From the NCBI GenBank assembly GCA_023267195.1, contig JAHFNT010000005.1, forward strand, positions 14,875-78,874: DNA of 64,000 nt, in the 5' to 3' direction. A program made the position numbers and the translations under genes. Under the pieces are notes generated by a model that saw only the letters and a program-made list of their open reading frames with translations, had not been told where the DNA came from and did no database searches. This DNA is from Candidatus Nomurabacteria bacterium. Its GTDB lineage: Bacteria > Patescibacteriota > Minisyncoccia > Phycocordibacterales > UBA9973. The number at the start of each line of letters is the position of its first letter. Position 1 is the stretch's first letter. Below are positions 1 to 64,000 of the stretch, one piece after another.

Positions 1-432
1 TTCAAAATGGAAAGCATTAGGAAATGTATAAGAATCATCGGGCCTAGAAGAAATAAATGGGATAGCGCAAAGGTGGGTATTACTGCACCACCCATCAAGA
101 CAAAATATGGTTGGTTGCTTCTTTATCATGGCATTTCAAAATCTCACAACACTTATCGTATTGGGGCTGTTTTGCTTGACCTCAAAGATCCAGCCATTAT
201 GCTCGCTCGCACTTCTGATCCAATATTTGAACCACAGGAAGATTATGAGAAGGTGGGGGTGGTCAATAATGTTGTTTTCCCTTGCGGGATGGTTAAAAGA
301 CCTGCCCGTCGGGGCGGGGAAGATTTGCTTTATATTTATTATGGCGGAGCGGACACCGTCGTCGGGGTGGCCACTATTGAACTGGGAATTGTCCTGCGGG
401 CCTTAACTAGAAGTTTAAAAAAGAAAAAATAA
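1..432 (+). CDS. C-terminal fragment of a GH130/DUF377-like glycosidase (5' end outside window)
   Basis: The ORF runs off the left edge; codons 1-6 are in frame with no upstream stop. Motifs GWLLLYHG, VVFPCG and LYIYYGGADTVVGVATIEL resemble the C-terminus of the DUF377/GH130 beta-propeller glycosidase/phosphorylase family. Confidence 0.45.
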   Translation, partial: FKMESIRKCIRIIGPRRNKWDSAKVGITAPPIKTKYGWLLLYHGISKSHNTYRIGAVLLDLKDPAIMLARTSDPIFEPQEDYEKVGVVNNVVFPCGMVKRPARRGGEDLLYIYYGGADTVVGVATIELGIVLRALTRSLKKKK

Positions 433-441
433 AACGTTGTT

Positions 442-1071
442 ATGCACCTATCTATAGAATGGCTCTCGACATTTATTCTGAATTATCCTCTGCTTAAATA
501 TTTGATTGTATTTTTAGGGGCGGGATTTGGGGGAGAGTTTGGCCTCATCTCTTTGGCTTTTTTGGCGGCTCATAAAGTTTTTCCCTTAATTCCTTTTCTA
601 ATTGTCAGCTTTTTAGGGACTATGTCTTCAGATACTTTGTGGTTTTTATGGGGCAAAACCAAATTAGCTGGGAAAATTATTAGTCATCGTTATACAGCCG
701 GCACCGTCTCGGTAATCATGGAAGCAATAAGGAAAATCAGTCGGGGGAATCACCTGCTTGCCCTTATTCTTGCAAAATTTCTTGTTGGGACACGTATTCT
801 GGTCATTATGTATGTAAGTAAAACCAATATAGCTTTCAAAAAATTTATTTTACCAGACCTGGTAGCTATTCTTATCTGGCTTATTACGCTTACGTCAATT
901 GGTTATCTTTCTGGGCTTGGTTTTGCTTATATTTCAAAGATGTTAAAAAACATATATGCTGGCATAGGGTTTATTATTTTAATTGTATTCATAATTATAA
1001 TTATTCAAATATGGCTGAAGCGGTTTTTTCTTAAAAAAGAGGAAGAAATTATCAAACAGCATGATTTGTGA
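442..1071 (+). CDS. DedA/SNARE-associated family membrane protein
   Basis: 209-aa polytopic membrane protein. The N-terminal region (LIVFLGAGFGGEFGLISLAFLAAHKV...) is typical of the DedA/TVP38 family. ATG at 442. Confidence 0.55.
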   Translation: MHLSIEWLSTFILNYPLLKYLIVFLGAGFGGEFGLISLAFLAAHKVFPLIPFLIVSFLGTMSSDTLWFLWGKTKLAGKIISHRYTAGTVSVIMEAIRKISRGNHLLALILAKFLVGTRILVIMYVSKTNIAFKKFILPDLVAILIWLITLTSIGYLSGLGFAYISKMLKNIYAGIGFIILIVFIIIIIQIWLKRFFLKKEEEIIKQHDL

Positions 1072-1162
1072 CCCTTCATATAAAATAATTCAGGCCTTCG
1101 CTCTGAGGCTCAGTCTCGAAGAGGTCATGGTGAGTAAGCCCGAACCATGATATAATAAACAT

Positions 1163-1561
1163 ATGCAAATAAATTTACAGGGTAAAAATTTTGAGTTGAC
1201 CGAGTCAGTAAAGGACTATGTCCTAAAAAGGGTGACCAATCTGGAGAAATTACTTTCTAGCATAGAAGCGGGCGGAGGTGAAGTGCTAGTTGATTTTGAA
1301 GTGGGCAAGAGCACCAAGCATCATAAATCCGGTGATGTTTTTCATGCAGATTGCAACATTAATATCAACGGAAAAAATTTTTATTCAAGCTCGGATAAAG
1401 AAGACATTTTCCAGGCCATTGATGAAATCAAAGATACAATTTTTAACGATATAAGAAAAAATAAAGATCGGAAACAGACTCTGCTCAAGCGTGGCGCGCT
1501 TAGTATAAAAAAGATGTTGAAAGGCCTTACTAAGAGAAATCCATTTACTTCGAAGTACTAG
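1163..1561 (+). CDS. hpf: ribosome hibernation promoting factor (HPF/RaiA, sigma-54 modulation protein family)
   Basis: 132 aa. The MQINLQGKNFELTESVKDYV...KR..LEK opening is typical of the YfiA/HPF family; size fits a short HPF. Confidence 0.7.
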   Translation: MQINLQGKNFELTESVKDYVLKRVTNLEKLLSSIEAGGGEVLVDFEVGKSTKHHKSGDVFHADCNININGKNFYSSSDKEDIFQAIDEIKDTIFNDIRKNKDRKQTLLKRGALSIKKMLKGLTKRNPFTSKY

Positions 1562-2399
1562 TTTTCAAAAAATCTTCATATTTTATTTCTTTTTTGCCTT
1601 CAGGTAAGACTTTTTTGATTATAAATTTTTCATTTTCAAGCGTTGCTTCGGTTATGATAATTCTCTTGCTGTTTTTAAAAAAGAATGTGCGGGGCCATCT
1701 GGCATAAGCGCGGAATTTGTTATATAAAAAAACCCCATTTTCTTTTTCAATATCTACCAACCCATCTTCTTTTTTGATTTTTTTGCAGTAGCTTGTCTTT
1801 TTCTCATCTTGTGGTACTGTCTTGGTTTTGTTTTCTAAAATATCCGGTAATATTTTCACCAAAAGCTCCCCTCCCATTTTTATCAAACGTTTACGCAACA
1901 CTGAGGCGGTTTCTTCCTTTTCTATATTCGTTTTTTCTTGCGCTACAATATCTCCCGCGTCCATTTTATAAACCATCTTTTGAATAGTGATACCAGTTTC
2001 TATCTCGCCGTTTAAGATAGCGGATTCTATTGGAGAAGCGCCTCGGTATTTCGGTAAGAGTGAATAATGTATATTGATTGAACCAAATTTTGGAAGATTT
2101 AAAATATTTTCTGGAATAATTTTGCCATAGGCTATTACCACAAAAATATCATATTTGTTTTTATTAATTTTTTCCGCAAAATCTGAATCTAGATTTTCTG
2201 GTTTCAGGCAGGGGATATTATTTTCTTCGGCAAATTTGCTGACAGGCGTAGATTCCGTTTTCATACCCCTGCCTTGTTTACTGTCTGGCGAAGTAATGAT
2301 GACAGACGGCAAAAAACCTTTTTGTTTTAAAATTTGAAGTGTTTCAGACGCCACCTCGGGTGTACCCCAAAATGCAAAATTTAAATTATTTTTATTCAC
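1545..2399 (-). CDS. fmt: methionyl-tRNA formyltransferase
   Basis: The N-terminal FAFWGTPEVASETLQIL...PSVIITSPDSKQGRG is the Fmt formyltransferase signature. The C-terminal Fmt domain is present. Sits adjacent to def, the classic def-fmt pair. Confidence 0.85.
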   Translation of the reverse strand: MNKNNLNFAFWGTPEVASETLQILKQKGFLPSVIITSPDSKQGRGMKTESTPVSKFAEENNIPCLKPENLDSDFAEKINKNKYDIFVVIAYGKIIPENILNLPKFGSINIHYSLLPKYRGASPIESAILNGEIETGITIQKMVYKMDAGDIVAQEKTNIEKEETASVLRKRLIKMGGELLVKILPDILENKTKTVPQDEKKTSYCKKIKKEDGLVDIEKENGVFLYNKFRAYARWPRTFFFKNSKRIIITEATLENEKFIIKKVLPEGKKEIKYEDFLKTSTSK

Positions 2400-2430
2400 T
2401 TTATAACTTTATTAACTTTCAATTTTATAA

Positions 2431-2982
2431 CTACTTTGGTAATTCTTCTTTTACATCTTTTGCATGATCAATAAAAAGTATGCCATTTAAATGGTCGGTT
2501 TCATGCTGAAAAATTTGCGCTAAAAGCCCGGATGCGCCACGAGTAAATTTTTTCCCTTCCTCGTTATAGGCTGTGACTGTAGCCTTTTTAGACCGGAAAG
2601 TTTTGCCATAGAGCCATCTTACAGACAGGCATCCCTCTGGCACCCAGTCTTTTTCACGTGAGAGCTTGGAAATTTTTGGGTTAATAAAAACAAGATCTTT
2701 ATTCAATTCTTCCGTCGCAGTGGATGATTCAGTGTCGGGGGCACTTGTCTCGTCTCTTTTTTTACCGAAATCTTTTGCAAATATTTTACCGGAAACGATA
2801 AAAATTCGTAGTGGATATCCTATCTGGGGTGCAGCTATCGCTACACCATCGTTTTGGCTTCGGAGGGCTTCAGACATTTCTTTCAATATATTCTGTATTT
2901 TTTTATTTTTGATATCGGGGACACGCACTTCATCTGCTATTTTGCGAAGGACTTTCTCTTTTTGTTGGAGAATTTTCTTCAT
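2431..2982 (-). CDS. def: peptide deformylase
   Basis: All three PDF motifs are present: GVAIAAPQIG (motif 1), EGCLSV (motif 2) and QHETDHLNG (motif 3). Confidence 0.9.
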   Translation of the reverse strand: MKKILQQKEKVLRKIADEVRVPDIKNKKIQNILKEMSEALRSQNDGVAIAAPQIGYPLRIFIVSGKIFAKDFGKKRDETSAPDTESSTATEELNKDLVFINPKISKLSREKDWVPEGCLSVRWLYGKTFRSKKATVTAYNEEGKKFTRGASGLLAQIFQHETDHLNGILFIDHAKDVKEELPK

Positions 2983-2993
2983 ATTTTGCGGTT

Positions 2994-4301
2994 TTATTTA
3001 AGTTCCTTCAAGTATTCGAGGAGCTTGCTTAATTTTACGGTATCTTGAGATCTATTGGACATGTCTCTCACTATTACAGAATCGTCAAGCGCCTCTTTTA
3101 CTCCAAAGATTATTGCATAAGGAATAGAAAGCTTTTCCGCTATTGCCAATTGCGAGCCAAGGCTATCTTTAGATAATGACTGAGCAATAGGTATATGAGC
3201 CTTACGCAATATTTCAATTACGTTTAAACTTTTCAATTTTGCCTCAGACCCCAGTTGGATGAAATATATCTTAGGTTTTTTCATTATCCGTGGCGAGAGT
3301 TTTTTGTACCAAGTAGATGCTATTATGCGATCCACTCCTATAGATATTCCCACCGCTGGCACGTCGCGCTTGTTGCCTATTTGACGAGCCAGATAATCAT
3401 AGCGTCCGCCTCCACCAAGCGCTAGCGGAGTTCCATCCTCGCCCCCGTTTTGCTCTATAATTTCAAAAACAGTGCGGGTATAATAAGAAAGCCCGCGCAC
3501 TAGATTTTTATTTATATTGTAGGCTATGCCCATTTCTTCCAAATATTCAAGCACTTCTTTAAAATGTTTCTTACACGAAACACAGAGAGAAGAAACAGAA
3601 TCAGGAGCGTTTTCGTTTATTATTTTTGTTTTTTCTTCCTTTGAATCAAGTATGCGAAGCGGGTTTGTCTTCAGGCGTTCGCGGTCTACCGAAGGCAGAC
3701 TGCTTATATTTTTTTTATAATAATTGGTAAGTTCTCGTAGATATGTGTTTCGGCACTCTTTATCACCGATTGAATTTATGTCAATTGTCAGATTTTCTGC
3801 TCCGGCTTCCTCTAAGATGCTCATGCCAGCCTTTATCACTAGCGCATCCATAATGCTTTTCTCATTTCCCAAACAATCCAAATCAAATTGCCAAAATTGC
3901 CTATAGCGTCCGCGTTGAGGCTTGTCATGCCTGAAAACTGGACCATATTGATAAAACATCACCGGCTGAGGCATAGTTTGCATTCCGTGTTCTATGTAAG
4001 CTCGCATTAGAGGAGCCGTATGTTCGGGTCGGAGCGCTAGATGATCTCCGCCTTTAGTTTTAAATGCATACATTTCCTTATCCACAATGTCTGTGCCTTC
4101 ACCAATAGAAGAGGTAAAAATTTCTTCATGTTCCAATATTGGAGTATCGATAGGCTTGAACCCATAATAAACGGCAACTTCCTGTGCTTTTTCGAAGAAT
4201 CCCTGAAATCCATAATAATCTTCACTCATCAAATCCCGCATTCCTTTTGGGGATGCGATGTCGGTCATTTTGTTTTTGTTGGTGTGTGCAGTTTTTTTCA
4301 T
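2994..4301 (-). CDS. hisS: histidyl-tRNA synthetase
   Basis: Class II aaRS with HisRS-specific motifs (MRDLMSEDYY..., GGGRYD, RP motif). The ORF extends to 4346 but that start would overlap lepB by 41 nt. ATGs at 4301 (MKKTAHTNKNKMTD...) or 4268 (MTDIASPKGMRD) are more plausible starts. Confidence 0.85.
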   Translation of the reverse strand: MKKTAHTNKNKMTDIASPKGMRDLMSEDYYGFQGFFEKAQEVAVYYGFKPIDTPILEHEEIFTSSIGEGTDIVDKEMYAFKTKGGDHLALRPEHTAPLMRAYIEHGMQTMPQPVMFYQYGPVFRHDKPQRGRYRQFWQFDLDCLGNEKSIMDALVIKAGMSILEEAGAENLTIDINSIGDKECRNTYLRELTNYYKKNISSLPSVDRERLKTNPLRILDSKEEKTKIINENAPDSVSSLCVSCKKHFKEVLEYLEEMGIAYNINKNLVRGLSYYTRTVFEIIEQNGGEDGTPLALGGGGRYDYLARQIGNKRDVPAVGISIGVDRIIASTWYKKLSPRIMKKPKIYFIQLGSEAKLKSLNVIEILRKAHIPIAQSLSKDSLGSQLAIAEKLSIPYAIIFGVKEALDDSVIVRDMSNRSQDTVKLSKLLEYLKELK

Positions 4302-4305
4302 ATAT

Positions 4306-4893
4306 TTATAACTTATCTTCTTGACTATAACTGCCCGGTAGCACATCTATCTGGCTTATGGGGAGTAAACGCAAAAATGCTTTTCCTGTCAAAAGACTTC
4401 TTTTAACAGCCCCCCAATATCTTGAATCAGAGCTAGCGCTCCTATTATCACCCATGACGAAATATTCATCATCTTTTAATTCAAAATGCGTATCGTTGTT
4501 TGCTTGATTTTTTACAAAAGGTTGCAGAAGTTTAAAACCCTCTTTGTTTTGGGCATTTGTTATTGTTACTTCATTACCCTTTATGTCTACGGTTTCGTTG
4601 GGTAGGCCGATAATTCTCTTGATGAAGAATTTTGTTGTATCACCCGGATAGCGAAAAATAACCACATCATCTCGTTTTGGATCGCCGAGCCTATAAGATA
4701 TTTTATCCACAATTAGATAATCTCCATTGGAAAAAGTCGGCACCATTGAAGAGCCAGAAACAATAAATGGTTCAGCTACCAATACGCGAATTGGCACGAC
4801 GATAAGCAGAGCGATGAGTGCAAAGCGCACCAACTCCCAGAACGACTGTGAAATTGTTTTTTCCGCCGCTCTCTCTTGTATTTTTTCTTCCAT
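4306..4893 (-). CDS. lepB: signal peptidase I
   Basis: N-terminal TM helix. S26 family boxes GSSMVPTF (catalytic Ser), YLIVDK region (catalytic Lys) and GDNRSASSDSRYWG (box E). Confidence 0.9.
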   Translation of the reverse strand: MEEKIQERAAEKTISQSFWELVRFALIALLIVVPIRVLVAEPFIVSGSSMVPTFSNGDYLIVDKISYRLGDPKRDDVVIFRYPGDTTKFFIKRIIGLPNETVDIKGNEVTITNAQNKEGFKLLQPFVKNQANNDTHFELKDDEYFVMGDNRSASSDSRYWGAVKRSLLTGKAFLRLLPISQIDVLPGSYSQEDKL

Positions 4894-4992
4894 GGCTACA
4901 ATATAACATAAAAAATCCTTGACAGGGTAGCAAAATTTGTTGGGTAATTCAAAATTATGAATTAAGAATTATTAATTTGTTATCATATAAAG

Positions 4993-5520
4993 ATGAAGCT
5001 AGTAGTTGGTTTAGGAAATCCGGGTGAAGAGTATGAAAAGACCAGGCACAATACTGGGCGGATTTTAGTTTCGATGATAGAGGACAAACTGGAAGGAGAG
5101 AAGATAAAGTTCCTAACGCCGGATACTTTTATGAATAATTCTGGAAAAGCAGTTGTTCCTTTGGTAAAAAATAAAAAAGATTTGGAGAATTTGGTGGTGA
5201 TTTATGATGATATTGATTTACCGCTTGGTAAAATGAAAATTTCTTTCAATCGCTCGAGTGGGGGACATAACGGTTTAAATTCAATTATTAAAGCGCTAAA
5301 GTCTCAAGAATTTCTGCGGATTAGAATTGGTATTTCCCCTGCGACCCCATCAGGCAAAATTAAAAAACCAGTAGGTGAAAAAGCCGTTTTAAATTTCCTG
5401 CTTGGCGAATATAAAAAACCAGAATTAGAAACTCTCAAAAAACTTTCCAAAAAAGTGGCTGAGGCAGTGGAAACTATTTTTACCGAAAGCAAAGAAAAAG
5501 CAATGAGTCTTTATAATTAA
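4993..5520 (+). CDS. pth: peptidyl-tRNA hydrolase
   Basis: MKLVVGLGNPGEEYEKTRHNTG is the canonical Pth N-terminus. Also GGHNGLNSI. Confidence 0.9.
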   Translation: MKLVVGLGNPGEEYEKTRHNTGRILVSMIEDKLEGEKIKFLTPDTFMNNSGKAVVPLVKNKKDLENLVVIYDDIDLPLGKMKISFNRSSGGHNGLNSIIKALKSQEFLRIRIGISPATPSGKIKKPVGEKAVLNFLLGEYKKPELETLKKLSKKVAEAVETIFTESKEKAMSLYN

Positions 5521-5521
5521 T

Positions 5522-8500
5522 TTAAATTTCCTTTACCGCTTCTATCACGATGCTCTTTTCGCCGTTGCGAAGAGAAACTTTGCCAGAGAAGGCTATGCAT
5601 TTTTCTGGGACGAGTATATCTGCAGAATCTTTGAAAATGGAAGGGAAACAAACGGCTTCGATGGTATCGCTCAGGTCTGCAATTTTTAAGAAAACCATGC
5701 GGTCATTGTTTTTAGTGATAACTTGCCTTGCATTTTCAATAATTCCAGCTAGGGTAGTTTGCATTCCGTTGCCGAATTCTTCTTTGACTTTTTTGATGTT
5801 CACAGTGCGTTTTTCTAATTTTTCCCGCAGGCGATCAAGTGGATGTCCGGAAATATAAAGTCCAAGCAGTTCTTTTTCCCAAAGCAATTTTTCTGCTTGG
5901 GTGGCTTCTCCCGCTTTTTGCAATTTGAATTCTGGGGCCTTAATTTCTGCAGAGCCGCCAAAAAGGGAAACCTGATTGCCGTTTTGTTTGGAATTTTCGT
6001 GGTTGTATTCCAACATTGCTTCTAGATTTGCCAAAAGTATTCCACGATCATTCCATTCATCCATGCAGCCGGATTTGATGAGCGCTTCCATAGATTTTTT
6101 ATTTAAATTTTTGTGTTTGATTCTATCCAAGAAATCTGTAATTGATTTGAATTTTCCATTTAATTTTCTTTCTTTGATGATTGCATCCGAAATATCCGTA
6201 CCCAAATTTTTGATTGTATAAAATCCGAATCTTATTTTTTCGCTTCTATTTTCTTTGTCTATGTTGAGCCCAGTTTTAGTCGATAAACAAGTGAATCCGC
6301 CAAAACTTTCGTTGATATTCGGTGGTAAAACCGGAATTTTCATATTTTTACATTCCTCGATTATTTCCGCGATTTTTTCCACATCGCCGGATTCGGCTGT
6401 TAAAATCGCGGCCATGTATTCTACTGGAAAGTGTGCTTTCAAATACGCTGTTTCGTAGGCGACTCGGCCATAGGAAGCAGCGTGCGCTTTATTGAATCCA
6501 TAAGCCTGAAAAGGCTCAAAAAGTTTCCAGAGTTTTTCTGCGAATTCTGGAGTTTGACCGTTTTTGATTATACCCTTGGTAAATTTTTCCCTTTGTGCCG
6601 CCATTTCAGCCGGTATTTTTTTACCGACGGCCTTACGGAATTTATCCGCTTCCTCCCAGTTATAACCAGCGAGTTCTATAGCACAAAAAAGAAGGTCATC
6701 TTGGTACACGATTAGCCCATATGATTCGCCTAGGAATTTTTTCATGCGCGGATCTAAATATTTTACGAGACTTGGATTGTGTTTGCGTTTGATGTACTCC
6801 GGAATTGATTCCATTGGGCCAGGACGGTATAAAGCGACCATGGCATTGATGTCGTGGATTGAAGAAGGTTTTAATTCTTTCAAATATCTAGTCATGCCGG
6901 AACCATTCAATTGGAAAAGCCCTTCTGTTTGGCCGTGTGCCAAAAGTTCAAAGGTTTTCTTGTCGTCGAGTGGTAGCTTGTCTAAATTTATTTCCACTTC
7001 GTAAAATTTTTTAACTAAATTGATTGCGTCTGCCAAAATTGCCAAATTTCTGATTCCCAAAAAGTCGAATTTTAAAAGTCCCGCTTCTTCTGCGCTATAC
7101 ATGTCATATTGGGTAATTATTTTTCCGCCTTTCGGGTCGAGCTGGGTCGGCATGTATTCATAAATAGGCAAGGGCGCGATGACTACTCCGGCGGCATGCA
7201 CCGAAATGTGTCGGACACACCCTTCCAATTTTTTGGCTAAATCTATTATTTCTTTCGTGTCTTTCTCTTTTTTGTAAGCTTCAGCTAGTTCTGGCACGAT
7301 TTCCATAGCGTGATCGATCGTCATCGGCATGCCTTGCGAACCCATCGGAATCATTTTAGAGATTCTATCTCCTACAGAGTAAGGGTAGGCAAGCGCTCGG
7401 GCTACATCTCGCACCGCTCCGCGTGCCATCATCGTACCAAAAGTTCCTATCTGGGCGACTTTATCTTCGCCATACTTTTGTTTGACATATTCAATCATTT
7501 CATCTCGCCTATTATCGGCGTAATCCATATCGATATCTGGAGCCGAAGGGCGGTAGGGGTTCAAAAATCGTTCAAATGGAAGTTTGTATTCAATAGGATT
7601 AATATTTGTAATTCCGATTAAATAAGTAACCATTGAGCCTGCTACCGATCCTCGGATAGCGGTCAGAATGCCGTTTTCTCTGGCATGTCGGAGCAGATCC
7701 CCAACTACTAAAAAATATGGAGAATAGCCTTTATCAAAAATAATTTTTAGTTCATATTCTATGCGGTCTTTTATTTCCGGAGTTTCTTTTATGTTCAAAT
7801 TTTTAAGCCCGGCGTAAGCGAGCTCGCGCAGTTTTGCATCATGTGTTTTACCATCTTCTATCTTTATGTCCGGGAAAACCCAACGCCCAAGTTCAAGCTC
7901 CAAATTGCACATTTCCGCTACTTTTAAAGTGTTATCAACTGCTTCAGGAACATCTTTGAAAATTTCTCTGGCCCTTTTTACGTCAATAAAAGAATAATCG
8001 CCATCCCCAAAGGAAAATTTATTTTCATCCTTAATGTCAGAATTTGTTTGAATGGACAGCAGGGTATCGTGCGCTTTACTGTCTTCTGTGTGGCAATAAT
8101 GTGAATCTATTGTTCCCACCAGAGGAATATTTAGCCGTTTACTTAAGGCAATTAAACCATCTTTGACTTCTTTTCCTCCATCAATTTTTCCATAATCTTG
8201 GATCTCTAGAAAATAATTTTCCTTACCAAAAATTTCTTGATATTCTTTAATTATTTTTTCTCCTGCCTCTGGATTTTTATTTGCCAGCGCTCGGCCAAGT
8301 TCTCCGCCGAGACAGCCGGAAAGCGCAATTAAGCCTTCAGAATATTTTCGTAAGATTTCTTTGTCCATGCGGGGTTTATAATAAAATCCTTCAACATGGG
8401 AAAGTGTCACTAGGCGCATAAGATTTTTATAACCCTGTAGGTTTTTCGCGAGCAGAATGAGATGGTATCTTTTGTTGTCTATGCCGGGGTCTTTATCTAG

Positions 8501-8728
8501 TCGGCCACGGTTTGAGATGTAAGCTTCAACGCCTATAATAGGTTTGACGCCAGCCTTTTTTGCCAGTTTATAGAATTCTATAGCGCCGTACATATTGCCA
8601 TGATCTGTGATAGCTATAGCTGGCATGCCAAATTTCTTGGCCAAATCCACTAAATCTTCAAGCTTTGAAAGCCCGTCCAAGAGGGAATAGTGCGAATGTG
8701 TATGTAGGTGGACAAAACCCTTTTCCAT
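5522..8728 (-). CDS. dnaE: DNA polymerase III alpha subunit
   Basis: 1068 aa. N-terminal PHP domain ([15 protein letters not shown]), polymerase core and a C-terminal OB fold. A short DnaE typical of reduced genomes. Confidence 0.9.
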
Positions 8729-8755
8729 TTTTTTATAATAGCATATAATAGACCT

Positions 8756-9808
8756 ATGAAAAAAATACGAGTTGGGATAAATGGTTTCGGCAGAATTGGT
8801 AGAGCTTTTTTAAAAGTTGCTTGGGATAGACCAGAAGTGGAAGTGGTTGCTGTAAATGATTTGGGCGATGTCGCCAACATGGCGTATCTTTTAAAATACG
8901 ACACGGTGTACCGAGAATGGAAACATGATATCAAAGTTGAGGGCGACAGTTTAGTTATTGATGCAAGAGAAGACAGAAAAGTAAAAGTTTTAGCGCAAAA
9001 AGATCCTGCGACGCTGCCATGGAAAGATTTGGGAGTGGATGTCGTCGTAGAATCGACTGGACTTTTTACCAGTTATGATAAAGCAAAAGTGCATTTGGAT
9101 GCTGGGGCAAAGAAAGTGGTGATTTCGGCGCCAGAAAAAGGCGGAGACCCTTCGACAAGCTCAGGGCAAGCGGTTCATGGGGAAACTATTTTGCTTGGCG
9201 TGAATGAAGAAAAATTTGGCACTTGCGATCTTACTTCCAATGCTTCTTGTACGACGAATGCGGCTTCGCCTTTGATCGCTATTCTCAATGAAGCTTTAGG
9301 AGTAGAAAAAGCTATTTTAAATACAGTGCATGGCTATACGGCTTCGCAAGGAATTGTCGATGGACCAAATAAAAAAGATTTTCGGGAAGGTCGCGCCGCA
9401 GCGCAAAATATTGTCCCTTCTTCGACTGGTGCAGCGATCGCCGTGACGAAAGCTTTTCCCGAGCTCGAAGGACTTTTTGATGGTATTTCCATCCGCGTGC
9501 CAGTAGTTGCTGGGTCAATTGTAGACGTTACTTTTATATCAAAAAAAGAAACGACCGCCAAAGAAGTGAATTCTATACTCCAAAAAGCTTCTCAAGATTC
9601 CAGATGGAATAAAATTTTTGCCGTGACCGAAGAGCCTTTAGTTTCTGGTGATATTTTGGGAAGTAGTTATGGTTCAATCGCTGACCTCAAAATGACTCGC
9701 GTCGTCGGCGGCAATCTCGTAAAAGTGATGGGCTGGTACGACAACGAAATGGGGTATACCTATACTCTCGTGGATCATGTAATCAAGACGGGGGAAACTA
9801 TAAAATAA
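8756..9808 (+). CDS. gap: glyceraldehyde-3-phosphate dehydrogenase
   Basis: [16 protein letters not shown] Rossmann N-terminus and catalytic SNASCTTN. The ATG at 8756 is preferred over the upstream alternative start. Carries a short insertion ([17 protein letters not shown]) relative to canonical GAPDH. Confidence 0.9.
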
Positions 9809-9817
9809 ATTAAAATT

Positions 9818-10126
9818 ATGCAAAAAAGATATTGGTTGCGAGGTGGAATAATTGCATTAATTATTTATGCTGTTGTCACAGTTATATTGGTTCCTTTTAG
9901 CACTTTAGGTAAAGAGTGCTCTGTTTTTTGTTTGACCTATTGGTCTATCCCTTCATTTATTGGCTCAATTATTATTTCTTTCCCAATTAAAATACTTACC
10001 GGATCTACTTTTTTCATGCGCGGTTCAAATGTCTTTTTCGGCGCTATCTATTTTTATTTTATTATTGGTATGGTTATCGGTTGGGTGTATGGGAAAATTA
10101 AAAGAAAAAACAATATTAACATTTAA
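9818..10126 (+). CDS. hypothetical small membrane protein (3 TM)
   Basis: ORF with good hydrophobic helical periodicity, following gap on the same strand. No recognisable family. Confidence 0.35.
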   Translation: MQKRYWLRGGIIALIIYAVVTVILVPFSTLGKECSVFCLTYWSIPSFIGSIIISFPIKILTGSTFFMRGSNVFFGAIYFYFIIGMVIGWVYGKIKRKNNINI

Positions 10127-10131
10127 AAAAA

Positions 10132-11112
10132 TTATTTTTCTAATTCCGGCAAGACTTTAAAATACTCGTCTATGTAGGGGAACATAGTGTCGCAAGCGAC
10201 GAAGACAACATTCGTGTTCTTTTTTAACTTCTTTTCTTTTTTTAGTTTGGCCAAAGTTTCTAAAATACCAGCGAGTTGCATGCCGGTCGAAGGGCCGACG
10301 AAAAGGCCTTCGCGGATAAGTTTCAAACTCGTTTCGAAAGCTGGCTCAGTAGCTACTGGGACTTCTTTATCAACTACTTTCTGCCAAGGGAAGAAAAGCT
10401 TTTTCACCGCATCTTCTCCTCGCGAGCCGGGAATCGAGGAGCCAGTTTTTATGGATGTGCCAATTATTAAAATATTTGGAATTTTCTTTTTTAAATAAGA
10501 CCCACTTCCAGTAATCGTTCCACCTGTGCCCAAGCTCATGCAGAAAATATTAATTTTCCTTCCAAATTGTCCATATAGCTCTTTGCCGATTACTTCACTT
10601 GAAGCTTTCGGGCTATTCGGATTTATGTATTGATGCAAATTTTTCCAGCCTGCTTGCTTGCCCATCTGGGTTGCATCCCAAATTCCGCCTATTTCACTTT
10701 TTACATCCGGTGAAGCAGGCCCGTCGGAAATAATGAGATCTGTACCCATCAATTTTAAAATATTTTGTTTATTTTTTGGAACATCCGGGGTGATGATCGC
10801 ATGCATATTGGGGATGCCGAAATGTCGAGCTAGTATCGTCAAAGACAGGACAGTGTTTCCGGAAGAATATTCCACCAAGTGCTTTATTTTTTTTAATTCA
10901 TTTTTTGGAATGCCATCGAGCATATACCAAGCAGGCAGAGATTTGATATTGGCGAGAGGCACGCTTTGCATCAGTTTTATATAAATATGTATGCTGTCTT
11001 TGAGATATGGATTTAGGCGAAGAGGAAGCTCTACGACAGGCGAAGGGCCCATAGAACCGGGTTTTAGATAATCAAATATTGCTTTTTCGCCCTTGAATGT
11101 ATTTTTTTTCAT
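10132..11112 (-). CDS. PLP-dependent cysteine synthase family protein (CysK/CysM/CBS-like)
   Basis: PALP fold: PLP-lysine region near the N-terminus, SSGNT, glycine-rich GTGGTITG loop. 326 aa. Confidence 0.75.
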   Translation of the reverse strand: MKKNTFKGEKAIFDYLKPGSMGPSPVVELPLRLNPYLKDSIHIYIKLMQSVPLANIKSLPAWYMLDGIPKNELKKIKHLVEYSSGNTVLSLTILARHFGIPNMHAIITPDVPKNKQNILKLMGTDLIISDGPASPDVKSEIGGIWDATQMGKQAGWKNLHQYINPNSPKASSEVIGKELYGQFGRKINIFCMSLGTGGTITGSGSYLKKKIPNILIIGTSIKTGSSIPGSRGEDAVKKLFFPWQKVVDKEVPVATEPAFETSLKLIREGLFVGPSTGMQLAGILETLAKLKKEKKLKKNTNVVFVACDTMFPYIDEYFKVLPELEK

Positions 11113-11897
11113 ATATTTATTTCGCCCTCAAACACACATACAGCCGGACCAGTCAGCCAGATATTTTGATAAACACCTTTTCCAGCTTTTTCAAATTCCA
11201 CAGTCAAATCTCCACCCGGCATTTTTATATGACAAACATTTTCTTTTAAAATCCCAAGATGATGTGAAGCGATTGCCACAGAACAAGCTCCTGTTCCGCA
11301 GGCAAGTGTTTCATCTTCTACACCTCGTTCATAAGTGCGTACATAAAAAATGCCGTTTTTATTTTCTACATAATTCACATTTACCCCTTTGGGGTTTTGG
11401 CCATTGTCGCGAATTTTGCGCGCTTCAATGCAGATAGGGAAGCTTTCTATATTTACGACAAATTGAATATGGTGCGGGGTAGTACCTGAACACAAAAAAG
11501 GTAAGCCATTTTTTTCTCCAATTTCATTTACATTCTGCATTTTTAACTTTATTAAACCACTATCTAATATTTCTGCTTCATGCTCTCCATCTACCGCGAT
11601 GAATTTTACTTTTTTGGGATTTTTGATAATTTTTAAAACACTATTAGCAAAATGTACGATACACCTCCCACCGTTTCCGCACATGCTTCCCATGCTTCCA
11701 TCGTTGTTGATGAAGACCATTCTGAAATCAAAATTTCTCTCTTTTTCTAAAAGTATTACCCCGTCTGCCCCTATCCCAAAGCGTCGATGGCATAAATATT
11801 TGATATTTTCTTGATCGTTTACGGAAAATACTTTCTCTCGATTGTCTATCATTATGAAATCATTTCCGGCGCCATGGTATTTGTAAAATTTGAGCAT
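11109..11897 (-). CDS. dapF: diaminopimelate epimerase
   Basis: YHGAGNDFIMID N-terminus and the two catalytic Cys motifs CGNGGRC and CGTGACS. 4-nt overlap with the downstream gene. Confidence 0.9.
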   Translation of the reverse strand: MLKFYKYHGAGNDFIMIDNREKVFSVNDQENIKYLCHRRFGIGADGVILLEKERNFDFRMVFINNDGSMGSMCGNGGRCIVHFANSVLKIIKNPKKVKFIAVDGEHEAEILDSGLIKLKMQNVNEIGEKNGLPFLCSGTTPHHIQFVVNIESFPICIEARKIRDNGQNPKGVNVNYVENKNGIFYVRTYERGVEDETLACGTGACSVAIASHHLGILKENVCHIKMPGGDLTVEFEKAGKGVYQNIWLTGPAVCVFEGEINI

Positions 11898-11925
11898 TCT
11901 TGGATTATATACTATAATTTAATAT

Positions 11926-12426
11926 ATGAAAATCTATATTGGCTCTGATCACACTGGGTATGAATTAAAAGAAAAATTAAAAAAATATTTAAGTGAACTT
12001 GAGCTTGGATATGAGGTGGTGGATAAGGGTGCCTTTAAATATGATGCTGATGATGATTACCCAGATTTTATCGAGCCGGTGGCGGAAGCTGTCGCTAGTG
12101 AAGAGGGGAGCCTCGGTGTCATTCTCGGCGGCTCAGGGCAAGGAGAAGCCATGTGCGCAAATAGAGTAAGGGGTGCACGAGCAGCAGTGTTTTATAGCGA
12201 AGCTTTTCCTAAAGAAGCTATTGATATAAATGGTGGTAAAAGCGAGGATTCTTTTGAAATTGTAAAGCTTGCAAGAATACATAATAACGCAAATATTTTA
12301 TCTTTAAGCGTCAGATTTTTATCCGAAGATCAAATAAAATTTGCTGTTGAACTTTTTCTTAAAACTCCATTTGGAAACGAAGAGAGGCATGTACGTCGCA
12401 TTAATAAACTAGAGCCTAGTGCCTAA
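11926..12426 (+). CDS. rpiB: ribose-5-phosphate isomerase B
   Basis: MKIYIGSDHTGYELKE is the canonical RpiB/LacAB N-terminus. Confidence 0.85.
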   Translation: MKIYIGSDHTGYELKEKLKKYLSELELGYEVVDKGAFKYDADDDYPDFIEPVAEAVASEEGSLGVILGGSGQGEAMCANRVRGARAAVFYSEAFPKEAIDINGGKSEDSFEIVKLARIHNNANILSLSVRFLSEDQIKFAVELFLKTPFGNEERHVRRINKLEPSA

Positions 12427-12430
12427 TTTT

Positions 12431-13135
12431 ATGGCTGAAATAGTTCCCGCAATTTTAGAAAAGAATTTTAATGAAATAAAAAATAAACTTACCTTTTTGC
12501 GCGGTCGGTCAAGGGTTGCGCATCTGGATTTTTGTGATGGAAGATTTGTGCCGAATCAGACATGGCCTTTCGCCTTCGGCGGGTTTAATGATCTTGATTT
12601 TGCAAAAATTATAAATGAAGAAGAAGGGATGCCCTTTTGGGAAGAATTTGATTTTGAGTTTGATTTAATGGTTGAAAATGCGATAGAAAATTTTGATATT
12701 TACATGAAGTTGGGCCCGAAAAGAATTATTTTTCATCCTCGAGGAGAAAAGGACCTAAAAGAATTCCAGCATTTTTTAGAAGGACTTGATATGTATGTGC
12801 GAGACAACGTAGAAATCGGCTTAGCTTTTCGTCCGAGTGATGATTTATCCGTCGTTTCACACTTGGCAAACAATGTGGACTTTTTGCACTGCATGGGTTC
12901 GGACAAGGTTGGGTTTCAGGGTGCTGGTGTTACTTTTGACGAGCGAACAATCGATAATATAAAATTTCTAAAGAAAAATATAGAAGGCATAGTAATCTCT
13001 GTCGATATTGGTATTAATTTAAATAATGCAGAGGAAATCTTGAAAGCTGGCGCCGACAGACTTTGCATCGGTTCTAGTATTTGGAAAAGTCCGGACCCTG
13101 TCGGCGCGCTCCAAAACTTTCAAAGTTTGGTATAA
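12431..13135 (+). CDS. rpe: ribulose-phosphate 3-epimerase family protein
   Basis: TIM-barrel RPE-like: IVPAIL, HLDFCDGRFVPNQTW (compare HxDxMDGxFVPN), C-terminal GAD motif. The ORF-track start at 12419 is a GTG; the ATG at 12431 is preferred. Confidence 0.7.
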   Translation: MAEIVPAILEKNFNEIKNKLTFLRGRSRVAHLDFCDGRFVPNQTWPFAFGGFNDLDFAKIINEEEGMPFWEEFDFEFDLMVENAIENFDIYMKLGPKRIIFHPRGEKDLKEFQHFLEGLDMYVRDNVEIGLAFRPSDDLSVVSHLANNVDFLHCMGSDKVGFQGAGVTFDERTIDNIKFLKKNIEGIVISVDIGINLNNAEEILKAGADRLCIGSSIWKSPDPVGALQNFQSLV

Positions 13136-13143
13136 TAAAAAGA

Positions 13144-14013
13144 ATGTCATTCTTGTCTGAAGATAAAATAAAAGAGCTCGCGAAAAAAGCAAACGAGATT
13201 CGGATGTCGATTATTGAAATGTTGGTGGAAGCGAAAAGCGGACACACGGCCGGGCCGCTCGGGATGGCAGATATTTTTACTCTTTTTTATTTTCATGTTT
13301 TAAAACACGATCCAAAAAATCCAAGTTGGGAAGAACGAGACAGGCTCGTGCTTTCAAACGGACACATTTGTCCAGTCTTGTATGCGACGATGGCGCACGC
13401 AGGGTATTTTCCATTAGAGGAATTGAAAACTCTGCGTAAATTCGGCACGCGCTTGCAAGGTCATCCACACCGAGAATATATGCCCTGGGTAGAAAATAGT
13501 TCTGGTCCGCTCGGTTCTGGGCTTTCACAAGCAGTCGGTATGGCGCTCGCAGATAAAATGGATGGTTCGGCTTCGCTCACCACAGGCAAAAAAATGCCAG
13601 ATCGGTTTATTTATGCTTTTTTGTCAGACGGGGAAATGGATGAAGGCAATACCTGGGAAGCGGTGATGCTTGCCGGAAAACATAAACTTCACAACCTGAT
13701 CGCAATTGTGGACCGAAATAATATTCAGATTGAGGGATATACTGAAGACGTGCTGCCACTCGAGCCTTTTCATGCTAAGTGGAAAAGTTTTAATTGGCAT
13801 GTGATAGAAGTTTCTGGACATGATTTTAGATTTCTAAACGAAGTAATAGAAGAAGCGCAAGCTGTTTACGAAAAGCCGACAGTCATCATCGCGCATACGA
13901 TACCCGGTAAAGGCGTCAAAGAATTTGAGAGAAATTATAAATGGCATGGCAAACCGCCCTCCAAAGAAGAAGGGGAAATGGCCTTAGAAGAACTTAATAA
14001 TAATCGATTCTAG
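13144..14013 (+). CDS. transketolase, N-terminal (TPP-binding) subunit
   Basis: SGHTAGPLGMADIF and GHPH TPP-binding motifs. ~290 aa, i.e. the split-transketolase N half. The ATG at 13144 is preferred over the upstream extension. Confidence 0.88.
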   Translation: MSFLSEDKIKELAKKANEIRMSIIEMLVEAKSGHTAGPLGMADIFTLFYFHVLKHDPKNPSWEERDRLVLSNGHICPVLYATMAHAGYFPLEELKTLRKFGTRLQGHPHREYMPWVENSSGPLGSGLSQAVGMALADKMDGSASLTTGKKMPDRFIYAFLSDGEMDEGNTWEAVMLAGKHKLHNLIAIVDRNNIQIEGYTEDVLPLEPFHAKWKSFNWHVIEVSGHDFRFLNEVIEEAQAVYEKPTVIIAHTIPGKGVKEFERNYKWHGKPPSKEEGEMALEELNNNRF

Positions 14014-14018
14014 AATAT

Positions 14019-14315
14019 ATGAATATAAATTTAAAAAATATATTTCAATTGATCTTTTATGGGTTAATAGCTTATTTTTCTGGTATATTATCTTATGATT
14101 CTATTAGTAGATTTACCAATGATTTATTTCCTGTAATATTTACAGTTGTTTCTTTACTAGGATTTGTAGGTTCTTTGGTTAAAATTGCTCAAATATTAAG
14201 TAATAAAGAGAATACAAAACTTGCAATTTTATCTAATATTGGTATTGGATTTTTTATTGTTATTATTTTTGCAATAATAGCCTATCTTTTTATTATTCTC
14301 TCATTATGGCATTAA
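14019..14315 (+). CDS. hypothetical small membrane protein inserted between the transketolase halves
   Basis: 98 aa with 3 predicted TM helices. Very AT-rich relative to its flanks. Confidence 0.35.
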   Translation: MNINLKNIFQLIFYGLIAYFSGILSYDSISRFTNDLFPVIFTVVSLLGFVGSLVKIAQILSNKENTKLAILSNIGIGFFIVIIFAIIAYLFIILSLWH

Positions 14316-14322
14316 TTATTTT

Positions 14323-15321
14323 ATGTTAAACCCAAAGCTAAAACTTAACACTAAACTATTTAATACGGACGTCGAGCAGGTGCCGATCCGTAAAGGTTTT
14401 GGGCAAGGATTACTTATGGCAGGCGAAGCGGATTCCAGTGTCGTCGGACTTTGTGCCGATTTGACTGAAAGCACACAGATGAATTTATTTGCCGATAAAT
14501 TTCCAGATCGGTTTATTCAAGTCGGAGTCGCGGAACAAAATCTGGTAACGGTGGCTTCCGGGATGGCAGCAATGGGAAAAATTCCATTTTGTTCTTCATA
14601 TGCGATGTTTTCACCGGGCAGAAACTGGGAACAAATTCGCACGACGATCACTTATAACGACCGGCCGGTAAAAATCGTCGGCTCACATTCAGGAATTTCT
14701 GTCGGGCCAGACGGAGGGACGCATCAGGCGCTTGAAGACATCGCGCTCATGCGTGTGATGCCGAACATTGATGTCATTTCTCCTTGTGATGCTATCGAAG
14801 CCAAAAAAGCGACGTTGGCGCTCGCCAAAACTGGCAAGCCAGCATATTTGCGTCTGGTTCGCGAGAAAACTCCGATTATTACAACCGAAGAAACTCCTTT
14901 TAATATAAACAAAGCAGAGATTTACTGGCTGCCGGATGTCGGGCTCGCGCAGGTCGGAATCATCGCGACTGGTGGTCTTCTTTACCGCGCACTATTGGCG
15001 GCCAAAGAATTAGAAGCCGAAGGAATAAAAACTAAAGTGCTGAATCTAGCTTCCATCAAGCCGATGGATGTAGAAGCTGTCGTGGCGTTAGCGAAAGAAA
15101 CGAAAGCAATTGTGACCGTGGAAGAACATCAGGTAGCTGGAGGTATGGGAGGGGCGGTGGCAGAAGTGCTCGCGCAAAATTTTCCTGTACCTATGGAATT
15201 TATCGGTGTGCAGGACAAATTTGGGCAAAGTGGTACACCAGACGAACTGGTGGAACATTATGGCATGGGAAAAAATTCTATCAAAGAAGCAGTGCAAAAA
15301 GTATTAGCTAGAAAAATTTAG
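14323..15321 (+). CDS. transketolase, C-terminal (pyrimidine-binding) subunit
   Basis: Transketolase pyrimidine-binding and C-terminal domains (GFGQGL..., EQNLVTVASGMA, SHSGISVGPDGGTHQ). Confidence 0.88.
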   Translation: MLNPKLKLNTKLFNTDVEQVPIRKGFGQGLLMAGEADSSVVGLCADLTESTQMNLFADKFPDRFIQVGVAEQNLVTVASGMAAMGKIPFCSSYAMFSPGRNWEQIRTTITYNDRPVKIVGSHSGISVGPDGGTHQALEDIALMRVMPNIDVISPCDAIEAKKATLALAKTGKPAYLRLVREKTPIITTEETPFNINKAEIYWLPDVGLAQVGIIATGGLLYRALLAAKELEAEGIKTKVLNLASIKPMDVEAVVALAKETKAIVTVEEHQVAGGMGGAVAEVLAQNFPVPMEFIGVQDKFGQSGTPDELVEHYGMGKNSIKEAVQKVLARKI

Positions 15322-15326
15322 ATTTT

Positions 15327-16337
15327 TTAATTGATTTTGGTAGCTTTATAATCTTCTGGAGCATTTTTTAAATACTCTTCCAATTTTTCACGAGTAAGGA
15401 GGCCTTTTTGCGCGCCAATTTCTTGTACAACTGACATAGAATTAATCGGACCCCAAGTAAAAGCTTCAAGAGGGGAAAAACCTAATGCAAGCGCACAAGC
15501 AATGGTGGAAGAAAAAGCATCTCCCGCGCCAGTGCGTTCGAGTGGTGGTGCGATGTCGGGGTATATTGGAATATGCCAAAGTTCAGCATCTAGATAAAGA
15601 TAAGCCCCATTTGATTCGTCGCTTATTACGACAATTTTAGGACCGAGGGTATGGATACCTTTTGATAATTCTAAGATATCTCTTTTATCTTTCTCTTTTT
15701 GTAGAATTTTCTCTGCCTCTTCAACATTACAGAAAAATATTTCCGATCTTTTGTAAATATCTTTTAGTTTTTCTGTTCCGAGTTTTATCTGAAAAGTTCC
15801 CGGTTGAAAAGCTAGCTTGGTATTTGGATGGTCGTTTAAATATTTTGATATTTCTTCATGATACTCAAGTGAATCTTCTGCAAGCGAGCTTAAATACATC
15901 CAAGCTACTTCCCCAAGTGGTGGTAATTTATAATTAAATTTTCCGTGTTTGATTAAGATTGTTCGGTCAATATCATACCAGAGTACATAATGGTAATTAG
16001 TCAGCTTGTCTTTCTCCGTGGTTATATATTTAGTAGAGACTTTTTCATTTTCTAAGCTTTCTAGGCAGTGCTTGCCATGTTTATCGTCTCCAATATTTGT
16101 GACCAGGGCGGATTTCAAGCCGAGACGGGAGGCGGCAACAGCGGCATTCGGACTATTGCCTACAGCGTGGATGACATCTACTGATTCATAAGGAACTTTA
16201 TCTCCAAAGCGTACACACAGTTCGCAGGCGTCGCTATCTATCTTACAATGCACATGTGCATCTTTCAGCCTAATGAACGCATCTATGACAATATCCCCAA
16301 TTGCCAAAAAGTCTATTGTGTTTTCGTTTTCATCCAT
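15327..16337 (-). CDS. PfkB-family carbohydrate/nucleoside kinase (ribokinase-like)
   Basis: Ribokinase fold: N-terminal FLAIGDIVID and a C-terminal GAGDAFSS anion-hole motif. Confidence 0.75.
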   Translation of the reverse strand: MDENENTIDFLAIGDIVIDAFIRLKDAHVHCKIDSDACELCVRFGDKVPYESVDVIHAVGNSPNAAVAASRLGLKSALVTNIGDDKHGKHCLESLENEKVSTKYITTEKDKLTNYHYVLWYDIDRTILIKHGKFNYKLPPLGEVAWMYLSSLAEDSLEYHEEISKYLNDHPNTKLAFQPGTFQIKLGTEKLKDIYKRSEIFFCNVEEAEKILQKEKDKRDILELSKGIHTLGPKIVVISDESNGAYLYLDAELWHIPIYPDIAPPLERTGAGDAFSSTIACALALGFSPLEAFTWGPINSMSVVQEIGAQKGLLTREKLEEYLKNAPEDYKATKIN

Positions 16338-16383
16338 GTTACCATTGTAGCATAAAATATATAATAAATAATATGCAAATTAT

Positions 16384-17877
16384 ATGTATAAAAAAATAGT
16401 GTTGGTTTTATCCGTAGTTGCTTTTTTCTTTGTATATAATTTCGCATTCGCTAGTTTGGTTATCAATGAAATAATGTATGATTTGTCCGGCTCTGACTCC
16501 ACAAGCAGTAAGAGCAGGGAATGGGTTGAAGTTTACAATCCGGATGGAGTCAATGTTGATGTCGATGCTTCCAAGTGGAGGATTTACGATGGTTCTGCCA
16601 ATAGGACAATTAACGGAGAGGTAAATTTTTCCATTCCTGCTGGCGGATATATTATTTTCGCTGGTGATAAAGATGCTTTCCTTCTAGATCATGCTGGTTT
16701 TTCCGGAATAGTTTATGACACCGGAATTACGAGTTTAAATAATGCCGGTGCAATTTTAAAAGTTTTAGATCAGGATTTGAATATCATTGATTCAGTCACC
16801 TATGCATCTTCGCAGGGCGGGGCTGGAGATGGGAATTCTTTGCAAAAAATTGCAGGCGGTTGGCAAGGCGCCAGCCCCACCCCCGGTGTGCAGAATGAAA
16901 CTTCCGTGCCACCGCCTGTGCCACCAAGCGAAAATAATCAAACAAGCACAAGTTCTTCCACTCAATCAAGTTCAAGTTCTTCAGAGGTAAAAATTCCGAC
17001 TATCGAGGAACGGAAAATTAAAACCCAAATTATTGGCAAGACTCTTGGTTTTGCTGGTGTGCCGGTTTTACTTGAGGGTAGGGTGTACGATTCTGAGGAC
17101 AAGGATGTGCATTACGGAAAGCTCTTTTGGAATTTCGGCGACGGAGATTCTGTAGAAATCAGACTTCCTTACAACAACCCGCAATCCCATATTTATTTTT
17201 ATCCTGGCGACTACGTCGTTTCGCTTGCTTATTATCAAGATTATTATGCCAACGTTCCGGTCGCTACGAGCCAGTTAGGTCTAAAAGTTGTTTCGGCGCA
17301 AATTTCTGTGAGCAAAGTAGGGGATGAAAAAGATTTTTTTGTGGAGCTTTCCAATAACACGGAGTATAATGCGGATTTATCAAATTGGATTTTGTCTGCC
17401 GGCGCAAAAACTTTTGTTTTACCCGTAAATACAAATCTTGGTCCAGGGAAGAAAATTATTATTTCTCCTAAAATTACCAGTTTTTCTTTTGCTGATAAAA
17501 ATTCTCTAAAATTAATGACTGCGCAAAGGGAAATCGTTTTTGATTATGGGGATGCAGAGAAAAGTATAGTAACAGAACCACCCAAATCCTCCTTACCTCG
17601 GGGGCAGAATCCAGATTTTCCCTCTTCTTTTAAGAGGAAGTTAGAAGAAGTCGATGTTCCTATTTCCGTATCTGTTCCCGGTATATCTGAAAATTTACCA
17701 GCTTTAGCTTTAAATAGCGACGGACCAGAATTAGGCCAAGAAAGTTCATATTCTTTTCCATTTATTCCTGTTGTTTCCTTTTTGTTCATCGGAGCTTCAG
17801 CCAGCGCGGTATATTACGTTCGTCGGAAAATGGTTGTTCCCCAGTCCGGAAGTGATTTTGAGATTCTCGATGAGTAG
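16384..17877 (+). CDS. lamin-tail-domain (LTD) surface protein with Ser-rich linker and C-terminal TM anchor
   Basis: Signal/TM at the N-terminus. LVINEIMYDLSGSD...EWVEVYNP...SKWRI is the LTD signature. Poly-Ser/Thr linker. C-terminal hydrophobic helix followed by RRK. Confidence 0.6.
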   Translation: MYKKIVLVLSVVAFFFVYNFAFASLVINEIMYDLSGSDSTSSKSREWVEVYNPDGVNVDVDASKWRIYDGSANRTINGEVNFSIPAGGYIIFAGDKDAFLLDHAGFSGIVYDTGITSLNNAGAILKVLDQDLNIIDSVTYASSQGGAGDGNSLQKIAGGWQGASPTPGVQNETSVPPPVPPSENNQTSTSSSTQSSSSSSEVKIPTIEERKIKTQIIGKTLGFAGVPVLLEGRVYDSEDKDVHYGKLFWNFGDGDSVEIRLPYNNPQSHIYFYPGDYVVSLAYYQDYYANVPVATSQLGLKVVSAQISVSKVGDEKDFFVELSNNTEYNADLSNWILSAGAKTFVLPVNTNLGPGKKIIISPKITSFSFADKNSLKLMTAQREIVFDYGDAEKSIVTEPPKSSLPRGQNPDFPSSFKRKLEEVDVPISVSVPGISENLPALALNSDGPELGQESSYSFPFIPVVSFLFIGASASAVYYVRRKMVVPQSGSDFEILDE

Positions 17878-17892
17878 TGATATATTTGATCC

Positions 17893-19740
17893 ATGTGTGG
17901 CATTGTCGGATACATTGGGAAAAGGGAAGCCTATCCTATTTTAATTAAAGGTCTAGAACGATTGGAGTATCGCGGTTATGATTCTGCGGGAGTAGCACTT
18001 TTGAACGAGGGTGTTTTTTCTGTGCATAAGAAAAAAGGCAAGGTCGTAGAGCTAAAGAAGCTTGTTGCACATAAAAAACTTTTAGGCAAAGTGGGAATTG
18101 CGCATACTCGCTGGGCTACTCATGGTATACCTTCAGATAAAAATGCTCACCCGCAGTTATCAAATTCCGGAGACATTATTATCGTACATAACGGTATTAT
18201 AGAAAATTATTTGACCATTAAAAAAGTATTAACAAAAAAAGGCTATAAGTTTTATAGTGATACAGATACGGAAGTTTTAGCAAACTTGATTGAAGACATT
18301 AAAAAAAATACAAAAGTTAACCTTGGCGAAGCAGTACGTTTGGCCCTGCTTGAAATCGATGGCGCTTATGGAATTTTAGTTTTAGCGAAGGACGAGCCTG
18401 ATACTATTGTTGTTGCCAAAATTGGCTCTCCGGCGGTAATCGGAGTTGGCGGAAGCAAAACAAACCCAGAATTTTTTATTGCCTCCGACGCGACACCGAT
18501 CATAGAATATACCGACAGAGTTATTTATTTAGAAGATAGGGAAATGGGAATAATCAAGAATGGGGAACTGACAATCAAAACAATTCAAAATAAGATAGTT
18601 AATCCTTATGTGCATAAGCTGGAGATGAAGATTGAAGAGCTGGAGAAGGGGGGGTTTGAACATTTTATGCTAAAGGAAATTTTCGAACAGCCGGAAGCAC
18701 TACATAGCACCATTCGCGGTCGATTAATTGAAAGTGACGGGAATATAAAATTTGGGGGTTTAGAAAAGTTTCAAAAAGAATTAAAAAATCTTCGCAGTCT
18801 TACAGTGGTGGCTATGGGAACTGCTCGTTTTACCGGACTTATTGGAGAATATGCTCTGGAAGAATTGGCAGATATTCCAACCAAAGTAGAATATGGGTCT
18901 GAGTTTACTTACCGCAAAAAAGCGATTGCAAAAAATTCTGGGTTACTTGCAATTTCTCAATCGGGAGAAACGGCTGATACGCTCAATTCTATTAAAGAAG
19001 CGAAACGTAAAGGTATGTTGACACTCGGTATTGTAAATGTTATCGGCTCAAGTATCGCTCGGGAAGTGGATGCCGGTATTTATAATCACGTGGGTCCTGA
19101 AACAGCCGTAGCCTCGACTAAAGCTTCCACTTCACAAGTTTTACTGCAAATTATGCTGGCAATTTATTTAGGCAGAATGCGCGGGCTTACAAAAAAAGAA
19201 GGGCAGACCATCCTAAAAGAAATACAGAAACTTCCGGAATTGGCGGCAAAAACGCTTAAAAATAGCGACCAAATAAAAAATCTAGCAAAAAAATATAAAA
19301 AAATCGAGCACTTTTTTTTCCTTGGTAGAAAATACAACGCCGGCACAGCTATGGAGGGTGCCCTCAAAATGAAGGAATGTTCATATATCCACGCCGAAGG
19401 TATGAATGCGACAGAATTAAAACACGGTCCGCTTTCCCTTATTGATGAAAATTTTCCTTCATTGGTTATTGCGCCAATGGATAGTATGTACGAAAAAAGT
19501 AAAAGTTCTATTCAGGAAATTAAAGCGCGCGGAGGGCTGGTTATTGCGCTGACCACCGAAGGTAACAAAGAGCTAGAGAAAATTGCCAATGATGTGATTT
19601 ATATTCCTAAAACACTAGAGATGCTCACCCCCATTCTCGCCTTTATTCCAATGCAACTCTTTGCCTATTACATAGCAGTCGAGCGAGGTAACGATGTCGA
19701 CAAGCCTCGCAATTTAGCCAAGAGTGTGACGGTGGAATAA
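17893..19740 (+). CDS. glmS: glutamine--fructose-6-phosphate aminotransferase
   Basis: MCGIVGY (Ntn Cys2), two SIS domains, C-terminal ...VTVE. Confidence 0.92.
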   Translation: MCGIVGYIGKREAYPILIKGLERLEYRGYDSAGVALLNEGVFSVHKKKGKVVELKKLVAHKKLLGKVGIAHTRWATHGIPSDKNAHPQLSNSGDIIIVHNGIIENYLTIKKVLTKKGYKFYSDTDTEVLANLIEDIKKNTKVNLGEAVRLALLEIDGAYGILVLAKDEPDTIVVAKIGSPAVIGVGGSKTNPEFFIASDATPIIEYTDRVIYLEDREMGIIKNGELTIKTIQNKIVNPYVHKLEMKIEELEKGGFEHFMLKEIFEQPEALHSTIRGRLIESDGNIKFGGLEKFQKELKNLRSLTVVAMGTARFTGLIGEYALEELADIPTKVEYGSEFTYRKKAIAKNSGLLAISQSGETADTLNSIKEAKRKGMLTLGIVNVIGSSIAREVDAGIYNHVGPETAVASTKASTSQVLLQIMLAIYLGRMRGLTKKEGQTILKEIQKLPELAAKTLKNSDQIKNLAKKYKKIEHFFFLGRKYNAGTAMEGALKMKECSYIHAEGMNATELKHGPLSLIDENFPSLVIAPMDSMYEKSKSSIQEIKARGGLVIALTTEGNKELEKIANDVIYIPKTLEMLTPILAFIPMQLFAYYIAVERGNDVDKPRNLAKSVTVE

Positions 19741-19744
19741 AATT

Positions 19745-20077
19745 ATGGAAATAATTTCAACAAAAGAAAATAAAAGTTATGGAATAAAATTTGAAGCCAA
19801 AGAAGACAAGAAGCTTTTTGGGTGGGCGTATCTTTATATTATGTATAACGATTTGCACGAAGAGCCATTTGGGTTTCTGGAAAATGTTTTTGTAAAGGAA
19901 GAACATCGGGGCAAGGGAATAGGCAAAAAGTTGATTGAAAATGTAATTAACGAAGCTAAACGTCATAATTGCTATAAGTTGGTTGGCACTAGCCGCTATG
20001 AGCGGTCGGAAGTGCATGCTATGTATATTAAAATTGGTTTTAAGGACTACGGAAAAGAATTTAGAATGGATTTTTAA
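19745..20077 (+). CDS. GNAT family N-acetyltransferase
   Basis: ENVFVKEEHRGKGIGKKLIE is the acetyl-CoA-binding motif A (R/Q-x-x-G-x-G/A). Confidence 0.7.
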   Translation: MEIISTKENKSYGIKFEAKEDKKLFGWAYLYIMYNDLHEEPFGFLENVFVKEEHRGKGIGKKLIENVINEAKRHNCYKLVGTSRYERSEVHAMYIKIGFKDYGKEFRMDF

Positions 20078-20093
20078 TATAATAAATATATCT

Positions 20094-21044
20094 ATGCAAG
20101 AAAAAATTTTAGTTATCGGGGCGTGCGGACAAATTGGGGTAGAGCTTACGGCAACCTTGCGTAAAAAATATGGGAGTGAGAATATAATTGCTTCAGATGT
20201 TCGCGAAGAAAATGCGCTTCTTGTGGGTACTGGACCGTTTGTTATTTTAGATGCGATGAATAAGGGAACGATTCAGACACTCATAAAAAAAGAAAAAATT
20301 ACCATAGTATATTTGCTAGCAGCGCTCCTGTCTGCGACTGGTGAAAAAAATCCAAAACTTTGCTGGGAACTCAATATGGAGAGTTTACAAAATGTTTTAG
20401 ACATTGGTGTAGAAGAAAAGTTAAAAATATTTTGGCCTTCCTCTATTGCTGTTTTTGGCACCACAACCCCAAGAGAAAATACCCCACAAAAGACCGTTAT
20501 TGAGCCGACGACAATGTATGGGGTGACTAAATATGCAGGAGAGCTTTTGTGCCAGTATTATAAAAAAAGATTTGGTCTCGATGTTAGGAGTGTGCGTTAT
20601 CCCGGACTTATTAGTTGGAAGTCCGAGCCAGGCGGGGGAACTACAGACTACGCGGTAGATATATTTTATGGAGCGATTAGAGAGGGTAAATATACTAGCT
20701 TTCTTTCCGAAAATACATATTTGCCGATGATGTATATGGATGATGCCATCCGGGCGACACTGGAATTAATGACTGCACCGAAAGAAAAGTTAAAAAATAG
20801 CCTGGCATATAACTTATCCGCCATTAGTTTTTCTCCTAAGGAAATTGCCGAAGCCATAAAAAAGCGAATACCAAATTTTGAAATTAGTTATGAGCCAGAT
20901 TTTCATCAGCCAATTGCGGATAGCTGGCCGAAGAGTATTGATGATAGTGTAGCTAGAGCAGACTGGGGCTGGCACCATGAGTATGATTTAGAAAAAATGG
21001 TGAGTGTGATGCTAGAGAATTTAAAAATGAAATTGGTAAAATAA
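20094..21044 (+). CDS. tdh: NAD-dependent epimerase/dehydratase family L-threonine 3-dehydrogenase
   Basis: ILVIGACGQIG Rossmann motif, an extended-SDR YxxxK fold, and immediately upstream of kbl (the tdh-kbl pair). The ATG at 20094 is preferred over the long upstream extension that overlaps the GNAT gene. Confidence 0.7.
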   Translation: MQEKILVIGACGQIGVELTATLRKKYGSENIIASDVREENALLVGTGPFVILDAMNKGTIQTLIKKEKITIVYLLAALLSATGEKNPKLCWELNMESLQNVLDIGVEEKLKIFWPSSIAVFGTTTPRENTPQKTVIEPTTMYGVTKYAGELLCQYYKKRFGLDVRSVRYPGLISWKSEPGGGTTDYAVDIFYGAIREGKYTSFLSENTYLPMMYMDDAIRATLELMTAPKEKLKNSLAYNLSAISFSPKEIAEAIKKRIPNFEISYEPDFHQPIADSWPKSIDDSVARADWGWHHEYDLEKMVSVMLENLKMKLVK

Positions 21045-21047
21045 TTT

Positions 21048-22274
21048 ATGTATTCAAAAAAACTTATAGATTCTATTGAAAAGGAATTTGAAACGCTGAA
21101 AAGCGCTGGGAAATTTAAAGTGGAGAGGGAATTGGATGGAGCTCAGGGGGCAGAGGTGCGGATTGCGGGCAGACAAGTCCTGATGTTCGCCTCAAATAAT
21201 TATTTAGGTCTGGCTAATCATCCGGAAATTGTAAAAGCGGGGAAGGAGGCCATAGAGCAATACGGCTTCGGCTTGTCATCCGTCAGGTTTATTTCCGGCA
21301 CAGAAACGATTCACAAAATTTTAGAAAAAAAGTTAGCAGAATTTTTGGGCGTGGAGGATAGTATCTTGTATTCCACTAATTTCATGTCTAATCTAGGATT
21401 TTTTGCAACGATTACCAATGAAACTTTCGGCGACAGCGCTCCATACCTAGACGCGATTTATAGCGATGAGCTAAATCATGCTAGCATCATAGATGCTTTC
21501 AAGCTCTGCAAAAAAGAAAACGTTGTAAAAAGAATTTATTCTCATGGTGATGTTGCTTTACTGGAAAAAATGCTGGAAGAAGATAAAGAAAAAAATTATC
21601 GTTTTAAAATAATTGTAACAGATGGAGTTTTTTCTATGGAAGGATATCTGGCGCAACTGCCGGAACTAAAAAAGTTGGCAGAAAAATATGAGGCTATGCT
21701 TTTTGTGGATGATGCGCATGCCATCGGGGTGCTTGGGAAGACTGGCGCCGGAACGCCGGAACATTTTAATTTGCATGGGCAGGTGGATGTCCTTTCGGGG
21801 ACCTTCGGCAAAGCGCTAGGCGGAGCTGTGGGCGGATATATTGCCGGCAAGAAAAAAATAATAGAACTGCTTCGCCAAAAATCCCGCACGTATCTTTTTT
21901 CAAATTCTGTGCCTCCGTCTGTTGTCATCGCATCTATAAAGGCACTTGATTTATTAAAAGAAAAAAGAGAACTTTTGGACAAAGTAAGAGAAAATTCTGA
22001 ATACTTTAGAGCTGGAGCGCGAAAATTAGGTTTTAAAGTTTTAGAAGGCATTCATCCGATTGTGCCAGTAATGCTGGGTGATGCCGCTAAAACGCAAGAA
22101 ATTAGTCAGAAACTTTTAGCCAAAGGATTATTCGTTGTTGGATTATGGTTTCCGGTGGTGCCAGAAGGTGCTGCCCGCTTGCGTTTCCAAATTTCTGCCG
22201 CGCACACACATGAACAAATTGACCAAGCGCTCGAAATTTTATCAGAGGTAGGCAAAGAAATGAAAATAATTTAA
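21048..22274 (+). CDS. kbl: 2-amino-3-ketobutyrate CoA ligase (glycine C-acetyltransferase)
   Basis: PLP-dependent alpha-oxoamine synthase family (FASNNYLGLANHPE..., DDAHA, SGTFGKALGG PLP-Lys region). 408 aa. Confidence 0.85.
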   Translation: MYSKKLIDSIEKEFETLKSAGKFKVERELDGAQGAEVRIAGRQVLMFASNNYLGLANHPEIVKAGKEAIEQYGFGLSSVRFISGTETIHKILEKKLAEFLGVEDSILYSTNFMSNLGFFATITNETFGDSAPYLDAIYSDELNHASIIDAFKLCKKENVVKRIYSHGDVALLEKMLEEDKEKNYRFKIIVTDGVFSMEGYLAQLPELKKLAEKYEAMLFVDDAHAIGVLGKTGAGTPEHFNLHGQVDVLSGTFGKALGGAVGGYIAGKKKIIELLRQKSRTYLFSNSVPPSVVIASIKALDLLKEKRELLDKVRENSEYFRAGARKLGFKVLEGIHPIVPVMLGDAAKTQEISQKLLAKGLFVVGLWFPVVPEGAARLRFQISAAHTHEQIDQALEILSEVGKEMKII

Positions 22275-22281
22275 TTTTTTT

Positions 22282-22497
22282 ATGTTCAAAAACTTTTTAC
22301 TGAAAAAAATGCTTCGCACGCAAGGCGTGCCCGAAGCGCAAATAGAAATGTTCATAGTGATGATGGAGAAAAATCCAGAGCTTTTTAAAACTATAGCCGA
22401 AGAAGTGCAAACAAAAATGAAAGAGGGAATGAGCCAAATGGATGCGGGAATGCAGGTGATGAAAAAATACGAAGCGGATCTCAGAAAATTGGTGTAG
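22282..22497 (+). CDS. hypothetical Met-rich small helical protein
   Basis: 71 aa with 11 Met. Starts 8 nt after the kbl stop. No family recognised. There is a weak resemblance to Met-rich segments of the SRP54 M-domain. Confidence 0.35.
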   Translation: MFKNFLLKKMLRTQGVPEAQIEMFIVMMEKNPELFKTIAEEVQTKMKEGMSQMDAGMQVMKKYEADLRKLV

Positions 22498-22544
22498 ATT
22501 AAAAAGTGGAAAACTCCCACATTCGCAAGCTCGGTATTTTCAAC

Positions 22545-22573
22545 TTGACAATACCCCCTAGGGGGTATATACT
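22545..22573 (+). promoter_or_regulatory. sigma-70-like promoter carrying a CsoR-type operator
   Basis: TTGACA at 22545-22550. The 18-bp perfect palindrome ATACCCCCTAGGGGGTAT lies at 22551-22568. TATACT at 22568-22573, giving 17-bp spacing. It sits immediately upstream of csoR and closely resembles the B. subtilis copZA CsoR operator (TACCC...GGGTA). Confidence 0.7.
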
Positions 22574-22579
22574 TCCCCT

Positions 22580-22843
22580 ATGCACACAAATAAACAAAAA
22601 GTCATTCGCCGACTGAAGATTCTAGAAGGCCAAGTGCGGGGCTTGCAAAATATGGTTGAAAAAGATACTTACTGTATTGATGTCATAACGCAGACTTCTG
22701 CAGTGAAGCAGGGTCTTTCTAATGTTGAAGATATTTTGATGGATGGGCATTTGGGGCATTGTGTTATTAATCAAATCAAAAAAGGAGAAACAGCTAAAGC
22801 CAAAACGGAAATATTAAAAGTTTATAAATTAAAAAGAAAATAG
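22580..22843 (+). CDS. csoR: CsoR-family copper-sensing transcriptional repressor
   Basis: DUF156/CsoR fold: RLKILEGQVRGLQNMVEKDTYCIDVITQTSAVKQGL...HLGHCV with Cys and His ligands in the canonical positions. Confidence 0.85.
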   Translation: MHTNKQKVIRRLKILEGQVRGLQNMVEKDTYCIDVITQTSAVKQGLSNVEDILMDGHLGHCVINQIKKGETAKAKTEILKVYKLKRK

Positions 22844-22894
22844 ATCGACAAGGGCTTCGACTGGGCTCAGCCGAAAATCCTCACTATAAATAGT

Positions 22895-25219
22895 ATGAAC
22901 ACATTTAAAACATACAAGGTAAAAGGAATGCATTGCGCGTCTTGCGCCAGTATTATTGAAAGAACTATCAAGAAAATTGAGGGGGTAGCAAATATTGAGG
23001 TGAATCCGGGCACCGAAAATGCCAAGATTTCTTTTGATACAAACAAAACCAACGCGGAACAATTTAATCAAAAACTTGAACCACTTGGTTACTCGCTACA
23101 CAATATGAACATGTCAGCAAACGCTTCGGCTGTGCTCAGTGCAAGTGATATGAATATGAGTGAAGATGAACATAAAGAGCATTTGGGACTGAATCAAACT
23201 AAAAAAGAAAAGTTGGCAGAACTGAAGGACATGAAGAATAAACTTCTTTCTCTAATTCCTATTGTGCTCATTAGTATTTTTGTAATGAGTTACGATATTT
23301 TGGCGCAGTTTAAAGTTATTGCCGAGATGTCTTATTTCTGGAATGAATTTTTCCATCATCTTTTACCAGTTTTGGCCACTTACACGCTATTTGTAGTTGG
23401 TAAGCCATACTTACTCGGCTTATATCGTTTTTTTCGTCATGGACAAGCCAACATGGACACACTTATTGGTCTCGGTACGCTAGTGGCTTTTTTATATAGT
23501 TTTATTGTTAGCGCTTTTGAAGAAAGTTTAAAGGCTTTTATAAATGTCAATCAAAGTTATTACGATGTTACTATCATTGTGATTGCTTTCATTACACTTG
23601 GAAAATATCTGGAAGCGCGTTCAAAATTAAAAACAGGCGATGCGATTGAAAAACTTTTAAATCTACAGGCGAAAACTGCTTTAGTGGTTCGCGGTGAAAG
23701 GGAAGTTGAAATTCCGGTAGATCAAGTTATGCATGGTGATATTATTATCGTAAAACCCGGGGCAAAAATTCCAGTTGATGGCCTGATTGTTTCAGGATTT
23801 TCTTATGTTGATGAATCAATGGTGACCGGCGAACCAATGCCAGTAGAAAAAAAAGAGGGAGATGCTGTAGTATCTGGGACGATTAATACAACGGGATCTT
23901 TCACTTTTAGGGCGACGAAAGTTGGTGGAGAAACTCTGCTTGCCCATATTGTGAAAATGGTGGAAGAAGCACAAGGGAGTAAGGCACCGATACAGGCTTT
24001 GGCGGACAAAATTTCCAGTATCTTTGTGCCGGTTGTTTTGGGGATTGCAGTTTTGACTTTAGTGTTATGGCTTTTAGTTGGTATGCAATATTTTGGTTTC
24101 TCCCAAGCGCTTTCTTTTGGTTTGGTTTCTTTTGTGGGGATTTTGGTTATTGCATGTCCATGCGCTCTCGGTCTGGCGACACCGACGGCAATCATTGTTG
24201 GTGTAGGCAAAGGTGCGCGCGAAGGAATTTTAATCAAAGATGCGGCAACATTGCAAAAATTACACCAAGTCAATGTAGTTGTCGTGGATAAAACAGGTAC
24301 TTTGACTATGGGGAAACCCGAGCTTATTGCAGTTAAAAATTTTTCAAATAAAAATGATGATGAGCTGGTTTCTATTCTGGCCACTTTAGAAAATAAATCA
24401 GAACACCCTATTGCTCACGCCGTAATAAATTATGCAAAATCAAAAAAGCTAAAAATTAGCGAGCTGAATGATTTTGAAATTATAAAGGGCAAAGGACTTA
24501 AAGGAAGGGTTGACGGGGTAGAATATTTTGCTGGTAATACTAGACTAATTGAGGATCTAAATCTGCCGTTTGATAAAAATCTTTTGGAAAAAGAAACCTT
24601 GGAAGGCAAGACCCCGATAATTTTGGCGAATCAAAATGCAGTGCTCTGTGTGGTTTTGATAGCGGACGCGATAAAACCGGAAGCGATCGAGGCAGTAAAT
24701 AATTTACACAAACTCGGCGTCAAAATTGTGATGTTGACAGGAGACCATAAAAATACTGCTAAATATATTGCGAAGCTTGTCGGTATTGATGATATCGTGT
24801 CGGAAGCAATGCCGGAGAGTAAATTAGATAAAATCAAAGAATTGCAAGCGGAAGGCCAGGTCGTGGCGATGGCTGGAGATGGAGTAAATGACGCACCGGC
24901 GCTCGCGCAAGCGGATGTGGGTATTGCTATGGCTACTGGGACAGATGTGGCGATTGAAAGCGCTGGCATTACACTTCTACATGGCGATATTTCCAAACTA
25001 GTGAAAGCTATAAAACTTTCTAAAATGACAATGCGTGGAATCAAGCAGAATCTTTTCTGGGCTTTTGTTTATAATATTATTGGAATTCCGCTCGCATCTG
25101 GAATTTTCTTCCCATTCTTTGGTTGGTTGCTTTCGCCAGTCTTTGCTGGGTTTGCCATGGCGATGTCTTCAGTGTCTGTGGTAGGGAATTCGCTTCGCAT
25201 TAAGAGTAAAAAATTGTAA
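22895..25219 (+). CDS. copA: copper-translocating P1B-type ATPase
   Basis: N-terminal HMA domain (GMHCASCAS), TM CPC motif ([11 protein letters not shown]), DKTGTLT phosphorylation site, GDGVNDAP hinge. Confidence 0.92.
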
Positions 25220-25265
25220 AATTATAAAGGGTCGAATTTTTATAAGCAATAATTAAAATAAATTT

Positions 25266-25385
25266 ATGATGGGATATGGATATGGTGGAATGATGGGGGG
25301 CGGTTTTGGTTCTATTGTAGCCTTAATAGTGTTGGTTGATCTTGTTTTGTTCGGTATCTGGCTTTATAAAAATATTAATAAATAA
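25266..25385 (+). CDS. unannotated 39-aa Met/Gly-rich single-TM micropeptide
   Basis: ATG at 25266, stop at 25383-25385. Encodes MMGYGYGGMMGGGFGSIVALIVLVDLVLFGIWLYKNINK. Lies directly downstream of copA. Below the ORF-track size cutoff. Confidence 0.3.
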   Translation: MMGYGYGGMMGGGFGSIVALIVLVDLVLFGIWLYKNINK

Positions 25386-25388
25386 AAA

Positions 25389-25793
25389 ATGTATTTACGG
25401 AACAGAAAATTATTCATAGGTGTTTGCATTTTACTTGCTTATATAAGCATTGGAGTATTTGGCTTGCTTAAGCTTGACCATAAGATTGAAATGCCTATGG
25501 ATAATTGTCCGTATGCCCAAAATAGTTATGCAATATGTGAGAATAGTCTTGACCATATAAATAACTGGCAGCAATTTTTAAACGCAATTTCGCCATCTCT
25601 TTTCATATTTTCAATTTTAATTCTAGGAATAGTTTTATATTTAGTTACCAAACACAATTTTTTAAATCAAAAAAGTTATTTTTATAAATGGAAGTATTGC
25701 TTATATAATAAAAAATTATATCCTTACTCGAACATAATAATAAAATGGCTAGCATTTTTTGAAAACAGCCCTTCCTTTTTCTACAGGGCGTAG
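25389..25793 (+). CDS. hypothetical membrane protein (2 TM, CPYAQNSYAIC motif)
   Basis: ORF only. Very AT-rich. No family recognised. Confidence 0.3.
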   Translation: MYLRNRKLFIGVCILLAYISIGVFGLLKLDHKIEMPMDNCPYAQNSYAICENSLDHINNWQQFLNAISPSLFIFSILILGIVLYLVTKHNFLNQKSYFYKWKYCLYNKKLYPYSNIIIKWLAFFENSPSFFYRA

Positions 25794-25877
25794 CTAATTA
25801 TTTTGTCGTAAAATTTTTAGCTTTGCCTTCTGGTCCTCATATGAGGATTTTTTACTATTCTAATTATCTACAATATT

Positions 25878-26411
25878 ATGGACAAAAAAACAATTATCTC
25901 GTTATTAATTATCTTTGCTTTTGTTGGAGGTTTAGCGTGGTGGAGTAAATCAGTATCAATAGAAGAAAAAGAATCTCGCGCATTTGAACTTGGGGGTTCG
26001 CATCTGGTAAAAATTGGCAATACGGCAAATGTGCTTACTGCCATGGAAACCTTCTATGACTTCGGTACGATCTCCATGAAGAACGGGAATGTGAGCAAAA
26101 TATTCAAGCTAACTAATTCAACAAACGAAGATATATTGGTGCCGAGCGTAAGTACTTCCTGCATGTGTACTACCGCGTATGTACTCAAGGGTGGGGTAAG
26201 AAGCAGGCCTTATGGAATGCCGGGGCACGGTGGAGCGGTTCCGAAGGCAAATGAAATTGTAAAAGCGGGCGAATCGCTTGAGATTGAAGTAGTATATGAT
26301 CCCAATGCTCACGGTCCTGCTGGTGTCGGTTTGATTGAGCGCTCTGTGTTCGTGGAAGACGAGAATACAAATGTAACAGAACTCAAGTTCAAGGTTAACG
26401 TAACCCCATAA
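25878..26411 (+). CDS. DUF1573 domain-containing exported protein
   Basis: N-terminal TM/signal. FYDFGTISMKNGNVSKIFKLTNSTNEDILVPSVSTSCMCT matches the DUF1573 core (FDFGTI...F.F.NTG...L.I..V..SCGCT). Confidence 0.65.
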   Translation: MDKKTIISLLIIFAFVGGLAWWSKSVSIEEKESRAFELGGSHLVKIGNTANVLTAMETFYDFGTISMKNGNVSKIFKLTNSTNEDILVPSVSTSCMCTTAYVLKGGVRSRPYGMPGHGGAVPKANEIVKAGESLEIEVVYDPNAHGPAGVGLIERSVFVEDENTNVTELKFKVNVTP

Positions 26412-26415
26412 AAAT

Positions 26416-27195
26416 ATGAAAAAAATTATTATTATAATCAGCCTTGTGCTAATCGCCATAATTGGCATAGTTATTCTAAAAAACAATCCCGCAACTTCGG
26501 CTATTGTTTGGAACATAAGCAAAGAAGGTACCTGGCTTTTGCCGCTTCTTTTAGTGTCGGCGATTCTAGACAGCGTGCATCCTTGTTCGTTCTCAATTCT
26601 GCTGATCACAATAGCATTTCTGTTTGGTATTCAACTTAGCCGAGAGAAAATTCTTAAATTGGGCGGAACATACATTGCTGGAATATTCACAGCCTATTTC
26701 TTGATTGGGTTGGGAATTCTGAAAGTACTTCACTTGTTCAATACTCCACACTTCATGGGTAAATTAGGATCAACACTTCTGATTACTTTCGGAGTGATAA
26801 ATATTCTAAATCGTTTTTTCCCGAAATTTCCAATCAAGTTAAAGATTCCTGGAATTTCTCACTCGGCGATGGGTCGCTTGATGGACAGAGCTTCATTTCC
26901 AGCAGTATTTGGGCTCGGATTGCTTGTCGGTATTTGCCAATTCCCATGTATGGGTGGCCCGTATCTTATGGTTATCGGGCTCTTGCGTGATCAAGTGACA
27001 TATTTGAGCGGATTTAACTACCTTCTCTTGTATAATCTTATCTTAATTATTCCTCTGGTTGTGGTGTTATTTATCTCAGCTGATAAGTTACTGGTGGAAA
27101 AAGTGCAAATTTGGAAACGCGACAATTTAGGCGGATTAAAACTCTGGACCGGTATTGCGATGATTATTATTGGTATCTTAATATTCCTTATCTAA
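26416..27195 (+). CDS. ccdA: cytochrome c-type biogenesis / thiol-disulfide transmembrane electron transporter, CcdA (DsbD family)
   Basis: Polytopic. Two conserved Cys motifs in TM helices (DSVHPCSFSILL and GICQFPCMGGPY), typical of CcdA/DsbD beta. Confidence 0.7.
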   Translation: MKKIIIIISLVLIAIIGIVILKNNPATSAIVWNISKEGTWLLPLLLVSAILDSVHPCSFSILLITIAFLFGIQLSREKILKLGGTYIAGIFTAYFLIGLGILKVLHLFNTPHFMGKLGSTLLITFGVINILNRFFPKFPIKLKIPGISHSAMGRLMDRASFPAVFGLGLLVGICQFPCMGGPYLMVIGLLRDQVTYLSGFNYLLLYNLILIIPLVVVLFISADKLLVEKVQIWKRDNLGGLKLWTGIAMIIIGILIFLI

Positions 27196-27199
27196 ATAT

Positions 27200-27694
27200 A
27201 TGACTAAAAAAATAATAGAAATAGATGAATTTATAAATAAAATAAATTCACTCAAAGAAAAAGTGGGGGTGGACATATCAACCGCCGAAGACCTGAGTAT
27301 GGCTGTGATGAATCTAATTAGCCTTGAAGAACATTTCTTTTTTACTGGCGTTAAAACAGGCAAGGATGAATATTTTGACACAACACTTGAAATACGCGAG
27401 GTGAGAAAAGACTTATTGGCCAAACTTATGCCAAATAATGAAGGCGAGACCTGGTGTATCTCAAAACACCTGTTGGCCACGACCATGCGACTTATAGAAG
27501 TTGGGAACAAACTTAATTCCGAGGGTAAAAAAGAGAAAGCCAAAGAAATCTTTCAAAAAGCGTACCAAGTATATTCGATTTTCTGGGCGCTTAAATTGAA
27601 ATTAATCAGTGGGGAGAAAATACAACAAAAAGCTAAAGACAGTTCGCGTTTGGAAGACTTGGTCGATAAATTAGCTGACTGTTGTGATGAATAG
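27200..27694 (+). CDS. hypothetical cytoplasmic protein ending in Cys-Cys-Asp-Glu
   Basis: 164 aa, no TM, C-terminal ...LADCCDE. Co-oriented and tightly packed within the metal island. Confidence 0.4.
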   Translation: MTKKIIEIDEFINKINSLKEKVGVDISTAEDLSMAVMNLISLEEHFFFTGVKTGKDEYFDTTLEIREVRKDLLAKLMPNNEGETWCISKHLLATTMRLIEVGNKLNSEGKKEKAKEIFQKAYQVYSIFWALKLKLISGEKIQQKAKDSSRLEDLVDKLADCCDE

Positions 27695-28382
27695 ATTAAA
27701 TATGAAAAATAAAATAAAAGAAATACTATATTCAGTTCTGGCTATTATTGTGATCGTATTCTTGGGTCTTGCCCCTATGGGAGAAAAAGCATTTGCCCTA
27801 AATTGGGGCAACCTGGGAATGAAAATGATGGAAGCGGGTGTGATTGATCAAGAGAAATTTGAAAATCTGTATCAGGAACGAGGTGGGCTTAACGAGGCGG
27901 ATAAAAAGTTACTCTATAGTGCGCGCAATAAAAATCTAATTATCACCCCGGAGAATTCTCACATGATGCTCAATATGCTCTGGGCCTTAGGGCTCGGAAA
28001 TAAAAATCCCATTCTTGAAAATGGGCCAATGATGGACCCACGATATGGGGGAGCAGCGAATTTCGCATCTACCGGTGGCTGGATCCTGGCTAAAGGAAAC
28101 GCAATGGATCATTACAGTATGCATGAGTTCATAAAATTAACACCCGAAGAGCAAGGGCTAGTGGAAAAAGTGGCCAAAAATATTTATCGTCCTTGCTGTA
28201 GTAATCCAGCGTATTTTCCGGATTGTAATCATGGTATGGCGATGCTAGGACTTCTTGAAATGATGGCTTCGCAAGGCGCAGCGGAAGAAGAAATGTATAA
28301 ACTTGCGACAGAAGTAAATACTCTTTGGTTTCCAGAATTACAAAAGCAACAACAAAAAGGTGGGACAGGTTGTGGAGCTTAA
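27684..28382 (+). CDS. membrane-anchored exported protein with RPCCSNP...DCNHG cysteine motif
   Basis: N-terminal TM anchor. Soluble domain with CC-X10-C-X-H and a C-terminal GGTGCGA. No family recognised. Overlaps the upstream ORF by 11 nt; an alternative ATG lies at 27702. Confidence 0.45.
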   Translation: MMNRLNMKNKIKEILYSVLAIIVIVFLGLAPMGEKAFALNWGNLGMKMMEAGVIDQEKFENLYQERGGLNEADKKLLYSARNKNLIITPENSHMMLNMLWALGLGNKNPILENGPMMDPRYGGAANFASTGGWILAKGNAMDHYSMHEFIKLTPEEQGLVEKVAKNIYRPCCSNPAYFPDCNHGMAMLGLLEMMASQGAAEEEMYKLATEVNTLWFPELQKQQQKGGTGCGA

Positions 28383-28388
28383 GTTTTT

Positions 28389-29441
28389 GTGATAAGATGT
28401 ATCTTTATTATGAGATATTATACATTTCATGTTCAAGGCACTCATTGCGCATCGTGTAAAATCTTAATTGAAGATGTTTTGGAAGAGCAAGATTTTATCA
28501 AAAGGGTGCAGGTGAATCTAAAAAGAGAAATAGTGGAAATAGAAACGGAAAGCGAAAAGAGCCCAGAAGAACTTATTGCAATCTTAAATCCAAAAATAAA
28601 ACAAAATGGCTATGTGCTTTCTCTAGATGGTTCGGCTCCTCTCACCACAGGAAAAAATACAGAAATAAAAAATGACAACAATGTGCTTTGGCAAGCGATA
28701 CCCATCGGACTTGTATTCTTAGCGTTGTTTTTTTTATTACAAAAATCTGGCATTTTAGATCTTGGCTTTGGGGGCGAGACGACGCCAGCGACCAGTTTTC
28801 TTATTGGTTTGATCGCCTCAGTTTCGAGTTGTCTGGCGGTCGTTGGTGGCTTGGTTTTGTCTTTATCCGCCAAGATATCAGAAGATGATGAAAGCGACAC
28901 AAAAACTTTTATACTTTTTCACTCCGGTAGATTGTTTAGTTTTGCCATTTTAGGTGGGGCGCTAGGATTAATAGGCAACGCTATTGGTATTAATTTTACC
29001 TTTACGGCAATATTGGGTTTGGTCGCGTCTTTAGTGATGCTATTTCTTGGTTTGAATTTAGTGGGCGTGTTTACTAAAAATAAAATAACTTTGCCGTCTG
29101 GAATTTTTAACTTCTTTAGAAAAATTGAGCACAAGACTTTTACTCCGCTCATTATTGGTTTTGCCACTTTTTTTCTGCCATGCGGATTTACCCAATCAAT
29201 GCAAGTTGTTGCACTCTCCAGCGGATCATTTGTGTCTGGGCTCTTAATTATGTTGGCTTTTGCTTTAGGAACTTTGCCTATGCTTTTATTATTATCGTTC
29301 GGGTCAGCGTCTTTTGCCCATTCAAAATATGCGCCGCTATTTTTCAAATCAGCTGGAGTGGTGGTAATAGGTCTAGGAGTATTTGCGCTGCTTGCAGGGT
29401 TGGCTGGTTTGGGAATTATAAATCCACTATTTAATATTTGA
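28389..29441 (+). CDS. HMA (heavy-metal-associated) domain fused to a DsbD_2/TauE-SafE-like polytopic permease
   Basis: N-terminal YTFHVQGTHCASCKILIE is an HMA fold with a CxxC metal site. Followed by ~8 TM helices with Cys-bearing motifs (SSCLAVVGG, FFLPCGFTQS) as in the PF13386-type family. Confidence 0.6.
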   Translation: MIRCIFIMRYYTFHVQGTHCASCKILIEDVLEEQDFIKRVQVNLKREIVEIETESEKSPEELIAILNPKIKQNGYVLSLDGSAPLTTGKNTEIKNDNNVLWQAIPIGLVFLALFFLLQKSGILDLGFGGETTPATSFLIGLIASVSSCLAVVGGLVLSLSAKISEDDESDTKTFILFHSGRLFSFAILGGALGLIGNAIGINFTFTAILGLVASLVMLFLGLNLVGVFTKNKITLPSGIFNFFRKIEHKTFTPLIIGFATFFLPCGFTQSMQVVALSSGSFVSGLLIMLAFALGTLPMLLLLSFGSASFAHSKYAPLFFKSAGVVVIGLGVFALLAGLAGLGIINPLFNI

Positions 29442-29462
29442 TTTGCTATAATTAACTATCTT

Positions 29463-29837
29463 ATGAATAAAACAGTTTCAATCATAATTACATTAGGGCT
29501 CGTTGTTGCCATCGCGATTATTTTTACCGGCGGGGGAGATAAGTTTGCAGAAAAGGTAGAAATAAGGGATGGGGTTCAATATGTCACAGTTAATGCTAAG
29601 GGTGGGTATTTCCCTAGGGTTTCAAATGCCAAAGCTGGCATTCCGACTAAACTGCTGGTGAAGACTAGTGGTACTTATGACTGTTCAGCTTCTTTGGTGA
29701 TTAAGTCCATTAATTATCAAAAAATTCTTCCCCAAAATGGAGTGACTGAAATTGATATTGGCACACCCGGGGCGGGTAAACCCCTCCAGGGAGTGTGTGG
29801 AATGGGAATGTATAGTTTTCAAGTTAATTTTCAATAG
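29463..29837 (+). CDS. cupredoxin-like (PF13473-type) exported protein
   Basis: N-terminal TM anchor. ~90-aa beta-rich domain with the C-terminal pattern C...C..GMGMY, reminiscent of Cupredoxin_1 domains (...C...GH..M). Confidence 0.45.
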   Translation: MNKTVSIIITLGLVVAIAIIFTGGGDKFAEKVEIRDGVQYVTVNAKGGYFPRVSNAKAGIPTKLLVKTSGTYDCSASLVIKSINYQKILPQNGVTEIDIGTPGAGKPLQGVCGMGMYSFQVNFQ

Positions 29838-29905
29838 TTGTTTCTAAAACTTTTTAGAATATTTATATTTGCATATAAAGCTTTCTATATTATAATTACT
29901 TTATT

Positions 29906-31474
29906 ATGACTTTCATGCATAGGATCTTAAATTTCTTAAAAAATAAGAAGTATGTTTGTGGTGCTATTGCGCTAGCCCTGGTAATTGGCGGTATATTTGT
30001 GTTCAAAAATAATAAAGTAGCGAACGATACTCTCATAGTCCACTCAGCTGATTTCGTGAATCAGGTTTCGGTTTCTGGAAAAGTTGTAGCGTCGGATGAT
30101 GTTAGTCTTGGTTTTTCACAAGGTGGCAGAATAGCTTCCGTCCGTTTTAAGGTTGGTGATATTGTCACCGATGGAACACTTTTAGCTAGTGTGGAAAATG
30201 GAGATTTACGGGCTGATTTAACTCAAAAAGAAGCGGCTCTAGAAAAAGTACAGGCAGATTTAAAATCTTTGCAAATTGGGACTAGGCCGGAACAAATTGC
30301 TATTACAGAATCTGCGCTTGCAAGCGCAGAGACCGCTTTCGGTCAAGCGGGGCAGGGTGTTGTTAATTCTATCAACGATGCTTATACAAAATCAGACGAT
30401 GCGATTAAAAACAAAATAGACCAATTTTTTAGAAATCCATTATCTAATGATCCATATATCAGGTTGTCTGTGGATGACAACCTTCTGATATCTTCAGTCA
30501 ATCAAGAAAGAAAAGCTGTTGGTTTGACTCTTGCATCATGGGAAAAATCTGTTTTAGAAATGAATTCAGGGACGAATTTAGATAAATATATTTCTGAGGC
30601 AGAAAAAAATATGAATCAACTCAAAACATTTTTGGCGAAAGTTTCTTTGATTACCAATGATCCTGAAGTTACGTATGATGGGAATAATACTATTCCAAGT
30701 ACTTGGAAAACTGACACCTCAACAGCCCGATTGGCGGTTGATACGGCGGTTTCAAGTTTAGCTTCTGCTGTTACTTCATATAGAAGCGCCGAGTCTGATC
30801 TTATTACCAAGCAAAATAATTTAAAACTTGAACAAGCTGGATCGACACAAGAAGAGTTGGATGCAAAAACGGCAGAGATCAAGGGGGCAGAAGCAAGTGT
30901 TTTGAGCGCGAAAGCCAATTTACAGAAAACCTTAATTGTTGCTCCGTTCGATGGGATAATAACAAAAATAGATGCAAAGATTGGAGAAGTTGCATCTGCT
31001 AATGTTTCTGTTGTGGAGATGATGAGTGTAGGAACTTTCCAAATAGAAAGCTATGTGCCGGAAATTAATATCGCCTTAATTAAACTCGGCAATGATGCTG
31101 ATGTTACCCTAGATGCTTACGGCGAGAGTGTGTTGTTTAAAGCAAAAGTTGTTTCCATTGATCCAGCTGAAACAATTCGCGACGGAGTTTCTACTTACAA
31201 AATAAAACTTCAATTCAGTGAGAAGGATGAACGTATAAAATCTGGAATGACAGCTAATGTTTCTATTACGGTTTTCAACAAGCCTGGCGTGATAGCCATT
31301 CCTGGAGGAATTGTTTTTGAGAAAGAAGGAAAAAAATTTGTACAAGTAAAAGTTGATGAAGTGGTAGAAGACAAGGAAGTAATTCTCGGAAGTGTTTCTG
31401 CTCTAGGCAAAGTTGAGGTTGTTTCCGGCTTGGTGGATGGCGATATGGTTATTCTTAATCCGGAAATAAAATAA
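29906..31474 (+). CDS. HlyD/MacA-type periplasmic adaptor (membrane fusion protein)
   Basis: N-terminal TM, biotin-lipoyl-like hairpin (TLLASVENGDL), long coiled coils, C-terminal beta-barrel/MPD. Confidence 0.75.
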   Translation: MTFMHRILNFLKNKKYVCGAIALALVIGGIFVFKNNKVANDTLIVHSADFVNQVSVSGKVVASDDVSLGFSQGGRIASVRFKVGDIVTDGTLLASVENGDLRADLTQKEAALEKVQADLKSLQIGTRPEQIAITESALASAETAFGQAGQGVVNSINDAYTKSDDAIKNKIDQFFRNPLSNDPYIRLSVDDNLLISSVNQERKAVGLTLASWEKSVLEMNSGTNLDKYISEAEKNMNQLKTFLAKVSLITNDPEVTYDGNNTIPSTWKTDTSTARLAVDTAVSSLASAVTSYRSAESDLITKQNNLKLEQAGSTQEELDAKTAEIKGAEASVLSAKANLQKTLIVAPFDGIITKIDAKIGEVASANVSVVEMMSVGTFQIESYVPEINIALIKLGNDADVTLDAYGESVLFKAKVVSIDPAETIRDGVSTYKIKLQFSEKDERIKSGMTANVSITVFNKPGVIAIPGGIVFEKEGKKFVQVKVDEVVEDKEVILGSVSALGKVEVVSGLVDGDMVILNPEIK

Positions 31475-31475
31475 T

Positions 31476-32732
31476 ATGTTTTCCTCATTAAATATTCGTA
31501 TTGGATTTTTCCTGGCGAAGCGTCAGATAAGGAGGTCAAATCCATGGACCACTGTACTCATAATTTTTGTGATGTTTTTTACTTTTCTAAATTTGGTGGT
31601 GGTAAGTGGAATTTTAGTCGGACTTATCCAGGGGGCAATCGATGCTGTGCGTACTCACTACACAAGCGATGTGATTATTTCCTCACTCAATAATAAAACT
31701 TATATAGAAAACAGTCCCGAAGTTTTAAGCATTGTTAAATCGATACCAGAGATAGAAGTTTTTTCTGCACGATACTTAGATGGAGGCACACTAGAGGCAA
31801 ATTATAAAACGCGGACAAATGAAAAAGAAAAACCAAACACGGCGGTAGCTTCAATAACAGGCATAGATCCAATTGCAGAGAACGAGGTGACGAATCTTTC
31901 CAAGTTTATAGTAGAAGGTGAGTATTTAGCGCCAGGAGACTATGATCAGGTGCTCTTGGGGGCTTATCTTGATAAAAAATATTTGCCGATTGATTCTCCT
32001 GGGTTTTCTGCGCTTAATAATGTTGAACCAGGTACTAAAATTAGGCTGAAAGTTCATGGGGTGGAACGCGAAGTTACTATTAAAGGTATTATAAAGGCAA
32101 AAGTCGATGAACTTAGTATGAGAGTATTCATGGTTGATTCTCAGCTGCGTAGTATGATTGGGCGCAATGATTATAATGTGGCCGAAATATCTATAAAATT
32201 AAAACCAGGGACTGATCCCAATATAGTTCGAGATATTTTAAAACTAAATGGAGTTGATAAAGTTGCCAAAGTTCAGACCTATGCCGATGCTCAGCCGAAA
32301 TTTATTAAAGATATGGTGGACACTTTTGCTTTGCTTGGAAACATGCTTTCCTCTATCGGGCTAGTAGTTGCTTCCATTACGATTTTTATCGTGATTTTTA
32401 TTAACGCCATAACCAGAAGGAAATTCATCGGCATTTTAAAGGGAATTGGTATTAACGAAAGAGCTATTGAAATATCGTATATTTTGCAATCTTTCTTTTA
32501 TGCATTTTGCGGTTCGCTTGTGGGTATTATTGTGCTTTATGCATTTCTCCAACCGTTTATGTCGGCGCACCCAATCGATTTTCCTTTTAGTGACGGAATT
32601 CTGGTAGCTCCAATCAGTGGTACGATAGCACGCATAGCTCTGTTGATGATTACTACGATTGTTGCCGGTTTCATTCCAGCCCGTCTGGTCGTTCGCAAGA
32701 ATACACTAGATTCAATATTAGGCAGAAATTAA
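31476..32732 (+). CDS. ABC transporter permease, MacB/FtsX family
   Basis: N-terminal TM, large extracytoplasmic MacB_PCD-like domain, C-terminal FtsX 3-TM bundle. Confidence 0.75.
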   Translation: MFSSLNIRIGFFLAKRQIRRSNPWTTVLIIFVMFFTFLNLVVVSGILVGLIQGAIDAVRTHYTSDVIISSLNNKTYIENSPEVLSIVKSIPEIEVFSARYLDGGTLEANYKTRTNEKEKPNTAVASITGIDPIAENEVTNLSKFIVEGEYLAPGDYDQVLLGAYLDKKYLPIDSPGFSALNNVEPGTKIRLKVHGVEREVTIKGIIKAKVDELSMRVFMVDSQLRSMIGRNDYNVAEISIKLKPGTDPNIVRDILKLNGVDKVAKVQTYADAQPKFIKDMVDTFALLGNMLSSIGLVVASITIFIVIFINAITRRKFIGILKGIGINERAIEISYILQSFFYAFCGSLVGIIVLYAFLQPFMSAHPIDFPFSDGILVAPISGTIARIALLMITTIVAGFIPARLVVRKNTLDSILGRN

Positions 32733-32742
32733 TTGAGAATTT

Positions 32743-33417
32743 ATGATTGAAGTAAAAAATTTAAAAAAATCATTCAAAGATGGGGAAAGTATCACCGAAG
32801 TCTTGAAAGGAATAGATTTTGTGGCCAAAAGCGGAGAATTTGTTGCTATCATGGGACGTTCAGGCGCCGGCAAAAGTACCTTTCTTTATCAAATGAGCCT
32901 TCTGGACGAGCCGACAAGTGGAGAGATTCTTATTGATGGAAAAAATGTTTCTTCTTTGACGGTAGGCGAAAAAACAAACTTCCGTCTTTCTGATTTAGGA
33001 TATGTTTTTCAAGATTATGCCCTGCTTCCAGAAATGACCGCATTAGAAAATGTCGCCTTGCCGCTTTTAATGCAAGGTTTCAGTGAAAAAAAAGCATTAG
33101 AAAAAGCGACAGAACATTTGATTTTGGTCGGTCTTGGAGAAAGATTAAAGAATTTACCAAGCCAACTTTCTGGCGGAGAACAACAGAGGGTAAGTGTTGC
33201 GCGGGCTATCGCTCATGAGCCGAAAATTTTATTCGCTGACGAACCAACAGCTAACCTAGATAATGAATCATCTCGCGTTATTATGAATATTTTGAAAGAG
33301 TTGCACAAGGAAGGACAAACGATAATAATGGTTACGCACGAAGTTGAATATAGCAAATTTGCAGAACGCATAATTCACCTAGATGATGGGAAAATAGTCT
33401 CTATTGATAAAAATTAA
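32743..33417 (+). CDS. ABC transporter ATP-binding protein (MacB/LolD-like)
   Basis: Walker A GRSGAGKST, signature LSGGEQQRVSVARA, Walker B ILFADEPT, H-loop. Confidence 0.9.
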   Translation: MIEVKNLKKSFKDGESITEVLKGIDFVAKSGEFVAIMGRSGAGKSTFLYQMSLLDEPTSGEILIDGKNVSSLTVGEKTNFRLSDLGYVFQDYALLPEMTALENVALPLLMQGFSEKKALEKATEHLILVGLGERLKNLPSQLSGGEQQRVSVARAIAHEPKILFADEPTANLDNESSRVIMNILKELHKEGQTIIMVTHEVEYSKFAERIIHLDDGKIVSIDKN

Positions 33418-33456
33418 CTAAATGAGTTATTATGTAGTATATATAAAGATTGTATT

Positions 33457-34365
33457 ATGTTAAATAAAAATAAATTTATATTAACACTCGCTGGAGTTCT
33501 TGCTTTGGTTCTTATGGGGGGAGCCGTGGCTTTTGCCGAGCAGGCTGTACCGGGAGATTCGCTTTACAGAGTAAAGATTTTTGTAAATGAACCAATTGCT
33601 GGAATCTTTGCTTTATCACAAGAAGAAAAAACGGAATGGGTAGAGCGTCTGGTAGAAAGACGGCTAGAAGAATCAAGAAAACTTGCCTTCAATGGCAATC
33701 TCGATGGATCTGCAAGAGTTAATCTCCAAAATCAAATAGAAAGTAAAATTAATGAATTTAACTTAAGTGTAGGTCAGCTTGCTCTTAAAAAGGGTGAATT
33801 AACTAACGCATCAAACCTAAATATAAGACTACAGGCATCGCTTAAGGCTTATCAAAACGTGCTAGAAAAGCTTTTAGCTGATACCAACATTAAAGCAGAT
33901 ACAAAACAAGAGACCGAAAAATTAATTTTCACCCTCGCGGGATTCCAAAATGAAATGAACAATGCTAGTAAAAAAATCGAGTTGGTTAATAGGGCGGTAC
34001 TCGATTTAGCGTCGGTGCTTAATGAGCAAAGTATGGCTGAGAATTTACTAAATTCAATAAAACTTTCGTACCAAAAAGAAAAAATAAATTTATCTTTAAA
34101 TATACAAAATCAAATCAATGGCAAGCTCGCAAAAGCAGAAAATTTACTTGACGAGGGGAAGCTGTTTGTGGCCTCTGCTGATTATCAAATCGCGAATGAT
34201 AAATTTCAGTTGGTGATAACCCTAGTAAATGAAGGAAAACTTCTCTTGTTGTCTAATGTGATAAGAAGGGAAATTGATGATGGGGATGATATTAGAGAGG
34301 ATGAAGATGTTGATGACTACGGTAATTTTATTGAAGATGAAAGCTTCGAGTTCGAGGGTGACTGA
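33457..34365 (+). CDS. exported coiled-coil protein with strongly acidic C-terminal tail
   Basis: Signal peptide, ~250 aa of heptad-rich sequence, C-terminal DDGDDIREDEDVDDYGNFIEDESFEFEGD. Downstream of the MacAB-like genes. Confidence 0.45.
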   Translation: MLNKNKFILTLAGVLALVLMGGAVAFAEQAVPGDSLYRVKIFVNEPIAGIFALSQEEKTEWVERLVERRLEESRKLAFNGNLDGSARVNLQNQIESKINEFNLSVGQLALKKGELTNASNLNIRLQASLKAYQNVLEKLLADTNIKADTKQETEKLIFTLAGFQNEMNNASKKIELVNRAVLDLASVLNEQSMAENLLNSIKLSYQKEKINLSLNIQNQINGKLAKAENLLDEGKLFVASADYQIANDKFQLVITLVNEGKLLLLSNVIRREIDDGDDIREDEDVDDYGNFIEDESFEFEGD

Positions 34366-34419
34366 ATAAGTTTTGAGATTCACGGGGAATTCATTCCAAA
34401 TATTTAATGTAATAAATAT

Positions 34420-34920
34420 ATGAAGAAAATAGCCTTATCTTTATTTGTGATTTTTGCTTTTGCGGCATATGTACTGTATGTGCGTATTATTGGTACTAAT
34501 GTGCCATTTGTCGTATTGACACCTGAACCCAATAAGCCAAAAACAAGTTTGTCTTTGCCTAAGTATGGCGGAAATACAAATACCAATACAAATGTAACCC
34601 CAAAATCAAAATCTATACCCACGACAAACAACTTAAAGTATAAAGACGGAAATTATATTGGTAAAACAATAGATGCATATTATGGCAACGTGCAAGTAAG
34701 GGCTATAATTTCTGGCGGGAAAATAACCGACGTGCAATTTTTAGATTACCCGCAAGACAGGCAGAATTCTATCCGTATTAATACCAGGGCTATGCCATAT
34801 TTGATTAGTGAAGCCATTTCAGTTCAAGATTCAAACGTGGATACAATTTCTGGTGCATCATTTACCAGTGCCGCGTATCGTGAATCACTATCGTCTGCTC
34901 TACTGCAAGCAAAAATATAA
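34420..34920 (+). CDS. FMN-binding domain protein (flavinylation substrate), membrane-anchored/exported
   Basis: N-terminal TM. The C-terminal FMN_bind domain has the flavinylation motif DTISGASFTS (Dx[ST]GA[ST]), where the Ser/Thr is the ApbE target. Confidence 0.75.
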   Translation: MKKIALSLFVIFAFAAYVLYVRIIGTNVPFVVLTPEPNKPKTSLSLPKYGGNTNTNTNVTPKSKSIPTTNNLKYKDGNYIGKTIDAYYGNVQVRAIISGGKITDVQFLDYPQDRQNSIRINTRAMPYLISEAISVQDSNVDTISGASFTSAAYRESLSSALLQAKI

Positions 34921-34922
34921 AA

Positions 34923-35696
34923 ATGAAACAAGTGCAAATTATTATGGGAACGCCAGTCGCTGTTGAGATCGTGGATAGGGAAGCAAATCAAAAACTTTTT
35001 GATGAAGTTTTTGATTACTTTAAGTATGTGGATGAAAAGTTTAGTACCTATAAAGACACTAGTGAAATTAGCGCGATAAACAATAAAAAAAATAAAGGAG
35101 AGAATACCCAAAATATATTTGGAGGAATGAGCAAAGATATGAAAGTAGTTTTTGAATTATCTCTAGAAACAAAGAAAATAACCAATGGCTACTTTGATAT
35201 CATTACTCCAAGTGGAAGCTATGACACTTCTGGCTTGGTGAAAGGATGGGCAATTTTTAATGCCAGTAATATTCTAAAAACTCGTGGGGTAAAAAACTTT
35301 TGCGTGGAAGCCGGCGGAGATATTCAAGTTTCAGGCAGAAATGAAAAAGGAGAAGCCTGGTCTATAGGCATTCAAAATCCATTTAATAAGAAAAGGGAGA
35401 TTATAAAGAAAGTTTATCTTGGCAACAATGAAGGCATAGCTACTTCTGGCACTTACGTGCGCGGGTGCCATATATACAATCCCAAAGATAAAAATGATAA
35501 ACTAGAGGAAGTTGTGAGTCTGACAGTTATAGGTTCGAATATATTTGAAGCTGACCGCTACGCTACTGGGGCTTTCGCTATGGGACAAAATGGAATATTT
35601 TTTATAGAAAGCAAGGAAAACCTAGAAGGATACGCTATAGACAAAAACGGTGTAGCAACCATGACTATTGGCTTTAAGAAATACATCAAAGAATAA
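34923..35696 (+). CDS. apbE: FAD:protein FMN transferase
   Basis: ApbE family: IMGTPV N-terminal motif, conserved core. 257 aa, at the short end of the ApbE size range. Confidence 0.7.
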   Translation: MKQVQIIMGTPVAVEIVDREANQKLFDEVFDYFKYVDEKFSTYKDTSEISAINNKKNKGENTQNIFGGMSKDMKVVFELSLETKKITNGYFDIITPSGSYDTSGLVKGWAIFNASNILKTRGVKNFCVEAGGDIQVSGRNEKGEAWSIGIQNPFNKKREIIKKVYLGNNEGIATSGTYVRGCHIYNPKDKNDKLEEVVSLTVIGSNIFEADRYATGAFAMGQNGIFFIESKENLEGYAIDKNGVATMTIGFKKYIKE

Positions 35697-35700
35697 AATC

Positions 35701-37230
35701 ATGTTTAGATTTATAGACAACTTTTTGAATAAGACAACTATGTATAGAGTAGTTCTTTATGTTCTCTTCTTTATGTTTTGTTCTGCTTTTATGCTCGCGG
35801 TGTTCAAACTTTTACCTTACACACCCATAGACCTAATAGTATCGCTCTTGGTTATTTTATTTATTTCTTTTATGGCAAATTTTATCTTCTCTTTTGTTTA
35901 TGAAGCGCCTACTAATGTGGAATCGGTGTATATCACAGCTTTGATTTTGTTCTTCGTAATTACTCCAGCCCAAGGCGGGGTATATTCGCAGTTTTTGCCC
36001 CTGGCTTTCTGGGCCTCAGTCTGGGCCGTTGCTTCAAAATATATTTTGGCTATTAATCGCAAACACCTTTTTAATCCAGTGGCTTTTGCTATAATGCTTA
36101 CCGCTCTTACTATCAACCAATCTGCTAGTTGGTGGGTAGGCACCGAGACCATGCTGCCCTTTGTTGTTTTAGGCGGACTGCTTGTGGTTAGAAAAATTCG
36201 CCGCGCTGATATGGTAACAAGTTTTTTAATTTCGGCGCTTCTTACAATTACAATGTTAGCTGTGCTAAAAAATTCAGAAATTGTTAGCACCCTATTCAAA
36301 ACGCTTAAAGATTCAGCTTTCTTTTTCTTTGCTTTCATTATGCTTACTGAACCGCTTACTGCTCCAGCTACCTTCTGGCCTCGGATAATTTATGGCGTTT
36401 TAGTTGGGTTTTTGTTTGCACCGTCGCTACACATTGGTCCATATTTTTCGACACCCGAGTTGGCTTTGGTTATGGGAAATATATTTGCGTATTTAACAAG
36501 CCCCAAGGAGAAACTATTTTTGAAATTAAAAAAACGAGTTGAGGTAGGCGCCAATACATTTGATTTTATTTTTGAGAAAGATAAAAATTTCTCTTTTCTG
36601 CCCGGGCAGTATATGGAATGGACATTAAAACATCGTGATCCTGACACTCGCGGCAATCGCCGTTATTTTACTCTAGCCTCATCACCTACGGAGCCCGAAA
36701 TACACCTAGGCGTGAAGTTTTACCAAGAACCAAGCAGTTTCAAAAATCGCCTGCTAGCCCTGCCGACAGGTGGAGAAATGATAGCTTCCAGCAGATCTGG
36801 AGATTTTGTTATGCCGAAGAGAAAAGATCAAGGTCTGGTGTTTATTGCCGGTGGCATAGGAATTACACCATTTAGAAGTATGATCCAGTACCTAATTGAC
36901 AAAAAGGAAAAAAGAGAAATAACGTTGTTTTATTCAAACAAAAAAATTTCTGATATAGCCTATAAAGAAATATTTGACAAAGCACAAAATGAACTTGGTA
37001 TAAAAATTATTTACAATATTACCGACGAAGAAAATCTGCCGCCATCGCAATCTATTAGGAAAGGTTTTGTTGACATGGAAATTATCAAAAAAGAAGTTCC
37101 AGATTATTTGCAAAAAACTTTTTATATTTCCGGTCCGCGAAGTATGGTAGAAGCTTTCAAGAGCACCCTCCGATCTATCGGGGTTAAAAGAAGAAATATA
37201 AAAATTGATTTCTTCCCGGGTTTTGCTTAA
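35701..37230 (+). CDS. polytopic membrane protein fused to an FNR-like FAD/NAD(P)H-binding oxidoreductase domain
   Basis: N-terminal ~270 aa with ~8 TM helices. The C-terminal domain carries RRYFTLAS (RxYS FAD motif), GGIGITPF (NAD(P)-binding GGxGxxP) and a YISGP C-terminal motif. The ATG at 35701 is preferred over the ORF-track start that overlaps apbE. Confidence 0.65.
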   Translation: MFRFIDNFLNKTTMYRVVLYVLFFMFCSAFMLAVFKLLPYTPIDLIVSLLVILFISFMANFIFSFVYEAPTNVESVYITALILFFVITPAQGGVYSQFLPLAFWASVWAVASKYILAINRKHLFNPVAFAIMLTALTINQSASWWVGTETMLPFVVLGGLLVVRKIRRADMVTSFLISALLTITMLAVLKNSEIVSTLFKTLKDSAFFFFAFIMLTEPLTAPATFWPRIIYGVLVGFLFAPSLHIGPYFSTPELALVMGNIFAYLTSPKEKLFLKLKKRVEVGANTFDFIFEKDKNFSFLPGQYMEWTLKHRDPDTRGNRRYFTLASSPTEPEIHLGVKFYQEPSSFKNRLLALPTGGEMIASSRSGDFVMPKRKDQGLVFIAGGIGITPFRSMIQYLIDKKEKREITLFYSNKKISDIAYKEIFDKAQNELGIKIIYNITDEENLPPSQSIRKGFVDMEIIKKEVPDYLQKTFYISGPRSMVEAFKSTLRSIGVKRRNIKIDFFPGFA

Positions 37231-37277
37231 CCTTTTGATTACAAGACTTTTTTACTTTATTTTGCTATATTTTCTCC

Positions 37278-38096
37278 ATGTCTTTAAGTATCGGGATTGT
37301 TGGTTTGCCGAACGTGGGAAAATCCACGCTTTTTAATGCGTTGACCAAAAAAGGCGTACCGGCGGAAAATTATCCTTTTTGCACCATTGATCCATCGGTT
37401 GGGATTGTGCCGGTGCCAGACGAAAGACTCACGAAACTAACAGAGATTTCTAAATCTAAAAAAACAATCCCTGCGGTAGTTGAATTTGTGGATATCGCGG
37501 GGTTGGTGAAGGGTGCATCACTAGGCGCGGGTCTTGGAAATAAATTTCTTTCACACATTCGCGAAGTAGATGCGATTGTAGAAGTGGTGCGAATTTTTGA
37601 AGACAAAGATATGATTCACGTGCATGAGAAGATCGATCCGCTTTTTGATATTGAAGTTATAAATTTTGAACTAGAGCAGGCGGGGATTAAAAAACCGACA
37701 CTGTACGTATTAAATACTTCTGCTGTAGCTGATAACATAAAAAAAGATTTTGTATCAAAACTCCCTAGTCCTTATATTGAAGTCGATCCGATTTTTGGTA
37801 CTGGTCTAGATAATTTAATTAAAGCTGGCTACGATCTACTTAATTTAATTACCTTTTTTACGACCGGAGAAGACGAATCGCGCGCTTGGACGACAGTTCG
37901 TGGAGCGACAGCGCCGACAGCCGGAAAATCCATTCATACAGACTTTAGAGACAAATTCATTCGTGCAGAAGTGGTGGCATATGAAAAACTTATAGAAGCA
38001 GGCAGTTTTGCCAAGGCAAGAGAAAAGGGTTGGGTGCGGACAGAGGGTAAAGAATATATTGTACAAGACGGCGACGTAATAGAATTTTTGATATGA
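37278..38096 (+). CDS. ychF: Obg-family GTPase/ATPase YchF (OLA1-like), short form
   Basis: [19 protein letters not shown]1 motif, [10 protein letters not shown]-terminal TGS domain. At 272 aa it lacks most of the helical insertion of canonical 363-aa YchF. Confidence 0.7.
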
Positions 38097-40795
38097 AATT
38101 TAAAACTTTGTTTAAATCAAGTGTTTTTTTTATCAAAAAATTAGTATTTTTTAGTTTTTTTATTGTTGCTAATTTATTTTTCTTTGTATCATACGTGCAG
38201 GCAAGTTCACTCTCTAGTACTCCAGCTGATTATTGGGTGACTAATGGAACAGTTAGTGCTATTGCATTAGGGTCTGATGGCACAACTTATATTGGCGGAA
38301 GTTTTACTAGCGTTGGCTTAAATGCCGGTTACGGTGCTGCTATTGATACAATCTCTGCTGTTCCTGATCTTAATTTTCCGAATGTTAATGGAATAATTCA
38401 TGCGGTTGTCTCAGATGGTTCTGGCGGTTGGTATATAGGGGGTATTTTTACCCAAGTTGGTAGTGTTTCGAGAAATAATATTGCCCATATTCTCTCTGAC
38501 AAATCAGTAGATCTTAATTGGAATCCGAATGCTAGTAATTTGGCCGGTAATGCTACTGTTTTTGCTCTTGCCGTAAGTGGTACGACAGTTTATGTTGGTG
38601 GAAGTTTTACTACCATCGGCGGCCAAACAAGAAACCGCATTGCAGCGATCGATTCAGATGGTTTAGCGACGAGTTGGGATCCGAACGCGAATGCAACTGT
38701 AAATACTCTTGCCGTAAGTGGTACGACAGTTTATGTTGGTGGAAGTTTTACTACCATCGGCGGCCAAACAAGAAACCGCATCGCAGCGATCGATTCAGAC
38801 GGTTTAGCGACGAGTTGGGATCCGAACGCTGACAGTATTGTATATGTGCTTACTGCGAATGGTACAACAATCTACGCCGGGGGAGCCTTTACCACTATTG
38901 GTGGCCAAACCAGAAATCATATCGCAGCAATCGATTCGGACGGTCTAGCGACAAACTGGGATCCAAATGCAAATAGCGATGTACGTTCACTTGTAATAAA
39001 TGGTACAACAATCTACGCCGGGGGAGCCTTTACTACTATCGGTGGCCAAACCAGAAATCATATCGCAGCGATCGATTCAGACGGCCTGGCGACAAGCTGG
39101 AATCCAAATGCTAACTCTACTGTTAATACTCTTGCCGTCAGTGGCAGCATAGTTTACGCCGGAGGATATTTTATTACCATCGGTGGCCAAACTAGAAATC
39201 ATATCGCAGCGATCGATTCAGACGGTTTAGCTACGAGCTGGGATCCAAATACGAATGATGTTGTTCATAAAATTGCTGTAAGTGGAAACGTAGTCTATGC
39301 AGGGGGTGCTTTTGTTACCATAGGTGGTCAAACAAGAAACCGCATCGCGGCTATTGGTCCTGATGGTCTCATTACCAGTTGGAATCCAAATGCTAACTCT
39401 ACTGTTAATACTCTTGCCGTCAGTGGCAGCATAGTTTACGCCGGAGGAGATTTTACCACTATCGGCGGTCAAACTAGAAATAGTATCGCAGCGATCGATT
39501 CAGACGGCCTGGCGACAAGCTGGAATCCAAATGCTAACTCTACTGTTAATACTCTTGCCGTCAGTGGCAGCATAGTTTACGCCGGAGGATATTTTAGAAC
39601 CATCGGCGGTCAAGCAAGAAACCGTATCGCAGCGATCGATTCAGACGGCCTGGCGACAAGCTGGAATCCAAATGCCAATAGTACTATTTGGGCTCTTGCT
39701 GTAAACGGGAACGTAGTTTACACCGGGGGAGATTTTACTTCTATCGGCGGTCAAGCAAGAAACCGTATCGCAGCGATCGATTCAGACGGTTTAGCTACGA
39801 GCTGGGATCCAAATGCAAGCAATACTATTTATGCTCTTGTGGTAGATAATTCTACCGTTTACACCGGGGGAGATTTTACTTCTATCGGCGGTGAAACAAG
39901 ACGTTATGTCGCGGCTCTTGATTTAAATACTGGCCTAGCCACTTCCTGGAACCCGAACGCTAGTACTAGTATTTATGCTTTAGCTTTTAGTGGTACGGCC
40001 GTTTACGCCGGGGGAGATTTTACTTCTATCGGCGGTGAAACAAGACGTTATGTCGCGGCTCTTGATTTAAATACTGGCCTAGCCACTTCCTGGAACCCGA
40101 ACGCTGGAAGTAGTTCCGTTTGGGCTCTTGCCGCTAACGATATTGCGGTTTATGTAGGTGGGACTTTTAACGTAATTAGTGGAAATTTCCGACCAAAATT
40201 TGCCAAATTTAATAAATCTTTTAATCTTTCATATGCCCCAGGTTCCAATGGTTCAATCACTGGTTCTGTTTTACAAACAGTAAATGGCGGGGATGATGGT
40301 ACAACAGTAACAGCAGTTCCAAATTCCGGTTACCATTTCTCCGGTTGGAGTGATGGATTTCTGGTCGCTTCCAGAACTGATACAAATATTTCTAGTGACA
40401 TTACAATTACTGCAAATTTTGAAGTTGATGCATCTGTTGTTAATATATACCAAAGCAGTGGTCTCAGTGTTCCATTAATCAGTCGCCCACTTGTCACCGT
40501 TTGCGAGTCAGGACATAAATTCAATATTAAAACCGGTTTACTTTGCCCTTCTTATAAAGAAAAACCCCAGTATACATCTTTACCTTCTAGGTGTTTTGTT
40601 ACTAAGCCTATGAAGTTGGGGAGCAGGGGCAAAGATGTAAAATGTTTGCAAACTAATCTAAAAGTTGTTCCGATTACCAGTTTTTTTGGGCAAAAAACAA
40701 AATCAGCCGTTATTGCTTTTCAAAAATTACACAAACTTGTCCCAGATGGAATTGTGGGGAAGAAAACAAGAGCAGTATTAAATAATAATTTATGA
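38093..40795 (+). CDS. large exported tandem-repeat (beta-propeller-like, delta-60-type) protein with C-terminal peptidoglycan-binding domain
   Basis: N-terminal signal/TM. About 13 copies of a ~47-aa unit ([38 protein letters not shown]). The C-terminal ~60 aa resemble PG_binding_1 ([14 protein letters not shown]...GKKTRAVL). Confidence 0.65.
38566..40130 (+). repeat. intragenic near-identical tandem DNA repeats (~141-bp units and sub-repeats)
   Basis: 38566-38706 and 38707-38847 are almost identical. The unit ...aatccaaatgctaactctactgttaatactcttgccgtcagtggcagcatagtttacgccggagga... recurs near 39100, 39390 and 39520. The unit ...gattttacttctatcggcggtgaaacaagacgttatgtcgcggctcttgatttaaatactggcctagccacttcctggaacccgaacgct... 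recurs at ~39880 and ~40010. Confidence 0.8.
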
Positions 40796-41694
40796 TTAAA
40801 ATGGAAAATCAAACTAAGCTTTTTTATTTGAAAGACGTAGAAGACTTTAGGGACTATGAGATGTTAGATACTGGTGGAGGAGAGAAATTAGAACGATTCG
40901 GCAAATATGTTTTTGTTCGTCCGTATGAAGATGCTATTTGGCCAAAAACTTTTTCCTATCAAGATTGGGGTAAAGCTGATGGTAAATTTTGGAGTTCTAA
41001 GGTTGGGGCGAAAGCAGGGTGGAAAATAACAAAAAAAATTACAGCAAAATGGGAAATGGAATACAAAAGTATTAAATTTCTGGTATCTCCAACACCTTTT
41101 AGGCATTTGGGATTTTTCCCAGAGCAAGCAAGTATATGGGATTTTATTGAAAATAAAATAAAAAACTCTAGCAGGAAAGTTAAATTTTTGAATTTATTTG
41201 GTTATACCGGAATCGCGAGTTTGTTTGCCTTGCGCGCTGGCGCGGAAGTGACGCATGTAGATGCTTCTAAGCAAACATTGAATTGGGCCAAGGAAAATCA
41301 AAAAGTTTCTGGCTTAGAAAATTTGCCTATGCGAATCATAGCAGATGACGCTCTCAAATTTTTGGAGCGTGAAGAAAAACGTGGTAATAAATATGATGCG
41401 GTAATCATGGATCCGCCTAAATTTGGTCGGGGTCCCAAAGGGGAAGTATGGAAAATAGAAGAAATGTTGCCGAAACTCCTTGCTCAAGTGCAAAAAGTTT
41501 TAAGCAACGAACCACTTTTCGTAATTCTGACTTCTTACGCCACCGATTCATCAGCACTTTCCTTGGGATATGCGCTTTCTGAAATAATGCAAAGGTGGGA
41601 AGGACGAACGGAAGCAGGCGAATTATGTGTCTTGGAAAAATCAAACAATCGCGCAATCTCGCTTGCGAATACCGCGCTCTGGAGTGCTAAATAA
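40792..41694 (+). CDS. class I SAM-dependent methyltransferase (RlmI/YccW C-terminal-domain-like)
   Basis: LNLFGYTGIASLFALRAGAEVTHVDAS (SAM-binding motif I), IMDPPKFG (motif IV, DPPxF). 4-nt overlap with the upstream gene. Confidence 0.65.
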   Translation: MIKMENQTKLFYLKDVEDFRDYEMLDTGGGEKLERFGKYVFVRPYEDAIWPKTFSYQDWGKADGKFWSSKVGAKAGWKITKKITAKWEMEYKSIKFLVSPTPFRHLGFFPEQASIWDFIENKIKNSSRKVKFLNLFGYTGIASLFALRAGAEVTHVDASKQTLNWAKENQKVSGLENLPMRIIADDALKFLEREEKRGNKYDAVIMDPPKFGRGPKGEVWKIEEMLPKLLAQVQKVLSNEPLFVILTSYATDSSALSLGYALSEIMQRWEGRTEAGELCVLEKSNNRAISLANTALWSAK

Positions 41695-41697
41695 AAT

Positions 41698-42036
41698 CTA
41701 TTCTTTGCTTTCGGGCTGAATCTCTTCCACGTCTTCCTGAATCTCTTCCACGTCTTCCTGAATCTCTTCCACGTCTTCCTGAATCTCTTCAATATCTTCT
41801 GATACTTCTTCGAGCTCCTCGCTGTGTTTATTTACGGTCATTTGTATGAATATCGAAAGATAAATAGCTTCCAATGAAACTATGGTGGTTAAAATAAGCA
41901 GTACATCAGAACTTGAAAAATCAAAGAAACGCAAGGCAAAAATGCCAACAAAAAATACAGTATGCGCTAAAATGGATTGGGGCGATCCAATCCAATAAGT
42001 TAGTTTTCTAGAAAATTCCTCAAACTTTTTATTCAT
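41698..42036 (-). CDS. DUF1003-like 2-TM membrane protein with acidic heptapeptide-repeat tail
   Basis: Two TM helices (ILAHTVFFVGIFAL; LLILTTIVSLEAIYLSIFIQMTVNKHSEE) followed by the C-terminal (EEIQEDV)x4 repeat. Confidence 0.5.
   Translation of the reverse strand: MNKKFEEFSRKLTYWIGSPQSILAHTVFFVGIFALRFFDFSSSDVLLILTTIVSLEAIYLSIFIQMTVNKHSEELEEVSEDIEEIQEDVEEIQEDVEEIQEDVEEIQPESKE
41713..41800 (-). repeat. 21-bp perfect tandem repeat (x ~4) encoding EEIQEDV
   Basis: gtcttcctgaatctcttccac is repeated head-to-tail. It also creates the artefactual MKRFRKTWKRFRKTW ORF on the opposite frame. Confidence 0.85.
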
Positions 42037-42117
42037 GTCAATCGGTTAATAAGCTCATAATATACCTTTTTAAAAAGCAATACAACTGTCGGTCAAAATT
42101 GTTTACTTTAATTTAGA

Positions 42118-43158
42118 ATGTTTTTATGGTATGATGCGTTTATGGAAACAAATAAACCAAAACTAAATATAGGTTTCTTCTTTTTGTGCCTAGGATTATT
42201 AATAACATTAATAACTTCAGTTGTTTCATTCCTTAATCTTGTTTTTAACACTCTAGATAAAAGATTTCCAGATGTTTTAAACGCTACGTATCAATATGGA
42301 TATTCCACTTACGAATATGAAAGTATCCGCATGGCGCTCGCTACCCTCATAATCTTCTTTCCAGTTTTCTTGGTCATTTCTTATTTTTGGAGAAAATTCT
42401 TGAAGGGCGCAATGGGGCATTTTGATGAAATTATTAAAAAATGGGTGGTGTATATTATTCTATTTCTTTCGGCAATAGTTACGATGGTAGACTTGGTTGC
42501 TCTGATCAGGTATTTCATCTCTGGAGAAATAACTACCAGATTTATTTTGAAAGTATTGATCACCCTAGTGGTGGCTGTGTTGGTTGGTGGATATTACATA
42601 CTTTTGCTGCGGGAAAAGCCGTACCTTGATAAACTTAGCAAAATTTTTGCGGGTATTGGACTTTTGCTGGTAATACTGGCTGTAGTTTATAGTTTCTCCA
42701 TTATGGGTAGTCCGTTTAAGCAGAGAATGCTTCGTTTAGATGACAGAAGAATCGGCGATCTGCAAGGCATTCAATATCAAGTAATAAATTATTGGCAACA
42801 AAAGGAAAAATTGCCAGAGAAACTCTCAGATCTTTCTAATCCTCTGTCTGGATATTCTCTGCCGGTTGATCCGGAATTTGAAAAAGGGAGCATTTATGAA
42901 TATTCAGTCAAAGACAAACAAAAATTAATCTTTGAACTTTGCGCAACTTTTGCTTTGCCAATACCGAAAGGGTGGAGGGAGTATAGCGGTGGTGTAGTAG
43001 CTCCTATGTATTATGGCGAAAAAGATATTGCCAATACTTCCTATCCATACGGAGGCGGAGGAGTGAATGAATCTTGGGATCATCAAGCAGGTCGCACTTG
43101 TTTTGAACGAACTATTGATAAAGATATTTATCCTCCGTTTCCTAAACCAGTGAGATAA
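42118..43158 (+). CDS. hypothetical polytopic membrane protein
   Basis: 346 aa. ~6 TM helices in the N-terminal half, then a soluble C-terminal region. No family recognised. Confidence 0.4.
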   Translation: MFLWYDAFMETNKPKLNIGFFFLCLGLLITLITSVVSFLNLVFNTLDKRFPDVLNATYQYGYSTYEYESIRMALATLIIFFPVFLVISYFWRKFLKGAMGHFDEIIKKWVVYIILFLSAIVTMVDLVALIRYFISGEITTRFILKVLITLVVAVLVGGYYILLLREKPYLDKLSKIFAGIGLLLVILAVVYSFSIMGSPFKQRMLRLDDRRIGDLQGIQYQVINYWQQKEKLPEKLSDLSNPLSGYSLPVDPEFEKGSIYEYSVKDKQKLIFELCATFALPIPKGWREYSGGVVAPMYYGEKDIANTSYPYGGGGVNESWDHQAGRTCFERTIDKDIYPPFPKPVR

Positions 43159-43162
43159 AGAT

Positions 43163-46012
43163 ATGAGGTTGTATGATCATAAGAAAATAGAGAAAAAATG
43201 GCAAAATATTTGGGAGAAAAAGGGGATTTATCATGCTATAGACCCGGTCAAGGGCGGGGCAAGTAAACCAAAAAAGCCCAAATATTATAGCTTGATAGAA
43301 TTTCCATATCCCTCAGGGGATGGTTTGCATGTGGGTCATCCCAGGCCATATATCGGGATGGATATAATCTCAAGGAAAAGAAGGCTGCAGGGTTTTAATG
43401 TTTTGTACCCGATCGGCTGGGATGCGTTTGGTCTTCCGACGGAAAACTTTGCCATAAAGACAGGTAAGGATCCACGATTTGTTACGAAGAAAAATAGCGA
43501 AAATTTCAAACAACAGATACAATCGCTTGGAATTTCTTTTGATTGGTCTCGAGAAATAAATACAACTGATCCGAAATATTATAAATGGACACAGTGGATA
43601 TTTTTGCAGTTTTTGAAGAAAGGATTGGCCTATAAGGCCAAAATGAATATCAACTGGTGTCCGAAGGACAAGATCGGTCTTGCGAATGAAGAAGTTATAG
43701 GCGGTTGTTGCGAGCGATGTGGGGCACAGGTAGAAAAAAGAGAGAAAGAGCAGTGGGTGTTGGCGATCACTAAATATGCAGAGCGTTTAGATAAAGACTT
43801 AGATGGTGTGGATTATTTGCCACAAATTAAACTTGCTCAAAGAAATTGGATAGGGAAGTCGGAGGGTGCGGAGATAGAATTTAAGATTACGGATTATGAG
43901 TTAAAAATTAAAGTTTTCACCACTCGTCCCGATACTATTTTCGGCGCGACTTATGTTGTTTTAGCACCGGAACACCAATTGATCAATGACCTAAAATCAA
44001 GAATTTCCAACTGGACTGAAGCGGAAGATTATATTAAAAAAACAAAACAAGAAACAGAGATAGAGCGCACGGCAGAAAATAAAACAAAAACAGGAGTAGA
44101 GTTAAAAGGGGTAAAGGCGATCAATCCCGGGAGCAAAGAAGAAATTCCTATCTGGATTGCCGACTATGTGCTTGCAAATTATGGCACAGGGGCTATCATG
44201 GCTGTGCCGGCGCACGATGAAAGGGATTTTGAATTTGCGAAGAAATATAATTTGGAGATAAAGCAAGTCATTCAACCAATTTTTGGTATAGAAAATAAAA
44301 GAAAAGAAGCAGTACACAGAAACACTATTACTGGTATTGTGAAAAGTCGTGACGGGAAGAAAATTTTAATGTTAAAATGGAAAGATTATGATTGGTTAAG
44401 TGGTGTAATAGGAGGTATTGAGGGTGATGAGTCTCCAGAACAAGCAGCGGAGCGAGAAGTGTTAGAAGAAACAGGATATAAAACTAAAGCTATTTTTGTT
44501 TCCCCAATAAAAGTTGAATCGCATTTTTTTGCTGAACATAAAAATGAATGGCGTTCGAGGATAGACACCCCAGTTGTTTTGGAGTTGGTGGATGAGAAGC
44601 CAGAAATAATTTCCGAGAAAGAACAAGCAAAACATGAGGTAAGGTGGGTTGATATAAAAGAAGTTTTTGCTTCAACTATGTTTGGAAACAATAAACTTGC
44701 AATAGAATTAGCACTTTCACGAAGTGCCTATACTGGTTTTAATGGAGACCAAAGAGACTCCTTAATAAATTCTGGCAGATTTGATGGAATGGATTCCCAA
44801 AAAGCCAAGAAAGAAATTATAAAATTTGTTGAGGGAAAAGAAAAAACCACTTTCAAGCTTCGCGACTGGATATTTTCCCGTCAGCGATATTGGGGTGAGC
44901 CGATACCGGTTGTACGATGCGAGAAATGCGGGTTAGTTCCTGTGCCGGAGAAGGATCTGCCAGTAGAACTTCCAAAAGTGAAAAATTATCAGCCGACGGA
45001 TAGCGGAGAATCGCCACTCGCAAATATTTCAAAATGGGTCAATACTAAATGTCCTAAATGTAAAGGCAACGCAAAAAGGGAAACAGATACCATGCCAAAC
45101 TGGGCAGGATCCAGTTGGTATTATTTACGATACACAGATCCCAAAAATTCTAAAGAGTTTGCTGGTAAGAAAAATTTGAAATATTGGACGCCGGTAGATT
45201 GGTATAACGGAGGAAATGAACACACCACACTTCATCTTTTATATTCACGTTTTTGGCATAAATTTTTATATGATTTGAAACTAGTGCCCACAAGCGAGCC
45301 CTACATGAAACGTACCTCGCATGGGATGATTTTAGGCGAGGGGGGCGTAAAGATGTCCAAATCGCTAGGTAATGTCATAAATCCGGACGAAATGGTAAAA
45401 ATTTACGGCGCGGATACGCTTCGCATCTATGAGATGTTTATGGGGCCATTTGATCAATCTGTAGCTTGGTCTACAGAAAGTATTATTGGCGCGAGGAGAT
45501 TTATAGAAAAAATTTGGCGGTTGCAATTTAAGGTGGGTAAAACAAGCGATAGTGGAATAAAGAAAATTTTAAATAAAACCATAAAAAAAGTTTCTGAAGA
45601 TATTGAGAATATGAATTTTAATACAGCAATTTCTTCTATGATGATCTTGGCAACTGAGATAGAAAATGAAAAAAGTGTCTCAAGAGAAGACTATAAAAAA
45701 TTCTTGCAAATACTTTCTCCCTTTGCGCCGCATATAACCGAAGAATTGTGGAGCTTGCTCGGAGAGAAAAAATCTATCAATCTTTCCACTTGGCCAAAAG
45801 TGGATGAAACTTTTCTCAAGGATGAAGAAATTAAAATCGTGATTCAGATCAATGGCAAAGTCAGAGCGCAAATTATTGTGAAAGCTTCTGATCCAGAAGA
45901 AAAGATAAAAGAAAGAGTTTTTAGCGACCCCAGCGTGTTAAAACATTTAGGGAACAAGGGGATCAAAAGAACAATTTACATTAAAAATAGACTTATCAAC
46001 CTTGTGGTTTGA
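43163..46012 (+). CDS. leuS: leucyl-tRNA synthetase with an inserted Nudix hydrolase domain
   Basis: HIGH motif HVGHPRPY, KMSKS (VKMSKSLGN), CP1 editing TTRPDT...AVPAHDERD, and a LeuRS C-terminus. An extra ~150 aa (nt ~44295-44765) contains the Nudix box GGIEGDESPEQAAEREVLEETGY. Confidence 0.9.
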   Translation: MRLYDHKKIEKKWQNIWEKKGIYHAIDPVKGGASKPKKPKYYSLIEFPYPSGDGLHVGHPRPYIGMDIISRKRRLQGFNVLYPIGWDAFGLPTENFAIKTGKDPRFVTKKNSENFKQQIQSLGISFDWSREINTTDPKYYKWTQWIFLQFLKKGLAYKAKMNINWCPKDKIGLANEEVIGGCCERCGAQVEKREKEQWVLAITKYAERLDKDLDGVDYLPQIKLAQRNWIGKSEGAEIEFKITDYELKIKVFTTRPDTIFGATYVVLAPEHQLINDLKSRISNWTEAEDYIKKTKQETEIERTAENKTKTGVELKGVKAINPGSKEEIPIWIADYVLANYGTGAIMAVPAHDERDFEFAKKYNLEIKQVIQPIFGIENKRKEAVHRNTITGIVKSRDGKKILMLKWKDYDWLSGVIGGIEGDESPEQAAEREVLEETGYKTKAIFVSPIKVESHFFAEHKNEWRSRIDTPVVLELVDEKPEIISEKEQAKHEVRWVDIKEVFASTMFGNNKLAIELALSRSAYTGFNGDQRDSLINSGRFDGMDSQKAKKEIIKFVEGKEKTTFKLRDWIFSRQRYWGEPIPVVRCEKCGLVPVPEKDLPVELPKVKNYQPTDSGESPLANISKWVNTKCPKCKGNAKRETDTMPNWAGSSWYYLRYTDPKNSKEFAGKKNLKYWTPVDWYNGGNEHTTLHLLYSRFWHKFLYDLKLVPTSEPYMKRTSHGMILGEGGVKMSKSLGNVINPDEMVKIYGADTLRIYEMFMGPFDQSVAWSTESIIGARRFIEKIWRLQFKVGKTSDSGIKKILNKTIKKVSEDIENMNFNTAISSMMILATEIENEKSVSREDYKKFLQILSPFAPHITEELWSLLGEKKSINLSTWPKVDETFLKDEEIKIVIQINGKVRAQIIVKASDPEEKIKERVFSDPSVLKHLGNKGIKRTIYIKNRLINLVV

Positions 46013-46037
46013 TTAACAGTAGTAGTATAATTGCAAT

Positions 46038-48125
46038 ATGCGTTCAGATATATTTGATAAGATTTCTTTCATATTATTATTTTTAGTTATTATTTTATTA
46101 CCAGTTTTCTGTTTGCCCTTTACTAAAATTCCAGTTGAAACTTCTAAGGGGTTTTTGTTAGTTTTGGGTCTTACTGTTTCTGTCGTGACTTGGGCTATTG
46201 CCAGATTTTTGGATGGAAAAATTGTTTTCCCTAAATCTTGGCTGTTGGTTTCTGGTTTCAGCATCTCCCTGGTTTTTCTATTGTCGGCTATTTTTTCTGA
46301 GATTCCCCAGGTTTCTCTTTTTGGAATAATGTTTGACACTCCTTCTTTTTGGTTTATTTTCTTTGCCTTTGTCTTAATGTTATTTTCCTCTATTGTTATA
46401 AAGACTTCCAAGCGCGCAAAAATAGTTTTATTTGGAACGGTATTATCTTCCGCCTTCGTATTAGTTTTTCAGATTTTCCATTTATTCATGCCATCTGTTT
46501 TATCACTAGGGATTTTATCCGGCAAAACCGGCAATATTTTAGGTTCTTGGAATACACTTGGGCTTTTTGCTGGTTTTTCCAGTCTTTTATTTCTTTTGGT
46601 TGTAGAATTTTTTCCGATTTCTCGACTCGGAAAAATTTTTCTTAATATATTTATTGCATTTTCGATATTTTTGGCTGCGGCGGTAAATTTTCAATTAGTC
46701 TGGATACTTCTAGGAATTTCTAGCTTGATTATTTTTGTTTACAAAGTATCAATTACTCTGGAAAATAGCAAAAAAGAAGAAGACGAAAAAAATAAGAAAT
46801 ATTTTCCTTTAGTCTCTTTTATTGTGGTGATCATTTCTTTACTGTTCTTTTTATCCGCTGGTTTTGTTGGCAACATTATTCCGAATTATTTGAAGGTATC
46901 AAATTCCGAGGTTAATCCTTCTCTGGGTACAACTTTTTCCATAACTAAACAAGTGTTTATAAAGGATCCTCTCTTGGGAATCGGCCCGAATAGATTTGGA
47001 GAAGCTTGGGCGATGTATAAACCTGCCATTATAAACAATACTCAATTTTGGAATGTTTCCTTCAATTCTGGGTCTGGATTGCTTCCCTCTTTAACGGCTA
47101 CTACCGGGATGCTTGGTATTCTAGCCTGGCTTCTATTTCTTGTTCTATTTTTATTTACTGGCGCCAAGTCAGTATTTTCAAGCGTTAAGAATGGGGTTAA
47201 TTGGGAAACAATGTCATTCTTTGTATTGTCTCTTTATTTATTTGTTTCTTCATTCTTCTATTTTACCGGGGTGGCAGTATTCTTGCTCGCTTTTGCCTTC
47301 ACTGGAATATTTGCGGGATTGAGTGCGTCTTCCTCGGGTAAAGAAGTAATAATATCGTTTTTGGATAATCACAAGAAAAGCTTTTTTTCTATTCTTGCCC
47401 TAATTATTTTAGTTATTTCTTTTATTGCTATTTCTTTCAAATATGTAGAGCGATTTATTTCTGTATCATATTTTGGAAAAACATTGGCTGCGACAGAAGA
47501 ATCGACGGCTGAGATTCTTATCAATAAAGCCGTTTCTCTTTATTCAAATGATTTATATTTACGCACCTACGCGCAGGTTTATCTTGTGAAATTAAATTCT
47601 CTGGCAACCAAAGGCGGAGCGTTGTCCGACAAAGATAAGGTTGATTTACAGACAAGTTTGAATCAAGCGGTAAACGGCGCGCAAATGGCGGTGGCATACA
47701 ACCCACAAAACTATCTAAATTTTGAATCTCTCGGATTGGTATATCAGACTGCTGGATCGCTCGGGGTAAAAAATGCTTACACGGAGGCATTTACCGCTTA
47801 TCAAACTGCTTCCGCTTTAAATCCATTAAATCCAGGTCTCAAACTTGCTATGGCCAATGCTTCATTTTTTGATGGAAAAATTAAAGAAGCAAAAGACTAT
47901 GCAAAAGGGGCTCTCGAGTTAAAGCCTGATTATATTGACGCACTGCTGACCCTTTCCCAAATAGCTAAGGACGAGGGAAACAATAACGAAGCTATTGCTT
48001 ACGGAGAGGCCGCTCTTTCTGTCTCTCCGAGCGATAAAAATTTGATAAATTATGTAAACTCATTGAAAAATCCAGCGCCAGCAAAAGAACCCGCTTCGGA
48101 CAAATCAAATAATCCTAAAAATTAA
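46038..48125 (+). CDS. Wzy_C (O-antigen ligase/PglL-like) polytopic membrane protein with C-terminal TPR repeats
   Basis: ~12 TM helices with a large extracytoplasmic loop in the ligase-like core. The C-terminal ~180 aa form TPR-like helical repeats. Confidence 0.6.
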   Translation: MRSDIFDKISFILLFLVIILLPVFCLPFTKIPVETSKGFLLVLGLTVSVVTWAIARFLDGKIVFPKSWLLVSGFSISLVFLLSAIFSEIPQVSLFGIMFDTPSFWFIFFAFVLMLFSSIVIKTSKRAKIVLFGTVLSSAFVLVFQIFHLFMPSVLSLGILSGKTGNILGSWNTLGLFAGFSSLLFLLVVEFFPISRLGKIFLNIFIAFSIFLAAAVNFQLVWILLGISSLIIFVYKVSITLENSKKEEDEKNKKYFPLVSFIVVIISLLFFLSAGFVGNIIPNYLKVSNSEVNPSLGTTFSITKQVFIKDPLLGIGPNRFGEAWAMYKPAIINNTQFWNVSFNSGSGLLPSLTATTGMLGILAWLLFLVLFLFTGAKSVFSSVKNGVNWETMSFFVLSLYLFVSSFFYFTGVAVFLLAFAFTGIFAGLSASSSGKEVIISFLDNHKKSFFSILALIILVISFIAISFKYVERFISVSYFGKTLAATEESTAEILINKAVSLYSNDLYLRTYAQVYLVKLNSLATKGGALSDKDKVDLQTSLNQAVNGAQMAVAYNPQNYLNFESLGLVYQTAGSLGVKNAYTEAFTAYQTASALNPLNPGLKLAMANASFFDGKIKEAKDYAKGALELKPDYIDALLTLSQIAKDEGNNNEAIAYGEAALSVSPSDKNLINYVNSLKNPAPAKEPASDKSNNPKN

Positions 48126-48139
48126 ATATTATATAAAGA

Positions 48140-49819
48140 ATGGAGAAAATTTTGCGAATTTTTACAAAAGAATCTGGCAGCATAAATCAAGCAGCCCTTC
48201 TTTTGGGTTCTCTTACTTTGCTTTCTCAAATTTTAGGGCTTCTCCGTGATCGATCTATTGCGCATTTCATCGGGCCCTCATCAACTCTCGATGCTTATTA
48301 TGCCGCTTTTCGCGTACCGGATCTTATTTTTATTTGTGTGGCATCGCTGGCCTCTGTTACGGTGATAATTCCTTTTATTGTTGCTCGGATGAATGGTGGA
48401 GAAGTAACCAAGGAAGCGCAAAAATACCTAAACGACATCTTTACGGTTTTTTTTAGTTTGATAGTCCTGGTTTCTTTAGCAGCATTTTTTCTGATGCCAT
48501 ATTTTGTGCATTATGTTGCCCCAGGTTTTACCGAGTATTATCAGGTAGAAGTTATTTTACTTTCTAGGATAATGTTGTTCTCGCCAATCTTGATGGGATT
48601 GTCAAATCTTTTTGGCTCCATTACCCAGCTTTTTCGGAAATTTTTTATTTATTCTTTAAGCCCGATTTTTTATAATTTGGGAATTATTGCCGGAGTTGTA
48701 CTTTTTTATCCCAAATTTGGAATTTCAGGATTAGCTTACGGGGTGGCACTGGGAGCTCTGATGCATTTTTTGGTGCAGGCTTTTGCTTCACATGGTTCTG
48801 GCTTTACCCCCCAGTTTTCCCTAACTATTAATTTTAAAGATATAAAACAAATAGCACTCACTTCGCTCCCGAGGACCATGGGTCTCGCTTTCAATAATCT
48901 CGCCCTGATTGCGATAATTGCTCTTGCTTCCTACTTAAAGAGTGGTTCTATCTCCGTATTCAATCTTTCTTTCAACCTTCAATCAGTACCGCTTAACATC
49001 ATAGGCATCTCATATGCGGTGGCCGCTTTTCCAACTCTGGCAAAATCTTTTGTTGGTGATAAAAAGGATGAATTCAAAAAACATTTGAAAGCTACTGCGA
49101 GAGCGATAGTTTTTTGGTCTTTGCCCGTTATCTTTCTTTTTATTGTGGTGCGGGCGCAGATTGTGCGCGTAATTTTGGGCTCCGGATCTTTTTCCTGGGA
49201 AGATACTCGTTTGGTGGCTGCCTGCCTAGCCATTTTTTCTATTTCAATTTTGGCCCAGGGTATGATCGCGCTTCTTTCTCGTTCGTATTATGCGACAGGG
49301 AATACTAAGCGCCCGCTGATTGTAAACTTTTCCTGTTCTGTTTTAATTATAATTTTATCCTACGTGCTTATTTATGTTTTCCAACATATGCCAATGTTCA
49401 GATATTTCATAGAATCATTGCTCAAGGTTAGCGATATCGCGGGGACGGAGGTATTGATGTTGCCACTCGCATATTCTATTGGCACAATTTTGAATTTTAT
49501 CCTGCATTGGATATTTATCAAGAAAGATTTCCTGCCAGACGAATCTTTCATTACTAAGACTTTCTTTCAGAGTTTGGGTGCGTCGTTTTTCTTGGGAGCT
49601 GTTGCTTATGTGAGTCTCAATATTCTCTCTCCAATTTTTGGCACGACGACTTTCTGGGGAGTTTTCTTACAGGGTTTTATTTCTGGTATTCTCGGCATTA
49701 TCGCTGCCGTGATCGTCTTGTATTTATTAAAGAACGAAGAATTAAAAGATCTTACTCAAACCCTCAAAACAAAATTCTGGCAGGCAAAAATCATCGCCCC
49801 AGCCCAAGAAGAGCTTTAA
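48140..49819 (+). CDS. murJ: lipid II flippase MurJ (MviN)
   Basis: The N-terminal AALLLGSLTLLSQILGLLRDRSIAHFIGPSSTLDAYYAAFRVPDL matches the MurJ/MOP superfamily. 14 TM helices. Confidence 0.85.
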   Translation: MEKILRIFTKESGSINQAALLLGSLTLLSQILGLLRDRSIAHFIGPSSTLDAYYAAFRVPDLIFICVASLASVTVIIPFIVARMNGGEVTKEAQKYLNDIFTVFFSLIVLVSLAAFFLMPYFVHYVAPGFTEYYQVEVILLSRIMLFSPILMGLSNLFGSITQLFRKFFIYSLSPIFYNLGIIAGVVLFYPKFGISGLAYGVALGALMHFLVQAFASHGSGFTPQFSLTINFKDIKQIALTSLPRTMGLAFNNLALIAIIALASYLKSGSISVFNLSFNLQSVPLNIIGISYAVAAFPTLAKSFVGDKKDEFKKHLKATARAIVFWSLPVIFLFIVVRAQIVRVILGSGSFSWEDTRLVAACLAIFSISILAQGMIALLSRSYYATGNTKRPLIVNFSCSVLIIILSYVLIYVFQHMPMFRYFIESLLKVSDIAGTEVLMLPLAYSIGTILNFILHWIFIKKDFLPDESFITKTFFQSLGASFFLGAVAYVSLNILSPIFGTTTFWGVFLQGFISGILGIIAAVIVLYLLKNEELKDLTQTLKTKFWQAKIIAPAQEEL

Positions 49820-49891
49820 ACTTAACGTTTTTATTTCTACGTGGTATAATGACGAAACGGACGGAAATGTCCATTTTTCTGTTTTAATGAT

Positions 49892-51667
49892 ATGGAAAAA
49901 GATTATTCAAATTTACACCGAAATTTGGTGCTCAAATATTTTTGGCAAGTAATTAGAAATTATAAAGTTTCTTTTTTTACCATTATTATTAGCATAATAA
50001 TTTTTGTTGGTTTTGATATTTTTATTCCTTTACAGTTTCTTAAACTTTGGAACATATTGAGTTCTAGCAATTTTGACTCTATAAATAATGCAAGAAGCAT
50101 AGTTATCCTTATCCTTATTTTGGGGCTCATTCGCATGTTGTTTAGACGACTTATGGATTTTTCAAGTTCTTACCTAAAAGCAAATGTTATGGCAGGACTT
50201 CGCGAACAGGCATTTTCTTATATGATTGGACATTCACACTCTTTTTTTGCAAATAAATTTGCAGGATCTTTAACCCAAAAGATAGGTAAATATGCTAGAT
50301 CTTTTGACAGATTGATGGATGGGTTAATTAGAGATGGGATTCCATTAATTATTAGGTCTGCCGGTACTATTATTGCTATTTATTTTATCGCCCCCAAATA
50401 CGCTTATATATTAGCTGTGTTTTGTTTTATATTTTTGGTGACAGCTTTAATTTACACTAGACTTAAATTAAAATATGATGTAATTGCTGCTTTAGCAGAT
50501 ACAAAAACTACTGGAGTACTAGCTGACTCAATAAGTAACCATTCTTCCATTCAACTATTCACAGGCCATGAATACGAAAGAGAACGTGTTGGTAGAGTTA
50601 TTCAAGAACAAAAAAAGGTGACCCTTTTTAATTGGAACTTATGGAATGGATTAGGTGCCATACAGGTCTCTTATGTATTAACTATAGAATTTATTATTTT
50701 TTGGACCGCTATTGGTGACTGGAGAGTTGGGCTAATAGGGTTGCCAGTAATAGTACTTATCCAGAGTTATTTTGGTCGTTTAATGGACGGTCTTTGGGAT
50801 TTTGCAGGCATTATACGCATTTTTTATGATGGTTTTGCCGATGCGCAAGAAATGGCGCTTATTTTAAACACACCCTATGAAATTCTTGATAAAACAGCAG
50901 AAGTTGTCAGGAACCCAGGAGGGGGAATTGTTTTTGATAATGTAACTTATGTTTATGAAAATAATACCTCAAAAGTGTTAGATAATTTTTCTCTAATCAT
51001 TCCCGTGGGACAAAAAATTGCAATTGTTGGTTCCTCAGGAGCAGGAAAAACAACATTTGTTCGTCTTTTAATGAGATTGTTTGATCTTACTTCTGGAAAA
51101 ATTATGATTGATGGGATTGATATAAGTAAAATTTCTCAACAAAATCTTCGAGAGCAGATTGCTTTTGTGCCACAAGACCCGGTCTTGTTTCACCGTACTC
51201 TTATGGAGAATATTCGTTATGGTAGGCGTGATGCGACAGATGAAGAAGTTTTAGATGCTGCACGCCTTTCACACTGTAATGATTTTATTGCAACCTTACC
51301 AGAAGGATATGAAACGAAGGTGGGTGAAAGAGGAATTAAACTTTCAGGGGGAGAACGTCAGCGTGTAGCTATTGCCCGGGCAATTTTAAAAAATGCACCA
51401 ATTTTAATTTTAGACGAGGCGACTTCTTCGCTGGACTCTCATTCTGAATATTTAATTCAAGATGCATTACGCACGCTCATGAGGGGCAAAACAACAATTG
51501 TTATTGCACACAGGCTTTCAACTATACGTGAGATGGATAGAATTGTTGTAATAGAAAAAGGAAAAATTATTGAGGATGGGGGGCACAATGAACTCTTGAA
51601 TCAAGAGGGTGGATTATATAAAAAATTGTGGGACCTGCAAGCGGGAGGATTTAAAAATATAATATAG
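49892..51667 (+). CDS. ABC exporter, fused permease/ATPase (MsbA-like)
   Basis: 6-TM domain plus an NBD with GSSGAGKTT, LSGGERQRVAIARA and ILILDEATSSLD. Confidence 0.9.
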   Translation: MEKDYSNLHRNLVLKYFWQVIRNYKVSFFTIIISIIIFVGFDIFIPLQFLKLWNILSSSNFDSINNARSIVILILILGLIRMLFRRLMDFSSSYLKANVMAGLREQAFSYMIGHSHSFFANKFAGSLTQKIGKYARSFDRLMDGLIRDGIPLIIRSAGTIIAIYFIAPKYAYILAVFCFIFLVTALIYTRLKLKYDVIAALADTKTTGVLADSISNHSSIQLFTGHEYERERVGRVIQEQKKVTLFNWNLWNGLGAIQVSYVLTIEFIIFWTAIGDWRVGLIGLPVIVLIQSYFGRLMDGLWDFAGIIRIFYDGFADAQEMALILNTPYEILDKTAEVVRNPGGGIVFDNVTYVYENNTSKVLDNFSLIIPVGQKIAIVGSSGAGKTTFVRLLMRLFDLTSGKIMIDGIDISKISQQNLREQIAFVPQDPVLFHRTLMENIRYGRRDATDEEVLDAARLSHCNDFIATLPEGYETKVGERGIKLSGGERQRVAIARAILKNAPILILDEATSSLDSHSEYLIQDALRTLMRGKTTIVIAHRLSTIREMDRIVVIEKGKIIEDGGHNELLNQEGGLYKKLWDLQAGGFKNII

Positions 51668-51670
51668 TTT

Positions 51671-53497
51671 ATGGATCTCAAACACATCAGAAATTTTTCA
51701 ATCATCGCGCACATTGATCACGGCAAGAGCACCTTGGCAGATAGAATGCTTGAGATCACGCATACAATCGAAACTCGCAAAATGCGAGATCAGGTACTGG
51801 ATTCAATGGATTTGGAACGAGAGCGGGGGATTACCATCAAAATGCAACCTGTGCGAATGGAGTATGAATTTAAAGGGGAAAAATATATTTTAAACCTGAT
51901 CGATACCCCTGGGCACATAGATTTTTCCTATGAGGTTTCTCGCGCTTTAAAGGCCGTAGAAGGCTCTATTTTGCTCATAGATTCTACCCAGGGGGTACAA
52001 GCTCAGACTCTTACCACGCTTAATATGGCACGTCAGGGAGGCCTTAAAATCATCCCTGTGCTGTCTAAAATTGACTCCCTGTTGTCTAGGGTACCCGAAG
52101 TAAGAGAAGAGGTTATAAAGCTTTTAAATTGCGACCCGGAAGAAATCTTATTAGTCTCTGGTCGTACAGGTGAGGGAGTAGAAAATTTATTGCAAGAGGT
52201 TATAAAACGAGTACCAGAGCCCGTAGAAACAAATCATGGGGAAAATATATTGCGCGCGCTTGTTTTCGATTTTAAATATTCCAACCATAAAGGGGTGATA
52301 GTTTTTGTGCGGGTGCTTGATGGCAAAGTTCAAAAAGGGGATACCCTGCTTTTCGCTGTTTCGGAAGAAAAATTTATTGCGCTCGAAGTTGGTATTTTTT
52401 CACCCGAGGAAACCCCGCGCGATTCTCTTTCAGGTGGAGAGACAGGTTATATCGTTACCGGAATTAAAAAGCCTGGCATAGCTTCTGTTGGAGATACAAT
52501 TACCATGTTTAAAAACCCCTTACCAGCCTTTCCCGGTTATAGGCAACCGATGCCTGTTGTTTGGGCTTCAGTTTTTCCGGAAGATGCGGACGATTTTGCT
52601 GAATTAAAACTTGCCTTGGGTAAATTAAAACTTTCTGACTCAGCTTTCTCTTACGAAGAAGAGGCTTCAGGTTCCCTGGGGAAAGGATTCAGATGTGGAT
52701 TTTTGGGAATGCTTCATCTGGAAATTATCACCGAGCGTTTAAAACGCGAATTCAATCTGGAGTTGGTTATCACCACCCCTTCTATCACCTATGAAGTTTT
52801 ACTGAAAAATGGCCCCTCGGTTCCGCTCGGGACAGGCAAGCGCGAAAAAATTTATTCCCCATACTTTTTTCCCGACGACGGTCTTGTGGAAAAAGTTTTT
52901 GAGCCTTGGGTAAATTTAAAAATAATTACCCCAGTAGAATACATTGGTAGCATCATGCAGCTTTTGTTTGACCACGAAGGGGAAATAGGCGAAACGGATA
53001 ATTTTGGGGACAATAGGTCATCCATCTCAGTGCAGATTCCTTTGCGTGAACTGATGCGCAACTTTTTCGATGAATTAAAAAGTGCCACTTCGGGCTATGG
53101 TTCCATTTCCTATGAAATGGGCGAGATGCGCGAGGCAAATGTAACCAGGCTTGATTTATTGGTGGCGGATGAAGTGATACCGGCTTTCTCTAGGGTTGTA
53201 TCAAGAAAAAGAGCCGAAGAAGAAGCAGAAGAAGCAGTTGAAAAACTGGCAAATCTTTTGCCCAGGCAGATGTTTACTCTGAAAATTCAGGGTCGGGCGC
53301 TTGGGCGAATTATTTCTTCACGCACTCTCTCAGGGATGAAAAAAGATGTCACTCAACACATGTATGGGGGCGATATTACTCGCAAAATGAAACTTCGTGA
53401 GAAGCAAAAGAAAGGCAAGAAGAAAATGAAAGAAAGAGGGAAAGTAAATATTCCACAAGATGTGTTTTTAAAGATGATGCGCGCCGGTGAAAAATAG
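51671..53497 (+). CDS. lepA: elongation factor 4
   Basis: IRNFSIIAHIDHGKSTLADR G-domain. LepA-specific C-terminal domain. 608 aa. Confidence 0.92.
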   Translation: MDLKHIRNFSIIAHIDHGKSTLADRMLEITHTIETRKMRDQVLDSMDLERERGITIKMQPVRMEYEFKGEKYILNLIDTPGHIDFSYEVSRALKAVEGSILLIDSTQGVQAQTLTTLNMARQGGLKIIPVLSKIDSLLSRVPEVREEVIKLLNCDPEEILLVSGRTGEGVENLLQEVIKRVPEPVETNHGENILRALVFDFKYSNHKGVIVFVRVLDGKVQKGDTLLFAVSEEKFIALEVGIFSPEETPRDSLSGGETGYIVTGIKKPGIASVGDTITMFKNPLPAFPGYRQPMPVVWASVFPEDADDFAELKLALGKLKLSDSAFSYEEEASGSLGKGFRCGFLGMLHLEIITERLKREFNLELVITTPSITYEVLLKNGPSVPLGTGKREKIYSPYFFPDDGLVEKVFEPWVNLKIITPVEYIGSIMQLLFDHEGEIGETDNFGDNRSSISVQIPLRELMRNFFDELKSATSGYGSISYEMGEMREANVTRLDLLVADEVIPAFSRVVSRKRAEEEAEEAVEKLANLLPRQMFTLKIQGRALGRIISSRTLSGMKKDVTQHMYGGDITRKMKLREKQKKGKKKMKERGKVNIPQDVFLKMMRAGEK

Positions 53498-53649
53498 GTT
53501 GAAATATTTTATCTAAATATTGGGCTATAAAGCAGAATCATACTGATGATTATCAGTATGCTTACTACCGCCCAAGCAAACTGTATTCTCTTTTGATGTT
53601 TTTTATTGAAAAGCATATACTAGAGCGTAGTATAGCATATTTTTATTTT

Positions 53650-54024
53650 ATGAGAAATTTTAATCACAATGGACGATTAGAACGTGCAATACGGTCAAAA
53701 CCAGTTTTAATACTTCTCGGTATTTTGATATTGATTTTTTCGTGGAGTACTTTACGTTTTTGGAACAAAATGAGAGAAACAGCCCAAAATAAAGAGTTAG
53801 TTGAAAGTAAAGTAGCGGAATTAGAAAAACAAAAAGAAAAACTCACAAATGACATCAATAGTTTAAAAACATCAGACGGTAAGGAAAAAGTTTTTCGAGA
53901 TAGTTTTGGATTGGCGAAAGACGGAGAAGAGGTTATCGTGATCGTGGATGATAAGAATGCACAAAAGGCGTCTGAAGAAGATTCCAAAGGATTTTTCTCT
54001 TTTTTAAAGAATTGGTTTAAATGA
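53650..54024 (+). CDS. septum formation initiator family protein (FtsB/DivIC-like)
   Basis: Single N-terminal TM followed by a coiled coil (ELVESKVAELEKQKEKLTNDINSLK) and a short beta-rich C-terminus. The ATG at 53650 is preferred. Confidence 0.6.
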   Translation: MRNFNHNGRLERAIRSKPVLILLGILILIFSWSTLRFWNKMRETAQNKELVESKVAELEKQKEKLTNDINSLKTSDGKEKVFRDSFGLAKDGEEVIVIVDDKNAQKASEEDSKGFFSFLKNWFK

Positions 54025-54045
54025 ATAATATGCTACAATTAGGGT

Positions 54046-55062
54046 ATGAAAATTGCATTTTTTGAAGTTTCAGTGCCTAAAGTAGACGAGCCCTTGGTTT
54101 TACAGGCGCTCGCTGGCAACCAAGTTTATTTTTATGAAGAGAAATTAAATGAAAGTACTCTGGAGAAAGCAAAAGAGGCTGATATTATTTCAGTCTTTAT
54201 AAATTCAACAATTGATAACAAGGTAATTGATGCCTTGCCTAATTTGAAATTCATAGCTGCTCGCTCTACTGGGTTTGACCACATTGATTGCGAGTATGCT
54301 AAAGCTAAAGGGATAAAAGTTTCTAACGTTTCTGCTTATGGCTCTCATACAGTGGCGGAGTTTGCATTGGGATTAATTTTAACTTTTGCCAGAAATATAA
54401 AGTTAAATGCTGATAATTATATTAAAGAATCTGCCAACTTTGATTACTCTAAAGCGATGGCAGGATTTGATTTATGTGGCAAGACTTTGGGAGTTATCGG
54501 TACTGGCAAGATTGGCAAGAATTTAATTAAAATAGCCAAGGGGCTTGAGATGAAAATTGTGGCACATGATTTATTCCCAGATTTAGATTTTGCCAGAGAA
54601 AATAACTTTGAGTACAAAAGCCTGAAGGAAGTTATTTCTGTTTCCGATATTGTTTCTTTGCATACTCCATACAGCAAGGAAAATCATCACCTAATAAACC
54701 AAGAAATTATTTCTAAAATGAAAAAAGGCGTTTACCTTATAAACACAGCGCGAGGGGAGCTTGTAGACACTACGGCTCTAGTCTCTGGGTTGAGAAATGG
54801 TACTATTGCTGGTTTTGGTGCTGATGTGATTGAAGCGGAAAAACAATTTAAAAATGAAGCTCAATTATCTTCTGCTCAAAAATTAACAGAAGAAGAAAAG
54901 GTAATAATTAATTTAAATCACGAACTTATGAAAATGCCTAACGTAGTAATTACTCCACATATAGCCTTTTTTACCCATGAAGCAGTGGCAGTAATTTTAC
55001 AAACAACAATTGATAACATCAGGGCCTTTATTTCCAGCAATCCTATTAATTTAGTAAATTAG
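54046..55062 (+). CDS. D-isomer-specific 2-hydroxyacid dehydrogenase (hydroxypyruvate/glycerate dehydrogenase-like)
   Basis: GVIGTGKIGKNLIKIAKGLEMKIVAHD NAD-binding motif and the catalytic R/E/H triad region. Confidence 0.8.
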   Translation: MKIAFFEVSVPKVDEPLVLQALAGNQVYFYEEKLNESTLEKAKEADIISVFINSTIDNKVIDALPNLKFIAARSTGFDHIDCEYAKAKGIKVSNVSAYGSHTVAEFALGLILTFARNIKLNADNYIKESANFDYSKAMAGFDLCGKTLGVIGTGKIGKNLIKIAKGLEMKIVAHDLFPDLDFARENNFEYKSLKEVISVSDIVSLHTPYSKENHHLINQEIISKMKKGVYLINTARGELVDTTALVSGLRNGTIAGFGADVIEAEKQFKNEAQLSSAQKLTEEEKVIINLNHELMKMPNVVITPHIAFFTHEAVAVILQTTIDNIRAFISSNPINLVN

Positions 55063-55068
55063 AAAGAT

Positions 55069-56358
55069 ATGCAAAAAAGCTTGATTCAGAATTTTGATGA
55101 GTTGGCTGTGACTTCGAATCGCAAGATGGCTCTAGAAATAATGGAGTCTGGGTTAAAAGCTATCAATACCAAAGAAGTTATTTTTAATTCTGTTAAGTTG
55201 ACGGGGAATGTTTTAAATATTGAGGGGCAAAGTTTTGATTTGTCTAAATTTAAAAAGATCAAGATTGTTGGTTTTGGAAAATCTTCCCCAGAAGCCGCGC
55301 TGGCCCTAGAGAATATTTTAGGTGGAAAGATTGACGCTGGGGTAGTAATTGGACTTTCCAAAATAAATTTAAAATATATTGAAACCTTTGTTGGTAGCCA
55401 CCCTCGGCCCAGTGAAGTTAATTTCGAAGCTGGGGAGAAAATATATAAAATCGCCGAGAATGCCACCGAGGATGATTTGGTCATTGTAATTGTTTCCGGA
55501 GGAGGTTCGGCGCTCTTGTGCCATGGTAAAGAGGAGTGCGAAAGCGGAATCAAACTTTATGATTCTTTTTTAAAATCCGGAAAAACAATTGCCGAAATAA
55601 ATACTGTCAGAAAACACCTGTCGTTTTTGAAAGGCGGAGGCTTGGCTAAAATCGCTTACCCGGCCACGATTGTAGCGCTTATTTTTTCAGACATACCCGG
55701 AGATAATTTTGAAAATGTTGCTTCCGGACCGACCTATAAAGATATGACTACGGTGGATGATGCAAATAAAATTATTAGAGAAAATAACCTAGGAGAATTC
55801 AACTTAATTGAAACTCCAAAGGAGGATAAATATTTTGAAAAAGTTCACAATTTTGTTTTAGTTTCCAATCAGACCGCGGTAGAAGCGATGGCGCAAAAAG
55901 CGCAAGAATTTAATTTAGAGACAGACATTATTTCCACCCGATTGTTCGATGAAGCAAGCAGTGTTTTAAAGAAAATATTTTCTTCCAAGCTTTATTTCCA
56001 CAAAGAAAATTCTGTTGTCTTGGCTGCCGGTGAGCCTAGTATTGTGATTTCTCCAAATAGAGGCAAGGGTGGGAGGAATATGCATATGGGGTTATTGGCC
56101 ATAAAGAATAAAACCATTGATGAAAATACTGTTTTTATTTCTTTTGCCTCTGATGGCATGGACAACAGCGATGCGGCTGGAGTTGTCGTGGATAAAATTA
56201 ACATAAAAAATGCAGAAAAACTAAGATTGGATGTAGATGACTATCTGGAGCGTTTTGATTCCTATTCTTTTTTTTCTAAAGCAGGTGGTATAATCAAGAC
56301 TGGCCCTACGGGTGCCAATGTTTCTGATTTAATGATTTTGTTAAAGAAAAAATTATGA
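55069..56358 (+). CDS. glycerate 2-kinase (MOFRL family)
   Basis: DUF4147 N-terminal and MOFRL C-terminal domains (VIVSGGGSALL, GEPSIVISPNRGKGGRN). Confidence 0.75.
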   Translation: MQKSLIQNFDELAVTSNRKMALEIMESGLKAINTKEVIFNSVKLTGNVLNIEGQSFDLSKFKKIKIVGFGKSSPEAALALENILGGKIDAGVVIGLSKINLKYIETFVGSHPRPSEVNFEAGEKIYKIAENATEDDLVIVIVSGGGSALLCHGKEECESGIKLYDSFLKSGKTIAEINTVRKHLSFLKGGGLAKIAYPATIVALIFSDIPGDNFENVASGPTYKDMTTVDDANKIIRENNLGEFNLIETPKEDKYFEKVHNFVLVSNQTAVEAMAQKAQEFNLETDIISTRLFDEASSVLKKIFSSKLYFHKENSVVLAAGEPSIVISPNRGKGGRNMHMGLLAIKNKTIDENTVFISFASDGMDNSDAAGVVVDKINIKNAEKLRLDVDDYLERFDSYSFFSKAGGIIKTGPTGANVSDLMILLKKKL

Positions 56359-57578
56359 ACAAGATTACTAAAATCATCGCGGAAGAAATAAAAGATTCAA
56401 GGGGTAATCCGACAATCAAGACCACAGTTTTTTGTGGGGAAAAATTCGCCAGTTTTTCTGTGCCTTCAGGGGCATCTACCGGCGCGCATGAAGCTCATGA
56501 ATTGCGCGATGAAGACGGAAAGGGTGTGAAAATTGCAATAGATAAAGTCAACAATGCCATTGCCCCCTTGCTTCTTGGTCAGGACGTTTTTAATCAAATG
56601 GAAATAGACAGAATGATGATTGAGCTTGATGGAACCTACAATAAAGACAATCTCGGCGCTAATTCTATGGTGGGTGTGAGTATCGCCTGCGCTAAAGTCG
56701 CTGCCATCCTTTCCGGAAAAGAAATTTTTGAATATTTACAGACCCTTGCCCAAATAAAACATTCCCGGAAGGTTCCTTATTTATATATGAATTTAATAAA
56801 TGGAGGCAAACATGCCCACAATAATCTTGTATTTCAAGAATATATGATTGTACCAGACACCGATAATGCAAAGGAGGCAGTAGAAATTGGCATAAAAATT
56901 CAAAATAGTTTAAGGGAAATAATAATCAATGAACTAGGAAGAGAGTCTATTATACTTGGCGACGAAGGGGGTTTTGCGCCAAAAATAAGTGACATAAAAC
57001 AACCTCTCTTTTATCTGAATAAGGCCATAAAAGAAAATCATTTAGAAGGCAGAGTTCGGTTTGCCATGGATGTTGCTTCTTCCTCTTTCTATGGAGGTGA
57101 AACTTATATAATAAATGGTAAAGATACTAAAAAAGAAGAATTGCTGGATTTTTATAATTCATTGGTCAAAGAGTTTGGTCTGTTTTCCATAGAGGATCCG
57201 TTTGATGAAGAGGATTTTGACAGTTTTAAAAAATTAAAAAATGATAACAAAAATCTCTTGGTTGTGGGGGATGACTTAACTGTAACCAATATTTCGCTTC
57301 TGGAAAAGGCAATCAAAAAAGACAGCATCAATGCGATAATCATCAAGCCAAATCAGATAGGTACGCTTTCTGAAACACTCAAAGCTATGCAGTTGGCTCG
57401 AGAGAATGGCGTAGAAATTATTGTCAGTCACAGGAGCGGGGAGACAGATGATGATTTTATTGCAGATCTTGCCTTTGCGTTTAAATGTTTTGGTTTGAAG
57501 GCTGGCGCTCCAGCTAAACCGGAAAGAATGATAAAATATCAAAGGTTGATGCAGATTGCTAGCCGCTCCAGCGCCTAG
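56355..57578 (+). CDS. eno: enolase
   Basis: RGNPTIKTTV...SVPSGASTGAHEAHELRD plus the conserved Mg/2-PG ligands. Confidence 0.92.
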   Translation: MNKITKIIAEEIKDSRGNPTIKTTVFCGEKFASFSVPSGASTGAHEAHELRDEDGKGVKIAIDKVNNAIAPLLLGQDVFNQMEIDRMMIELDGTYNKDNLGANSMVGVSIACAKVAAILSGKEIFEYLQTLAQIKHSRKVPYLYMNLINGGKHAHNNLVFQEYMIVPDTDNAKEAVEIGIKIQNSLREIIINELGRESIILGDEGGFAPKISDIKQPLFYLNKAIKENHLEGRVRFAMDVASSSFYGGETYIINGKDTKKEELLDFYNSLVKEFGLFSIEDPFDEEDFDSFKKLKNDNKNLLVVGDDLTVTNISLLEKAIKKDSINAIIIKPNQIGTLSETLKAMQLARENGVEIIVSHRSGETDDDFIADLAFAFKCFGLKAGAPAKPERMIKYQRLMQIASRSSA

Positions 57579-57586
57579 ACAAATTT

Positions 57587-59995
57587 ATGACAGAAGAAAA
57601 AAATTTTGTTAAGTGGTATAGCGAGGTAGGTATTGCCGACGTTCCTGTCGTGGGGGGTAAAAATGCGGCGCTCGGTGAGATGTATGCAAACCTCGTGCCG
57701 CTTGGAGTAAACATACCAGATGGTTTTGCGTTGACCGCAGATGCCTATAGGCACTTTTTCAAAAGTACTGGTTTAGATGAAAAAATAAAAGAAATTCTGG
57801 CGGATCTTGATACAAGTGACATGCGCAATCTGCAAATTCGAGGCAAGAAAATTCGCAAGGAAATTTTAAAAGCTGATTTACCAGAAGACCTGAAAGATAT
57901 AATCGCGAAGTCTTACGAAGAATTGTGTCAGAAATATGGAAAGGATAGTGATGTGGCGGTGCGCTCCTCAGCTACGGCAGAGGATTTACCTGGTGCCTCT
58001 TTTGCTGGTCAGCAAGAGACTTATCTTAATGTTCATGGTATAGACAATGTTCTTATTGCGACCAAGAAATGCATTGCTTCGCTTTTTACTGATCGTGCTA
58101 TTTCTTATCGTAAAGATAAAGGATTTTCGCATTTTGAGGCGGCTCTTTCGGTAGGCATACAGATTATGGTTCGGTCTGATCTGTCGTCTTCGGGAGTAGC
58201 CTTCACGATTGATACAGAAACTGGTTTTGACAAAGTTATCGTTATCAATGGTATCTATGGTCTCGGGGAGTTTATCGTACAGGGCAAAGTCATTCCAGAT
58301 GAGTTTATGGTTTTTAAGCCGTCACTTGATAATGGCGTCAGCAATCCAATTATCGGTAAAAGTATTGGTCAGAAAAATATTAAATTAGTTTATGCAAAAA
58401 ACGGTACTAAGCAAGAAAAAGTTTCGCCTAGAGATCAGCAGAAATTTTGCCTGACAGACGAAGAGGTTGTGAAGCTGGCGAAATGGTGTTACGAGGTGGA
58501 AAAATATTTCTCGCAAAAGCATGGCCATTATCAACCAATGGATTTGGAGTGGGCAAAAAATGGCAAGACCGGCGAGCTTTTTATTGTGCAAGCTAGGCCC
58601 GAGACAGTTATTTCGTCACTAGATAAAAATATTTTAAAAGAATACAAATTGCAAAAAACGAGCAGAGTTTTAGCTAGCGGAATTGCTGTTGGTTTAAAAA
58701 TTGGCAGTGGCAAGGTTCGCATTTTGCATAACGCTAAAAATATTAATGATTTTCAAAAAGGGGAAGTTTTGGTAACTGAGATCACTGATCCAGACTGGGA
58801 ACCAATTATGAAAATTGCGAGCGCGATCGTGACCGATAAAGGTGGACGTACCTCTCATGCGGCGATCGTTTCCCGCGAATTGGGTATTCCTTGTATCGTA
58901 GGAGCCAATAATGCCACTAAAGCACTCAAAAAAGGGCAGGAGGTTACCGTAGATGCCTCCCTCGGGCAAGTTGGCAATGTATATGAAGGCATTATTCCTT
59001 TTGAAATTATTGAACATCGCCTGGATAAAATACCAAAAGTAGCAACCAAGATTATGGTCAACATCGGTTCTCCCGACGAAGCGTTTAAAAGCCATGCCTT
59101 GCCGGCCGAAGGGGTTGGTTTGGGTAGGCTAGAGTTTATTATCGCTTCGCATGTTCGCTTCCACCCGAATGCGCTGATTGATTATCAAAAGTTAAAGCTT
59201 GGCAAGCAAACTCCATACATCAAAAAATTAATTAAAGAAATTGATAATTTGACGCCTCTATATAAAGACAAAACAGATTTTTATGTGGACCAGCTTGCGC
59301 TTGGTATCGCGAAGGTTGCCGCTACGTTTTACCCACATCCGGTCATTATCCGTTTTTCCGATTTTAAAACCAATGAGTACCGCACTCTCTTGGGTGGGGA
59401 ATTGTACGAGCCCCATGAAGAGAATCCGATGTTGGGTTGGCGCGGGGCATCTAGATATTATGATCCAAAATTCAAAACGGCTTTTGGTCTTGAGTGTAAG
59501 GCGATGCAGAAAGTCCGAACGGAAATGGGTTTTACAAATGTGGTTCCGATGATTCCATTTTGTCGAACTCCCGAGGAAGGTAAAAAGGTAATTGAGACAA
59601 TGAAAGAATTTGGTTTGGATAAAGCGCAAGATAATACTTTGAAGGTTTATGTCATGTGTGAAATTCCTTCAAATATTCTGCTAGCGGATGAATTTTTGGA
59701 GATTTTTGATGGTATGTCTATCGGTTCAAATGATCTGACTCAACTTACACTCGGGCTCGATCGTGATTCTGGCATAGTTACTCATATTGCGAACGAAAAC
59801 AATGGAGCAGTTAAGAAGCTGATCGCAGAGATTATTCACAAGTGCAAAGAAAAAGGGAAGTATATTGGTATTTGTGGGCAGGCGCCTTCGGATTATCCAG
59901 ATTTTGCCAAGTTTTTGGTAAGTGAAGGCATCGAAAGTATTTCCCTCAATCCGGATACAGTTATCAAAATAATTTTGGCACTTTCAAATAAGTAA
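57587..59995 (+). CDS. ppsA: phosphoenolpyruvate synthase (pyruvate, water dikinase)
   Basis: DVPVVGGKNAALGEMY N-terminus, phospho-His domain GGRTSHAAIVSRELGIPCIVG, and a C-terminal PEP-utilising TIM barrel. 802 aa. Confidence 0.85.
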   Translation: MTEEKNFVKWYSEVGIADVPVVGGKNAALGEMYANLVPLGVNIPDGFALTADAYRHFFKSTGLDEKIKEILADLDTSDMRNLQIRGKKIRKEILKADLPEDLKDIIAKSYEELCQKYGKDSDVAVRSSATAEDLPGASFAGQQETYLNVHGIDNVLIATKKCIASLFTDRAISYRKDKGFSHFEAALSVGIQIMVRSDLSSSGVAFTIDTETGFDKVIVINGIYGLGEFIVQGKVIPDEFMVFKPSLDNGVSNPIIGKSIGQKNIKLVYAKNGTKQEKVSPRDQQKFCLTDEEVVKLAKWCYEVEKYFSQKHGHYQPMDLEWAKNGKTGELFIVQARPETVISSLDKNILKEYKLQKTSRVLASGIAVGLKIGSGKVRILHNAKNINDFQKGEVLVTEITDPDWEPIMKIASAIVTDKGGRTSHAAIVSRELGIPCIVGANNATKALKKGQEVTVDASLGQVGNVYEGIIPFEIIEHRLDKIPKVATKIMVNIGSPDEAFKSHALPAEGVGLGRLEFIIASHVRFHPNALIDYQKLKLGKQTPYIKKLIKEIDNLTPLYKDKTDFYVDQLALGIAKVAATFYPHPVIIRFSDFKTNEYRTLLGGELYEPHEENPMLGWRGASRYYDPKFKTAFGLECKAMQKVRTEMGFTNVVPMIPFCRTPEEGKKVIETMKEFGLDKAQDNTLKVYVMCEIPSNILLADEFLEIFDGMSIGSNDLTQLTLGLDRDSGIVTHIANENNGAVKKLIAEIIHKCKEKGKYIGICGQAPSDYPDFAKFLVSEGIESISLNPDTVIKIILALSNK

Positions 59996-60004
59996 AAATT
60001 AATG

Positions 60005-60075
60005 TGCGAGTAGGGGGAATCGAACCCCCGTCTAATCCTTGGGAAGGACTCATTCTACCACTAAACCATACTCGC
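60005..60075 (-). tRNA. tRNA-Gly (anticodon CCC)
   Basis: A 71-nt cloverleaf folded by hand. 7-bp acceptor stem GCGAGTA/TACTCGC. Anticodon loop UUCCCAA with U33 and A37. T-arm GGGGG-TTCGATT-CCCCC. No encoded CCA. Confidence 0.8.
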
Positions 60076-60106
60076 TTATAAGAGAATATAACTTTATTTA
60101 AACTGC

Positions 60107-60125
60107 TTGACAAGTATGCTATAAT
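60107..60125 (+). promoter_or_regulatory. putative promoter with extended -10 (TGcTATAAT) upstream of the glutaredoxin-like gene
   Basis: TGCTATAAT at 60117-60125, ~33 nt upstream of the ATG at 60158. The nearby TTGACA (60107-60112) is too close to act as a -35. Confidence 0.35.
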
Positions 60126-60157
60126 TTAAATATTAGAAAATAAATGAAGAAAAATTT

Positions 60158-60403
60158 ATGCCCAACACAATGCCAGCCGTAACAATCTATTCAACCCCAA
60201 CTTGCCATTTTTGCCATATGGCTAAAGATTTTTTTACCAAAAACGGTATTGTTTACACAGAATATAACGTAGCGAGTGATTTAGAAAAACGCAAAGAAAT
60301 GGTAGAAAAGTCTGGCCAGCTGGGCGTGCCTGTTATTATTATCGGCGATGAACTTACGGTGGGTTTTAATCAGCCTAAAATTGCGGGATTACTCGGGTTG
60401 TAG
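60158..60403 (+). CDS. glutaredoxin-like protein (NrdH/Grx, CHFC active site)
   Basis: 81 aa. VTIYSTPTCHFCHMAKDFF, GVP motif (GQLGVPVIII). Thioredoxin fold. Confidence 0.8.
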   Translation: MPNTMPAVTIYSTPTCHFCHMAKDFFTKNGIVYTEYNVASDLEKRKEMVEKSGQLGVPVIIIGDELTVGFNQPKIAGLLGL

Positions 60404-60409
60404 GGCTTG

Positions 60410-60481
60410 TGTCCTCGGCAGGAATCGAACCTGCAATTACTCCTTAGGACGGAGTCGTTATATCCATTTAACTACGAAGAC
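60410..60481 (-). tRNA. tRNA-Arg (anticodon CCU)
   Basis: A 72-nt cloverleaf. Acceptor stem GTCTTCG/CGAGGAC, D-arm GTTA/TAAC, anticodon stem ACTCC/GGAGT with loop GUCCUAA, T-arm GCAGG-TTCGATT-CCTGC. Confidence 0.8.
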
Positions 60482-60554
60482 TATCTGTATAATCTAGCAC
60501 AGAAAGGCCCCTTTTGAAATTGGTATTTCATTGGTTTATGCTATAATAACAACT

Positions 60555-61352
60555 ATGAATATTGATGGAAAGAAAAATTCACTTGAATTGCCAAGACGAG
60601 ACCTGCGTGGTTTGCATGAAGCGAGAACTGGCGATATTCCATTTGAACAACCTTCAGTTGGATTTATTACATTGAAAGACAAAATTGAAACCAGCTCCGA
60701 CGTTTCTTCGGTGGATTTAGAAGATGCCCTTGTTTCCAAGGATCCTAATATAAAAATTAATGAGTTAGAGTGTTTCGCTTTGATGCGCATGCTTCTCAAG
60801 AGGACAGAAGCGGAAAGAGAAATGTTTAAAGGACAGGCTATTCTCGACGGGTTAACTGGTGTTTTGAATCGTCGTGGTCTTGACCAAGAATTAAATGAAG
60901 TAAAAGAAAGATTAAAACACACAAAAGAAGGAGTTGAAAAACGTAAATCACACCCTGGTCATGTTTTATTTTTTATAGTTGATGTTAATGACTTCAAGAA
61001 AATAAATGATACATATGGCCATGATAAGGGAGACGAAGCCTTGAAATTGGTTGCCTCGTGTTTAAAAGAAGAAGCTATCGAAAGAGGTGGCAAAGCCGCC
61101 AGAGTGGGAGGTGATGAGTTTGCAATTTTAGAAGAAAGTTCTGTGGGTTGTACTACTACCGAAGCCCAAGTAATCTCTTCAAGAATTGAAGAAAAAATAA
61201 ATTCTCTTTTATTTGTGTTAGATGATGATGGGAAAGAGGTTCGTTTTACGGTTTCGATTGGAGGTGCGGTTTTGAACAGCGGTGAGGATAGAACGATTGA
61301 TCAATTAAAAAAAGAGGCCGATACTGCGATGTATAAAAGAAAGAGCCGTTAA
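60555..61352 (+). CDS. GGDEF-domain diguanylate cyclase
   Basis: The C-terminal domain has LDGLTGVLNRRG, VDVNDFKKINDTYGHDKGD and the active-site RVGGDEFAIL (GGDEF variant). The N-terminal ~90 aa are unassigned. The ATG at 60555 is preferred over the TTG at 60531. Confidence 0.8.
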   Translation: MNIDGKKNSLELPRRDLRGLHEARTGDIPFEQPSVGFITLKDKIETSSDVSSVDLEDALVSKDPNIKINELECFALMRMLLKRTEAEREMFKGQAILDGLTGVLNRRGLDQELNEVKERLKHTKEGVEKRKSHPGHVLFFIVDVNDFKKINDTYGHDKGDEALKLVASCLKEEAIERGGKAARVGGDEFAILEESSVGCTTTEAQVISSRIEEKINSLLFVLDDDGKEVRFTVSIGGAVLNSGEDRTIDQLKKEADTAMYKRKSR

Positions 61353-61393
61353 GAATCCTTTTGTTTTATAAAAAAATATGCTAAATTATCTCC

Positions 61394-61666
61394 ATGGATC
61401 CTGAATCCAAAAAATTATTAGAGGCGACTTTTGAGCTTGCCGAAGAGAACAATAAAATGCTTCGCAAGGTGCGGAGTATCCAAAAATGGGGAGTTTTTTG
61501 GCACTCACTCAAAATGATTCTAATAATTGGAGTTACGTTGGGGGCTTTTTATTTTCTGGAGCCCTATGTAAACAAAATGGTAGACCTGTATAATTCAATT
61601 TCTGGCACAGCCGAGAAACTGAATACTACCAGGGATTCATTTCAAGAGTTTTTGAAGAAATTTTAA
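61394..61666 (+). CDS. hypothetical small membrane protein
   Basis: 90 aa with one central TM helix. No family recognised. Confidence 0.35.
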   Translation: MDPESKKLLEATFELAEENNKMLRKVRSIQKWGVFWHSLKMILIIGVTLGAFYFLEPYVNKMVDLYNSISGTAEKLNTTRDSFQEFLKKF

Positions 61667-61670
61667 ATTT

Positions 61671-61742
61671 GCCTGGGTAGCTCAGTAGTAGAGCTCTCCC
61701 CTGAAGAGGGATAGGTCGGCAGTGCGATTCTGCCCCCAGGCA
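61671..61742 (+). tRNA. tRNA-Phe (anticodon GAA), atypical D/T loops
   Basis: Acceptor stem GCCTGGG/CCCAGGC. Anticodon loop CUGAAGA with U33 and G37. T-arm GGCAG-TGCGATT-CTGCC. G at position 55 and a 7-nt D-loop are unusual, so this could be a divergent or pseudo-tRNA. Confidence 0.6.
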
Positions 61743-61761
61743 CAAAAGCGGAGCTTTTGTG
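61741..61761. terminator. perfect 9-bp-stem hairpin (CACAAAAGC-GGA-GCTTTTGTG) between convergent tRNA-Phe and hsp20
   Basis: The inverted repeat overlaps the tRNA 3' end and lies 15 nt from the hsp20 stop. No clear U-tract on either side. Confidence 0.35.
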
Positions 61762-61775
61762 AGTCCGTAGATAAA

Positions 61776-62249
61776 TTAGATTGATCTCACTTTTACGTTA
61801 TTCCTTTTTTCCTTGTCCACTTTTTTGATTTTGATGGTCACAAGGCCATGCTTTTCGGTGGCCTCGACTTCTTCCGGTTCTACTTCGGCGGGAAGCGAGA
61901 TGGTGCGGGAAAACTTTCCCCAATAAAGCTCTTTTCTAAAATAGTTTTCTTCATCTATGGTTCTAGACTCTTCTCGTTTGCCACTTATAGTAAACATGTC
62001 TCTAGAAATTGAGAGTTCCAAATCTTCTGGTTTTACCCCAGCAGTCATCGCTTGAATTACTATTTCTGTGGGGGTCTGATATACATCAATAGACAACTCT
62101 GCTTCATCGTTTTCTTCTTCAATCCAATTGCCATTGCCTTTTTTATCTCCATTTTTACCTTTTACCACTCCGTATTCTCCCTCTTTTTCTTCTTCGATTC
62201 CCATGCTACCCGTTAATCTCTCAAAAAAACTTCTTTTTTTATTATTCAT
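61776..62249 (-). CDS. Hsp20/alpha-crystallin family small heat-shock protein
   Basis: ACD domain (IDVYQTPTEIVIQAMTAGVKPEDLELSI...G.F.R...LP) with a C-terminal extension. Confidence 0.8.
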   Translation of the reverse strand: MNNKKRSFFERLTGSMGIEEEKEGEYGVVKGKNGDKKGNGNWIEEENDEAELSIDVYQTPTEIVIQAMTAGVKPEDLELSISRDMFTISGKREESRTIDEENYFRKELYWGKFSRTISLPAEVEPEEVEATEKHGLVTIKIKKVDKEKRNNVKVRSI

Positions 62250-62268
62250 AACTATAAATTATATTTTT

Positions 62269-62970
62269 CTAATAATCCTCACTCAGTCTTCTTACTTTTT
62301 CAAAAAGTAGCATAACAATAATTGTGACGACCCACAAAAATGCAAATACTTTTAAAAAATCTCCGCCGTTGTTTCTCATTATAAAAAAATTAAAGGTACT
62401 ATGCAAGGCTATGGCCACTATAAATCCGACAGCCAGATGCCATTCCTTTTTAAAATTTCCCGCATGGAGCGAGATTCCCATAGCAATACCCAAGATACCA
62501 GAGGAAACAGCGTGCAGTAGTGTGGACCCAAGGAATCTAAGCTGGCCAGTGAGCAAGCCCACCACTGTATCACTCGCTAGGAATGGTTTAACTAAAAACA
62601 GTGTATTTTCAAGCGCCGCAAAGCCCAAAGCGGCTGTAATCATATAAATAGGCCAATCTATCGGTTTATCAGCATTGTGTGTTTTATAAAGGACAAGAAG
62701 AACAGCCAGATATTTTAATATTTCTTCTGCGCTGGCCCAAAGTACCAACTCTAATTCATTGGAGTTTATGTTTGTTTGTATAAATTTTTGGATAGGCAAG
62801 ACTATTAGCACCGCCAGCATGCCCATAATGAATACTATGGTAAGCAGCCCAGATGGCTCAGGGTACTCATCATCTTCTTTAAGCCAGAACCAGAGCCACA
62901 AAAGCGAGGGAATAATTCCAGTCAGAAGCGCCAAAGCCAAAATTTTTGGATCAGTTGTTAAAAGGGTCAT
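62269..62970 (-). CDS. PrsW-family intramembrane metalloprotease
   Basis: Polytopic. EEILKYLAV (EExxK), FAALENTLF and HSTFNFF (HxxxN/D) motifs of the PrsW/CPBP family. The ATG at 62970 forms an ATGA overlap with the valS stop. Confidence 0.65.
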   Translation of the reverse strand: MTLLTTDPKILALALLTGIIPSLLWLWFWLKEDDEYPEPSGLLTIVFIMGMLAVLIVLPIQKFIQTNINSNELELVLWASAEEILKYLAVLLVLYKTHNADKPIDWPIYMITAALGFAALENTLFLVKPFLASDTVVGLLTGQLRFLGSTLLHAVSSGILGIAMGISLHAGNFKKEWHLAVGFIVAIALHSTFNFFIMRNNGGDFLKVFAFLWVVTIIVMLLFEKVRRLSEDY

Positions 62971-64000
62971 AAATCCTGAGAGCCTTCGAAGGGCCATTGT
63001 TCGATCATTAGCAATTTTTTATTCTTTGAAGGCAGCATCGACCAGATTTCTTCGGTAACGAAGGGGACGAAAGGATGCAAAATTTTTATACAGTCTTCCC
63101 AAATCAATAAAAGTGTCGGTAATAATTCAGGTTGCTTTTTACTTTCTTCTACAAGTTCATCGGCAAATCGGTGCCAGGCGTATTGATATATTTTCTCACT
63201 TGCTAAATGGAAGCGATAATTTTCCATGTCAGAAGTTATATCTTTTTTGATTTTATCAAATTCCAAAGTTAATTCATTTTTAATATTTTCTTGTCTGGTT
63301 ACTTTGTGTTTCTCCATGTTTTCTAAAATAAATCGTGTGATATTCCAAATTTTATTTGCAAAATTTTTATAGGCCTTAAGTTTATCATTGCCAAGTTTAC
63401 TATCGGATCCAGGGCCTACTCCTACAATGAGAGCCATTCGGAGGGCGTCAGTGCCATATGCGTTGACAATATCGAGCGGGTCAATATTTCCACCAAGTGA
63501 CTTGCTTATTTTTTCTCCTTTTTCATTTCGCACAAGCCCGTGCAAATATACAGTTTTAAATGGAACTTCACCGAGGAGAAATTGCGACATGAGTATCATG
63601 CGTGCAACCCAAAAGAAAAGAATGTCATAGCCTGTTTCCAGTACGTCTGTTGGGTGATAAACTTTTAGATCATTTGTTTCATCCGGCCAGCCTAGCGTAG
63701 AAAAGGTCCAGAGTCCAGAGGAGAACCACGTATCGAGTGTGTCTTCGTCCTGAGTCCAGCCACTTTCTTTTGGCGCTTCGGTATCGCAATAAATTTCTTC
63801 TCCTTTATACCACACAGGGATTCTATGCCCATACCAAAGCTGTCTAGAGATACACCAATCACGAAGATTGTCGATCCAGTTGAAATAAATACGTTCAAAA
63901 TTGTTTGGCAATATTTTAATCTTGCTTTCTCGCACTGGTTCGAGCATTAATTCCTTGAGTGTTTTGTTGCCGCGCGATTCAATTTTTTTGTTTACATTTA
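62967..64000 (-). CDS. valS: valyl-tRNA synthetase, C-terminal part (5' end beyond window)
   Basis: DWCISRQLWYGHRIPVWY (ValRS CP1-proximal motif), KMSKS as KISKSLGN, and anticodon-binding helices. No in-frame stop between 63947 and the window edge. Confidence 0.85.
   Translation of the reverse strand, partial: NVNKKIESRGNKTLKELMLEPVRESKIKILPNNFERIYFNWIDNLRDWCISRQLWYGHRIPVWYKGEEIYCDTEAPKESGWTQDEDTLDTWFSSGLWTFSTLGWPDETNDLKVYHPTDVLETGYDILFFWVARMILMSQFLLGEVPFKTVYLHGLVRNEKGEKISKSLGGNIDPLDIVNAYGTDALRMALIVGVGPGSDSKLGNDKLKAYKNFANKIWNITRFILENMEKHKVTRQENIKNELTLEFDKIKKDITSDMENYRFHLASEKIYQYAWHRFADELVEESKKQPELLPTLLLIWEDCIKILHPFVPFVTEEIWSMLPSKNKKLLMIEQWPFEGSQDL

Follow-up and report, generated by a model that had tools for sequence, protein, structure and literature searches.

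A probable NQR/RNF-like flavinylation module with a leaderless ApbE in a Patescibacteria genome

Results and discussion

A three-gene module with conserved gene order

Does a compact cluster of three flavin-related genes in a Patescibacteria genome represent a new kind of electron-export chain, or a member of a system already known? The first-pass annotation of the window (the whole 64-kb stretch of DNA analysed here) had described an exported FMN-binding protein, an ApbE flavin transferase and a membrane protein fused to an FNR-type oxidoreductase domain. An ORF scan recovered all three ORFs where they had been placed, on the + strand:

34420..34920, + strand, FMN_bind gene (ORF, 166 aa, NqrC/RnfG-like)
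34923..35696, + strand, ApbE gene (ORF, 257 aa, FAD:protein FMN transferase, compact, leaderless)
35701..37230, + strand, fusion gene (ORF, 509 aa, membrane domain fused to an FNR-type FAD/NAD(P)H domain)

Pfam matches to all three products bear out this composition, with PF03116 and PF00175 in one protein and PF02424 and PF04205 in the adjoining ORFs. The start of the ApbE gene lies 2 nt after the FMN_bind stop codon, as first read, and 4 nt separate the ApbE gene from the fusion gene; from this spacing alone we infer that the three genes form an operon. Promoter-like matches were not above shuffled sequences (13 found for 13.5 expected), and terminator-like matches were in excess (7 for 2.8 expected) but every one fell inside coding sequence.

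The three genes occur together and in the same order in 12 of 16 Patescibacteria loci, the window included, at 45-72% identity; across these loci the fusion gene is always present (16/16), FMN_bind nearly so (14/16) and ApbE less often (12/16). Two plasmid records from other phyla, a Mesorhizobium plasmid and a high-GC record, keep this order too, so that synteny in relatives, one of the checks proposed for this locus, extends across phyla. The three-gene module is thus real and its gene association is not due to chance.

The fusion protein combines an NqrB/RnfD-like membrane domain with an FNR module

The start codon of the fusion gene (ATG 35701) agrees with the N-termini of homologs and with an identical database protein (P0001). 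The following features were recognised in its product:

35701..36504, + strand, NqrB/RnfD-like membrane domain, residues 1-268, 10 helices (PF03116, AF2)
36082..36150, + strand, short external loop and following helix, residues 128-150, in place of the ~72-residue RnfD/NqrB loop with the flavinylated Thr
36346..36354, + strand, T216-E217-P218, counterpart of the NqrB/RnfD T-D-P signature (NqrB D346)
36514..37227, + strand, cytoplasmic FNR/NqrF-type FAD- and NAD(P)H-binding module, residues 272-509 (PF00175)
36850..36870, + strand, nucleotide-binding motif G384-G-I-G-I-T-P390 (family alignment)

The membrane domain had been read as having about eight transmembrane helices, but the AF2 model of the fusion (pLDDT 82.7, pTM 0.78) contains 10, followed by the FNR module. 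Nor is the domain an orphan: it matches PF03116 (NQR2_RnfD_RnfE) with 38.2 bits, above the Pfam gathering score of 27.7. The early judgement that this is not a standard FRD-NOX protein was sound, since there is no PF01794 match and the best membrane-fold matches are RnfD and NqrB. An FRD domain is defined by six transmembrane helices of PF01794 with two heme-ligating His pairs; the membrane domain has just two conserved His residues, H122 and H244. We rejected FRD, NOX, MsrQ or transporter assignments on the Pfam and fold matches, the concern that the domain could be an unrelated transporter being answered by its similarity to a redox subunit. Alignments to NqrB/RnfD show that the superfamily signatures N-x-E, FNP and T-[DE]-P are kept; of the last, E217 and P218 do not vary within the family and T216 varies little or not at all. 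F209, equivalent to the gate residue F338, is also invariant, and the position of F342 is occupied by Ile213. By hydropathy and the AF2 model, the FNR module shares its side of the membrane with the K/R-rich loops of the protein (three K/R within residues 1-16, RKIRR at 164-168 and the KEKLFLKLKKR junction).

Judged from the alignments, the fusion has lost the ~72-residue loop of RnfD/NqrB in which the flavinylated Thr lies: in hhalign, SQAT187 of E. coli RsxD falls inside a 72-column gap between fusion residues 150 and 151, and in the HMMER alignments, which agree for NqrB and RnfD, the NqrB T236 region is likewise missing after the FNPA anchor, ahead of the following aligned block. A motif scan found no [ST]GA[ST] in the fusion protein. 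This agrees with the loss of the NqrB/RnfD flavinylation site noted for NQR/RNF-like systems by Huang et al. 2024 (PMC10979944). The segment N-Q-S-A-S143-W-W was considered as a vestige of that site and rejected; it aligns opposite V-Q-M-T-S-W-L of RsxD, at the end of the preceding helix (hhalign), and residue 143 varies among homologs (S/T/N/I/G).

The C-terminal half matches PF00175 (E=2e-16). Residues G384, G385, I386, G387, T389 and P390 are invariant in the fusion-family alignment, and the RxY[ST]-type motif reads R321-Y-F-T324, which sustains the initial identification of an FNR-type domain by its RxYS and GGxGxxP motifs. No Fe-S domain was found in this module.

The FMN_bind protein carries a predicted signal anchor and flavinylation motif

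The product of the first gene matches PF04205 (E=6e-7) and the solved FMN-binding domain 8p2a (E=2.4e-12, phmmer). It is composed of an N-terminal anchor helix, a low-complexity Pro/Thr/Ser-rich linker and a C-terminal FMN-binding domain, thus the NqrC/RnfG-type combination of an N-terminal transmembrane helix with a globular domain bearing D-x-x-[ST]-G-A-[ST], for which flavinylation itself is predicted. Two of its features are listed here:

34429..34491, + strand, signal-anchor helix, about residues 4-24, preceded by MKK (Kyte-Doolittle 19-residue mean 2.28)
34840..34860, + strand, ApbE target motif D141-T-I-S-G-A-S147 (motif scan)

Hydropathy and charge, on which the export prediction is based, suggest an N-in, C-out orientation of the anchor. 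The N-flank of the helix carries a charge of +2 in 12 of 14 FMN_bind homologs and +1 in the remaining two, and the helix is near-identical in the Mesorhizobium homolog (MKQIALSLFVIAASGAYV); the homolog on the high-GC plasmid record has a lipobox, VAGC. The target motif DTISGASFTS that drew attention to this gene was located at residues 141-150 and is the sole ApbE-type motif of the window besides a chance SGAS in enolase. Its counterparts in the alignments are SGAT in 8p2a and TGAT in E. coli RsxG, and [ST]-G-A-[ST] is kept in all 14 homologs, so that variability of the motif Ser/Thr, which would have spoken against the assignment, was not observed. S147 is the predicted FMN phosphoester site.

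ApbE has a complete catalytic fold and no leader

The ApbE protein matches PF02424 (E=1e-39), and its AF2 model (pLDDT 92, pTM 0.90) resembles all solved ApbE/Ftp/FmnB structures (Foldseek TMq 0.78-0.85), the closest being FmnB 7f2u_B (E=4e-19, TMq 0.84). The putative catalytic residue is the following:

35469..35471, + strand, ApbE His183, aligned with the catalytic His257 of V. cholerae ApbE

His183 aligns with the residue that is His in structure 6nxi and Gly in the H257G mutant 6nxj. H183, D211 and T215 are invariant in the family alignment, and H-x-x-[DN]-P is present in 119 of 120 homologs. The protein thus has the complete fold, the catalytic His and the D-x-x-A-T-G metal/FAD-binding segment of ApbE enzymes.

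What it does not have is an export signal, either a signal peptide or a lipobox, in the window or in the relatives examined, although the extracytosolic ApbE enzymes characterised so far typically carry one. No 19-residue window reaches the hydropathy threshold, the N-terminus is not hydrophobic, and the first core beta-strand of the AF2 model begins at residue 2; the ORF cannot be extended upstream because of an in-frame TGA at 34881-34883. A leader is also absent in 12/12 clusters and 120/120 homologs, and in the Mesorhizobium and high-GC records as well (three phyla in all), and the ApbE proteins of the examined NQR/RNF-like clusters are compact, about 240-290 aa. The suspicion that this ApbE lacks a signal peptide is therefore borne out by the hydropathy scan, the closed upstream frame and the leaderless homologs together. 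Recoding that would fuse ApbE onto the exported FMN_bind protein was rejected for want of a consistent mechanism: the window would need a -1 shift, whereas one relative (L004) has both genes in frame, and the ApbE frame is open merely 3-5 codons upstream in L001, L004 and L006.

Assignment to the NQR/RNF-like systems

Meheust et al. 2021 (eLife, PMC8238504) define the NQR/RNF-like system operationally, by PF03116::PF00175 beside ApbE and FMN_bind; their clusters had to contain ApbE and/or FMN_bind no more than five genes away and, in one or more of these, a signal peptide or lipidation site. These authors found 127 such clusters, mainly in Actinobacteria and CPR, and the complex was later modelled by Huang et al. 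2024 (PMC10979944). PF03116::PF00175 fusions as such fall into at least 345 clusters at 50% identity. At our locus, a single protein begins with the NqrB/RnfD domain (PF03116) and ends with an NqrF-like NAD-binding domain (PF00175), ApbE and FMN_bind lie at most five genes away, FMN_bind has a predicted signal anchor, and the structural subunits are two only, with no further Rnf/Nqr subunits in the cluster. A Pfam survey detected no RnfA/B/C/E or NqrA/D/E among the 59 main ORFs of the window that reach 100 aa, and the flanks of 15 related loci likewise contained no RnfA/E (NqrD/E), RnfB/C or NqrA/F. The part set is identical to that of the published systems, the proposed function is the same, CPR/Patescibacteria are one of their two main reported carriers, and we see no essential difference. 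The locus is thus probably a Patescibacteria member of the NQR/RNF-like flavinylation-associated electron-transfer systems, working outward as proposed. Since this system type is already known, having been described in 2021 with CPR members, the window is merely one more instance and the novelty implied by the first-pass annotation was overstated. Beyond the text of PMC8238504 and PMC10979944, our analysis adds the compact leaderless ApbE, the anchor helix shared across phyla and a Cu-type metal island nearby.

The module amounts to a pared-down RnfC-D-G/NqrF-B-C half of the Rnf and Nqr machines, with which it shares the RnfD/NqrB fold and signatures, an RnfG/NqrC-like partner with the same motif, an NqrF-like FAD/NAD module and an ApbE maturation factor. 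It differs from Rnf (RnfABCDGE) and Na+-NQR (NqrABCDEF) in having two subunits instead of six, without the [2Fe-2S] switch of RnfA/E (NqrD/E), RnfB or RnfC/NqrA; its NqrF-like module has no 2Fe-2S domain, the covalent-FMN Thr loop of RnfD/NqrB is missing, which sets it outside Rnf/Nqr proper, and the RnfD-like domain carries the dehydrogenase module fused at its C-terminus. The electron route proposed here runs one way, outward, where that of Rnf/Nqr is semicircular. The MsrQ-like/FRD (NOX-type)::FNR systems with ApbE and FMN_bind (Meheust et al. 2021) follow the same logic with the same C-terminal PF00175 module, but their conduit is a 6-TM di-heme PF01794 domain with four conserved His, whereas here it is a flavin-type RnfD/NqrB fold with two. 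In the Listeria EET pathway (Ndh2, EetA/B, PplA, FmnB), found in a monoderm, external acceptors likewise receive their electrons from a tethered FMN_bind protein, itself flavinylated by an ApbE-type enzyme; electrons travel there via the quinone pool and EetA/B, whereas NAD(P)H would be wired here directly through one polypeptide. Listeria FmnB is exported as a lipoprotein and receives its FAD through an ECF transporter (PMC9973259); the ApbE described above has no export signal. Leaderless ApbE enzymes are known from cytoplasmic systems (the K. pneumoniae fumarate reductase ApbE, the V. harveyi acrylate reductase and the trypanosomatid FRD ApbE domain), where they act in the cytoplasm on an FMN_bind domain; the targets there are soluble reductases, whereas the sole target motif here is on a signal-anchor or lipobox protein.

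Proposed electron route and alternatives

The chain put forward in the first-pass annotation is the same model as that published for NQR/RNF-like systems, in which electrons pass from NAD(P)H to FAD, the membrane domain and a flavinylated extracytosolic FMN (PMC8238504; PMC10979944). Applied to this locus, the cytoplasmic FNR/NqrF-type module of the 509-aa fusion would oxidise NAD(P)H and reduce its own FAD, and the fused 10-helix NqrB/RnfD-like domain would carry the electrons across the membrane. In RnfD/NqrB, riboflavin and FMN are ~8 Å apart (PMC12174285), and by homology the membrane domain should retain a riboflavin-type site facing the cytoplasm and, on the outer side, a pocket for FMN. 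Because the membrane domain has lost its own covalent-FMN loop, the outer pocket would probably be served by the FMN that ApbE puts on S147 of the FMN_bind protein, which may be held by its conserved N-terminal helix and tethered via the flexible linker. The flavinylated domain would finally hand electrons to an extracytosolic acceptor, for which gene context hints at metals, Fe(III) or Cu(II) being the best guess. The module is near a Cu-type metal island, not VIT1, in the window and two close relatives, and in the Mesorhizobium sp. B2-1-1 plasmid it adjoins a VIT-family gene and a cytochrome b gene. Cofactor content, direction of flow, acceptor, any ion coupling and the flavinylation site in the cell are all inferred, and the literature searched yielded no experimental characterisation of any NQR/RNF-like member, the bioinformatic papers PMC8238504 and PMC10979944 aside.

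Several observations weigh against this mechanism. Electrons in Rnf/Nqr normally pass from RnfG to RnfD, from outside to inside (PMC12174285), which is opposite to the proposed direction, and the FNR module lacks an Fe-S bridge such as RnfC uses to reach riboflavin. No terminal reductase or acceptor-specific gene is conserved beside the module in the loci examined, and an ApbE without export signal in all relatives is a poor fit with extracytosolic flavinylation.

These points bear on three other readings, each of which we regard as improbable. Electrons could flow inward: an external reductant such as reduced flavins or quinones, or a donor of host origin, would reduce cytoplasmic NAD(P)+ by way of FMN_bind and the RnfD-like domain. 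FNR-type modules are reversible, and Patescibacteria are epibionts with few ways to make reductant; such a route would parallel the RnfG-RnfD-RnfC branch of Rnf, and the physiological path in Rnf/Nqr indeed runs from the FMN of RnfG/NqrC to that of RnfD/NqrB, then to riboflavin and the cytoplasm (PMC12174285). Transfer from flavin to NAD(P)+ is, however, isoenergetic at best and the window encodes no energising RnfA/E/B module. Its glycolytic and fermentative gene set, which includes GAPDH and a 2-hydroxyacid dehydrogenase, produces NADH that needs sinks, and the VIT-family neighbour in Mesorhizobium suits outward metal reduction, all of which makes inward flow unlikely. Ion pumping deserves about as little credence: here the NqrB/RnfD-like domain would keep a Na+/H+ path and couple the flow from NAD(P)H to the acceptor to ions, making energy conservation, not electron disposal, the main function. 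NqrB/RnfD is a leading candidate for the ion path (PMC12174285), and the acidic T-D-P residue and the gate residue F338 are retained as E217 and F209, but the equivalent of F342 is Ile213. Coupling in Rnf/Nqr is also thought to depend on the RnfA/E (NqrD/E) switch and on RnfG/NqrC moving back and forth between two stations, and the module has neither the switch nor a second station.

It is similarly doubtful that the leaderless ApbE flavinylates an FMN_bind domain that stays inside the cell, the module then being a membrane-tethered NAD(P)H:acceptor reductase resembling the cytoplasmic ApbE-dependent fumarate and acrylate reductases. The uniform lack of an ApbE leader in the clusters and homologs, and in two other phyla, would be explained, and cytoplasmic ApbE with cytoplasmic FMN_bind targets is established elsewhere (PMC12052999; bioRxiv 10.1101/2022.01.20.477176). 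Against this, the FMN_bind protein begins with MKK and a hydrophobic helix, like NqrC/RnfG, its Pro/Thr/Ser-rich linker is typical of envelope-spanning tethers, and the high-GC homolog has a lipobox. Moreover, RnfD/NqrB have their FMN pocket facing the periplasm (PMC12174285), and the published AlphaFold-multimer model docks the flavinylation site at the periplasmic-side pocket (PMC10979944). The anchor helix that Patescibacteria and Mesorhizobium share gives such docking indirect support.

Maturation of the flavoprotein and significance

With outward transfer as the preferred reading, the pairing of a leaderless ApbE with a target that looks exported appears to be the remaining under-explored oddity of the module. 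The texts of PMC8238504 and PMC10979944 are silent on the leaderless ApbE of NQR/RNF-like systems, and ApbE was not mentioned in the top-ranked Patescibacteria literature searched. One tentative explanation, which we would not yet favour, is that flavinylation takes place on the cytoplasmic side throughout the class, a dedicated clade of compact, leaderless ApbE loading FMN onto the C-terminal motif of FMN_bind before Sec export, or that ApbE leaves the cell non-classically. If true, pre-export flavinylation or non-classical ApbE export would give extracytosolic flavoproteins a new route of biogenesis, one that would remove the need for FAD export and suit minimal-genome Patescibacteria. The leaderless ApbE thus bears on where and how extracytosolic flavoproteins mature.

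Should the published model hold, no simpler wire would be known between cytoplasmic NAD(P)H and the cell exterior than this two-protein device. In Patescibacteria, which have no respiratory chains, the module could be a fermentation electron sink or a cell-surface metal reducer. Since a cultured carrier, Mesorhizobium sp. B2-1-1, has all three genes, the published model is open to genetic testing.

One additional gene lies directly upstream of the module:

33457..34365, + strand, DUF5667 secreted protein (PF18915, E=6e-7)

It is possibly co-transcribed with the module, of which its membership is uncertain. Besides it, no conserved fourth gene hinting at the acceptor was found across the 16 loci, and it occupies this position solely in the window and its four closest relatives (5/16 loci).

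Organization of the flavinylation module

The module consists of three closely spaced ORFs on the + strand (34420-37230), in which the ApbE ORF opens 2 nt past the FMN_bind stop and the fusion gene starts at ATG 35701, 4 nt past the ApbE stop:

34420-34920, +, FMN_bind protein, 166 aa (PF04205, E = 6e-7)
34923-35696, +, ApbE, 257 aa (PF02424, E = 1e-39)
35701-37230, +, fusion protein, 509 aa (C-terminal PF00175, NAD_binding_1, E = 2e-16)

An in-frame TTG at 35668 was rejected as fusion start, being unused in homologs and in the identical database entry P0001. The membrane part of the fusion matches PF03116 (NQR2_RnfD_RnfE; 38.2 bits; gathering score 27.7). These ORFs and Pfam matches bear out the FMN_bind, ApbE and membrane::FNR module proposed by the first-pass annotation, including its 2-nt gap. 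PF03116::PF00175 inside a cluster with ApbE/FMN_bind is how Meheust et al. (2021; PMC8238504) operationally define the 'NQR/RNF-like system', and the module matches this definition word for word. The module presents all testable membership features of this system, whereas it lacks the defining features of true Rnf/Nqr complexes, and no other Rnf/Nqr subunit is encoded across the 64-kb window. Published work has already defined and modelled this type of system, also in this lineage.

An RnfD/NqrB-like membrane domain lacking the flavinylation loop

Searched against PDB, a membrane-domain profile from 16 loci matched RnfD (8ahx_D, E = 2.6e-5) and NqrB (7xk3_B, E = 0.05) and no other family, nor any unrelated transporter; by these profile matches, the domain is NqrB/RnfD-like. 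The initial view that this is not an FRD/NOX protein was correct, as Pfam detected no ferric-reductase domain (PF01794) in the fusion, whose membrane part conserves no more than two His. Modelled over its full length with AlphaFold2 (pLDDT 82.7, pTM 0.78), the fusion shows ten helices and, after them, an FNR-type module of barrel and Rossmann fold, so that the membrane::FNR architecture stands but the earlier count of about eight helices does not. In this model, the K/R-rich loops and a K-rich junction are found on the FNR-module side of the membrane, which points to an N-in, C-in ten-helix topology with a cytoplasmic FNR module. The superfamily signatures are kept, T-E217-P aligning as the counterpart of NqrB T-D346-P.

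The family motif H-x-F-N-P-A is anchored by HMMER on the FNPA of NqrB (202-205) and RnfD (121-124), and the alignments resume at NqrB 272 and RnfD 221. In a global hhalign comparison with Escherichia coli RsxD, SQAT187 falls within a 72-column gap. As judged from these alignments, the fusion lacks the RnfD/NqrB flavinylation loop. The sequence S-A-S143-W-W was considered as a vestigial site and rejected: its RsxD counterpart is M-T-S-W-L, where the preceding helix ends, and position 143 is variable across the family.

The FMN_bind partner and a leaderless ApbE

The FMN_bind protein carries the ApbE target motif D141-T-I-S-G-A-S147; the only other such motif in the window is a chance SGAS in enolase. 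All FMN_bind homologs share an MKK start, a hydrophobic helix, a Pro/Thr/Ser-rich linker of 29-134 residues and the FMN_bind fold, and V-x-x-[VI]-[ST]-G-A-[ST], with its target Ser/Thr, is present about 20 residues from the C-terminus in 14/14. In the Mesorhizobium protein, the anchor helix is nearly unchanged (MKQIALSLFVIAASGAYV versus MKKIALSLFVIFAFAAYV), which suggests a specific helix-helix contact rather than a disposable signal peptide.

The structure model of ApbE (pLDDT 92, pTM 0.90) can be superposed on every solved structure of ApbE, Ftp and FmnB with query-normalised TM-scores of 0.78-0.85 (about 0.67 when normalised to the targets, which are about 60 residues longer). It keeps H183, equivalent to the catalytic His257 of Vibrio cholerae ApbE, as well as D211 and T215. 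The export signal whose absence had been noticed at first reading is indeed missing, here and in every relative examined. This is not an annotation artefact, since the reading frame is closed upstream, the first core beta-strand of the model begins at residue 2, the N-terminal start is the same in 11/11 ApbEs of related loci, and none of the 120 closest homologs (214-263 aa) has a hydrophobic N-terminus; the Mesorhizobium ApbE (240 aa) and that of a high-GC plasmid record (290 aa, adjoining a gene for a lipobox FMN_bind protein) are also leaderless.

Characterised extracytosolic ApbEs are exported lipoproteins, and leaderless ApbEs act on cytoplasmic targets (PMC12052999); the missing signal on the ApbE of this system is not discussed in the text of Meheust et al. 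(2021) or Huang et al. (2024). The C-terminal motif could be flavinylated in the cytoplasm ahead of Sec export, or ApbE could leave the cell by a non-classical route; both are possible. That the FMN_bind domain is itself cytoplasmic, as the targets of leaderless ApbEs are, is unlikely in view of its NqrC/RnfG homology and of the anchor, linker and lipobox features.

Proposed electron transfer

The best reading is the published NQR/RNF-like model, made concrete by Rnf/Nqr structures; the first-pass interpretation was essentially this model. What the present analysis shows directly is the identity of the domains, the logic of the topology, the conserved motifs and the lost loop. Meheust et al. 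(2021; PMC8238504) proposed one-way transfer from NAD(P)H to extracytosolic FMN. RnfD/NqrB binds riboflavin close to its cytoplasmic face and FMN close to its outer face, with about 8 Å between the two (PMC12174285). The Ktedonobacter complex modelled by Huang et al. (2024; PMC10979944) has two subunits and has lost the NqrB/RnfD flavinylation site, the covalent FMN of the partner docking near the NqrB-like pocket. For the present module, we infer the cofactors, electron direction, acceptor and any ion coupling. The FNR/NqrF-type FAD module, fused directly to the RnfD-like membrane domain, would be the NAD(P)H entry point in place of RnfC or NqrF. The outer pocket, now without a covalent FMN of its own, would probably draw on the S147-linked FMN of the RnfG-like partner, and this partner would then reduce an external acceptor. 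The glycolytic and fermentative genes of the window are compatible with a need for an NADH sink.

Distribution and genomic context

Relatives of the fusion number in the thousands. The best 120 are all about 475-527 aa, 106 contain both PF00175 and PF03116, and the named sources are Nomurabacteria, Paceibacterota and other Patescibacteria. The membrane domain alone retrieved 345 clusters (50% identity) at E <= 1e-30, with most full-length members of 490-515 aa. Among the window and 15 genome loci (45-72% identity), the same gene order was found, with the fusion in 16/16, FMN_bind in 14/16 and ApbE in 12/16. No further neighbour is conserved beyond a DUF5667 gene, found only in the window and in the four relatives closest to it:

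33457-34365, +, DUF5667 protein directly upstream of the module, with signal sequence, coiled-coil-like repeats and highly acidic C-terminus

In one Paceibacterota relative (L005, 5464-7548), the fusion gene stands alone, without FMN_bind or ApbE within 6 kb, and a DUF2231-like membrane protein, as read from its sequence, is encoded divergently upstream.

The same order is also present on two plasmid records. Plasmid pB2-1-1 of the cultured Mesorhizobium sp. B2-1-1 (NZ_CP083955.1; L016, 4081-8512; 45.6% identity) carries it, with genes for a cytochrome b and a VIT-family protein running divergently. Downstream lie a two-component system and the gene of a PepSY protein, and a DUF2231 gene is annotated nearby (11382-11849). 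Six NQR/RNF-like clusters with VIT1 were noted by Meheust et al. (2021; PMC8238504). This cultured alphaproteobacterium offers a tractable model, with an iron link. We found no experimental study of the NQR/RNF-like system in the literature searched; an experimental test, which Mesorhizobium could supply, and the leaderless-ApbE puzzle make up the remaining interest of the module. The second record, NZ_CP081947.1 (L017, 3388-6347), is labelled Pseudomonas sp. DR48 pDR48-1; its composition suggests an actinobacterial origin, and the label may therefore be mis-assigned. It is 19 kb long, unannotated and very GC-rich, with an arginyl-tRNA synthetase-like ORF in translation; the motif of its lipobox FMN_bind protein is degenerate (A-G-S-S).

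Hints of acceptor context come from the VIT-family and cytochrome b genes beside the Mesorhizobium cluster and from a Cu-type metal island in the window, homologs of which adjoin the module in two relatives:

22895-29837, +, metal-handling island upstream of the module: P-type ATPase with HMA, HMA::DsbD_2 fusion, cupredoxin-like 124-aa protein
L001 7531-12180, -, HMA::DsbD_2 and cupredoxin-like homologs
L002 364-3680, -, HMA::DsbD_2 homolog

The island also encodes a DUF1573 protein, a CcdA/DsbD-like 6-TM protein without Pfam match and a Cys-rich 232-aa protein. This proximity could reflect a functional link through metal reduction or mere shared synteny among close relatives; arrangement and orientation differ among the three loci.

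Other genes of the window

37278-38096, +, YchF-type GTPase, 272 aa (MMR_HSR1 and YchF-GTPase_C domains)
38093-40795, +, secreted protein, 900 aa, with many near-identical DUF5122 beta-propeller repeats
43163-46012, +, leucyl-tRNA synthetase, 949 aa, with a NUDIX hydrolase domain (PF00293, residues 390-503, E = 5.5e-12)

Canonical YchF is about 360 aa long and contains a central helical domain that would be absent from the window protein, whose reading frame runs 4 nt into the following gene. In the 900-aa protein, an InlB B-repeat-like domain and, at the C-terminus, a PG_binding_1 domain come after the repeats; this protein probably acts at the cell surface or in adhesion. The NUDIX domain of the leucyl-tRNA synthetase is inserted directly after the editing domain.

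Follow-up and report, generated by a model that had tools for sequence, protein, structure and literature searches.

The 900-aa product of a gene in the 64,000-nt window that we analysed is best read as a secreted, wall-tethered propeller of 14 blades from a Nomurabacteria-type (Patescibacteria/CPR) bacterium, with patchy gene conversion among its blades, a fixed blade number and an origin by lineage-specific insertion, a reading to which we assign a probability of about 0.72. The initial annotation was right that the ORF is real, and its reading frame is intact. The gene is joined by ATGA overlaps at both ends, its start to the stop codon of ychF and its stop codon to the start of a methyltransferase gene. 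Scans for regulatory signals were uninformative, with fewer promoter-like sites than in shuffled sequence and about as many terminator-like sites. Terminator-like matches within the repeats are on the opposite strand and reappear as the repeat does, and antisense ORFs of 60-81 aa within the gene were taken as by-products of the repeats. The features of the locus are collected in Table 1.

Table 1. Features of the propeller gene and its flanks, in positions of the window
Feature	Position	Strand	Basis
Short-form YchF GTPase gene, upstream	37278..38096	+	
Whole gene, 900-aa ORF	38093..40795	+	ORF list
Putative Sec-type signal peptide or membrane anchor, aa 1-37	38093..38203	+	By-eye sequence reading; modelled helix
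Blades 1-2, divergent terminal blades	38234..38530	+	Unit HMM, blade comparison
Blades 3-13, homogenised inner blades, 47 aa (last ones 48-49 aa)	38531..40087	+	Identity comparison
Near-identical tract pair, blades 3/4	38565..38829	+	
Exact 113-nt tract pair and 69-nt tracts of blades 7, 9 and 10	39061..39596	+	
Exact 98-nt tract pair, blades 12/13	39864..40105	+	
Blade 14, degenerate closing blade	40088..40216	+	Unit HMM, blade comparison
Divergent InlB B-repeat domain (Flg_new_2, PF18998), aa 711-778	40223..40426	+	Pfam
Cys-bracketed motif in linker, aa 804-818 (15 residues)	40502..40546	+	
PG_binding_1 (PF01471), aa 846-896, DGIVGxKT motif	40628..40780	+	Pfam, PDB sequence search
SAM-dependent methyltransferase gene, downstream, synteny anchor	40792..41694	+	

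The central part of the gene is, as first described, a tandem array of a 47-aa module. Its 141-nt period extends from 38549 to 39901 (TRF score 1140, against 1387 for a period of 423 nt) and is far beyond chance, with ten copies in exact 141-nt register and one pair spaced by 144 nt. The count of about 13 copies did not hold, since a unit HMM search of the protein located 14 units at aa 48-708.

These units belong to DUF5122 (PF17164), which Pfam reports with 123.9 bits against a cutoff of 27 (E = 2.7e-36) in 11 significant stretches. Of the two affiliations proposed initially, DUF5122/delta-60 is therefore correct at the Pfam level, but YVTN is not, the latter repeat being absent from Pfam and NCBIfam output at E ≤ 1. 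TIGR02608 gave no row in the NCBIfam scan at E ≤ 1, although the release may lack that model; NCBI uses the name 'delta-60 repeat domain-containing protein' for some members, among them the homologue P0046. Our protein shares with the family the blade consensus GGxFTxIGGQxRNxIAAxD...WNPNA and the 14-blade module of most homologues, although in most of the listed homologues the propeller occurs together with T9SS sorting domains, FlgD-Ig, fn3 or Ig; cadherin also occurs among these extracellular anchors and domains.

An AlphaFold2 model with pLDDT above 90 over aa 45-710 was all-beta, with about four strands per 47 aa, and thus predicts a propeller fold of four-stranded blades; the C-terminal 190 residues were modelled poorly (pLDDT below 50). 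The propeller part had no match in the PDB sequence search. The best Foldseek match in the PDB was 2ymu_A (E = 3.6e-18, 677 aligned columns, TMt 0.62), with tandem double propellers, among them BT4663, Aip1, Utp21 and Pwp2, next in rank. Structure 2ymu is the WRAP domain of Nostoc punctiforme Npun_R6612, a 'highly repetitive propeller' whose 14 blades form two 7-bladed propellers, with internal repeats that are alike at the DNA level and only 10 substitutions in 14 blades (PMC9218822). Judged by these fold matches and by family blade counts that cluster at multiples of 7, the 14 blades described here most likely form two 7-bladed rings as well. Both proteins have 14 similar blades encoded by repeats alike in DNA, but the WRAP domain is of the WD40 class, intracellular, fused to a STAND ATPase and only 13% identical in sequence to our protein. 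Its blades are near-identical throughout, whereas ours are identical in patches only and the terminal blades are old.

The flanking domains are consistent with export and anchoring to the wall. Read by eye, the N-terminus has a Lys-rich n-region, a hydrophobic helix at aa 13-32, which the AlphaFold2 model also places there, and then ...VQA|SS. Downstream of the propeller, Flg_new_2 scored 51 bits, above the gathering score of 23.6; this region is 54% identical to the corresponding one of homologue P0090, and the InlB-B-like domain is probably a stalk or spacer. The peptidoglycan-binding domain annotated at the C-terminus was recovered by Pfam (40.7 bits against a cutoff of 23) with a conserved DGxxGxxT-type motif, and the tail matched 5nm7_G (E = 8.8e-6) and 5tv7_A in the PDB sequence search, so that it is predicted to act as a non-covalent wall anchor. 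A similar Cys-bracketed motif precedes PG_binding_1 in three otherwise unrelated wall-anchored proteins of related (CPR-like) genomes. With DUF5122, Flg_new_2 and PG_binding_1 all found by Pfam and the propeller region modelled confidently, the description of a secreted beta-propeller ending in a peptidoglycan-binding domain is supported.

Among the best 120 homologues, only P0090, 45% identical to our protein, has the same propeller, InlB-B and PG_binding_1 architecture, and a homologue search with the C-terminal 192 aa returned, among 121 candidates passing the word prefilter, only separate InlB-B or PG_binding_1 proteins. The protein resembles other PG_binding_1-anchored secreted proteins in its C-terminal domain, above the Pfam cutoff and with a DGIxGxxT motif, but pairs the anchor with a binding propeller instead of a hydrolase and has the extra Cys-bracketed motif ahead of the domain.

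PG_binding_1 is mostly found on wall hydrolases, its matches here include an endolysin-type domain and SleB, and double propellers of similar structure, BT4663 for example, sense glycans. The protein could thus act on the cell's own wall, for instance as a scaffold, sensor or lectin for wall polymers or remodelling enzymes, rather than as an outward-facing adhesin. We consider this rather unlikely: the Pfam and NCBIfam scans of the protein revealed no catalytic domain, no wall-synthesis genes neighbour the locus, and the occurrence of the same tail on BNR-propeller and glycosidase-like proteins of relatives suggests a generic anchor.

At the DNA level, the resemblance among blades is lower and patchier than the initial annotation stated. 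The pair cited there as more than 95% identical (38566-38706 and 38707-38847) shows 91.5% identity over 141 nt, and the best whole-unit pair, blades 9 and 10, reaches only 94%. What does exist are near-identical tracts of 69-124 nt, shorter than a unit and crossing blade borders. The longest, 38565-38688 versus 38706-38829, covers 124 nt at 98.4% identity, with two differences, both synonymous. Two others are exact, 39061-39173 versus 39484-39596 (113 nt, shift 423, across blade borders) and 39864-39961 versus 40008-40105 (98 nt, shift 144), and further tracts comprise 69 nt at 100%, common to blades 7, 9 and 10, and 71 nt at 97%. The majority of the other blade pairs show 60-80% identity and are close to saturation at synonymous sites (pS 0.5-0.8), as opposed to pS 0.13-0.15 for blade pairs 3/4 and 9/10. 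The arrangement is a mosaic: the stretch that runs from the 3' part of blade 6 into the 5' part of blade 7 recurs across blades 9 and 10, again joining the 3' part of the former to the 5' part of the latter, and the 69-nt core of blades 7, 9 and 10 surrounds a highly divergent blade 8.

Comparison with other family members separated the blades into two classes. Blades 1 and 2, and to a weak degree blade 14, are orthologous by position, whereas blades 3-13 are not, and each of the latter is more similar to its best sister blade (identity 0.70-0.94) than to its best foreign blade (0.67-0.80) among approximately 2,200 blades of other proteins. Across the family, inner blades show a diagonal minus off-diagonal identity of 0.002, terminal blades one of 0.165. 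The lack of positional orthology and the closer relationship to sister than to foreign blades indicate that the inner blades evolve in concert. Median pairwise blade identity is 0.68 for blades 3-13 and 0.52 for all 14. Highly repetitive beta-propellers are defined by a median internal blade identity above 60% (Pereira & Lupas 2022); compared with those described in 2019 (PMC6805158), our protein exceeds this value in its inner blades but falls short of it over all blades, and so qualifies as 'locally repetitive' only, with divergent flanking blades.

Of the three processes invoked initially, recent expansion, contraction or gene conversion, the data bear out a recent homogenisation of some blades, and gene conversion is the best fit, although a single sequence does not fully distinguish it from rounds of local duplication and loss. 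Conversion is what the mosaic tracts point to, and 'gene conversion' has 0 occurrences in the highly repetitive propeller paper. The most similar blades are mostly neighbours (3/4, 5/6, 9/10 and 12/13), as tandem duplication predicts, and locally repetitive propellers inside older arrays have been described (PMC9218822), so that the likeness might instead stem from recent re-amplification of one or a few blades followed by divergence. This is rather unlikely, because the identical tracts are out of step with unit borders, the 6/7 versus 9/10 mosaic fits conversion better, and holding the number at 14 would need a compensating deletion for each duplication.

Blade number itself looks fixed, with 14 as the apparent canonical count. 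In a sample of the best 120 homologues, which was ranked by score to a 14-blade query and may therefore bias the counts, 75 had 14 detected units, 14 had 13, none had 15 or 16, and the remainder clustered near 21 and 28; repeat number among relatives is thus not unconstrained. Complete metagenomic relatives had mostly 13-14 units, with two at 28 and one at 7. Some DUF5122 members contain 17 or 19 contiguous units, and the number is therefore not absolutely fixed in the family.

The initial annotation also saw in the array a hallmark of contingency or host-interaction surface proteins and a likely site of assembly collapse, at which the true copy number may be higher; neither a contingency locus of variable copy number nor a probable collapse is supported. 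All k-mers of 114 nt or longer are unique within the gene, indicating that no whole unit is exactly duplicated and that ordinary 150-nt reads can be placed uniquely. Together with the canonical 14 blades and the match to the two sevens of 2ymu, this suggests that the assembly is probably sound, and we see no reason to flag the gene as a collapsed or phase-variable locus. An exact look-up of the protein sequence in public assemblies found nothing, and when metagenomes were scanned with the N-terminal 170 aa, which are unique, no close strain variant appeared, the best match having 55-60% identity.

Gram-positive bacteria have tandem-repeat surface proteins of variable size, in which each repeat is an independent, bead-like domain and copy number is consequently free to change. 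The gene studied here resembles the genes of such proteins in its long, in-frame, near-identical DNA repeats and wall-associated product, but its repeats are probably blades of closed toroids and their count lies at the family norm. A repeat number that expands and contracts between strains, with the assembled number collapsed, is highly improbable, even though slippage or unequal recombination can act on in-frame exact or near-exact tracts as long as 113-124 nt, the longest exact internal repeat (113 nt) exceeds those in the genes of 19 complete relatives (15-65 nt), and blade number varies both in a few DUF5122 proteins, those with 17 or 19 units, and in some repetitive propeller families (PMC9218822). 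Against it stand, besides the dominant count and the k-mer result, the distinct terminal blades 1, 2 and 14 in canonical positions, the intact, in-frame ORF and the constraint that a closed toroid fold would impose on blade number.

We then placed the gene in its genomic context. A genome scan anchored on the downstream methyltransferase found the propeller gene in none of 56 relatives. The distance between ychF and the methyltransferase gene was within 191 nt in 35 of 51 relatives, and the other 16 carried other inserts, none of them a propeller. The junction thus appears variable and the gene a lineage-specific insertion in it; at the same junction, related genomes encode the BNR-propeller and glycosidase-like proteins with the same tail.

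The gene lies within the window's highest-GC 2-kb bin (0.442), it is missing from about 50 relatives, and its best-scoring homologues are in Bacteroidota, Spirochaetes and others, all of which would agree with a very recent horizontal acquisition from a distant phylum. Raised GC was nevertheless rejected as a sign of foreign origin by codon-position analysis: GC3 is host-like (0.31, versus 0.35 ± 0.04 in other genes), and codon position 2 accounts for all of the excess (0.51 versus 0.35), indicating an effect of amino-acid composition. The high identity to proteins of distant phyla arises because the blades are near the family consensus. Since, in addition, P0090 is encoded on a contig with a similar low-GC gene and the tail cassette is common to proteins of related genomes at this junction, we find such an acquisition very unlikely.

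Under the favoured reading, a wall-tethered propeller of fixed blade number, a Sec signal peptide would export the protein to the surface, where PG_binding_1, following the Cys-bracketed linker, would tether it non-covalently to the cell's own peptidoglycan. The InlB-B-like domain would form a short stalk, and the DUF5122 head, most likely two 7-bladed propellers, would serve as a ligand-binding platform, whose ligand may be a glycan or a protein borne by a substrate or by a partner cell. The near-identical tracts would be short patches of gene conversion or unequal recombination among inner blades 3-13, with fold closure keeping the number at 14, and would not be a sign of unstable copy number. 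The gene would be a lineage-specific insertion between its two neighbours with codon usage matching the host genome. The full-text literature searched contained no experiment or characterised homologue for the ligand or function of DUF5122 propellers, a single structure-modelling study being the one paper to mention the family, and a Patescibacteria paper that mentions beta-propellers was set aside, as it concerns host-side sensors.

We also entertain, as a bolder and quite unlikely proposal, that in this host-dependent ultra-small bacterium the propeller is an adhesin for a partner cell or substrate, and that selection favours patchwise conversion between its eleven inner blades as a way to reshuffle the binding surface while the 14-blade frame and the fold stay constant. 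If so, this would be a mechanism of diversity distinct from phase variation of repeat number, and the ychF/methyltransferase junction would be a reusable slot, where a common tail of Cys motif and PG_binding_1 receives different wall-anchored heads in turn (DUF5122, BNR propellers, a glycosidase-like domain).

The gene joins a known and very large family as an ordinary member; the practical value of the analysis lies in its corrections, chiefly that the repeat count, 14, is canonical. It brings to a propeller family of uncharacterised function an architecture anchored to peptidoglycan, here in a candidate-phyla bacterium, and it offers a clear single-gene case of a family-wide pattern in which terminal blades are orthologous and inner blades are homogenised within each gene. 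Should the surface proteins of such episymbionts become accessible to experiment, studies of attachment could reasonably include this protein and the wall-anchor tail that it shares with others.

The 900-aa ORF is intact and encodes 14 propeller units (aa 48-708), as counted with an HMM built from its ten regular units, of which the two at the N-terminus are divergent, the next eleven are similar to one another and the last is degenerate. The tandem array of 47-aa modules described in the initial annotation was recovered, including ten copies in an exact 141-nt register plus one pair spaced 144 nt, but its count of about 13 was not; likewise, the >95% identity it reported between units 38566-38706 and 38707-38847 was measured at 91.5%, with the best whole-unit pair reaching 94%.

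Pfam assigned three families above curated cutoffs, and an NCBIfam scan added nothing specific. The Lys-rich start, followed by a hydrophobic helix (aa 13-32; also a helix in the model) and VQA|SS, has by eye the form of a predicted Sec signal peptide. A PDB sequence search retrieved peptidoglycan-binding domains only (e.g. 5nm7_G). In an AlphaFold2 model from a 36-sequence alignment, aa 45-710 were all-beta with pLDDT above 90, and the tail was poor. The best solved match was 2ymu_A, "a highly repetitive propeller structure" (E = 3.6e-18, 677 aligned columns, TMt 0.62), followed by the tandem double propellers BT4663, Aip1, Utp21 and Pwp2. Because the 14 blades of 2ymu form two 7-bladed propellers (PMC9218822), we infer that the head is a 2x7 double propeller, which would work as other tandem double propellers do. 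The DUF5122 matches, the model and its structural matches support the beta-propeller first proposed for this gene, and the PG_binding_1 match supports the peptidoglycan-binding domain after the repeats.

Features of the window and of related loci compared with it
Feature	Location	Strand	Details
FMN_bind, ApbE flavin transferase, 520-aa fusion	34420-37230	+	
YchF	37278-38096	+	272 aa; G domain, C-terminal DUF933
Propeller ORF	38093-40795	+	900 aa, intact
ATGA overlaps	38093-38096; 40792-40795		both ends of propeller gene
Tandem array	38549-39901		period 141, 9.6 copies, 78% matches, score 1140; also period 423, score 1387 (Tandem Repeats Finder)
DUF5122 beta-propeller	11 stretches		Pfam E = 2.7e-36
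Flg_new_2 (divergent InlB B-repeat)	aa 711-778		Pfam E = 1.4e-13
Cys-bracketed motif	40502-40546		
PG_binding_1	aa 846-896		Pfam E = 2.7e-10
Membrane protein	41698-42036	-	112 aa
21-nt perfect tandem repeat	41716-41790		3.6 copies, 100% matches; in membrane protein gene
LeuRS	43163-46012	+	949 aa; NUDIX hydrolase domain aa 390-503 (Pfam E = 5.5e-12)
Tandem BNR/Asp-box proteins	L035 5577-9108		479 and 688 aa
Second BNR protein	L035 7042-9108		688 aa; query-like tail
Junction insert	L044 2781-4757		658 aa; query-like tail

The family is very large (>7,700 significant matches). Among the best 120 of these, 75 proteins contained 14 units, 14 contained 13 (seven of them with a gap that probably hides an undetected unit) and two contained 12; none had 15 or 16, 13 had 17-21 and 16 had 25-28. 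Complete genes from metagenome loci mostly had 13-14 units; two of them had 28 and another had 7. Together with the 75 of 120, this makes 14 units the canonical module. The distinct blades 1, 2 and 14 are placed as in other family members, and no k-mer of at least 114 nt is repeated; there is no exactly duplicated whole unit, and a 150-nt read is uniquely placeable. The canonical count, terminal-blade positions and k-mer uniqueness argue against both assembly collapse and copy-number contingency, with two caveats: the 120 matches were ordered by their score against a query that itself has 14 blades, and a few members have 17 or 19 contiguous units. Thus, while the initial annotation largely described the protein correctly, these two inferences from it are not supported. 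Short perfect repeats, such as the 21-nt repeat encoding the acidic (EDVEEIQ)n tail of a nearby small membrane protein, are more plausible slippage-prone sites than the propeller repeats. An exact-sequence look-up in public assemblies found no record of the protein, the nearest genomes (78-82% identity in a neighbouring gene) all lack the propeller, and a metagenome scan found no variant closer than 55-60%.

A set of 83 further proteins with 14 blades served for a blade-by-blade comparison. Blades 1 and 2 were best matched by positions 1 and 2, respectively (mean 0.62 vs ~0.35 elsewhere), and blade 14 weakly by position 14, whereas blades 3-13 matched all inner positions equally (~0.5-0.6). 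Each of these inner blades was more similar to its closest sister blade (0.70-0.94) than to the closest of ~2,200 blades from other proteins (0.67-0.80). Across 3,486 protein pairs, diagonal exceeded off-diagonal identity by 0.002 for inner and by 0.165 for terminal blades, so within-gene homogenisation of inner blades is a property of the whole family. Our protein ranked 36th of 133 by mean blade identity and 21st of 84 by inner-blade median.

Near-identical tracts cross unit borders: one of 124 nt (98.4% identity, both differences synonymous), three identical ones of 113, 98 and 69 nt, and one of 71 nt (97%). The proportion of synonymous differences was 0.13-0.15 in blade pairs 3/4 and 9/10 and 0.5-0.8 in most others, which are old. 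The stretch running from the 3' part of blade 6 into the 5' part of blade 7 recurs identically from the 3' part of blade 9 into the 5' part of blade 10, and a 69-nt core is common to blades 7, 9 and 10, surrounding blade 8, the most divergent. In the single sequence compared, this mosaic appears to fit short patches of conversion or unequal recombination better than the plain duplication of entire units. At the DNA level, our gene has an exact internal repeat of 113 nt, longer than any in the complete genes of 19 relatives (15-65 nt); the same-architecture homologue, L001, had just 15 nt. Of the phenomena already described, the nearest is the "locally repetitive" class of propellers defined by Pereira & Lupas (PMC9218822). 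The WRAP propeller resembles our protein through its number of blades and its internal repeats; its sequence class and cellular compartment are different.

The gene is packed tightly with its neighbours, with ATGA overlaps at both ends. Upstream lie genes for an FMN_bind protein, ApbE, a fusion of RnfD/NqrB-like membrane and NAD-binding oxidoreductase domains, and a short YchF; the first three may form a compact flavin-based membrane redox module. YchF is typically roughly 360 aa, well above the 272 aa here, and relatives have forms of 272-329 aa, so its middle region varies in this clade. Downstream are a SAM-dependent methyltransferase, a DUF5671 protein and a LeuRS with a NUDIX domain inserted directly after its editing domain, an apparently unusual fusion. 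With the methyltransferase as anchor, we retrieved 56 loci (L002-L057), almost all of which carry the label Nomurabacteria, Paceibacterota or Patescibacteria. Both ychF and the methyltransferase gene are present in 51 of them; in 35 of these the two lay within 191 nt, often with an ATGA overlap. None had the propeller there, and the other 16 carried diverse, unrelated inserts: permeases, a PaaX-like protein, a nucleotidyltransferase, an IS200-like transposase, a phosphoglycerate-mutase-like gene, BNR/Asp-box propeller proteins and a glycosidase-like protein. The junction is thus a variable insertion site. No paralogue was found in the window or in relatives' flanks. The GC content of the gene is raised, with 0.51 vs 0.35 at codon position 2 and a host-like GC3 (0.31 vs 0.35 ± 0.04), so the rise reflects a Gly/Ala/Thr-rich composition rather than recent foreign origin.

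Two junction inserts, from L035 and L044, have tails 39-50% identical to aa 803-900, sharing a Cys-bracketed motif, C-x2-G-x2-F-x3-TG-x2-C, before PG_binding_1. The motif, covered by no Pfam family, also occurs in P0090, the only protein among the matches listed with the full architecture (45% identity, 98% coverage, different neighbourhood). Its presence before PG_binding_1 in four otherwise unlike secreted proteins makes the tail look like a reusable wall anchor in these bacteria, of which the motif may be a small disulfide-bonded element. In L035, the two tandem propeller proteins at this junction have highly similar blades (YTSSDSGxxWTERQPAGD), and the second adds Ig-like repeats to this tail type, so that here, in parallel, a repetitive propeller is joined to the shared anchor. 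Our protein belongs to both DUF5122 and PG_binding_1-anchored proteins, a domain combination rare, although not unique, among the matches listed.

The order of the domains, the confidently modelled propeller and the canonical number of blades are established; on that basis the protein would be exported by the Sec pathway and tethered non-covalently to peptidoglycan by its C-terminal domain, with the InlB-B-like domain serving as a stalk and the double propeller facing outward as a putative binding platform. An extracellular role is supported by T9SS sorting, FlgD-Ig, fn3, cadherin and Ig domains on homologues from other phyla. That conversion reshuffles the binding surface of a head carried on an exchangeable wall-anchored scaffold seems improbable, at roughly one chance in eight. 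Cultivated Patescibacteria are episymbiotic and, by analogy, we speculate that the protein may have a role in host attachment.
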